Counted from the first letter of the stretch, positions 1 to 24,000 are shown. The stretch is DNA of 24,000 nucleotides from Caulobacteraceae bacterium (GCA_050261415.1 JBLNDG010000132.1:21050-45049); one strand, 5' to 3'. Program-made: numbers and translations. Notes: generated by a model from the sequence alone, not told the origin.

Positions 1-260
1 CCGGAACCATCCAACAACTCCACATCAAGAGCATCATAGATACCTTCATCGTACAGGTCATAAATTCCATAGTACTGCCAATCTTCGACGTCGCTGGTTG
101 TAAGGGTCAGGTATATATAGTACTCACCGGATTCTTCAATTAAATAAGCGTTTTCGATCAGCTCGATTCCGTCTTCAATAGAATAGGAATCCACTGTCTG
201 TGTGAAAAAACCGCTGTCCTTATCTTTTTCCATCAGGACCAGGACATTATATTGTTCCAA
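1..260 (-). CDS. hypothetical protein (N-terminal part; ORF continues past the left window edge)
   Basis: Not in the supplied track. Reverse strand is stop-free from 260 to 1. TTG at 260..258 lies 6 nt after GGAGGTG (complement of 267..273). Product starts (M)EQYNVLVLMEKDKDSGFFTQTVDSYSIEDGIELIENAYLIEESGEYYIYLTL. Acidic, no motif I can name. Confidence 0.45.
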   Translation of the reverse strand, partial: MEQYNVLVLMEKDKDSGFFTQTVDSYSIEDGIELIENAYLIEESGEYYIYLTLTTSDVEDWQYYGIYDLYDEGIYDALDVELLDGS

Positions 261-406
261 AGCATTCACCTCCGATAATCTTCAGTACTGAAGCAAGCAC
301 CCGTTGCCCCGTTACAAGCAAAGTGTTATAATCCATAATGATATTTTAACCAAATGGATATAAGATTTACAAGTATATATTATAAAAACACGTAAGGAGC
401 TTTATT

Positions 407-1129
407 ATGATAATACAAAACAGGACGATAAATGGTGCTTTCAAAAAACGTCTGAACAGATTCGAAGGAATAGTTGTAATTGATGACAAAGAGGAGCTTG
501 TGCATATACCGAATACGGGAAGATGCAGGGAATTGCTTGTGGAAGGGGCAACAGTGATACTGGAAATAAGAGAGAAACCAAACAGGAAGACGCCATATGA
601 ACTAATTATGGTTTATAAAGGTGATATGCTGATATCAATAGACTCACAAGCCCCAAATAAAATAGTGGAGGAAGCTGTAAGAAGCGGAGCAATAAAAGAA
701 TTCAGAGGTTACCCGTATGTAAAGAGGGAAGCTGTCTATGGGAACAGCAGGTTTGACTTGATGCTTAAAAGAAATGAACATAGTAGTGAAGCTGATTCCT
801 GCTTTATTGAAGTAAAGGGAGTAACACTTGAATCCGGCGGAGTTGCCAAATTTCCTGACGCGCCTACAGAGAGGGGCGCAAAACATGTTAACGAGTTGGT
901 AAAAGCACGAAAAAACGGTTATCGTGCAGCTGTGGTATTTCTTATACAAATGGAGGCTGTTACTTTTTTTCGGCCTAATTGGGTCATGGATGAGGACTTT
1001 TCAAAAGCGTTGAGTAATGCGCATAAAGACGGAGTTGAGGTATATGCATACAACTGTATTGTGGCTAAGGGCGAAGTAGTGTTGAAGGCTGGAATACCAG
1101 TGGATTTAATAGATAGAAGAAGCAACTAG
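407..1129 (+). CDS. sfsA: sugar fermentation stimulation protein SfsA family
   Basis: 240 aa. RLNRFEGIVVIDDKEELVHIPNTGRCRELL near the N-terminus, then CFIEVKGVTL and FPDAPTERGAKH, match the SfsA signature as I remember it. AAGGAG lies 7 nt before the ATG. Confidence 0.9.
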   Translation: MIIQNRTINGAFKKRLNRFEGIVVIDDKEELVHIPNTGRCRELLVEGATVILEIREKPNRKTPYELIMVYKGDMLISIDSQAPNKIVEEAVRSGAIKEFRGYPYVKREAVYGNSRFDLMLKRNEHSSEADSCFIEVKGVTLESGGVAKFPDAPTERGAKHVNELVKARKNGYRAAVVFLIQMEAVTFFRPNWVMDEDFSKALSNAHKDGVEVYAYNCIVAKGEVVLKAGIPVDLIDRRSN

Positions 1130-1253
1130 GCGATAAAAGAAGAAGCTATTTTAATGTATATTGAAAAAAGGACAAATACAATGTGATAAACTGTACTATA
1201 GTTGAAAAATAATAAAAAATGAACTATTTTTGTCATTTTTCATATAATAAGTA

Positions 1254-1282
1254 TTGAAATGATAAATATCTAGTATTATAAT
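1254..1282 (+). promoter_or_regulatory. sigma-A type promoter of the M-box/corA leader
   Basis: TTGAAA (1254..1259), 17-nt spacer, TATAAT (1277..1282). Predicted start near 1289, just upstream of the riboswitch. Confidence 0.55.
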
Positions 1283-1296
1283 TATTATGACAAGAT

Positions 1297-1458
1297 ATTC
1301 TTCGTTAGGTGAGGCTCCTATACAGATATATGCTGCTGCCCGGAAACATCGAGAGATGCCAATGGGTCAACAGGTATTACCGAAATAAGGTTCTACTTAA
1401 TGTAGCTGGATGTAGGTGATCCAAAGCTGTATAGTGCCGAAGCTCTGCGAGTGAAGAA
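1297..1458 (+). promoter_or_regulatory. M-box (ykoK leader) Mg2+-sensing riboswitch aptamer
   Basis: TTCGTTAGGTGAGGCTCCT...GCTGCTGCCC...GAGAGATGCCAATGGGTCAACAG...TAAGGT...GTAGCTGGATG...ATAGTGCCGAAGCTCTGCGAGTGAAG is nearly collinear with the B. subtilis mgtE M-box as I recall it (UUCGUUAGGUGAGGCUCCU...GCUGCUGCCC...GACGCUAAUGGGUCAACAG...UAAGGU...GCAGCUGGAUG...ACAGUGCUAAAGCUCUACGAUUGAAG). It lies upstream of a Mg2+ channel gene. Confidence 0.92.
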
Positions 1459-1483
1459 GGAATAGTGTTTTTGTTATCTATTT

Positions 1484-1516
1484 TCCCTTTCACTCGTGTG
1501 GAAGGGATTTTGATTT
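1484..1516 (+). terminator. riboswitch expression platform: intrinsic terminator
   Basis: 10-bp stem 1484..1493 / 1498..1507 (one G-U), tetraloop TCGT, then TTTTGATTT. The left arm TTCACTCG (1489..1496) can alternatively pair with CGAGTGAA (1448..1455) at the 3' end of the aptamer, a classic terminator/antiterminator arrangement. Confidence 0.75.
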
Positions 1517-1544
1517 ATTATGAACAATTAAGGAGGTGGTTAGT

Positions 1545-1682
1545 ATGGACGCTGGCCCTGGTAGTAATAGTACGCGAAAAGTAAATAAAACGATTTTGTA
1601 TGGAAGGGTAGGTGTAAGTATTAACTCATCTCATTATATAACTGAATTTGATAAATTTGCAGAAATTACAAACAATATGTAA
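1545..1682 (+). CDS. unannotated 45-aa ORF between M-box terminator and corA
   Basis: Below the track length cut-off. ATG 1545 is preceded by AAGGAGGTGG (1530..1539, 5-nt spacer). Product MDAGPGSNSTRKVNKTILYGRVGVSINSSHYITEFDKFAEITNNM, stop TAA 1680..1682. No family recognised; coding status uncertain. Confidence 0.35.
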   Translation: MDAGPGSNSTRKVNKTILYGRVGVSINSSHYITEFDKFAEITNNM

Positions 1683-1764
1683 CATCGTATATTTATTTTA
1701 CAACGAACGCAGTAAGGAATTCATAATATTTGCAGCAGAATAGAAGGGAAAGAAGGTAATTGAA

Positions 1765-2697
1765 ATGATTGAAATATTCAAAACTATTGATGATAAGCTA
1801 ACCGCTTTAGATAACATAGAAGATGGTGCTTGGATAAACCTCATTAACCCGTCGGAGGCAGAAGTACAGCAAATAAGTGAAAAGTTGAAACTGGATCCTG
1901 ATTATATAAAGGCTGCCCTCGACGAGGAGGAAAGTTCTAGAATAGAGACAGATGAAGGAGTGACACTGATAGTAGTGGATATACCCTTGGCTGAAGCAAA
2001 TGGGATATCCAGCAAATATATAACTCTTCCTTTAGGCATAACAATTACTGAAAACAACATTATAACGGTATGCCTGAAAGAAAACCAGATAATAAAAGAC
2101 TTTATAGAAAAAAGGGTTAAAAGCTTCTATACTTTTAAAAAGACCAGATTCATCCTTCAGATTCTGTACAGAAATGCTACCAAGTACCTGCTGTATCTGA
2201 AGCAGATTGACAAGTTAAGTCATGCAATAGAAAATAAACTGCACAGGTCGACAAAAAATAAGGAACTGATACAATTGCTTGGCTTGGAAAAGAGCTTGGT
2301 TTACTTTTCAACATCTCTGAAAGCAAATGAAATTGTTCTGGAAAAGATGATGAGAACAGAAAATGTCAAGAGCTACCCGGATGATGAAGAGCTTCTTGAA
2401 GATACTATCATTGAAAACAAGCAGGCTATCGAAATGGCAAAAATCTATAGTGATATACTAAGCGGCACAATGGATGCTTTTGCTTCAGTCATATCCAACA
2501 ACCTGAACATTGTTATGAAGTTTTTAACATCGGTAACTATAGTAATGGCAATTCCTACAATGATTGCGAGCTTTTTCGGAATGAATGTTCATGTTCCCTT
2601 ACAGGATAACCCGATGGCGTTTCCAATAATTATCGCTATAGCAGTAGTTCTTTGCACTTGTGCAGCTATGTTTATGGCGAGGAGGAAGATGTTCTAA
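1765..2697 (+). CDS. corA: CorA-family magnesium/cobalt transport protein
   Basis: 310 aa. Cytoplasmic N-domain plus two C-terminal TM helices with the signature FFGMN (ASFFGMNVHVP). Sits downstream of an M-box. Confidence 0.9.
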   Translation: MIEIFKTIDDKLTALDNIEDGAWINLINPSEAEVQQISEKLKLDPDYIKAALDEEESSRIETDEGVTLIVVDIPLAEANGISSKYITLPLGITITENNIITVCLKENQIIKDFIEKRVKSFYTFKKTRFILQILYRNATKYLLYLKQIDKLSHAIENKLHRSTKNKELIQLLGLEKSLVYFSTSLKANEIVLEKMMRTENVKSYPDDEELLEDTIIENKQAIEMAKIYSDILSGTMDAFASVISNNLNIVMKFLTSVTIVMAIPTMIASFFGMNVHVPLQDNPMAFPIIIAIAVVLCTCAAMFMARRKMF

Positions 2698-2723
2698 CGG
2701 TATGGATTTGGAAAGTTTTAAAT

Positions 2724-2762
2724 AAAAGTCTGTATGAAATAAATTTCATACAGACTTTTTTA
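2724..2762. terminator. bidirectional intrinsic terminator between convergent corA and PBP genes
   Basis: Perfect 14-bp inverted repeat AGTCTGTATGAAAT (2727..2740) / ATTTCATACAGACT (2743..2756), flanked by an A-run on the left and TTTTT on the right. Confidence 0.85.
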
Positions 2763-4145
2763 TTCTATTATGGATACTGCCTTTCTAAGAACTCTTGAAG
2801 CTATTGGAGCTGCCGTACTTCCGCCGCTGCCTCCATGTTCAATGATAACTGCCACTGCGACCTTTGGATTGTCAGCAGGAGCAAAACCTACGAACCATGC
2901 ATGGGACTTTTCTCCGTTGCCTACTTCTGCAGTTCCTGTTTTACCGGCAATTTCTGTCTTGCTGGTTTTTGCTTTGGTACCAGTGCCGGATTTAACCACA
3001 TCAATCATCATATCCTTAATCTCAAGGGCAGTACTTTCATCCATTACCTGAGCCAGCTGTTTCGGCTTATATTCCTTTACAATTTTTCCGGAGCTGTCTA
3101 TTATACTGCTCACAGCGTATGGCTGCATCATAATTCCTTTATTTGCAATAGCAGAAACCATCAATGCAGCATGAAGGGGAGTCATAAGTACTTCGCCTTG
3201 TCCGATGGATTGCTGGGCTATGCTCTTCTTGTCAGTATTATTGGGGAACACACTTTGTGATACCTTGAGGTCAAAGGGTATACTCTTGTTGAACCTGAAT
3301 TTCGTAGATTCATTGTATAAATTGTCGTTGCCAAGTGCTAGGCCCTGTTTTATAAAGTATGAGTTGCAGGACTCAGCAAAAGCATCATGCAAGCTTATTT
3401 GTCCATGGACTTCACTGTTAAAATCTTTTATAACATAGCCTCCGATATTTACGCTCCCTGTACAATCAATTTCTGAACTGGCAAGGTTGTTTTTTAAAAT
3501 GGAGGACGATACAACAAGTTTAAAAATGGAACCAGGAGGGTATAAGCCCTCGACAGCTCTGTTCAGTAACGGGCTGGATTTGTCGTCTATAAGGCTTTCC
3601 CAGTCGTTCTGAACATTTGAAGGGTTAAAGTCCGGCTTGCTTGCCATAGCAAGTATCTCTCCCGTGTCAGGCCTTAGTACGACTATTGCTCCACGCTTTC
3701 CTCTTAGCTGATCCGATGCATAGGTTTGCAGAGATCTGTCGAGAGTGAGTTTTATATTATTTCCATTTATAGAATAATCGTTAATTTTACTTCTCAGAGT
3801 TTCCATGGTATCGCTGGAGTTCATAAGCTCCTTATTATAGAATGCCTCCAATCCGGAGGAACCGAGATTTTTACTTGAGTATCCGATTATGTGTGAAAAA
3901 TAACGGCCATATACATATTTCCTTTTTACTCCTGATTTGTATTTTGTACTTTTTACGAGGACCTCGCCGTTCCGGTCCTGTATACTCCCTCGTATAACAT
4001 TGGTGCTGGTTTCTCTAAGCCTTCTGTTGTATGAATTTGAAGAAATTGCCCGGGACTCGAATATGTTAAAATAAAGGAGGTAAAGACATACCAGCATAAA
4101 TAGTGTCAGGTATGCATATTTTATTAACTTTATCCTGTTCTTCAT
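2760..4145 (-). CDS. class B penicillin-binding protein (PBP2/SpoVD-like transpeptidase)
   Basis: N-terminal TM helix, then transpeptidase motifs SxxK (GSIFK), SxN (ESCNSY) and KTGT (AGKTGTAE). I prefer ATG 4145 (GAGGTG 6 nt upstream) over the track start 4154, which is a GTG inside that SD. Confidence 0.9.
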   Translation of the reverse strand: MKNRIKLIKYAYLTLFMLVCLYLLYFNIFESRAISSNSYNRRLRETSTNVIRGSIQDRNGEVLVKSTKYKSGVKRKYVYGRYFSHIIGYSSKNLGSSGLEAFYNKELMNSSDTMETLRSKINDYSINGNNIKLTLDRSLQTYASDQLRGKRGAIVVLRPDTGEILAMASKPDFNPSNVQNDWESLIDDKSSPLLNRAVEGLYPPGSIFKLVVSSSILKNNLASSEIDCTGSVNIGGYVIKDFNSEVHGQISLHDAFAESCNSYFIKQGLALGNDNLYNESTKFRFNKSIPFDLKVSQSVFPNNTDKKSIAQQSIGQGEVLMTPLHAALMVSAIANKGIMMQPYAVSSIIDSSGKIVKEYKPKQLAQVMDESTALEIKDMMIDVVKSGTGTKAKTSKTEIAGKTGTAEVGNGEKSHAWFVGFAPADNPKVAVAVIIEHGGSGGSTAAPIASRVLRKAVSIIE

Positions 4146-4150
4146 ATGAA

Positions 4151-5491
4151 TCACCTCAATTCGGCCGATGGTTGAGCATTTTCATGCTGTTCCTGTCTTT
4201 TTTCTTTTATATAGTACAGCAGCCCAACATTGATGAACTGTGAAAGCAATGAACTGCCTCCATAGCTAATTAAGGGGAGTGTGACACCGGTTATCGGTAT
4301 TATGTTCAGAACTCCGCAGACTATTATCAAGGTTTGTATTGCTGTCAGCGAGGTAAGCCCGAGTGCCGCATTGGAGTATATCTTATTACCGGCTTTAAAG
4401 CTGATATCCATGCTGATAAGCGTTAGAAGCGTATATATTGCCACCAGTGCCATAGCGCTCAGTATTCCCGTTTCTTCAGATATTGCAGAAAATATGAAAT
4501 CAGTGTGAACCGCAGGAATGTACTTGGGATCCCCGAGAAAAATCCCTGTTCCAATGAGTCCTCCGGAAGCAACGGCAAAAAGGGATTGAGTTATCTGGTA
4601 TGATTTTCCTGCAATATACTTCCATGGGTTGACCCATGCCAGTACCCTGTATTTGATATAGGAAAAGGTGAAATAGCTCACTAATCCTCCTAGAGCCGCA
4701 GCACAAGCAGATAATAAGGTATAGTAGCACTTTATGTCATTTGCAAGCAAAACTGTAAGGTAAGCAGTAAAGAATAAAAAGGCAGAACCCATGTCTCTTT
4801 GAAGAGCGAAGAATGCAACTACAGTAAGTACTGCCGCTGAAGTCCACATAAATCTCTTCAGGTCAAGGTCCTTGCTTAATATGCAGGAAATGAAGAACAC
4901 GAACAATATCTTTATAAACTCAGAAGGCTGTACTAAAGTGTAGTGCAGATTTATCCAGTTTTTTGAGCCGTTGATTTCGGTTCCAAATAATTGCGTGACT
5001 ATAAGCAGCGCAAGTATTAATCCCCAAAGGAGTATATAGTGCTTTTCTTTTATTTCCAGCAGCTTCATTGCAATTATTACTGCAAAGAAGACAAATATGC
5101 CCGCCAGGGCAAAATATGCCTGCTTTACCCCGTAATCCGGGCTTAACCTGTATAATATAAGCAGGCCTATGGACAGCAGGTGGAAAACAACATCAAAAAG
5201 CAGGAGGTCCTTCGTGGCAAGAAGCTTTCCGGTAATGAACCGTGAAAAGATATAAACCGCCAAAAGGCCGGAGCCTACATAAATTGCCCTGTAGTCAATA
5301 GGCTCATAATACGAAAGAAGTGCAAAGCCAGAGCCTACCAAAAGAATATTTAAAAAAGGTATTAAGTAACTTAAAAAACTTTTGCCTTTTAAATATACAA
5401 GATAGCAGGATATGCAGAAGGCTGACGTTATGAATATGTATACGAACCTATAAGTCCAGGATAATACTTCAAACATTTTATCACCAACCAA
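4151..5491 (-). CDS. SEDS-family peptidoglycan glycosyltransferase (RodA/FtsW/SpoVE type)
   Basis: 446-aa polytopic membrane protein. C-terminal GVTLPLISYGGSSLL is the FtsW/RodA/SpoVE hallmark. Tightly coupled to the downstream PBP gene. Start could also be ATG 5476. Confidence 0.9.
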   Translation of the reverse strand: MVGDKMFEVLSWTYRFVYIFITSAFCISCYLVYLKGKSFLSYLIPFLNILLVGSGFALLSYYEPIDYRAIYVGSGLLAVYIFSRFITGKLLATKDLLLFDVVFHLLSIGLLILYRLSPDYGVKQAYFALAGIFVFFAVIIAMKLLEIKEKHYILLWGLILALLIVTQLFGTEINGSKNWINLHYTLVQPSEFIKILFVFFISCILSKDLDLKRFMWTSAAVLTVVAFFALQRDMGSAFLFFTAYLTVLLANDIKCYYTLLSACAAALGGLVSYFTFSYIKYRVLAWVNPWKYIAGKSYQITQSLFAVASGGLIGTGIFLGDPKYIPAVHTDFIFSAISEETGILSAMALVAIYTLLTLISMDISFKAGNKIYSNAALGLTSLTAIQTLIIVCGVLNIIPITGVTLPLISYGGSSLLSQFINVGLLYYIKEKRQEQHENAQPSAELR

Positions 5492-5646
5492 TTTTGCATT
5501 TAATAAGTTAATAGTGCATGATACTAGTAGTTAAAGGTTAATACTTAAATTATACATTAAGATTCGCATATAGTAAAACTCATTACATTAGACGGAAATT
5601 TATGATAAAATATTTCAAGCAGAATATTTTTATAAAGGAGCATTAT

Positions 5647-6282
5647 ATGAAGTATAAATACATACTATTCGATCTGGATGGAACTCTGATTGACACAAAC
5701 AAGCTCATTTTAGATTCTTTCAAGCATACATACAGAAAGCATCTGGGCAGGGAAGTGGAAGAGGCGGAAATTCTGAAATATTTCGGAGAACCTCTTATTG
5801 ATACTCTCAGGCGGTATTCGGAAGAAAATGCCGAAGAGATGTTCAAAACCTATATTGAGTTTAACGAAGCCCAGCATGATTCCAGCGTATCCTTGTGCGG
5901 CAATATAAAGGAGCTGCTCAAAGAATTGAAAAAATCAGGATGCGTTATGGCAGTTGTTACATCAAAAAGAAGGAAAATCGCAGTCAGGGGCTTGGAGCTT
6001 TTTGATATCAGGAAGTATTTCGATTTGGAAGTAACACTGGAGGATACGGAACTGCACAAACCGAATCCGGCACCGGTTCTGAAGGCATTGGAGCTTTTGG
6101 GTTCAAAGCCGGAAGAGGCATTGATGATTGGTGACAGCATATTTGATATTCATTGCGCCCATGGAGCGGGAGTCAAGGCTGTACTTGTTAAGTGGAGTGC
6201 TGCCAAAGGGCATCAAGAAGAATCGGATGCGGCTGATTATGTGATAAATGAGACGTGTGAATTGGTCAATATAGTTAAGTAA
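5647..6282 (+). CDS. ppaX: HAD-superfamily phosphatase, PpaX-like pyrophosphatase
   Basis: [56 protein letters not shown] closely follow B. subtilis PpaX as I recall it ([20 protein letters not shown].HT ... [26 protein letters not shown]). Start moved to ATG 5647 (AAGGAG 7 nt upstream) from track start 5602. Confidence 0.8.
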   Translation: [211 protein letters not shown]

Positions 6283-6290
6283 CAAAGGAA

Positions 6291-6320
6291 GGGATGTGCG
6301 CAATGCACATCCCATTTTTA
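6291..6320. terminator. bidirectional intrinsic terminator
   Basis: GGGATGTGC (6291..6299) / GCACATCCC (6305..6313), then ATTTTTA. Lies between the convergent HAD and ABC permease genes. Confidence 0.8.
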
Positions 6321-6325
6321 ATATT

Positions 6326-7147
6326 TTATCTCATCTTTACAAATTTCTTTTCAATCCATGCAACTGTCAAGTACATTAATGCAGCTGCCGCTGCGAGTAT
6401 AAGCACGCTGGTCATAACAAGGTCCATCTTGAATACCTGCCCGCCATATATTATAAGGTATCCGAGTCCGGCTTTTGATACGAGAAACTCACCTACTATG
6501 ACCCCTACCAAAGACAGCCCCACATTTATCTTCAAGGTGGAGATTATTTCAGGTATGCTTGATGGCAGTATTACCTTTTTTAATATCTGAAGTTTGGTCG
6601 CTCCAAAGGTTTTCAGAAGTTTTATCTTGTCCTCGTCGCAGCTTTTGAAAGCCTGGTATACGTTCAATATGGTTACTATTATAGAAACCAATAATGCCAT
6701 TACTATTATGGAGCCTGTTGTGCCTCCTATCCATACCAGTATAATAGGACCAAGTGCGGTTTTGGGAAGCGCATTCAGCACAACAAGATAAGGATCAAGG
6801 ACTTTTGCTATGAATTTAGACCACCAAAGTATTACTGCTATTAGAGTGCCGAGAATTGTTCCGGACAGGAAGCCTACTATTGTTTCATATATGGTCACTC
6901 CGGTATGCAAGAACAGCGAACCGTCGCCGGAAAGGCTTACAATTGTCCTTATTACCCTTGAGGGCTGGCTCATAATGAAGGGGTCAATCCATTTCATACG
7001 GGCTGCTATTTCCCAAAGCGCGAAAAAGAGTACCAGAAGTATTATTCTTGATATAGTGACGGCATTTTTTGTCATATTCTCCCTTTTTATAAATTCAATA
7101 TGCTCTTCTGAGTGCTCGGCTGCAGGTAAAACGTATTCTTCAGACAT
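6326..7147 (-). CDS. ABC transporter permease, NitT/TauT (sulfonate/nitrate/taurine-type) family
   Basis: 273 aa, about 6 TM segments. ALPKTALGPIILVWIGGTTGSIIVMALL resembles the BPD-transport EAA-loop region of SsuC/TauC-type permeases. The start ATG overlaps the stop of the upstream ATPase remnant (ATGTCTGA). Confidence 0.85.
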   Translation of the reverse strand: MSEEYVLPAAEHSEEHIEFIKRENMTKNAVTISRIILLVLFFALWEIAARMKWIDPFIMSQPSRVIRTIVSLSGDGSLFLHTGVTIYETIVGFLSGTILGTLIAVILWWSKFIAKVLDPYLVVLNALPKTALGPIILVWIGGTTGSIIVMALLVSIIVTILNVYQAFKSCDEDKIKLLKTFGATKLQILKKVILPSSIPEIISTLKINVGLSLVGVIVGEFLVSKAGLGYLIIYGGQVFKMDLVMTSVLILAAAAALMYLTVAWIEKKFVKMR

Positions 7148-7334
7148 GCACGTCCAGCTCCTTCCATATTTTATTGAAATAGAACCTGAATTCTGGAGCT
7201 TCTCTGCATTTTATCGGTGTTTTGCATTCTGCTGTCAGCTGTATTTCATGCTCAGACCTCAATTCTGCAGGCCTTTTAGTCAGAACTATTACTCTGTCGG
7301 ACATAGAAACGGCTTCTGCAATGTCCACAATAAT
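7140..7334 (-). pseudogene. 3' remnant of the cognate ABC ATPase gene, truncated by prophage insertion
   Basis: Only the tail ...DIAEAVSMSDRVIVLTKRPAELRSEHEI... (compare SsuB-type ...[25 protein letters not shown]...) is present. There is no Walker A, Q-loop, signature or Walker B upstream. Similarity stops at about codon D (7325..7323). The rest of track ORF 7140..7379 reads into the recombinase gene end. Confidence 0.8.
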
Positions 7335-7347
7335 GCGATAATACCGC

Positions 7348-8961
7348 TTAAGCACCGTGGATGCTGATGTGGATGGCATTTCCGTCCCACGTTATTTTAC
7401 TCAGTATATTCTTGATATATTTCCTTTTTTCGTTTATACCCAGCTTGTCGAAAACTTCAGGAAAGTTTTTTATTGCCTGGTTAACCAGGTCTATATTCAT
7501 TTGCTCTATGTGATTACGTTCTCTCTCGCCCTTCAAGCGTTCAATCGAATACTTAAGTTCAGATGTCTTTTGATCAAGCTTCTCAATCTGGGATATTATG
7601 TACTTGGCAGCAGTGGAGTTTGAATTCTGAGATAGCTGTAATGTCAAGTTTTCAATGGCCTTTTCATTTTCTTCCAGCTCTTTATTAAATGTCTGCAGCT
7701 TTTTAGAATGGATTTTGTCCTGTTTGGCAGTTTTACTTTTGTTTTGGTTAAGAGCGTCAGAGAACTCTCCGGTACCGAGTGAAAGCTTCATAAGTTCATC
7801 CTTAACGAATTTGTCTGCATCCTTACCAACTACATTCTTGTTGGCACATCTTACACCATGGGACCTTTCCTTGGTAGTGCATATATAGTAATAATTTCGC
7901 TCCGGCTTTGTTCGCTTGCTGCCATAGCCCAAACGCATAAGGGCACCGCAATTGCATCTTATAAGGCCGGAAAGCAATCCGATTTTGCTTGTTTCATACC
8001 TGGGAGCTTTATCCTTGTTCTGTTCAATTATGTTCTGCACCCTTATCCAATCAGAACTGGGGATGATACCTTTATGCTTTGATATTGCAACTATCCACTC
8101 AGTCATGTTTTTAACACGGTTCCTTTTTCCTTTAACCTCCTGGGTCTTATTATAGGAAAGTACTCCATGAGAACCGTTGAATTCTTTTTTATCACTTGCT
8201 ATATCAACATTATTGCGTGAGAAATAGTCATAGAGAAGCTCATCAGCTACTGCATATACCGGGTTGGAAAGTATCATTTTAAGTGCGGATTTATCAAAGT
8301 AGTTTCCATTCTTACTCTTAACTCCATTTTCAGCGCACCAGATTTCAAGCTTGGATATGCTCCCGAGCCTGAGGTACTGGTTATATAGATTTCTGACCAG
8401 CTCCAGTTCTCCCGGAATACCGGTCAGTTTATACATTTTCTTTTCATTCATCTCGTTGTCATAATAGGGTACCGGCTCGCTTTTAAACCCGGTTGGCGTT
8501 TTGCCGCCGGTCCAGCGGCCGGCTCGGGCAAGCTGCAGCATATTATCTCTGATGCGCTCTGCAATTGTCTCACGTTCAAGCTGTGCGAATACAGAGGCAA
8601 TATACATCATAGCGCGACCAAGCGGGGTAGAAGTATCAAACTGCTCCCTAATTGATATAAAAGATATGTTGTATTCCTGGAGAGAGTTGATGAGGTTGGA
8701 GAAGTCGGAAATATTCCTGCTTATTCTGTCAAGGCGGTAGCAAACTATGGCATCGAACATATTTGCCTTGGCATCCTTGAGCATTTTCTGGAACTTCGGA
8801 CGGTCAACATTTCCCCCTGAGAAGCCTTCATCTTCATATACAAATGCTTCATCCACCTTGAAGTTCTTTTCGATATACTCACGGCACATAGTGATCTGGT
8901 TTTCGATGGACTCCCCTATGCCGGTAAATTTTGATTTACGACTGTATATTGCAAATTTCAT
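7348..8961 (-). CDS. large serine recombinase (prophage integrase)
   Basis: 537 aa. N-terminal resolvase domain (AIYSRKS ... YEDEGFSGGNVDRPKFQKML ... VCYRLDRISRN), recombinase domain, Cys-rich zinc-ribbon region (CNCGALM ... YYYICTTKERSHGVRCANK) and a C-terminal coiled coil. Confidence 0.95.
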   Translation of the reverse strand: MKFAIYSRKSKFTGIGESIENQITMCREYIEKNFKVDEAFVYEDEGFSGGNVDRPKFQKMLKDAKANMFDAIVCYRLDRISRNISDFSNLINSLQEYNISFISIREQFDTSTPLGRAMMYIASVFAQLERETIAERIRDNMLQLARAGRWTGGKTPTGFKSEPVPYYDNEMNEKKMYKLTGIPGELELVRNLYNQYLRLGSISKLEIWCAENGVKSKNGNYFDKSALKMILSNPVYAVADELLYDYFSRNNVDIASDKKEFNGSHGVLSYNKTQEVKGKRNRVKNMTEWIVAISKHKGIIPSSDWIRVQNIIEQNKDKAPRYETSKIGLLSGLIRCNCGALMRLGYGSKRTKPERNYYYICTTKERSHGVRCANKNVVGKDADKFVKDELMKLSLGTGEFSDALNQNKSKTAKQDKIHSKKLQTFNKELEENEKAIENLTLQLSQNSNSTAAKYIISQIEKLDQKTSELKYSIERLKGERERNHIEQMNIDLVNQAIKNFPEVFDKLGINEKRKYIKNILSKITWDGNAIHISIHGA

Positions 8962-8975
8962 AACTCAACCTCCGT

Positions 8976-9001
8976 ATAAAACAAAATGCCCGAAGGCATT
9001 A
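8976..9001 (-). terminator. intrinsic terminator after the three-Cys gene, directly abutting the integrase SD
   Basis: Reverse strand: TAATGCCTTCGGGCATTTTGTTTTA. Stem AATGCC/GGCATT with TTCG loop (8985..9000) plus T-run. GGAGG of the integrase follows about 4 nt later. Confidence 0.75.
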
Positions 9002-9775
9002 TATGCATTGGATATTTTCCGTAATAGTTCCATCTTTAATGTGATACTCCATTTCATAGCTATTACAGAACTCAATTGTTTGATATGCTAATGTGTTAAA
9101 AAACTCCTTATACCCTTTGTATTTATTTATAAGCGGATTGTAATTCAACCTACCGAAAATAATTCTGTCAACAAATTTTATTGATTCTAATATTTCGCCA
9201 TAATCCTGATCTACTATATTTGGTGTTGGATAAGGTTCTATGCTTACCCATGTCTTACAATCATGATCATGCAAATACTTTAAATTTCTTATTCTATCAG
9301 TATAAGGTGCAGATCCGGGTTCATATTTTCGCCTAAAGTTTTCATCCAGCGATACAAGTGTAATACCATACTCATTGTCGGGTGACAGGTCGACTAATTC
9401 TTTAGGGAGTAGACCTTTTGTTAGAGCAGTGGTCTTTATACCATTGCTATTGAGCATCTTTATGATTTCTATGCTCATATTAGATATTTCATTGTAACCA
9501 TACATAAATGGATCTGTCGTAAAACATAGGTGTACAGACTTGATATCTTTCTTGTATCTAGGTATTTCTTTCATCAGGATATCAAGTGCATTAATAGCAA
9601 GCTTTGGTTTACACCATTCCTCATAATTTTTTACTTTCCCGAAACGCTTTGCTAACATCATTGCATAACAAGGGTATTTGCAGCCATGAGAACACCCAAG
9701 GACATGATTTATAGTATAATCGCCATACTCAACTCCGGTCTTATAAAGCATTGATTTCCTAGTGATTGCATCCAT
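8999..9775 (-). CDS. three-Cys-motif, radical-SAM-like protein (SplB/DUF5131-like architecture)
   Basis: 258 aa. N-terminal HVLGCSHGCKYPCYAMMLAKRFG resembles the GCxxxCxYCYA cluster loop of SplB-type and Gp37/Gp68-type radical-SAM-like proteins, but with C-x3-C-x3-C spacing (C28, C32, C36). Later VHLCFTTDPF and IKTTALTKG resemble their core strands. Adjacent to a TcmP gene. Confidence 0.6.
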   Translation of the reverse strand: MDAITRKSMLYKTGVEYGDYTINHVLGCSHGCKYPCYAMMLAKRFGKVKNYEEWCKPKLAINALDILMKEIPRYKKDIKSVHLCFTTDPFMYGYNEISNMSIEIIKMLNSNGIKTTALTKGLLPKELVDLSPDNEYGITLVSLDENFRRKYEPGSAPYTDRIRNLKYLHDHDCKTWVSIEPYPTPNIVDQDYGEILESIKFVDRIIFGRLNYNPLINKYKGYKEFFNTLAYQTIEFCNSYEMEYHIKDGTITENIQCI

Positions 9776-9808
9776 TTTTATCCCTCTCTATTTTTACTTT
9801 ATAATACC

Positions 9809-9817
9809 ATTATACCA
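9809..9817 (-). promoter_or_regulatory. extended -10 element (TGGTATAAT) upstream of the three-Cys gene
   Basis: Reverse strand ...TTATGGTATAATGGTATTATAAAG... lies 30-40 nt before the ATG at 9775 and after a short hairpin AAGAAC-N4-GTTCTT (9829..9844). No convincing -35. Confidence 0.35.
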
Positions 9818-9844
9818 TAATTTAGATAAGAACATACGTTCTTG

Positions 9845-10948
9845 TTAAAAAATTATAATGTCATTGCCAGAAAGCCCTCTAGGTGTTTTTGATGTTATTC
9901 TCTTTACTGCAATCTTCCCTTCTTTTTCTAATGTTTTAAGTGCTTCTCTATAATGCTTTTCAACGCTTTGTGTAAGTATAAAAGTATTTTCGAGAATATT
10001 GTCATATGTAATCCTCTTACCTTTTGGGAAAAACTTCATAAGATATGTTTTTAGTGATTCTACATTAGGATCAAATAACCGAAGTTGTGACCTGGACTCC
10101 TGATATTGTAACTCCTTTGGACCAAGGTAAGCATAGTGCTCATTTTGATTGAACATTATTGATTTCATGATTGCCAAGCCCTTGAAATGATTTGTAGCAT
10201 ATATGAGGTAGTACAATGTTGAACATTTACTGTCTTCACAAATTCTAAATGGGAATACATATTTTGCACAGTTTTCTTCAATGAGCCTGCGCATATAAAG
10301 GTTACGCAATGCATGTTCTCTTTCAGTACCAGATAAATCAATATATTCCTTCCATTCACTGCAACCAAAAAGAGTATCGAAGTTTTTTTCCTGATGTTTT
10401 ACCGATAAAAAACGGTTCATTTCTCTGAACATAAAGTTAAAGAATACTTCGGTGCGAGGGATGCTTAATATCCTTTTAACAGTTTCAAATGGTACACCTG
10501 TATATCCGAATGGATCAATAAAGAAGAAGGAGGGAACAAGATTATCCTTTGTTTTATCAAGTAGTTCATTAATGGCAGTATCAAAATCCTTATTCTCGTG
10601 AAAGACTGAGTGTACTGACGGAAAATCCTTTCTTCTTTCTGTGACAACTTCAACTAGGTTATCATAATTGTCCTTATCTCTTTCAACAAAGTAGCAAATG
10701 AATTTCAAATTACGAACTGACTTAAAATGTGAAACTTCTTGGCATGCCTGCATTGCAAGAAGAGGAGAACCATCACTGCCATTAGCATACTGCCCTCGGC
10801 CGGCAAATCCGTCTACATACATAATAGTATCGTTATTGCTCCCAAGTATAGGTATCCATGCTTCCAGGTACTTTTTCATTAAGGTATGCTTTACTTGAGC
10901 ATGCTCAGAATAAGTCCATTTATTTTCGTCGTTATTTTTTAATGCCAT
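9845..10948 (-). CDS. three-Cys-motif partner protein TcmP-like (RlmJ-like methyltransferase fold suspected)
   Basis: 367 aa. EHAQVKHTLMKKYLEAW...IMYVDGFAGRGQYANGSDGSPLLA...FFFIDPFGYTG. By eye this parallels E. coli RlmJ as I recall it: NHADVLKHT...LYLDTHAGAGRYQLGS...PGSPLIA...LILIDPPYE. SD GGAGTG lies 7 nt before the ATG, 13 nt after the upstream stop. Confidence 0.6.
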   Translation of the reverse strand: MALKNNDENKWTYSEHAQVKHTLMKKYLEAWIPILGSNNDTIMYVDGFAGRGQYANGSDGSPLLAMQACQEVSHFKSVRNLKFICYFVERDKDNYDNLVEVVTERRKDFPSVHSVFHENKDFDTAINELLDKTKDNLVPSFFFIDPFGYTGVPFETVKRILSIPRTEVFFNFMFREMNRFLSVKHQEKNFDTLFGCSEWKEYIDLSGTEREHALRNLYMRRLIEENCAKYVFPFRICEDSKCSTLYYLIYATNHFKGLAIMKSIMFNQNEHYAYLGPKELQYQESRSQLRLFDPNVESLKTYLMKFFPKGKRITYDNILENTFILTQSVEKHYREALKTLEKEGKIAVKRITSKTPRGLSGNDIIIF

Positions 10949-10961
10949 CGCTTAACACTCC

Positions 10962-12038
10962 TTACATATACCTCTTAACAACCTCAATAATATTATCTTT
11001 ATAGTTATAAATATCATCAATACTCTCAATTTGATATGTAATTGGGTTTTTGTTATCGTCAGGTAAATATATGTGCTTCTTGTTTCCATCTAGTTTAAGC
11101 CTGCATATCCATTTCCACGAATTATTGTCGTAAAGAATCCCAAAATACGATTGAGTGTCTTTGTAGCTTATTTTCTCCTTTGGCACTATATCTCTTAGGA
11201 ATGTTTTTATTGTGTAGAAAAATTCCATTTCTTCTTCTGTTGTTATTATTGCTGGCTTGCTTACCGGCTCAGGCTCAAATGTAGACACTTCCGCACTTGG
11301 AGCAGACTTCTGCCCTTCTTGGATATCATTGTTCTTTAGAGCAGATGTTATTTTTTCATTCATCAACTCATTTACGAATTGATTCATTGACTTTCTCACA
11401 ATCTCTCTAAACCTGGTAATGACATTTTGTGTTTTTACCCCTGTATAAACTTTTCCGGATATGAATTTTACAAACTCATCTTCAGGTGCTTTTAACTGTG
11501 TAGTCATGTACTTAATTATTTCATTTGAATATTTGAGCTCGGAAGCAGCATTGAAAATAGTATCAATATCAAATGATTGTTTGTGGAATTTTTTTAGCTC
11601 ATTAATATAAGATTCTTTTATATCTAATAAGTTAATCTCTAAGAAAGGTTTAGCATCCATCTTGTTCTGCTCATCCAAGTCGGTATAAAACCTATATATA
11701 ATTCCATTTGTCAAGATTGCAAATTTCGCTGTAGAAGTGCCGAAATATCGGAATAGTTGGGAATCATACTTATCAAGATTCTCTCCGCACCATTTTGCCT
11801 CAATTAATATTACAGGGTTATTATCCTTCATTATTGCATAATCAACTTTTTCACCCTTTTTTATCCCTACGTCAGCAGTATACTCAGGTACAAACTCATG
11901 TGGATTAAAAACATCATAACCGAGCATTTGGAAGAAAGGCATAATCATTGATGTTTTAGTAGCTTCCTCTGTTGCGATGTTATCCTTTATACCCTCGATC
12001 CTTTTTGAAAACTGTTTCAGCTCATCAATAAAATCCAT
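10962..12038 (-). CDS. HsdR N-terminal-domain (COG4748-type) PD-(D/E)xK nuclease-fold protein
   Basis: 358 aa. EEATKTSMIMPFFQMLGYDVFNPHEFVPEY...KVDYAIMKDNNPVILIEAKW matches the type I restriction enzyme R N-terminal domain pattern (E..t....I.P.l..LGy ... D-x13-E-x-K: D66, E80, K82). No helicase or methylase domain attached. Confidence 0.75.
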   Translation of the reverse strand: MDFIDELKQFSKRIEGIKDNIATEEATKTSMIMPFFQMLGYDVFNPHEFVPEYTADVGIKKGEKVDYAIMKDNNPVILIEAKWCGENLDKYDSQLFRYFGTSTAKFAILTNGIIYRFYTDLDEQNKMDAKPFLEINLLDIKESYINELKKFHKQSFDIDTIFNAASELKYSNEIIKYMTTQLKAPEDEFVKFISGKVYTGVKTQNVITRFREIVRKSMNQFVNELMNEKITSALKNNDIQEGQKSAPSAEVSTFEPEPVSKPAIITTEEEMEFFYTIKTFLRDIVPKEKISYKDTQSYFGILYDNNSWKWICRLKLDGNKKHIYLPDDNKNPITYQIESIDDIYNYKDNIIEVVKRYM

Positions 12039-12142
12039 ACTTATCCCCCTCTATAAATTTATCTTCTTATTAATAAATATCGCACATGTAGCGACATTGT
12101 TCGACAAAATATTACTAAATAAGTACAATTTACCATGTATGG

Positions 12143-12172
12143 TTATATAAAAAGTTCCGTTAGGAACCTTTT
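12143..12172 (-). terminator. intrinsic terminator after the ImmA-like gene
   Basis: Reverse strand AAGGTTCC-TAAC-GGAACTTT (8 bp, one G-U) followed by TTATATA. Overlaps the stop codon at 12160..12162. Confidence 0.65.
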
Positions 12173-13263
12173 GTTGCAGCAGCTTTATCAGCCGTTTGAT
12201 TGGCAACTTGACTTTCTTGATATTTTCTCCAGTGAGGCAGAAGCCCTTGAAGATAAAAGGATGTTTTATTGCCGCAGCATTCACAATAACGGGCGTTGCC
12301 ATCAGGGATATTACCGCAGCTGAATTTATATTCTTGATTACCCATAATATCAATACTGCGGATCTCGTTTGTACACTCCTGAATTAAATAGGTATTACAA
12401 TTTGGACAATAATGTTCATCGGCTATTTCCGTATTTCCGCATGTAGGGCAGGAGAGGGCATGTCCATATTCATCTGTCTCTATTGCATACAGGTATTCTA
12501 CCGGCTCTTTATCTCCTGTGAAGTTTGTCAAAAGTGAGCAGCCGCATATGGCACAATACTTGGCATACGGGTTATTCGTAATATTTCCGCAGACAATACA
12601 TGTTATATTTTTGAATATATCAAATAATTTATAAGTATTTTCAATAGAATTAGGGTAGCTTACAGGTTCGGGCTCTGTATCAGCGATTTGTGGCTCAATG
12701 GGTACAACTTTATTTTCTTGAGAAGAGCTGCCGCTGAGTATAAGCAGGGAATCTTTCTTTCTCTGTATTTTCAGTGAGTCCAGCCTGTTAAGCAACGACT
12801 CCCATGATACGTTAAAAAGATTGTAAAGCTTACCGATATTAGCAGCAGTAGATGGAGGATGTTGCTTTATATATTTATATACCCATTCTTCAGGCATTAA
12901 TAGCTCTGCAGCAAATGCGTTAGCTTCTTTATCAATATAAGCACAGCCTATTTCATCTGATAGATATTTCTTATAATTTATAAAGTGTTTAAGAATAATA
13001 TGGCCGGCTTCATGGGCATATGTCCAGGTGGACATATCCTTATATTCTACATTATTTATATATATTTTATATTTGCCGCTTATAAACCTTGTAAACCCTT
13101 TTTCATCAGGATCGCTGAAGTTATATAGCTGCCCGAGCCGGCATACAATGCTTTTGGGGTGAACTGGCGGCTCTTCAATATTAAAGCTTCTTAATGTATT
13201 TTGAGCAATGGACTTTATTTGTTTTTTCCGTGAAGTGGTAAGTAGTAGGCTCATGAATGTCAC
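12160..13263 (-). CDS. ImmA/IrrE-family zinc metallopeptidase fused to three zinc-ribbon modules
   Basis: 367 aa. HEXXH site YAHEAGHIILKH followed by EANAFAAELLMP (typical ImmA/IrrE). C-terminal half carries CIVCGN-x10-CAICG, CPTCGN-x9-CPNCN and SCGN-x9-CECCG. Confidence 0.8.
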   Translation of the reverse strand: MTFMSLLLTTSRKKQIKSIAQNTLRSFNIEEPPVHPKSIVCRLGQLYNFSDPDEKGFTRFISGKYKIYINNVEYKDMSTWTYAHEAGHIILKHFINYKKYLSDEIGCAYIDKEANAFAAELLMPEEWVYKYIKQHPPSTAANIGKLYNLFNVSWESLLNRLDSLKIQRKKDSLLILSGSSSQENKVVPIEPQIADTEPEPVSYPNSIENTYKLFDIFKNITCIVCGNITNNPYAKYCAICGCSLLTNFTGDKEPVEYLYAIETDEYGHALSCPTCGNTEIADEHYCPNCNTYLIQECTNEIRSIDIMGNQEYKFSCGNIPDGNARYCECCGNKTSFYLQGLLPHWRKYQESQVANQTADKAAATKGS

Positions 13264-13296
13264 TGTCCTTTGATTGCGTTACAGCTGCGAATGTGT

Positions 13297-13329
13297 TCAA
13301 AAATAAAGAGCTGCTCAATAAAGAGCAGC
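13297..13329 (-). terminator. intrinsic terminator
   Basis: Reverse strand GCTGCTC-TTTATT-GAGCAGC (13310..13316 / 13323..13329) followed by TCTTTATTTTT. Confidence 0.75.
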
Positions 13330-13456
13330 CCCATACTTACGGATTATTGGCAGGCGGTAAACTCTGCATCTCTTTTGACCACGAGGGCGCGTGGGGAACC
13401 TTTCCCACCTCAAATAATCCTATTTAATAGTATTAACAAAGTTTATTTTTTATTTC
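13330..13456 (-). ncRNA. candidate structured RNA (sRNA or cis leader of the ImmA-like gene)
   Basis: GC-rich island in AT-rich spacer. 8-bp closing helix GGATTATT (13341..13348) / AATAATCC (13413..13420) encloses hairpins 13350..13367, 13379..13394 and 13395..13405. Upstream on the minus strand: TTGTAT (13491..13486), 17 nt, TATAAT (13468..13463). Downstream: the terminator at 13297..13329. No known RNA family recognised. Confidence 0.3.
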
Positions 13457-13505
13457 ATTTATATTATAAAATATTAATTTTATAAATACAAGTGAAATAA
13501 AAAAC

Positions 13506-13883
13506 CTAAATTTTATGGTATCTGCCTTTATTTATTCTTGCTTTGCACTTGCTATCATTTATCATATAAAAACTTGATATCGATAACGGACCCGATGTAT
13601 TGTTTATCTTTAGCCCAATTGTAACAAAATCATCAATTTTTTTAACAACTTCGATACAGTTTGCTTTATTAGGATAAATCCCGCAATACTCTGGAGATGA
13701 AAGTATTTGAGGAAGCAGCTGAAAATATTTAAAAAAATCCTTTCCATGCTCTGATCTGGCGTGTCTGATTGCTCCAGGAGATATAAAGACACGCTTGTCC
13801 ACAATTGAAAGATTTAAAATAGTTATTACTTTATTATTTAGGTCACACACATATTGGGAAGTTACAGCATATTCATCTAACAT
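13506..13883 (-). CDS. hypothetical protein, possible Barnase/EndoU/ColicinE5-D/RelE-like (PBECR-type) nuclease fold
   Basis: 125 aa, 41 nt downstream of the repressor gene, same strand. VFISPGAIRHARSEHGKDF...ILSSPEY...ANCIEVVKKIDD-FVTIGLK recalls the pattern of phage PBECR domains (H-x-x-x-x-x-H then Pd.v...n.i.fvk). Weak, by-eye assignment only. Confidence 0.5.
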   Translation of the reverse strand: MLDEYAVTSQYVCDLNNKVITILNLSIVDKRVFISPGAIRHARSEHGKDFFKYFQLLPQILSSPEYCGIYPNKANCIEVVKKIDDFVTIGLKINNTSGPLSISSFYMINDSKCKARINKGRYHKI

Positions 13884-13924
13884 TTGGCACCTATTTTCAA
13901 TCGTATTATTTATATATCATTTCA

Positions 13925-14335
13925 TTAACTTTGCTCCTCATCATCAACAGGCCAGGCGGATTCAATGATCTTCAACAGCCGTTCTTTATCTTTCTGGGTA
14001 AGGGGTTTAGCGTCACGGTTTATTATTGTGCCGAGCTGGTCGAATATATCCTCATTCTTTTTATTATCATGTTTATTTGTTTTATTAATAAATGTTGTTT
14101 CAGATTCAATGTAACCAGCAGCTTCCATTAATTGCTTATAAGTAACTCCATTATATGCTTTATCGGCAAATTTTCTTATAGTTTCTGGATTAGGAGATGT
14201 ATCTATTAATTCTCTCACCAATCTAGAAATATGGGCTGCACTTACTCCGCAATGTAAAGCATATTGATTAATTGACCTTTCTCCTTTTGCTCTTAAAAGA
14301 AGCTCGGAAAACTTATGTTTATCAAAGTGATTCAT
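13925..14335 (-). CDS. XRE-family HTH repressor (CI-like)
   Basis: HTH SINQYALHCGVSAAHISRLVRE near the N-terminus. Divergent from a Cro-like gene across an operator-rich spacer. Start ATG 14335 (GAGGTG 6 nt upstream) preferred over track start 14344, a GTG within the SD. Confidence 0.8.
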   Translation of the reverse strand: MNHFDKHKFSELLLRAKGERSINQYALHCGVSAAHISRLVRELIDTSPNPETIRKFADKAYNGVTYKQLMEAAGYIESETTFINKTNKHDNKKNEDIFDQLGTIINRDAKPLTQKDKERLLKIIESAWPVDDEEQS

Positions 14336-14360
14336 GAATAACACCTCACTATATACCTAT

Positions 14361-14491
14361 ATTGTATTTTAATTATTGACTGTAAACAATAACGTAATAA
14401 AAAAAACATGAAAAAATTAACAAAAAGTATTGACTGCACTCAATAACGTGTGATATATTTTAACTACAGTCAACATTACATGCAGTCAATA
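14361..14491. promoter_or_regulatory. divergent promoter/operator region of the lysis-lysogeny switch
   Basis: Half-site TTGACTG occurs at 14376 (+), 14430 (+), 14467..14473 (-) and 14483..14489 (-). 22-bp direct repeats TATTGACTGnnnnnCAATAACGT at 14374..14395 and 14428..14449. Rightward promoter TTGACT (14430..14435), 18 nt, TGaTATATT (14451..14459). Leftward promoter TTGTTT (14389..14384), 17 nt, TACAAT (14366..14361). Confidence 0.65.
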
Positions 14492-14508
14492 GCACTGGAG
14501 GTGAGTCT

Positions 14509-14766
14509 ATGGATATTATAAAAGAGAAGGTTATTGAACTAATGGAAAGGTACTGTGAAGGTAACTACAATGCATTCGCAAGAGAGTTAGGTCTAAATGT
14601 GGCACATTTATATAGAACACTTAATAACCCAAATAGTAAGGCAGGAGCTAAATTTTTAGGTTCATTGATTGATTTTTGTGAAAGAAAGGAGCTTGATTAT
14701 AAGGAATATATTTTTTTAAACAAACCGTTGACTGCATGTAATGATACGACTATTCAGGCGAGTTAG
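14509..14766 (+). CDS. Cro-like small HTH regulator
   Basis: 85 aa. YNAFARELGLNVAHLYRTLN helix-turn-helix. GGAGGTGAG SD. Divergent from the CI-like gene. Confidence 0.7.
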   Translation: MDIIKEKVIELMERYCEGNYNAFARELGLNVAHLYRTLNNPNSKAGAKFLGSLIDFCERKELDYKEYIFLNKPLTACNDTTIQAS

Positions 14767-14780
14767 GGGGTGAGGGAATG
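14758..14780 (+). repeat. copy 0 of the conserved junction GCGAGTTAGGGGGTGAGGrAATG
   Basis: Contains the cro-like stop codon (TAG 14764..14766), an SD and the next ATG. The same string recurs at 15243..15265 and 15687..15709, and in degenerate form at 16194..16225. Confidence 0.8.
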
Positions 14781-14927
14781 AAACTGATAACCAAGGTAAG
14801 AGAGGTAAAGCAAGTTTCCAATATCGATGAGCTTGATAAATTGGTGAAGGAGGACTGGATACTCTTATCAGCATTATCCAGTCCGGAAGGAATACTTTTT
14901 ATTCTTGGTCGGTTGAATCTTGATTAA
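14778..14927 (+). CDS. unannotated 49-aa ORF
   Basis: ATG 14778 follows GGGGGTGAGGG. Product MKLITKVREVKQVSNIDELDKLVKEDWILLSALSSPEGILFILGRLNLD. Below the track cut-off. Its 3' end overlaps the convergent ORF 14899..15192 by 29 nt. Confidence 0.5.
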   Translation: MKLITKVREVKQVSNIDELDKLVKEDWILLSALSSPEGILFILGRLNLD

Positions 14928-15192
14928 GTCTTGAGATTACATCTTTCGTGATATTAGCAAAAGATTCCCCTGTAATTTTATCAATTGTCTTGTTAAGTGA
15001 AGGATAACCGAGAACATAGTGAAGCTTTTGCATATCCGGGAAATTCTCATCATAACAAGTTTTGTATGTTTCGATTAATAACCAACCTGCTTTTAATAGA
15101 TTATTGACTTTTTCAACAGCTATTTCACCAGCATGTGATGAGTAATCGGTAGGGGATATTTGCTTAAATTCACAAAACATCGTTAAATCCAC
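14899..15192 (-). CDS. hypothetical small protein (97 aa)
   Basis: GTG start 5 nt after AAGGAGGTG. No motif recognised apart from a LLKAGWLLIE...HYVLGY segment. Confidence 0.6.
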   Translation of the reverse strand: MDLTMFCEFKQISPTDYSSHAGEIAVEKVNNLLKAGWLLIETYKTCYDENFPDMQKLHYVLGYPSLNKTIDKITGESFANITKDVISRLNQDSTDQE

Positions 15193-15197
15193 AATAA

Positions 15198-15265
15198 CAC
15201 CTCCTTATGAAAATTTTACCATATAGAGGTGTATGACTACAAGCGAGTTAGGGGGTGAGGAAATG
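15198..15265. repeat. intergenic module R1 (68 bp)
   Basis: CACCTCCTTATGAAAATTTTACCATATAGAGGTGTATGACTACAAGCGAGTTAGGGGGTGAGGAAATG. Carries the minus-gene SD, TGGTAAAAT on the minus strand (15221..15213), the inverted repeat CACCTC-N22-GAGGTG, and the plus-gene SD and ATG. Confidence 0.85.
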
Positions 15266-15415
15266 GGAGAAGCAGAGAAGGCGATTTTTAGCATCGTCCT
15301 ACAAAGTGAAAATCAGGCTTTAAATGAGGCATATGAAGCTTATCTTTCAGCAAAGGAAAAGTTGCAAAGATGCTTGTACGAAGAAGGGATTGTCCTCCAT
15401 GTAGAAAAGGGGTAA
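15263..15415 (+). CDS. hypothetical small protein (50 aa)
   Basis: Start taken at ATG 15263 after GGGGGTGAGG. Track start 15233 lies inside the repeat with no usable SD. Product MGEAEKAIFSIVLQSENQALNEAYEAYLSAKEKLQRCLYEEGIVLHVEKG, predicted helical. Confidence 0.55.
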   Translation: MGEAEKAIFSIVLQSENQALNEAYEAYLSAKEKLQRCLYEEGIVLHVEKG

Positions 15416-15440
15416 ACCGCCAGCGCCAACTGGCGGTTTA
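15413..15440. terminator. perfect 11-bp hairpin between convergent small ORFs (bidirectional terminator-like)
   Basis: TAAACCGCCAG-CGCCAA-CTGGCGGTTTA. U-tracts are short (TTT is part of the stem), so terminator strength is uncertain. Confidence 0.55.
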
Positions 15441-15445
15441 CAGAG

Positions 15446-15637
15446 CTATTCGGACAAATACTCAATAATTGCATCTTTAAAAACCTGAAGAGTTTTTGCG
15501 GTTTCATCTCTCAGTATTTCTAAATTATGCTTATCAATTGGAGCATCATATGCTGCATTGGATGAAACATTAGTAGTTTTAAAGCGACGAATTATGCCAG
15601 ACAATTTTTCATTTAATTGGTTTATATCTTTCATCAT
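15446..15637 (-). CDS. hypothetical small protein (63 aa)
   Basis: ATG 5 nt after AAGGAGGTG. Helical, no motif recognised. Confidence 0.6.
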   Translation of the reverse strand: MMKDINQLNEKLSGIIRRFKTTNVSSNAAYDAPIDKHNLEILRDETAKTLQVFKDAIIEYLSE

Positions 15638-15641
15638 TAAG

Positions 15642-15709
15642 CACCTCCTTATGGAAATTTTACCATAATGAGGTGGGCAAGCACAAACAAGTTAGGGGGT
15701 GAGGAAATG
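15642..15709. repeat. intergenic module R2 (68 bp)
   Basis: CACCTCCTTATGGAAATTTTACCATAATGAGGTGGGCAAGCACAAACAAGTTAGGGGGTGAGGAAATG. 57 of 68 positions identical to R1 in my hand alignment, with no gaps. Confidence 0.85.
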
Positions 15710-15886
15710 GATAGTATTTTTAATGATGCAGTAAAAGAAATAATACCACTATATACAAAGTGTATTACAAAGGCAGCAAATGATTTTATTGAGGGAAAGA
15801 AAGTAGACTGCGAATCATTGATATCATTGCATGATTCTATTAGAGTACTTCATCATCTTAAGAAAATTTCTGAGGGAAATGAGTAA
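15707..15886 (+). CDS. hypothetical small protein (59 aa)
   Basis: Start at ATG 15707 after GGGGGTGAGG. Track start 15668 is inside the repeat. Confidence 0.55.
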   Translation: MDSIFNDAVKEIIPLYTKCITKAANDFIEGKKVDCESLISLHDSIRVLHHLKKISEGNE

Positions 15887-15907
15887 GCTAAGGAACAGAG
15901 CCTTAGC
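15887..15907. terminator. hairpin between convergent small ORFs
   Basis: GCTAAGG-AACAGAG-CCTTAGC, 7-bp stem, no U-tract. Weak. Confidence 0.35.
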
Positions 15908-15917
15908 CTAACATAAA

Positions 15918-16151
15918 CTATATCTTTTCCCACTCATGGATATCGGTGGGTACTTGATCCAGTTTACCGTCAAGGTTATCCCAGTCATAGCAGCCAGTGA
16001 CATGACAATAAACATCATCAGCTGCTGCAACAGCTGAGTGATAACTACCATAACAAATGTCACTGATAATTAATTCAAATCTACCGGTTGAGTTATTTAG
16101 TTTTATTGCCATAAGACCAATAGGGCTTTTATAGATATACAAGTGAACCAC
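15918..16151 (-). CDS. hypothetical small protein (74-77 aa)
   Basis: YIYKSPIGLMAIKLNNSTGRFELIISDICYGSYHSAVAAADDVYCHVTGCYDWD. The track GTG start (16151) overlaps the SD. TTG at 16142, 6 nt after AGAGGTG, is more plausible. Confidence 0.6.
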   Translation of the reverse strand: MVHLYIYKSPIGLMAIKLNNSTGRFELIISDICYGSYHSAVAAADDVYCHVTGCYDWDNLDGKLDQVPTDIHEWEKI

Positions 16152-16225
16152 CTCTATTTAGAAATTTTACCATATAGAGGTGGACAATCACAAGTAAGGT
16201 AGGGGGTGAGGTGAGGAATTGTATG
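16149..16225. repeat. intergenic module R3 (degenerate, 77 bp)
   Basis: CACCTCTATTTAGAAATTTTACCATATAGAGGTGGACAATCACAAGTAAGGTAGGGGGTGAGGTGAGGAATTGTATG. 29 of the first 34 positions identical to R1. TGAGG is duplicated and the ATG now opens only a 2-codon ORF. Confidence 0.8.
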
Positions 16226-16277
16226 GCATAGTACAATCCAATTCGCTCATAGGTTATAGGGAAGGAAGGTGGGGAGC

Positions 16278-16454
16278 ATGGCCAAAAGGCAGCCAATAAA
16301 AGTAATTGTGCACAAACCAAGCGATGAAGAAGTATCCAAACTTGTGGCAAGGGCATTTGCACAGATAATTGACGACCGGATCCAGGCACTTCCTGAGGAA
16401 ATGAGGGTACCCACTTATGATGCGATCATAGAATCATTGAAAAAGCTCGTATGA
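16278..16454 (+). CDS. hypothetical small protein (58 aa)
   Basis: ATG 16278 after GGAAGGTGGGG. Product MAKRQPIKVIVHKPSDEEVSKLVARAFAQIIDDRIQALPEEMRVPTYDAIIESLKKLV. Confidence 0.55.
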   Translation: MAKRQPIKVIVHKPSDEEVSKLVARAFAQIIDDRIQALPEEMRVPTYDAIIESLKKLV

Positions 16455-16506
16455 AAAGAAGAAGGCCGTTAAGCCTTCTAATTAAAAAAAGAAAGGTGGG
16501 ACATGT

Positions 16507-16602
16507 ATGTTGACAATTGAAGAAGCTTTGTGGCTTGCATCAAAAGGTTACTATATAGCTTGCAAAAGAGGTAACCTGAGTTACATCGGTTATGAAGGCT
16601 AG
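16507..16602 (+). CDS. possible 31-aa ORF
   Basis: AAAGGTGGG SD, ATG 16507. Product MLTIEEALWLASKGYYIACKRGNLSYIGYEG. Followed by overlapping hairpins AGGGC-AGAA-GCCCT and GCCCTG-GGA-CAGGGC (16601..16625). Confidence 0.3.
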   Translation: MLTIEEALWLASKGYYIACKRGNLSYIGYEG

Positions 16603-16781
16603 GGCAGAAGCCCTGGGACAGGGCATGTAAAATGATTAATCGGACTGATTTAGTGGCTGGGTGTTTATGATGGGACCGACTTGCTACAGTTTTATTTTAA
16701 CAGGTCATCAAGTGATAAATAAACCTGCTAATTATATCGGTTTTAGATAATTTCAAACAAAATATCAAAGGAGGTATTGAT

Positions 16782-17300
16782 TTGTTAGCGGAAGCAATAA
16801 AGGAAGCAAGAGGAAGATATGGTGTTTCACAAACTGCACTTGCGGGCAGGCTCAATATATCTCAGTCAGTTATAAGTGATGTGGAAAACGGGAAAAAGAA
16901 TTTATCTCATGATCTGGCTTTCAGGCTCCCAGAAGTGCTTAACAATGACGCAAAGGTCAAGGCTGAAATAGCCCACGAAATGAAAACAGAGTTTTTCAAC
17001 GTACCGGTGCTAAGGAATATTGATGACAGCCCCAAAAATGTGCTTGATGTATTGGTGTCTGAAGCTGCAGAGGCAATAAAAAGTGTCCAGGATATAAAGA
17101 GACTGCTATTGAATAAGCGCCCCGGTGCCCAGTTGGATGAAGAGACAATGACAGAGTTAATTCCACTTGAGGAGCAGATCGGGGACTTGTTCGCAGCCCT
17201 TAAGATGCATCTTATATCAATGAATGTAAGTTATGGACTGAATATCAGGACTGTTGAAGCCAGGGTGAATGCTAAGCTACGAAGGAAGGGCTATATATAA
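16782..17300 (+). CDS. XRE-family HTH domain protein (172 aa)
   Basis: TTG start after AAAGGAGG. N-terminal SQTALAGRLNISQSVISDVENGKK helix-turn-helix. C-terminal helical domain unassigned. Confidence 0.75.
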   Translation: MLAEAIKEARGRYGVSQTALAGRLNISQSVISDVENGKKNLSHDLAFRLPEVLNNDAKVKAEIAHEMKTEFFNVPVLRNIDDSPKNVLDVLVSEAAEAIKSVQDIKRLLLNKRPGAQLDEETMTELIPLEEQIGDLFAALKMHLISMNVSYGLNIRTVEARVNAKLRRKGYI

Positions 17301-17422
17301 AAAAAGAGTGCTTAAAAAAGCACCAAATTTATGTTCCATTTATATTTTATCATTACATAAATGAGTCTGCAATACTTTGAAGTTCCTTTATAAAACAAAA
17401 TGTCGGGAAAGGTGATGAACAT

Positions 17423-17767
17423 ATGAATACCATCAATTTTACATGTAAAATGCGTAGAGGTAAGTCAATTGAAGAGTGGCCGGCTACGATAACTAAGCTT
17501 ATAAATCACGGAAGCCACTATGAAATGCAGATATCTTCCCGTTCCAGCATAACGGTAATATTTGGTGATACACTGAGAGGCGGCTTCTGCTGCATACCTG
17601 GTGACAATGCAGGTTGTGAGTTAGCCGGATACAATGATTTATTCTGGAACCTTGAACGCATCACAGCTGCTATGAAAAACAAGGTGGATGCGGTAACGGT
17701 GGCTTTTGCTATAGCTGCCGTTGGCAAGCTGCTTGATGAGAACGGGCAACTATCAAAAGCCTTATAG
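17423..17767 (+). CDS. hypothetical phage protein (114 aa)
   Basis: AAAGGTGA SD 7 nt upstream. No motif recognised. Confidence 0.6.
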   Translation: MNTINFTCKMRRGKSIEEWPATITKLINHGSHYEMQISSRSSITVIFGDTLRGGFCCIPGDNAGCELAGYNDLFWNLERITAAMKNKVDAVTVAFAIAAVGKLLDENGQLSKAL

Positions 17768-17840
17768 GAAAGAGGATTAAAATTCTAAACTCCAGTACTG
17801 AACTGGTAAATCATGATAATTTATGAAAGGGGGTGTACTA

Positions 17841-18203
17841 GTGGATAAACTTACTATCGCCAATATAGCCAGGGGGGCATTGGTAGAGCAGTTTGAAGTT
17901 GAACTTGAGAAAGTTCTCGACAACATAGTTGATCCAAACACAGATCCTAAGAAGGTCAGGAAAATTCAAATCAACATGGAGTTCAAGCCTAACGAGAAGC
18001 GAAACATGGCAGAGATAAAGTGTCAGACTAAATCAAATCTCGTACCGGCAAATACGGTTGAGACAGCAATAACAATCGGAAAGGGTACGGACGGGACCAT
18101 AGCAGCGGCTGAATTGGATTCAGAGATATTCGGCCAGTTGAAGCTTGGTGATGAAGGCAACATAGAAGAGGCTGGGAAAATAGTCCAATACATTAAGAAA
18201 TAG
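17841..18203 (+). CDS. hypothetical phage early protein (~120 aa)
   Basis: GTG 17841 after AAAGGGGGTG preferred to track ATG 17823. No motif I can assign confidently. Confidence 0.6.
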   Translation: MDKLTIANIARGALVEQFEVELEKVLDNIVDPNTDPKKVRKIQINMEFKPNEKRNMAEIKCQTKSNLVPANTVETAITIGKGTDGTIAAAELDSEIFGQLKLGDEGNIEEAGKIVQYIKK

Positions 18204-18217
18204 GAGGAAGAGTACAG

Positions 18218-18916
18218 ATGATAAAAGCAGCATTAGAATATCTAGTCAACTTAGGCAAGACAGAAGTTTTGGAAGTCGATGGTCAGAAATATTCAACAAA
18301 GGGACTGCATCATATTACACAGCCTAGCCCTGATAATCTGGTTATTACAACTCTTACTGGTTTGGTGGACTATATTATATCCAAGATTGATGATCATAAG
18401 ACATCATTACTTATGCAAGTAGTATCGCCGAAGCAGGTGAGAGTATATTCACCGCTAAAACCGGATGCAATTAGGGATTACTACATAGAATGTACGGCGC
18501 AACTTCCTGATATATGCTTTGGAAAATTTATTGACATCGAGAATTTTAACATCATGCTTCAAAGCTGCTTTGTACAAAATGAACATTCTGCATCAGTTCT
18601 CCAGGTAGTTGGAAATATCACAGAACAAACAGTTAGAACAGTGGGTGACGATGGAGTATCACAGGAGGTAACAGCAAGAGCAGGTATAGTAAAAGTTACT
18701 AATGTACCTGTACCTAATCCGGTGATATTAAAGCCATTCAGAACATTTGCAGAAGTGGAACAGCCTGAAAGCAAATTTGTATTCCGTATGCAGGATGGAC
18801 CCAGAGCTGCAATCTTTGAAGCTGATGGTGGAGCATGGAAACTGGAAGCAATGAGGAATATTAAGGAATATCTCAAAATAAATCTTGAAGGTTGCAACGT
18901 AAAGATTATCTCATAA
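18218..18916 (+). CDS. hypothetical phage early protein (232 aa)
   Basis: AGGAGGAAGAG SD. Long ORF with ordinary composition, unassigned. Confidence 0.7.
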   Translation: MIKAALEYLVNLGKTEVLEVDGQKYSTKGLHHITQPSPDNLVITTLTGLVDYIISKIDDHKTSLLMQVVSPKQVRVYSPLKPDAIRDYYIECTAQLPDICFGKFIDIENFNIMLQSCFVQNEHSASVLQVVGNITEQTVRTVGDDGVSQEVTARAGIVKVTNVPVPNPVILKPFRTFAEVEQPESKFVFRMQDGPRAAIFEADGGAWKLEAMRNIKEYLKINLEGCNVKIIS

Positions 18917-18924
18917 TAAAAATA

Positions 18925-18956
18925 TCTGAGAGGGCATAAAAAAGAGCCCTCTCAGA
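18925..18956 (+). terminator. strong hairpin after the 232-aa ORF
   Basis: TCTGAGAGGGC (18925..18935) / GCCCTCTCAGA (18946..18956), 11-bp perfect stem. No T-run on the plus strand, so termination efficiency is unclear. Confidence 0.5.
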
Positions 18957-19028
18957 GCAAAAATTATATTTCCAATATAAATATATCATATTATTCAAAA
19001 TATATCAAATCTATAAGGGGGTATTACA

Positions 19029-19268
19029 ATGCAGAGCGATAAAGTGAAGGTCAACATGGTCAGTTGTAATGATCAGAAGCAGCATAAGATAAAAGCAATA
19101 TTCCCTACAGGTATTTCAACACATCATAAAGGCGTACTTGTAGCCCTTCCGGAGGAGGGTGATTCAACGGTAAAAATATATATTCTTGGGTGCTCAGGAT
19201 CTGAGTATAGAAAAGCGATTGAAGCCATGCTGAGTCAGATAAAAGAGCTCGGTGAGGTGAGATTTTGA
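19029..19268 (+). CDS. hypothetical small protein (79 aa)
   Basis: AAGGGGGT SD. Stop overlaps the TTG start of the methyltransferase gene. Confidence 0.6.
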   Translation: MQSDKVKVNMVSCNDQKQHKIKAIFPTGISTHHKGVLVALPEEGDSTVKIYILGCSGSEYRKAIEAMLSQIKELGEVRF

Positions 19269-20920
19269 AGCAGATTGATATATTTAGTGAAATTATGGTA
19301 GATAACTTCGCAGGTGGTGGTGGCGCGAGCACAGGCATAGAGATGGCAATTGGACGGTCAGTAGATATAGCAATTAATCACGATCCCGCCGCTATAGCAA
19401 TGCACCGTGCAAACCATCCTAATACAGAGCATTATTGCGAGAATGTATGGAAAGTGGACCCAAGGAAAGCCGTTAGAGGCAGGCCTGTGGCATTAGCCTG
19501 GTTCTCCCCGGACTGTAAACACTTCTCAAAGGCTAAGGGGGGAAAACCGGTTGAAAAGAAAATCAGGGGGCTTGCATGGATTGTATTAAGATGGGCGGCT
19601 CTTGTAAGACCAAGAGTAATTATGTTGGAAAATGTGGAAGAGTTTCAAACCTGGGGGCCATTAAACAGGCGTAAACACCCAATAAAGAGCAAGAAAAGTC
19701 AAACGTATTGGAAGTGGAGGGGACAGCTTGAAGCATTAGGATACGATATTGAGACAAAAGAACTGATTGCGGCAGACTACGGAGCGCCAACAAAGCGAAA
19801 ACGTTTCTTCATGGTTGCACGGTGTGACGGTAAGCCTATTGCGTGGCCTAAGCCTACTCATGGAGATAGAAACAGTGAAGAAGTGAAAAACGGGCTGCTT
19901 AAGCCTTATGTGCCAGCTGCAGACATTATAGACTGGGATATTCCATGTAAGAGCATATTTGACAGAAGCAAGCCTCTGGCAGAAAACACTATGAAACGAA
20001 TTGCCCGGGGATTACAGAAATTTGTTATCGAGAATCCAGAGCCATTTATTATTCAAGTAAATCATAGTGGTGACAGTTTTAGAGGGCAAGTGTTAGATGA
20101 ACCTATGCCAACAATCACAGCGAAGCATGGATTTGGGCTTGTAACTCCATACATTACTCAAATAGGGCAGACCGGATTTACGGATGATAGGTCAAAGAGT
20201 GTTGAAGAGCCTATTACAACAGTGATGTCAAAGCAAGAGCATATGCTGATAGCACCCACTTTGATTCAGTACCATTCCGAAACATCAAAAGATGAAGTTA
20301 GAGGTCAGACGCTTGAAGAACCAATTATGACAATTGACAGTAACCCCAGATATGGGTTAGTGAGTGCTTTCATCAGCAAATATTATGACGGTACTTATAA
20401 AGGTGCTGGGAGCAAATGTGATGATCCCTTACATACGGTAACTGGTAAAGACCACAATGCACTGGTTACAGATCATATAATTCAAATGAATAACAATATG
20501 GTCGGAACTGATATGAGGGAACCACTAAATACCATAGTAGCAGGGCCCGGACATATTGGAGAGGTAAGAGCTTTCTTAATTAAATACTACGGACAAGGCA
20601 CTGGGCAGGATATCAAAGAACCTCTTGATACCGTGGTTGGCAAAGACAGATTCGGGCTGGTAACAATAGAAGGCCAGGATTATCAGATAGTAGATATCGG
20701 CATGAGAATGCTTGAACCACATGAACTTTTCAGAGCTCAGGGATTTCCGGAGAACTACATAATTGACCGTGACGACAAAGGCAATCCATATCCTAAAAAA
20801 GAGCAGGTAGCCAGATGCGGTAATGCAGTACCTCCACCATTCGCAGAAGCTTTGGTAAGAGCTAACTTGCCGGAGCTGTGCGATAGCGAGGATACAGGTA
20901 GATATTATAGTGCGGTATAA
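19265..20920 (+). CDS. DNA (cytosine-5) methyltransferase, phage type, with expanded repeat-containing variable region
   Basis: Motif I VDNFAGGGGAS, motif IV FSPDCKHFSKAKGG (catalytic Cys), motif VI IMLENVEEF, motif VIII GAPTKRKRFFMVA, motif IX RAQGFPENY, motif X RCGNAVPPPFA. About 190 aa between VIII and IX contain six tandem repeats. Confidence 0.9.
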   Translation: MKQIDIFSEIMVDNFAGGGGASTGIEMAIGRSVDIAINHDPAAIAMHRANHPNTEHYCENVWKVDPRKAVRGRPVALAWFSPDCKHFSKAKGGKPVEKKIRGLAWIVLRWAALVRPRVIMLENVEEFQTWGPLNRRKHPIKSKKSQTYWKWRGQLEALGYDIETKELIAADYGAPTKRKRFFMVARCDGKPIAWPKPTHGDRNSEEVKNGLLKPYVPAADIIDWDIPCKSIFDRSKPLAENTMKRIARGLQKFVIENPEPFIIQVNHSGDSFRGQVLDEPMPTITAKHGFGLVTPYITQIGQTGFTDDRSKSVEEPITTVMSKQEHMLIAPTLIQYHSETSKDEVRGQTLEEPIMTIDSNPRYGLVSAFISKYYDGTYKGAGSKCDDPLHTVTGKDHNALVTDHIIQMNNNMVGTDMREPLNTIVAGPGHIGEVRAFLIKYYGQGTGQDIKEPLDTVVGKDRFGLVTIEGQDYQIVDIGMRMLEPHELFRAQGFPENYIIDRDDKGNPYPKKEQVARCGNAVPPPFAEALVRANLPELCDSEDTGRYYSAV

Positions 20921-20983
20921 CACATCATGATCATTATGCGAACTAAGAAAAAATAAATTTAATCGTCATAGGTAAGCTTTTAA

Positions 20984-22135
20984 ATGCCGGCAGCCTTTCC
21001 GACGGGAAAGGAACTTATGATGAAATCAAATAAGAAAAATGAATATAAAAGTAAAGTATACACAGAACGACCGGCGTACGCAGATTTTAACGCGCCTCAT
21101 AAATTTGAAGCCATTAAAAGCATAATCGCCAGAAGACTAATTGAGTACCCAAATGCGATTTGCTCCTATTCTGGTGGAAGTGACAGTGACATCATGCTGC
21201 ATCTGATCGAAACAGTGCGTAAAATTTACAATCTCCCACCCATTCAATATTGCTTTTTCAACACCGGGCTTGAGATGGAGGCAATTAAGCGGCACGTCTG
21301 CGAAGTAGAGAAGCTATATGGGGTCACAATTACCGAGCACCGTCCTAAAAAGAACATTGTGCAGGCCACAAGGGAATATGGGCTGCCGTTTGTATCAAAG
21401 ATTATGTCATCTGGGCTTGAAGGGGTGCAGAAAAAAAACATCCCATTGTCAATAGCAGCAGAATACGCAAATGCAGAGGATAAGGCGGCAAAACGAGCAG
21501 AGCTTAAAGAACGCTATCCAAAGTGTGAATCAACAATTAACTTTCTATGTGGATGCAATTCTGCGGGGGAACCACGGCCGGACATCCAACTCGTCATAAA
21601 CTCGTCAAAATATATGCTTGACTTTATTATTGAAAATCCAATCCCATTTAAAGTAAGCAACAAATGCTGTGATTGCTGCAAAAAGCAAGTAGCGCATAGC
21701 GTGCAAAAGCCGTTTGATATGATAATCACAGGAGAGCGCCGGGATGAGGGTGGTATGAGGTCGGTCCCGCGCAAGGATAATACATCAATGTGCTTTACCG
21801 AAACGGCTGATGGAAAATACAGACTTCGACCTCTGTTTTATGTGTTGGATGCGGACAAAAAGTGGTACAAAGACTACTACGGGATTCGCTATTCGGATGC
21901 CTACGAAGTGTACGGATTAACGCGCACAGGATGTTGTGGATGTCCCATATCGGCAAAAGCAATAGAAGATTTGGAAAAGATAAGGCCCTTTGAGCCGAAT
22001 TTGGTTAAGGCCGCATGGAACGTGTTTGGTGACAGCTATAGATATCGTCAGCAGTACAACGAATACAAGGCAAATAGACGGAGGATTGAAGTTAAGCAGA
22101 AAGATTATACAGATTCATTTTTAGAGGATGCCTAA
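20984..22135 (+). CDS. PP-loop ATP-pyrophosphatase, PAPS reductase / DndC / IbrA-like family
   Basis: PP-loop SYSGGSDSD (21170..21187). Distal Cys clusters CCDCCKK and RTGCCGCP, as seen in phage PAPS-reductase-like proteins. Start may be ATG 21017. Confidence 0.8.
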   Translation: MPAAFPTGKELMMKSNKKNEYKSKVYTERPAYADFNAPHKFEAIKSIIARRLIEYPNAICSYSGGSDSDIMLHLIETVRKIYNLPPIQYCFFNTGLEMEAIKRHVCEVEKLYGVTITEHRPKKNIVQATREYGLPFVSKIMSSGLEGVQKKNIPLSIAAEYANAEDKAAKRAELKERYPKCESTINFLCGCNSAGEPRPDIQLVINSSKYMLDFIIENPIPFKVSNKCCDCCKKQVAHSVQKPFDMIITGERRDEGGMRSVPRKDNTSMCFTETADGKYRLRPLFYVLDADKKWYKDYYGIRYSDAYEVYGLTRTGCCGCPISAKAIEDLEKIRPFEPNLVKAAWNVFGDSYRYRQQYNEYKANRRRIEVKQKDYTDSFLEDA

Positions 22136-22170
22136 GACGCATCACATGATTTAAGCGAAGGAGAGATTGT

Positions 22171-22371
22171 ATGACAAGATTTACATTATTATCAAGCAAC
22201 ATAGACAAATTGAGCTCATTTATCGCCATGATAAGCAAAGGGCATACAATTTGTGGACTATGTAATACAGATCGCAAAATATGCAATACGGAGATTAATA
22301 ATAATTGTGTTAAGCAGTATCTAGATACGGAGTTAGATGCGGATTTTACCTGTAACTTTATGAAAGTCTAA
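22171..22371 (+). CDS. small Cys-rich hypothetical protein (66 aa)
   Basis: GAAGGAGAG SD. Contains ICGLCNTDRKICNTEINNNC. Confidence 0.55.
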   Translation: MTRFTLLSSNIDKLSSFIAMISKGHTICGLCNTDRKICNTEINNNCVKQYLDTELDADFTCNFMKV

Positions 22372-22400
22372 TTTGCATTTCATGATGGAGGCGGTATGGC

Positions 22401-22652
22401 ATGGCACACATTGAGGTATGGTACCGATGTCCTGTTTGCAACCTTGCATACGACAACCAAAGAGAGGCTATCGGATGCAGAAATGCTCACCCCGTCAAAT
22501 CGGAAAGATGGGCAGTTGGGAATGGCGGAAAAGCGGTACGGATTTCTGATAATTGCACCCCAGACGGATACGGCGGAGTCAACTGGGCACTGCGGGAAGC
22601 AGACCTGAGCGACCTCATAGAGGAACGCAAACGGCAGTTGGAGGGAAAATGA
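22401..22652 (+). CDS. small zinc-finger-like hypothetical protein (83 aa)
   Basis: GGAGG lies 9 nt upstream. Contains WYRCPVCNLAYDNQREAIGCRNAH (CxxC...CxxxH). Confidence 0.55.
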   Translation: MAHIEVWYRCPVCNLAYDNQREAIGCRNAHPVKSERWAVGNGGKAVRISDNCTPDGYGGVNWALREADLSDLIEERKRQLEGK

Positions 22653-22682
22653 TAGAAATGCGACATAAAGGCAGGTGAGGAT

Positions 22683-23684
22683 TTGAATATCCAGTTAATA
22701 AACTTAGAGTACGAAACATATAACGATCCAAAGTATAAAAACAACTATGCACTTGAGCAGATTAGAAAGCACCATGAGGCACTAGGGGATAAAGTATACA
22801 GCTATCGTGAGGGAGTTCCTTTACTGATATATGACAAAACTTATGTTAGCTCAATATTCACTTGGACGAAAGAAAAGAAGGAAGCTCAGGAAATATTGAA
22901 ATATGCCAATGATAGTTGGGAGTTTGGTGGCACAGGGTTTGATATCCTCAAGAGACTGCCTTGTGAAATCGAGCAGATAAAGGTAAATAAAAACTTTGGC
23001 TGGACTCAAAGGGGCTGCAACAACAAATGTGTTTTCTGTGTAGTTCATAAAAAGGAAGGTTGCGCTCATGAAGTGGGTGATCTTTATGACATATGGGATG
23101 GAAAGTCAAGAAGAATAACTTTATATGACAACAATATCCTTCAACTGCCGAAGCATTTTTTATGGATATGCTCTCAGATCCGTAAAGAAGACATCAAAGT
23201 GGATTGGAACCAGGGGCTGGATATTCGGTTAGTTAATGATGATGTAGCAAAAGAGCTAAGTACCATAAAACATGCTGAATATCACTTCGCTTTTGATAAC
23301 TCTTCATTAGATAAAATAATAGCTGAGAAGGTTGAAATCCTTAAAAAGTATGATATTAACTGCAGCATTTTCTATATGATTGTAGGTATCCAGGATAAGA
23401 AAGGGAAAACAGCTAAAGAGGATATTGAGGATGCGCTATATAGATTGAAACTGCTAAAGCAATTAGGGCAGAATGCCATGGTTATGCGGTACAGGAAAGT
23501 TAGTGATGATCAGCCTGAAACATTAATAAATAGTGAGACAAAGAATCTATACATACCTGTTGCGAACTGGGGCAGTGTGCATAGTGCATTCCAGAGCATG
23601 GACTTTTACAATGACTACCTAAGTAAGCACGAAAGAGGCATGCCATACAAACAGTATTTTGATGAAATGGGAATTGCGATATGA
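22683..23684 (+). CDS. radical SAM enzyme (canonical CX3CX2C), function unknown
   Basis: TTG start after AGGTGAGG. QRGCNNKCVFCVVHKKEG gives C112-x3-C116-x2-C119 (23016..23039). The N-terminal ~100 aa resemble the small Rossmann-like lead domain of class-B-like radical SAM enzymes. Confidence 0.8.
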   Translation: MNIQLINLEYETYNDPKYKNNYALEQIRKHHEALGDKVYSYREGVPLLIYDKTYVSSIFTWTKEKKEAQEILKYANDSWEFGGTGFDILKRLPCEIEQIKVNKNFGWTQRGCNNKCVFCVVHKKEGCAHEVGDLYDIWDGKSRRITLYDNNILQLPKHFLWICSQIRKEDIKVDWNQGLDIRLVNDDVAKELSTIKHAEYHFAFDNSSLDKIIAEKVEILKKYDINCSIFYMIVGIQDKKGKTAKEDIEDALYRLKLLKQLGQNAMVMRYRKVSDDQPETLINSETKNLYIPVANWGSVHSAFQSMDFYNDYLSKHERGMPYKQYFDEMGIAI

Positions 23685-24000
23685 CGCAATGCAAGGAGGT
23701 CAAGATAAATCAATGGATATTCATAAGGATAATTACAGACAATGCAGCATTGCTCCTTATATCGTGGAGTCTTCAACTGGCGAAAGCATTTGTATATGTC
23801 ATACTGATGAAAAAGCGGAGCTGATAGTTAGAGCACTGAATCTCATGCCAGGATTGGCGGATTCGTTGAAAAATATTGAACGGATATGTGAGGAGATAGA
23901 CAGGGATGCGGATGAGCCTGATAAAGTAATGTGTGGTACCGGGAGAATTACACTTGAAACGGCAAAAGCTTATCCAAAGCATTTAAGGACCAATAGTTGA
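23659..24000 (+). CDS. hypothetical phage protein
   Basis: ORF ends with TGA at 23998..24000. True start uncertain (ATG 23659, 23689 or 23713). No motif recognised. Confidence 0.5.
   Translation: MMKWELRYDAMQGGQDKSMDIHKDNYRQCSIAPYIVESSTGESICICHTDEKAELIVRALNLMPGLADSLKNIERICEEIDRDADEPDKVMCGTGRITLETAKAYPKHLRTNS

What the first reader, a model, noticed from the sequence alone, without database searches (positions are those of the whole stretch)
8976..12172. Integrase-proximal three-gene island: PD-(D/E)xK nuclease (COG4748 type) + TcmP (RlmJ-like fold) + variant three-Cys radical-SAM-like protein; candidate uncharacterised restriction/modification-type defence module
SEEN: three co-oriented minus-strand genes (12038->8999) sit between the prophage integrase and the ImmA/repressor immunity genes. 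This is the slot where temperate phages usually carry accessory (moron/defence) cargo. The block is insulated by intrinsic terminators on both sides (12143..12172 and 8976..9001). The first two ORFs are 13 nt apart with an SD, which is operon-like. The third has its own TGGTATAAT. Gene 1 has the HsdR-N pattern with D66...E80-A-K82 but no helicase, methylase or specificity partner. Gene 2 has YVDGFAGRGQY, GSPLLA and IDPFGY, which by eye parallel RlmJ motifs (DTHAGAGRY, GSPLIA, IDPPYE); DPPY is replaced by DPFG. Gene 3 has a GCSHGCKYPCYA three-Cys loop. ESTABLISHED (from memory): TcmP (TIGR04474, 'three-Cys-motif partner protein') is defined only by co-occurrence with a three-Cys radical-SAM-like protein and has no assigned function. 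HsdR-N/COG4748 proteins are stand-alone PD-(D/E)xK nuclease-fold proteins. INFERENCE: a nuclease, a methyltransferase-fold protein and a radical-SAM-like enzyme in one insulated prophage cassette suggests a self/non-self nucleic-acid modification plus cleavage system. I do not know of this trio being described as a functional unit.
Basis: partly seen in the sequence, partly recalled or inferred. Interest (0 to 1): 0.85.

Follow-up and report, generated by a model that had tools for sequence, protein, structure and literature searches.

The report
Prophage nuclease plus TcmP–radical-SAM pair
The three genes are real, but they are two separate cargo units in a prophage: a common phage nuclease gene, followed by a widespread, uncharacterised methyltransferase-like/radical-SAM gene pair that is already listed as a candidate anti-phage system.

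Summary
The fold calls hold. g1 is an HsdR-N PD-(D/E)xK protein. g2 is TcmP, with a class-I methyltransferase fold and a C-terminal wHTH. g3 is a radical-SAM protein whose model is closest to spore photoproduct lyase and which has a conserved CX3CX3C motif.

The trio is not a conserved unit. TcmP is adjacent or fused to a three-Cys radical-SAM-like protein in 74 of 76 informative genome loci. g1 is absent from all of them and from the loci of the closest TcmP relatives. Conversely, g1 homologues sit after repressor/ImmA in many prophages that have no TcmP or rSAM. Only one related prophage (L104) has all three genes, and there TcmP is replaced by a 27%-identical short form.

The pair matches the PADLOC candidates PDC-M30/M41, which have not been validated. 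In other genomes it is often embedded in R-M operons.

New here:
- A LexA-box-like GAAC-N4-GTTC lies just upstream of the g3 promoter in this prophage clade.
- TcmP's DPFG is also the motif at the equivalent position in Trm1.

The function of the pair remains inferred. Verdict: new member of a known, uncharacterised kind.

The parts
12154..12167 (-). Hairpin GTTCC-TAAC-GGAAC flanked by an A-run and a T-run. It overlaps the ImmA stop codon and is a terminator-like boundary upstream of g1.
   Evidence: -10.3 kcal/mol, z -4.1
10962..12038 (-). g1: stand-alone HsdR-N type PD-(D/E)xK protein (D66, E80-x-K82) with an uncharacterised C-terminal half. PHROG 4225 'endonuclease'. It is a recurrent lysogeny-module gene and is independent of the pair.
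9845..10948 (-). g2: TcmP (TIGR04474). Class-I SAM-methyltransferase fold with DGFAGRG (motif I), E89 after beta2, a DPFG motif IV of the kind seen in Trm1, and a C-terminal GMT-wHTH domain (290-348).
9830..9841 (.). Perfect palindrome GAAC-N4-GTTC (LexA/Cheo-box-like) in the g2-g3 spacer, 12 nt upstream of the extended -10. It is the only such site in the 24-kb window.
9809..9817 (-). Extended -10 promoter element TGgTATAAT in front of g3.
   Evidence: sequence; a -35-like TTAACA at 9848..9843
8999..9775 (-). g3: three-Cys radical-SAM protein with an SPL-like partial TIM barrel. The variant motif GCSHGCxYPCYA (CX3CX3C) is conserved across its subfamily.
8985..9000 (-). Intrinsic-terminator-like hairpin plus T-run overlapping the g3 stop codon, 24 nt before the integrase start.
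7348..8961 (-). Context: large serine recombinase (prophage integrase) at the prophage end, inserted into an ABC-transporter ATPase gene.
12160..13263 (-). Context: ImmA/IrrE-type M78 metalloprotease with C-terminal zinc ribbons (immunity module).

Best explanation
The 3.2-kb block consists of two juxtaposed accessory units in the lysogeny module of a serine-integrase prophage of a low-GC, Clostridia-like host.

Unit 1 is g1, a stand-alone HsdR-N PD-(D/E)xK protein. In many temperate phages it follows the repressor/ImmA genes. It is probably a lysogen-expressed nuclease (inferred).

Unit 2 is the mobile two-gene cassette TcmP + three-Cys radical-SAM protein (g2-g3). It occupies the variable cargo slot between g1 and the integrase.

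Shown:
- The two proteins of the pair are almost always adjacent or fused across bacteria and archaea.
- TcmP has a class-I methyltransferase fold with motifs of the kind found in exocyclic-amine methyltransferases (DGFAGRG; DPFG as in Trm1), plus a wHTH.
- g3 has a radical-SAM fold closest to spore photoproduct lyase.
- The pair is repeatedly embedded in R-M operons, plasmids and prophage lysogeny modules.

Inferred mechanism:
1. TcmP binds SAM and a nucleic acid and presents a flipped purine. The target is DNA given the wHTH and R-M context, but RNA is not excluded.
2. The rSAM partner uses a [4Fe-4S]/SAM-derived radical to alter the nucleic acid chemically.
3. The pair acts as a self-contained anti-phage (or DNA-marking) module, with TcmP as the fast-evolving specificity part and the rSAM as the conserved catalytic part.
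4. In this prophage clade the rSAM gene has its own promoter overlapped by a LexA-box-like operator. Full activity would then be confined to the SOS response or prophage induction.
For: Composite nature:
- TcmP is adjacent to an rSAM-like or DUF5131 gene, or fused to one, in 74 of 76 informative genome loci (11 fused, 44 + 19 adjacent).
- g1 is absent from these loci and from L085-L092.
- g1 homologues occur without the pair in 19 phage records and 17 of 18 IMG/VR loci. They sit directly after repressor/ImmA and before the integrase, for example in Streptococcus phage IPP25 and an Acetoanaerobium phage.
- Neighbours of g1 include M78 (6), HTH (5), integrase (5) and other cargo genes such as Abi_2, RhuM and Tad2-like.
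- Window versus L104: g1 and g3-integrase share 79-83% DNA identity. The TcmP gene plus spacer is replaced exactly between the g1 stop and the g3 start, by a 285-aa TcmP with 27% identity.

Pair identity:
- TIGR04474 scores 201 bits and PDC-M30A matches at 4e-45.
- The TcmP model has pLDDT 88.8. Its best Foldseek matches are class-I methyltransferases, with Trm1 3AXS on top. Trm1 chains carry LDPFG(S/T)P.
- The g3 model has pLDDT 88.9 and TM 0.67-0.68 to spore photoproduct lyase.
- CX3CX3C with the inserted Pro is conserved in 27 loci and in a 30-sequence alignment.

Defence or mobile context:
- DNA methyltransferases or R-M genes are the immediate upstream neighbour in roughly a quarter of the 69 loci scanned (N6_N4_Mtase 7, Eco57I 6, UPF0020 4, N6_Mtase 2; some proteins match two models).
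- Tightly packed Mod-TcmP-rSAM-Res operons occur in L038, L041 and L072. Mod-Res-TcmP-rSAM occurs in L124, a type IIG gene followed by the pair in L122, and type I R-M plus FokI in L087.
- TcmP is found on 92 plasmids.
- It also sits in prophage lysogeny slots in L089, L091, L092 and Gordonia phage Easley.

SOS gating:
- The window holds a single GAAC-N4-GTTC, at 9830..9841 (0.16 expected).
- Equivalent boxes lie about 54-73 nt upstream of the rSAM start in L089/L090, L091, L092 and L104. The background is 0.05 per kb.
Against: - No experiment exists for any TcmP/three-Cys pair in the literature searched. PDC-M30/M41 are predictions only.
- g3 hits the PADLOC B-gene models only weakly (2e-6 and 8e-5).
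- g3 is unusually conserved for a defence gene, at about 70% identity across more than 100 clusters.
- The CX3CX3C spacing is non-canonical, so cluster or SAM binding is unproven.
- The SOS box, the SPL-like fold and LexA-like neighbours fit DNA repair equally well.
- The g1-g2 gap of 13 nt with a shared SD means g1 and g2 are probably co-transcribed here, so a lineage-specific functional link cannot be excluded.
- The closest structural and motif relatives of TcmP (Trm1, RlmJ) are RNA methyltransferases, so the substrate could be RNA.
Confidence: 0.5

Rival explanations
1. One reading: g1, g2 and g3 form one three-gene restriction/modification-type system. TcmP+rSAM mark self nucleic acid and the HsdR-N nuclease cleaves unmarked (or marked) DNA.
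For: - The g1-g2 gap is 13 nt with an SD, and hairpins lie on both sides of the block.
- The same gene order is present in a related prophage, L104.
- Elsewhere the pair lies beside restriction components.
Against: - g1 is absent from 79 genome loci with TcmP and from all 55-58% identical TcmP relatives.
- g1 occurs alone in the same slot in many prophages.
- In L104 g1 is separated from TcmP by 210 nt, and TcmP has been swapped for a 27%-identical form.
Confidence: 0.08
2. The pair is an SOS-induced DNA-lesion repair or damage-tolerance module. TcmP flips out a damaged base and the SPL-like rSAM reverses the lesion by radical chemistry. A prophage would carry it to repair its own and the host's DNA when DNA damage induces it.
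For: - The g3 model is closest to spore photoproduct lyase (TM 0.68).
- JGI labels homologues 'DNA repair photolyase'.
- A LexA-box-like operator lies in front of g3 in the prophage clade.
- LexA/S24-type regulators lie directly upstream of TcmP in other phyla.
- SplB/COG1533 rSAMs are reported SOS-regulon members (PMC8565304).
- g3 is highly conserved.
Against: - The pair is repeatedly embedded inside R-M operons and is found on plasmids.
- TcmP is extremely diverse and can be swapped while g3 stays constant.
- The SOS box is absent from the operonic, non-prophage pairs.
- The S24 regulators could simply be CI-type prophage repressors.
Confidence: 0.2
3. The pair is a nucleic-acid modification module without a restriction role of its own. 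One version: it makes a new DNA mark on the induced phage genome as anti-restriction, or adds an extra mark inside R-M operons. Another version: it modifies tRNA or rRNA.
For: - TcmP has an intact SAM-binding motif set, and its DPFG is the motif found in Trm1.
- There is weak RlmJ motif similarity.
- Expression of the rSAM would be timed with induction, and the rSAM lies directly upstream of the integrase.
- The pair is adjacent to DNA methyltransferases.
Against: - In phage records TcmP is found only in temperate Gordonia phages, in the lysogeny slot next to the immunity repressor. It is not in lytic phages, where hypermodification genes would be expected.
- No conserved reader or nuclease partner was found.
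- The chemistry is unknown.
Confidence: 0.2

Closest known systems
PADLOC phage-defence candidates PDC-M30 and PDC-M41 (TcmP + DUF5131; guilt-by-embedding; Payne et al. bioRxiv 10.1101/2024.01.29.577857)
   Same: g2 matches PDC-M30A over its full length (4e-45) and PDC-M41A (6e-18). The two-gene architecture is the same, and in other genomes the pair is embedded in R-M operons.
   Different: The partner here is the g3-type CX3CX3C SPL-like rSAM, not DUF5131. It hits the B-gene models only at 2e-6 and 8e-5, and PF07505 scores 20.8 bits, below its 28.9 cutoff. The candidates themselves have not been validated experimentally.
TIGR04474 TcmP, 'three-Cys-motif partner protein'
   Same: g2 scores 201 bits against a cutoff of 53 and lies next to a three-Cys protein.
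   Different: None for membership. The family has no assigned function. The long form found here adds a C-terminal GMT-wHTH domain that the short form in L104 lacks.
Spore photoproduct lyase SplB and COG1533-type radical-SAM 'DNA repair photolyases' (PA0069 / Rv2578c families)
   Same: It is the best structural match (TM 0.67-0.68 to 4FHC/4FHF). g3 shares the GCxHxC..CYA-type cluster loop. Like reported SplB genes, it may be under SOS control.
   Different: Identity is 12%, and g3 is shorter (258 versus 340 aa). Its motif is CX3CX3C with an inserted Pro rather than CX3CX2C. NCBIfam scores are far below the equivalog cutoffs (35-40 bits against 360-430). Unlike SplB, it is obligatorily paired with TcmP.
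Trm1 (tRNA m2,2G26 methyltransferase) and RlmJ (23S rRNA m6A2030 methyltransferase)
   Same: All have a class-I methyltransferase fold. Trm1 3AXS is the top Foldseek hit, and Trm1 has the same (I/L)DPFG motif. The RlmJ motifs DTHAGAGRY and GSP align with DGFAGRGxY and GSP of TcmP.
   Different: Foldseek TM is only 0.38 with 14% identity. There is no sequence-level hit to any PDB chain. hhalign to RlmJ gives 20% probability, and there is no Pfam RlmJ hit. TcmP also has a wHTH and an rSAM partner.
HsdR N-terminal nuclease domain of type I R-M enzymes, and stand-alone PHROG 4225 'endonuclease' proteins
   Same: g1 has the HSDR_N domain with D...ExK and matches PHROG 4225 over its full length.
   Different: There is no helicase, HsdM or HsdS. 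The C-terminal 200 aa have no family or PDB match. No PADLOC system matches apart from a weak N-terminal domain hit.

Membership tests
TcmP (TIGR04474) | HMM score above the curated cutoff | tested here: met
   201 bits against a cutoff of 53, covering residues 15-266.
TcmP (TIGR04474) | Adjacent to a protein with a three-Cys (radical-SAM-like) motif | tested here: met
   g3 lies 69 nt downstream and has CSHGCKYPC. The pairing or a fusion is seen in 74 of 76 informative loci.
Radical SAM superfamily (PF04055) | Pfam score above the gathering threshold, and a partial TIM-barrel fold | tested here: met
   39.9 bits against 29.5. The model has pLDDT 88.9, and its top 33 Foldseek matches are all radical-SAM superfamily enzymes, with SPL at TM 0.68.
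Radical SAM superfamily (PF04055) | Canonical CX3CX2C cluster motif | tested here: not met
   The motif is CX3CX3C (C28, C32, C36) with an invariant Pro35. This spacing is conserved in the subfamily.
Radical SAM superfamily (PF04055) | [4Fe-4S] cluster and reductive SAM cleavage | not testable with these tools
   Requires anaerobic biochemistry.
DUF5131 (PF07505; the partner in PDC-M30/M41) | Pfam score above the gathering threshold | tested here: not met
   20.8 bits against 28.9, covering only residues 13-89.
PADLOC PDC-M30 / PDC-M41 candidate system | Both the A and the B gene models are matched | tested here: inconclusive
   The A gene is strong (4e-45). The B gene is weak (2e-6 and 8e-5). 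PADLOC's own thresholds could not be applied.
PADLOC PDC-M30 / PDC-M41 candidate system | Anti-phage activity | not testable with these tools
   No experimental report was found.
HsdR_N PD-(D/E)xK nuclease domain (PF04313 / PF13588) | Pfam score above threshold, and a catalytic D...(D/E)xK | tested here: met
   55.2 and 29.9 bits. D66 and E80-A-K82 are read from the sequence.
Type I R-M system | HsdR helicase motor plus HsdM and HsdS | tested here: not met
   No such domains are found in g1 or in neighbouring genes.
RlmJ family (PF04378) | Sequence-profile or structural match | tested here: inconclusive
   None of 37 TcmP sequences hits the Pfam model, even at E<=10. hhalign gives 20% probability over 60 columns (motif I, GSP, beta2). 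RlmJ is not in the Foldseek top 50.
   The trio is found only in the window and in L104.
LexA (SOS) regulon of Firmicutes | GAAC-N4-GTTC operator overlapping the promoter | tested here: met
   The site is at 9830..9841, 12 nt upstream of the -10, and recurs in related loci. The consensus itself is recalled from memory.
LexA (SOS) regulon of Firmicutes | LexA binding and induction by DNA damage | not testable with these tools
   Needs EMSA or a reporter assay.

The most novel reading that the evidence does not exclude
TcmP plus its three-Cys partner would be a new kind of radical-SAM-dependent nucleic-acid-targeting immune or marking system. A methyltransferase-fold protein resembling Trm1/RlmJ selects and flips a purine. 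An SPL-like radical enzyme then performs chemistry not yet known on DNA (or tRNA). In prophages the radical enzyme is held under LexA control. In this lineage the neighbouring HsdR-N nuclease could have been recruited as a reader.
Probability: 0.2. Interest if true: 0.85.

Novelty: new member of a known kind. Interest (0 to 1): 0.45.

Why it matters
TcmP and its three-Cys partners form a very large family: about 9,200 clusters at 50% identity for TcmP and thousands of g3-type proteins. The family is mobile and spans bacteria and archaea, yet no activity is known for it. It is already flagged as a defence candidate but has not been tested.

This window offers a compact copy with its native regulation, and several concrete handles:
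- a separable pair, so g1 is not needed in a first test;
- a predicted SOS switch on the radical enzyme;
- a natural TcmP allele swap (window versus L104) with which to test specificity;
- a motif IV of the Trm1 kind that points to an exocyclic-amine target.

If the pair proves to be a radical-SAM-based nucleic-acid modifier or restriction factor, it would add new chemistry to prokaryotic immunity. If it proves to be a repair system, it would extend SPL-type repair beyond spores.

Tried and rejected
Searches that found nothing or were inconclusive:
- Megablast of the block against phage genomes found no match.
- Profile or sequence searches of TcmP, g3 and g1 against PDB sequences found no hits. 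A 135-aa TcmP consensus returned only chance hits.
- RlmJ homology was tested three ways. hhalign against single-sequence RlmJ gave 2% probability. A Pfam scan of 37 TcmPs at relaxed E-values gave no PF04378 hit. hhalign against a 14-sequence RlmJ alignment gave 20%. The last homologue search returned only relatives at 83% identity or more, so that profile stayed shallow.
- Literature searches for TcmP, DUF5131, PF07505, PDC-M30/M41, GMT-wHTH and Trm1+DPFG found no functional study.

Hypotheses considered and rejected:
- g1 as a conserved third partner of the pair.
- The pair as a generally SOS-regulated module. The box is absent from operonic, non-prophage pairs.
- DPFG as a degenerate, inactive DPPY. 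Trm1 has the same motif.

Full report
OBSERVATION

They lie between a large serine recombinase (7348..8961) and an ImmA/M78 gene (12160..13263).

The sequence shows the following:
- a 13-nt g1-g2 gap with an SD;
- a 69-nt g2-g3 gap with TGgTATAAT at 9817..9809;
- D66 and E80-A-K82 in g1;
- YVDGFAGRGQY, GSPLLA and IDPFGY in g2;
- GCSHGCKYPCYA in g3.

Both boundary hairpins fold and are followed by T-runs. To the left of the integrase are host genes: an ABC permease and a truncated ABC ATPase, a HAD phosphatase, FtsW/RodA, PBP2, and CorA behind an M-box riboswitch. The block is therefore at a prophage end. GC content is 34% in the block and 38-42% in the host flank.

FAMILY AND FOLD

- g1 matches Pfam HSDR_N (1e-14) and PHROG 4225 'endonuclease' over its full length (8e-138). 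It matches no PADLOC system.
- g2 matches TIGR04474 TcmP (201 bits), a C-terminal GMT-wHTH domain, and PADLOC PDC-M30A (4e-45) and PDC-M41A.
- g3 matches Pfam Radical_SAM above threshold. It matches DUF5131 and the PDC-M30B/M41B models only weakly.

The AlphaFold model of TcmP (pLDDT 88.8) is a class-I methyltransferase fold. The top PDB match is Aquifex Trm1 (3AXS, E 1e-5, TM 0.38), and RlmJ is not among the first 50 matches. Solved Trm1 chains carry (I/V)DLDPFG(S/T)P. TcmP's invariant IDPFG is therefore a motif IV of the kind seen in Trm1, not a broken DPPY.

The support is weak, with hhalign probability 20% and E 1e-3.

The g3 model (pLDDT 88.9) is a radical-SAM barrel closest to spore photoproduct lyase (TM 0.67-0.68).

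THE PAIR IS THE UNIT

A scan of one genome per GTDB species returned 80 TcmP loci from many bacterial and archaeal phyla. Of 76 informative loci, 74 have TcmP next to, or fused with, a three-Cys protein. The partners fall into several subfamilies:
- the g3 type, with GC(S/A)HGCxYPCYA (CX3CX3C, invariant Pro);
- an SPL-like type, with GCPFDCAWCY, often fused to the TcmP C-terminus (about 700 aa);
- DUF5131, with CX6CX2C;
- a haloarchaeal type present as two paralogues.

g3-type proteins from gut Clostridia that are about 70% identical are also always preceded by a TcmP of 284-376 aa, confirmed by TIGR04474. TcmP has about 9,200 clusters at 50% identity and occurs on 92 plasmids.

g1 IS INDEPENDENT

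No g1 homologue lies near TcmP in the 79 genome loci; there is one weak HsdR_N hit 5 kb away. None lies in the loci of the closest TcmP relatives (55-58% identity; L085-L092).

Conversely, g1 homologues (33-62% identity) occur in 19 phage records and 17 of 18 IMG/VR loci without TcmP or g3. They typically sit directly after the repressor and ImmA and before the integrase. In those elements the space between g1 and the integrase holds other cargo, such as Abi_2, RhuM and Tad2-like genes.

Only L104 has all three genes. It is a related prophage at the same host site, with integrase 82%, g1 89% and g3 88% identical. There the TcmP gene and the spacer are replaced precisely between the g1 stop and the g3 start, by a 285-aa TcmP that lacks the wHTH and is 27% identical. 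It lies 210 nt downstream of g1.

CONTEXT OF THE PAIR ELSEWHERE

The gene immediately upstream of the pair is a DNA methyltransferase or R-M gene in roughly a quarter of the 69 loci scanned. Examples:
- Translationally packed type III Mod-TcmP-rSAM-Res operons (L038, L041, L072).
- Mod-Res-TcmP-rSAM (L124).
- Type IIG-like enzymes followed by the pair (L039, L050, L122).
- Type I R-M plus FokI followed by the pair (L087).

This embedding pattern is how PADLOC's PDC candidates were derived (10.1101/2024.01.29.577857). The pair also sits in lysogeny modules next to integrases (L089, L091, L092) and, in Gordonia phage Easley, next to the immunity repressor.

A REGULATORY FEATURE NOT NOTED BEFORE

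The only perfect GAAC-N4-GTTC in the window is at 9830..9841, 12 nt upstream of the g3 -10 element (0.16 expected in 24 kb). Equivalent boxes (GAAC-N4-GTTT) lie about 54-73 nt upstream of the rSAM start in L089/L090, L091, L092 and L104. Degenerate versions occur in L085 and L087. The background rate is 0.05 per kb.

The motif matches the Firmicutes LexA operator consensus; that consensus is recalled from memory. In several of the prophage-borne cases (the window, L104, L089/L090, L092) the rSAM gene lies directly upstream of the integrase on the same strand. In L091 an ImmA gene lies between them.

The box is absent from operonic, non-prophage pairs. In other phyla, LexA/S24-type regulators sit directly upstream of TcmP. 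SplB-type rSAMs are reported members of SOS regulons (PMC8565304).

INTERPRETATION

Shown:
- The block is composite.
- g2-g3 is a member of the TcmP/three-Cys pair family.
- The fold assignments are as described above.

Inferred:
- TcmP supplies SAM-dependent recognition of a flipped purine in a nucleic acid.
- The conserved rSAM supplies radical chemistry.
- The pair works on its own, most likely in defence or DNA marking.
- In this prophage clade, rSAM expression is LexA-gated.

DNA repair and pure modification roles remain serious rivals, and RNA targets are not excluded. No experimental study of the family was found.

VERDICT

The trio hypothesis is not supported. The pair is a new member of a known but uncharacterised candidate system. 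It has a non-DUF5131 partner and a probable SOS switch.

Noticed in passing
window 9830-9841 (with the -10 element at 9809-9817); L089, L091, L092, L104:8107-8118: A LexA/Cheo-box-like palindrome GAAC-N4-GTTC lies just upstream of the g3 promoter. It is the only such site in the window and recurs upstream of the rSAM gene in related prophage-borne pairs. This suggests SOS-gated expression of the radical-SAM gene, and possibly of the integrase downstream.
   Followed up: partly
window 9776-10961 versus L104:7078-8171: Exact allelic replacement of the TcmP gene plus spacer between two related prophages (long 367-aa form with wHTH versus short 285-aa form, 27% identity). The flanking g1 and g3-integrase regions keep 79-83% DNA identity.
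   Followed up: yes
L038, L041, L072, L124, L122, L039, L050, L087: TcmP-rSAM pairs are embedded inside or directly behind type III (Mod-TcmP-rSAM-Res), type IIG-like and type I R-M operons in unrelated phyla.
   Followed up: partly
L002, L020, L034, L065 (cluster c2): LexA-like regulators (HTH or LexA_DNA_bind plus Peptidase_S24) are encoded directly upstream of TcmP on the same strand.
   Followed up: partly
window 13343-13418 (-): Rfam 'skipping-rope' sRNA motif (55 bits against a gathering score of 36.7) lies in the gap between the ImmA gene and the PBECR3 gene of the immunity region.
   Followed up: no
window 13506-13883 (-): A PBECR3 (Barnase/EndoU/ColicinE5-D/RelE-like) nuclease gene sits between the HTH repressor (13925-14344) and ImmA. 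It may be a toxin-like cargo gene inside the immunity module.
   Followed up: no
window 12160-13263 (-): The ImmA/M78 protein is unusually long (367 aa) and has a Cys-rich C-terminal half with a weak, below-threshold double-zinc-ribbon match. It also matches the PADLOC CapP and RmrA models, as expected for M78 regulators.
   Followed up: no
window 7140-7379 and 6326-7147 (-); L104:10499-11603: The prophage is inserted into the 3' part of an ABC-transporter ATPase gene, next to its permease gene. The related prophage L104 occupies the same site.
   Followed up: partly
window 1294-1462 (+): An M-box (Mg2+) riboswitch lies upstream of a CorA-type transporter gene (1765-2697). This is an ordinary host feature.
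   Followed up: no
whole window; P0001: The 100%-identical TcmP in NCBI is labelled 'MAG: Caulobacteraceae bacterium'. The window has 34-42% GC, Firmicutes-like genes and a Firmicutes-type LexA-box-like motif, so the source contig is probably mis-binned.
   Followed up: no
L025, L049, L074, L081: Haloarchaeal TcmP loci carry two tandem paralogous rSAM genes of 427-451 aa (GCxHGCKFCY) instead of one.
   Followed up: no
L084 (Gordonia phage Easley gp39/gp38): TcmP (annotated 'methyltransferase') lies immediately after the immunity repressor. A divergently oriented 251-aa gene follows it and weakly resembles 'radical SAM mobile pair protein A'. This is the same lysogeny-slot placement, in an actinophage.
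   Followed up: partly

Follow-up and report, generated by a model that had tools for sequence, protein, structure and literature searches.

Genomic context of the gene cluster

The window, by which we mean the whole analyzed stretch of 24,000 nucleotides, carries five successive ORFs between positions 19265 and 23684, all on the plus strand and separated by gaps of 63, 35, 29, and 30 bp. Their products are a predicted C5 cytosine DNA methyltransferase (C5-MTase; 19265..20920, 551 aa), a PAPS-reductase-like PP-loop ATP pyrophosphatase (20984..22135, 383 aa; referred to as the PAPS-like protein), a 66-aa Cys-containing protein (22171..22371), an 83-aa zinc-ribbon-like small phage protein with a CPVC...C..H pattern (22401..22652), and a radical-SAM enzyme (22683..23684, 333 aa). 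All five were recovered as the original prediction had placed them, and the motifs that it had named in their products (SGGSDS, CCDCC, TGCCGCP, and CX3CX2C) were present at the expected positions.

An HTH_3 regulator (16782..17300, plus strand; PF01381, E = 1e-10) stands at the head of a rightward early operon. From position 16782 to 24000 every ORF lies on the plus strand, and no convincing internal promoter or terminator was found in this part of the operon. The left end of the prophage is marked by a large serine recombinase (7348..8961, minus strand) with Resolvase, Recombinase, and Zn_ribbon_recom domains, to the left of which lie the host genes SfsA, CorA, PBP, FtsW/RodA, and HAD. The five ORFs sit in the rightward early operon of this serine-recombinase prophage; the phage is temperate and its host is a low-GC anaerobic Firmicute. 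No tRNA genes occur in the 24-kb window.

The five genes had been proposed to act as one unit, which did not hold for the two small ORFs. For the 66-aa ORF, a set of 135 related loci yielded no homologue, and it is a singleton among ~15 billion proteins, where it appears only through the Logan assembly; judging by the locus-tag numbering, it was not called by NCBI. It lies outside the recurrent neighborhood described below and may not be a gene, being either a doubtful call or a lineage-specific orphan. The 83-aa protein has 75 homologous clusters (51–83% identity), and its surroundings in the loci L220–L225 are other genes of phages or plasmids, with neither a PAPS-like nor a radical-SAM gene nearby. 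It represents a real small family, but a passenger.

A putatively multispecific C5 methyltransferase

Members of the C5-MTase family contain both catalytic halves and the motifs I (FxGxG), VI (ENV), and X (GNxV). The 551-aa protein matched PF00145 in two stretches (E = 8e-27, 94.9 bits with a cut-off of 22) and phrog_116 (E = 3e-109), and it contains FAGGG at position 15, ENV at 122, and GNAV at 519. Positions 1–326 of the 329 profile positions of TIGR00675 were aligned, with a score of 78.5 that falls below the cut-off of 100.65 because of a long insert. By its sequence, the protein is thus assigned to the C5 cytosine DNA methyltransferases (PF00145/TIGR00675). Between the catalytic blocks, six tandem TRD-like repeats of ~35 aa, '(E/D)PxxT(I/V)...', were found by sequence pattern (at 279, 315, 352, 387, 419, and 452, within 279–490). 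This architecture suggests a multispecific phage enzyme, a type that carries tandem independent target-recognizing domains with one specificity each, and for which we take the methyltransferases of the Bacillus phages SPR, phi3T, and rho11s to be the appropriate comparison. As in these enzymes, an enlarged variable region with several tandem target-recognition-like modules is bordered by the conserved motif blocks, and the gene is phage-borne without a partner endonuclease. Unlike them, the protein from the window falls into phrog_116 and has its best relatives in gut and Roseburia phages.

The PAPS-reductase-like PP-loop protein

The PAPS_reduct/PP-loop superfamily is defined by an SGGxDS motif together with a PF01507 match above the gathering score. 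The 383-aa protein matched PF01507 (E = 2e-11, 44.4 bits with a cut-off of 22.5) as well as phrog_424 (E = 1e-26) and contains SGGSDS at positions 63–68, so that it can be placed in this superfamily of ATP pyrophosphatases by sequence comparison. Of the two distal Cys clusters, TGCCGCP occupies positions 315–321. The predicted CCDCC cluster is indeed present at 228–232, but C231 is not conserved and the family consensus reads CCDYC. The invariant Cys residues of the family are C181, C189, C191, C228, C229, C232, C317, C318, and C320; the clusters probably bind Fe-S as in the DndC/SspD/APS-reductase-like part of the superfamily. The AF2 prediction for this protein could not be used (pLDDT 45), so that its putative kinship with DndC is based on weak PP-loop matches and Cys patterns. 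The subfamily is very highly conserved, with >120 clusters at 84–92% identity, and about 85–90% identity is kept over many unrelated prophages.

CysH-type PAPS/APS reductase was considered as an identity for the protein and rejected on the basis of its scores with NF002537 (24.9 bits, cut-off 154) and TIGR02055 (20, cut-off 235). CysH carries a catalytic tail motif at its C-terminus, which here is replaced by RTGCCGCP. The true role of phage PAPS reductases is an acknowledged open question (PMC11437467), and such genes have been found in Aca-regulated anti-defense operons and variable regions (PMC13551039).

The radical-SAM protein and its family

The core of radical-SAM enzymes is a partial TIM barrel that bears a CX3CX2C cluster motif. 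In the 333-aa protein this motif is formed by C112, C116, and C119, which are invariant in 25 homologues; no conserved Cys outside the motif was found in these 25 or in 129 homologues. The protein matched phrog_9298 (E = 7e-46), and Pfam Radical_SAM (PF04055) was sub-threshold for it (E = 0.04) and recorded for several of its homologues. Its AF2 model (pLDDT 93) consists of a Rossmann-like N-terminal domain followed by the CX3CX2C core, and Foldseek matched it to MtaB, MgmA, MiaB, and AprD4 (E = 2e-8 to 1e-5, TM 0.52–0.62); the model also aligns with LipA and viperin-like structures. The protein belongs to the radical-SAM superfamily, with a single cluster. Class B (cobalamin-dependent) radical-SAM enzymes have an N-terminal cobalamin-binding Rossmann domain; the model, with its Rossmann-like N-terminal domain, matches MgmA (9ccb) and the B12-domain-like AprD4, and the protein has no B12-binding Pfam match.

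The methylthiotransferases MiaB, RimO, and MtaB have a UPF0004 domain at the N-terminus, with three Cys for an auxiliary cluster, and a TRAM domain at the C-terminus. An assignment to this group was rejected, as TIGR00089 scored 12.4 bits (cut-off 251) and both the auxiliary-cluster Cys and TRAM are missing. The protein shares with MiaB/MtaB, MgmA, and AprD4 the order of Rossmann-like domain and radical-SAM core and a similar RGCxxxCxFCxVP motif, but it is ~120 residues shorter, and the sequence similarity is confined to the cluster loop. The top structural matches modify RNA or protein (MiaB/MtaB, MgmA), not DNA, which speaks against the explanation favored below.

The family comprises 642 clusters (50% identity) at E ≤ 1e-30, occurs only in viruses and prophages whose hosts are anaerobic bacteria and archaea, and is, as far as we can tell, uncharacterized.

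Linkage of the three enzymes

Neighborhood statistics were based on 151 loci centered on the radical-SAM gene, comparing the slots within ±2 genes with those at distances of 3–12 genes. DNA methyltransferases occupied 50 of 577 near slots (8.7%) vs. 43 of 2210 further out (1.9%; odds ratio 4.8), and PAPS-like genes 17 of 577 (2.9%) vs. 11 of 2210 (0.5%; odds ratio 6.1); the loci were counted as independent though some are related, so that the p-values are optimistic. Among 20 control families only DUF551 was enriched, and further neighbors of the radical-SAM gene were ArdA and Dam. Among 80 IMG/VR loci, 12–13 had a PAPS-like gene within 8–10 kb of the radical-SAM gene; among 80 loci from species-dereplicated genomes, 20 did. 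These pairs, two of them archaeal, were mostly <2.6 kb apart on the same strand, and in many loci, including one of archaeal origin (L184), the two genes overlap or are separated by 0–114 bp. One and the same highly conserved PAPS-like subfamily (84–90% identical) adjoins radical-SAM proteins that are mutually only 26–44% identical.

The order C5-MTase, PAPS-like gene, radical-SAM gene recurs outside the window, with proteins 23–42% identical over the aligned stretches, in four highly divergent loci (L070, L082, L150, and L184), among them loci from Planctomycetota and Methanomicrobiales. The predicted linkage of PP-loop and radical-SAM genes was recovered in other viruses far above positional expectation; it proved, however, to be facultative. 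In ~59% of the radical-SAM loci neither a methyltransferase nor a PAPS-like gene occurs within three genes, a PAPS-like neighbor is missing from the closest relatives of the radical-SAM protein (79% and 58% identity), and of 45 close relatives of the PAPS-like protein, only 4 have a radical-SAM gene nearby and 41 do not. The neighbors of both genes vary widely. Where a PAPS-like and a radical-SAM gene occur together they tend to be neighbors, but either is usually found without the other; together with the methyltransferase they form a recurrent but loose neighborhood.

The anti-restriction context that had been proposed was supported for the radical-SAM family, which is found in DNA-methylase and anti-restriction neighborhoods and adjoins N6/N4 and Dam methylases more often than C5 methylases. 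Fusions were observed with an N6_N4 MTase (L153), a single case from a MAG for which stop-codon loss or an assembly error is possible, with ParB_N (P0300), and with HTH (P0276). Fusions of PAPS-like and radical-SAM domains were absent both from 120 listed close homologues and from a domain scan of the longest 10 out of the 150 best representatives. Radical-SAM proteins adjoining PAPS-like genes showed no distinguishing residues or extra Cys.

Comparison with known modification systems

The cluster is not a Dnd, Ssp, BREX type 4, IbrAB, or QueC/QueE system. This agrees with the original prediction, which had found no fit to a named system: DndC, IbrA, QueC, and QueE models gave no matches, and a scan of 30 proteins confirmed that ParB, TGT/DpdA, and DndA/D/E are absent from the 24-kb window. 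DndC is recognized by a specific model match with dndA/D/E (or iscS and dndD) nearby; no such model was among the NCBIfam/PADLOC matches at E ≤ 0.1, and no DndA/D/E-like protein among the ORFs of the window. For SspD of Ssp systems and BrxP of BREX type 4, a full-length match is accompanied by SspB/C or BrxC/Z/L partners. Here, the matches to BrxP (E = 2e-4) and SspD (E = 4e-3) covered only the PP-loop at residues 58–133. The PAPS-like protein resembles DndC, SspD, and BrxP in its SGGxDS PP-loop, in Cys pairs compatible with a [4Fe-4S] site, and in the association of its gene with DNA-modification genes, but differs from their loci in that DndA/D/E, SspB/C, and BrxC/Z/L are missing from the window. 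Phosphorothioate synthesis has been reported to require a P-loop NTPase partner (PMC12914056), and none adjoins the PAPS-like gene.

The sole published phenotype of a phage PAPS domain is the anti-Dnd activity conferred by a vibriophage PAPS domain fused to Dam, which is encoded in a variable, anti-defense region (Piel et al.; bioRxiv 10.1101/2021.05.05.442762). In both cases a phage PAPS-like gene is coupled with a DNA methylase gene; in the window, however, it is separate and adjoins a C5 methylase instead of being fused to Dam, and the Vibrio case lacks a radical-SAM gene. No close similarity of the PAPS-like protein to the vibriophage proteins was detectable.

IbrA combines a PAPS-reductase domain with a C-terminal DUF3440 and is adjacent to the ParB-like IbrB. 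Like the prophage-derived IbrA of E. coli, the PAPS-like protein is prophage-borne, but Pfam gave PF01507 without DUF3440, and none of the 30 window proteins scanned matched a ParB family. A ParB_N domain does occur in the fused radical-SAM homologue P0300, though the window lacks IbrB. QueC/QueE systems show matches to both models and FolE, QueD, or DpdA (TGT) in the locus. Neither the five proteins nor their neighbors had Pfam or NCBIfam matches to QueC or QueE, and FolE, QueD, and DpdA/TGT were absent. With these routes to dPreQ0/dADG the cluster shares the pairing of a PP-loop ATPase and a radical-SAM enzyme in the setting of phage DNA modification, whereas the radical-SAM fold here is MiaB/MgmA-like, with an N-terminal Rossmann-like domain. 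A precedent for the sculpting of modified bases after replication by a phage radical-SAM enzyme is gp53 of phage M6, a spore-photoproduct-lyase-like isomerase of thymidine hypermodification that is proposed to act on modified thymidine in DNA, with a 5-hmdU kinase, aGPT-Pplase, and PLP enzymes as partners (PMC8989533). No spore photoproduct lyase was among the fold matches of our protein, and the gp53 partner genes are absent from the window.

Interpretation of the cluster

We favor, with a probability of roughly 0.55, the explanation that the cluster is the anti-restriction DNA-modification part of a temperate phage early operon and consists of separable modules instead of one fixed pathway. 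The C5-MTase, probably multispecific, would methylate replicated phage DNA and thereby protect it from cleavage by host restriction enzymes, as its family membership suggests. For the PAPS-like protein, the most likely function is adenylation of a nucleic-acid target or the handling of sulfur in early counter-defense or modification, a role that would resemble that of the vibriophage PAPS domain in overcoming Dnd. The radical-SAM enzyme most likely acts on DNA, possibly on methylated bases, via 5'-deoxyadenosyl-radical chemistry, because members of its family adjoin or are fused to DNA methylases, ParB_N, and HTH domains. The 66-aa and 83-aa ORFs would be passengers.

A hypermodified phage genome produced by sequential action of the C5-MTase, the PP-loop enzyme, and the radical-SAM enzyme on the same DNA positions is conceivable, if doubtful. 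The methyl of 5mC could be functionalized by the radical-SAM enzyme and the product adenylated by the PP-loop enzyme for further substitution; alternatively, the PP-loop/Fe-S protein and the radical-SAM enzyme could jointly insert sulfur, in the manner of a DndC-like phosphorothioation module that is minimal and split in two. The tight spacing of the two genes in many loci, the collinear trio in five divergent loci (including the window), the repeated placement of different radical-SAM subfamilies beside one PAPS-like subfamily, and the fusion of a radical-SAM domain to a methyltransferase, suggestive of consecutive steps, are all consistent with such coupling, as are the phage C5-MTase and TET clusters, in which a modification is layered on 5mC (PMC8256090), and the claim that DndC itself uses SAM-radical chemistry (statement in PMC10853773). 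However, each enzyme mostly occurs without the other, including in the closest radical-SAM relatives, the two are not fused in the homologues scanned, PAPS-adjacent radical-SAM proteins have no hallmark residues, methylases other than C5 are the more frequent neighbors, and a DndD/SspC/BrxC-type ATPase or a cysteine desulfurase is missing from the window. Since the linkage is facultative and the five genes form no unit, we regard a single pathway of adenylation plus radical chemistry layered on 5mC as possible only.

The structural proximity to the tRNA methylthiotransferases MtaB and MiaB, the MiaB-like cluster motif, weak TilS matches of the PP-loop protein among NCBIfam models, and an RtcB tRNA ligase gene 1.2 kb downstream of the radical-SAM gene in Bacteroides phage BI-TP1 could indicate that a TtcA/TilS/ThiI-like PP-loop enzyme and a MiaB-like radical-SAM enzyme modify host or phage tRNA. 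Translation could thereby be tuned or tRNA be protected from anticodon nucleases, with methylases nearby only as early accessory genes. We consider this quite improbable, as only the CX3CX2C Cys are invariant in the radical-SAM protein, which lacks TRAM and the N-terminal auxiliary-cluster Cys, the fusion partners bind or modify DNA, the DNA methylase enrichment is specific to the slots directly beside the radical-SAM gene, and the window lacks tRNA genes. Finally, the PAPS-like gene might be an auxiliary metabolic gene for sulfate assimilation that met an unconnected radical-SAM gene by mosaic accident. In PHROG, phrog_424 is listed under auxiliary metabolic genes, prophage PAPS reductases are read as sulfur metabolism genes in several papers, and both genes have widely varying neighbors. 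The low CysH score, the altered C-terminus, the absence of any further sulfur-assimilation gene from the window, and adjacency to radical-SAM and methylase genes that is about five- to six-fold above the outer level of the same loci make this explanation very unlikely.

Beyond the favored explanation of separable anti-restriction modules, the radical-SAM family might modify DNA bases already methylated by adjoining or fused methylases (5mC or N6/N4-methyl bases), a tentative proposal to which we assign a low probability. Where present, the PAPS-like enzyme would extend this chemistry through a substitution driven by adenylation or, acting as a minimal, split version of a DndC-like module, through the insertion of sulfur. 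TET enzymes require O2, which anaerobic hosts lack, and such a system would be an O2-independent counterpart of the phage C5-MTase and TET route. If this proposal were true, the three enzymes of the window would make up a pathway that leads to a hypermodified base or backbone in phage DNA not described so far.

Phage DNA modifications are a source of new nucleic-acid chemistry and of tools, among them DNA that resists restriction and enzymes that depend on modification, and to our knowledge the pathways described so far stem almost entirely from model phages grown aerobically. The window leads to a sizeable radical-SAM family with neighbors and fusion partners that point at DNA. The usual annotation of phage PAPS reductases is that of sulfur-metabolism genes, and the three-gene set from one prophage makes their role directly testable. 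The recurrence of the trio in viruses of anaerobic bacteria and archaea points to an undescribed chemical disguise of viral DNA, although the three genes do not form an obligatory unit.

Composition and prophage setting of the cluster

The five consecutive open reading frames (ORFs) that make up the predicted modification cluster were all found on the plus strand at window positions 19265–23684, separated in order by gaps of 63, 35, 29, and 30 bp. The first (19265–20920) encodes a C5 cytosine methylase (PF00145, E = 8e-27; phrog_116, E = 3e-109). The second (20984–22135) encodes a PAPS-reductase-like PP-loop protein, hereafter termed PAPS-like (PF01507, E = 2e-11; phrog_424), and contains the expected motifs SGGSDS (residues 63–68), CCDCC (228–232), and TGCCGCP (315–321). 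These genes are followed by a 66-aa ORF (22171–22371), an 83-aa zinc-ribbon protein (22401–22652), and a radical-SAM enzyme (22683–23684) with a strong match to phrog_9298 (E = 7e-46) and a Pfam match at E = 0.04 only. The assignments originally made for the three enzymes were confirmed, that of the radical SAM also by the invariance of C112, C116, and C119 (CX3CX2C) across its homologues and by an AlphaFold model that aligns with solved radical-SAM enzymes.

Bases 1–7147 of the window belong to the host, with genes for SfsA, CorA (preceded by an M-box riboswitch), a PBP transpeptidase, FtsW/RodA, HAD, and an ABC permease. The M-box (Mg2+) riboswitch (1294–1462, plus strand, 153 bits), located upstream of the CorA transporter gene (1765–2697), is an ordinary host feature. 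The prophage starts with a large serine recombinase (7348–8961), and the ABC-transporter permease ORF (6326–7147, minus strand), which ends ~200 bp from the recombinase gene, may be the gene hit by integration. An HTH_3 regulator (16782–17300) heads the rightward operon, and all genes from 16782 to 24000 are on the plus strand; the cluster was therefore assigned to the early region of a temperate phage. A promoter and terminator scan yielded counts no better than shuffle level.

Genes on the leftward arm of the prophage encode a second radical SAM, unrelated to that of the cluster, a GMT-wHTH protein, an HSDR_N protein, an ImmA/IrrE peptidase, and a PBECR3 nuclease. The second radical SAM (258 aa; PF04055, E = 6e-10; weak DUF5131) and the adjoining GMT-wHTH protein are encoded at 8999–10948 on the minus strand. 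The latter matches the PADLOC candidate defence system PDC-M30A (E = 4e-45) and the former, weakly, PDC-M30B/M41B, so that this pair beside the integrase looks like a prophage-borne candidate defence system. The M78 peptidase of the ImmA/IrrE type (12160–13263, minus strand), which has a zinc-ribbon tail and is capP/RmrA-like in PADLOC, and the barnase/EndoU-type PBECR3 nuclease (13506–13883, minus strand), both in the lysogeny arm, may be toxin or defence cargo. Between their genes lies an Rfam "skipping-rope" RNA motif (13343–13418, minus strand; 55 bits, gathering score 36.7). The G+C content of the window is 34–42%, and all relatives are from Clostridia/Peptococcaceae-type anaerobes (Desulfosporosinus, Desulfitobacterium, Oscillospiraceae); the source MAG therefore probably owes its NCBI label "Caulobacteraceae" to faulty binning or taxonomy.

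The two small ORFs had been listed as members of one candidate five-gene cluster. This does not hold, as no homologue of either was present in the 135 related loci fetched at that stage. The 66-aa ORF is a singleton among ~15 billion proteins, where it is represented through a Logan assembly alone. From the locus tags 10970, 10985, and 10990, which leave space for the methylase and the PAPS-like gene and none for this ORF, we infer that it was not called by NCBI. The 83-aa protein belongs to a genuine family (75 clusters, 51–83% identity); in the two lineages examined, its relatives occur among replication genes and further small genes of phages or plasmids, and neither a PAPS-like nor a radical-SAM gene lies within 6 kb of them.

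A radical-SAM family associated with DNA methylases

A search of 1.84 billion representatives at E ≤ 1e-30 retrieved 642 clusters (50% identity) of the radical-SAM family, which counts at least 540 IMG/VR loci and 224 loci in GTDB sampled at one genome per species. Its members occur in anaerobes of both domains, including Clostridia, Bacteroidales, Geobacter, Desulfobacteraceae, Planctomycetota, Lentisphaerae, methanogens, and Bathyarchaeota. Directly beside the radical-SAM genes, methylases of the N6/N4, C5, and Dam types are most common, and ArdA and DUF551 are also recurrent. A 570-aa protein from a Geobacter MAG is a fusion of the radical-SAM domain (residues 7–291) with an N6_N4 DNA methylase (355–553). 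Among the family representatives, P0300 is fused to ParB_N, P0276 carries an HTH_23 N-terminal to the radical-SAM domain, and P0277 has an N-terminal extension of ~75 residues with no annotation. Three further representatives (P0257, P0322, and P0368) contain inteins (Intein_splicing, LAGLIDADG_3) within the radical-SAM domain, and inteins are typical of conserved DNA-metabolism genes. Taken together, the methylase neighbours, the fusions with N6_N4 methylase, ParB_N, and HTH_23, and the inteins suggest a DNA-directed family, and the enzyme from the window probably acts on DNA.

The AlphaFold model (pLDDT 93) shows a Rossmann-like N-terminal domain followed by the radical-SAM core. Its best PDB matches were MtaB, MgmA, MiaB, and AprD4 (E = 2e-8 to 1e-5, TM 0.52–0.62), and the cluster loop of MiaB is similar to the RGCxxxCxFCxVP of the window protein. 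An assignment as methylthiotransferase was rejected, because an auxiliary cluster and a TRAM domain are absent and cysteines are conserved only in CX3CX2C. A SAM-depleting anti-restriction role also appears implausible for an enzyme whose gene neighbours and fusion partners include SAM-dependent methylases. Phage M6 gp53, whose fold is that of spore-photoproduct lyase, is the one phage radical SAM known to act on DNA (PMC8989533); spore-photoproduct lyase was not among the top 50 structural matches of our model. Sequence and profile searches with the PAPS-like and radical-SAM proteins against PDB sequences gave no matches or matched the cluster loop only. A literature search turned up no published description of this radical-SAM family or of its association with PAPS-like genes.

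The PAPS-like protein and the C5-methylase

The PAPS-like protein has >6000 homologues, and >120 distinct 90%-identity clusters are 84–92% identical to it despite differing prophage neighbours and hosts, a degree of conservation that is uncommon for a gene of a variable accessory region. The AF2 model (pLDDT 45) could not be used; the available homologues are too alike for a deep alignment. Prophages from a 5.6-Mb genome, a Desulfitobacterium MAG, and an Oscillospiraceae MAG carry the gene among the first to follow those for the repressor, the antirepressor, and Xis, with differing genes downstream of it. A position just after the lysogeny switch is usual for these genes (20984–22135 in the window; loci L087–L135 around its homologues). 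Twelve cysteines are invariant, including C181, C189, C191, CC..C (228, 229, and 232), and CC.C (317, 318, and 320); we liken the last two motifs to the CC...CxxC ligands found in APS reductase and in proteins of the DndC type.

The original prediction held that the cluster fits no named system, and this was borne out: tests for membership in QueC/QueE, Dnd, Ssp, BREX-4, IbrAB, and CysH, with partner genes sought across the 24-kb window, were all negative. The PAPS-like protein missed the curated CysH and APS reductase models by a wide margin, gave no match to profile models of DndC, DUF3440/IbrA, or QueC, and matched BrxP and SspD over the PP-loop only. Phosphorothioate synthesis by DndC, SspD, and BrxP reportedly needs a P-loop NTPase partner (PMC12914056); none is encoded adjacent to the PAPS-like gene of the window. 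SAM-radical chemistry via its own cluster has been ascribed to DndC, a claim toward which Rakesh et al. are cautious (PMC10853773). The function of phage PAPS-reductase homologues has been described as unknown (PMC11437467), and other papers assume sulfur metabolism. The only phenotype comes from vibriophages, which resisted host Dnd upon gaining a PAPS domain fused to Dam (bioRxiv 10.1101/2021.05.05.442762). A 2026 survey reports PAPS reductases both from variable regions and from putative anti-defence operons under Aca regulation (PMC13551039).

The variable region of the C5-methylase contains six tandem, TRD-like repeats of ~35 aa (residues 279–490) with the pattern "(E/D)PxxT(I/V)...GLV". 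They resemble the target-recognition domains that are stacked in multispecific methylases of Bacillus phages, and judging from this repeat architecture the window enzyme is probably multispecific as well.

Linkage of the three enzyme families

Three locus samples were gene-called, clustered, and searched with profile HMMs built from those loci. As a tblastn search of isolated phages with the PAPS-like protein retrieved 15 records only, an insufficient basis for a background rate at the genome level, the decay with distance within the loci was taken as control. PAPS-like genes were located within 10 kb of the radical-SAM gene in 12–13 of 80 IMG/VR loci and within two genes in eight, usually directly upstream with a gap of 0–38 bp. 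Of the 80 species-dereplicated genome loci, 20 have a PAPS-like gene at a distance of up to 8 kb, which in nearly all of them lies ≤2.6 kb away on the same strand, in either order; in two pairs from archaeal MAGs (L184 and L216) the two genes overlap by 19 bp or lie 377 bp apart. Across 151 radical-SAM loci, PAPS-like genes filled 17 of 577 slots within ±2 genes compared to 11 of 2210 at distances 3–12 (odds ratio 6.1, Fisher p = 4e-6), and DNA methylases 50 of 577 compared to 43 of 2210 (odds ratio 4.8, p = 8e-13), both p-values being optimistic since the loci are not phylogenetically independent. This pattern persists across phyla and both collections, and among 20 other families of similar size DUF551 alone was enriched beside the radical SAM.

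The order C5-methylase, PAPS-like, radical SAM recurs in L070, L082, L150 (Planctomycetota), and L184 (Methanomicrobiales), with 23–42% identity to the window proteins over the aligned stretches; for several pairs of C5-methylases and of PAPS-like proteins, the BLAST alignment covers a short segment only. Three near-identical PAPS-like/radical-SAM loci (L163–L165, 190-bp gap) at three sites of the Lentisphaerae bacterium WC36 chromosome (CP085689.1) suggest a multi-copy or transposable prophage.

Thus, the PP-loop/radical-SAM linkage in other phages, on which the original prediction had been made to depend, is real (odds ratio 6.1 in the 151 loci) but facultative: in 45 IMG/VR loci around close PAPS-like relatives (69–91% identity), the radical SAM was present in four, always ≤4 genes away, and absent from 41. 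In about 59% of the radical-SAM loci, the three nearest genes on either side include no methylase and no PAPS-like gene. The nearest relative of the radical SAM (79%, L136) lies between ERF/Gad2/DUF1351 and DUF1064 genes without either partner, and its 58% relatives (Desulfosporosinus, peat metagenomes) have methylases nearby and no PAPS-like gene. No specific residues or extra cysteines were found in radical SAMs with a PAPS-like neighbour. A single highly conserved PAPS-like subfamily pairs with radical SAMs that are only 26–44% identical to one another, which indicates that the juxtaposition formed repeatedly rather than by block inheritance.

Functional interpretation

We favour, with a probability of roughly 0.55, an early-expressed anti-restriction, DNA-modification island of separable modules. 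The C5-methylase with its six tandem TRD-like repeats would probably be multispecific, the PAPS-like protein would be a DndC-like PP-loop/Fe-S enzyme with a role in counter-defence or modification, and the radical SAM would probably have DNA as its target. A coupled pathway, either hypermodifying methylated bases or performing a split, DndC-like sulfur insertion, is conceivable given that PAPS-like and radical-SAM genes form closely spaced pairs, some of them overlapping, that the trio recurs in collinear order, and that a radical SAM-methylase fusion exists; the mutual dispensability of the PAPS-like and radical-SAM genes makes it a tentative proposal.

The MiaB/MtaB-like fold of the radical SAM could point to RNA as the substrate of both proteins, which we consider unlikely as it is contradicted by the fusion partners and neighbours of the family. 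We attach the lowest probability to a reading as unrelated passengers, with the PAPS-like gene serving sulfur assimilation: the CysH test was negative, and the enrichment of PAPS-like genes and methylases near the radical SAM (odds ratios 6.1 and 4.8) argues against it. The original reading as a modification cluster is thus retained in part, in that the enzymes are linked and fit no named system, whereas the linkage is facultative and the two small ORFs drop out.

The cluster is best filed among phage DNA-modification, anti-restriction islands, as a new variant thereof. Of its components, the radical-SAM family, uncharacterised, restricted to anaerobes, and tied to DNA methylases, is the most interesting.
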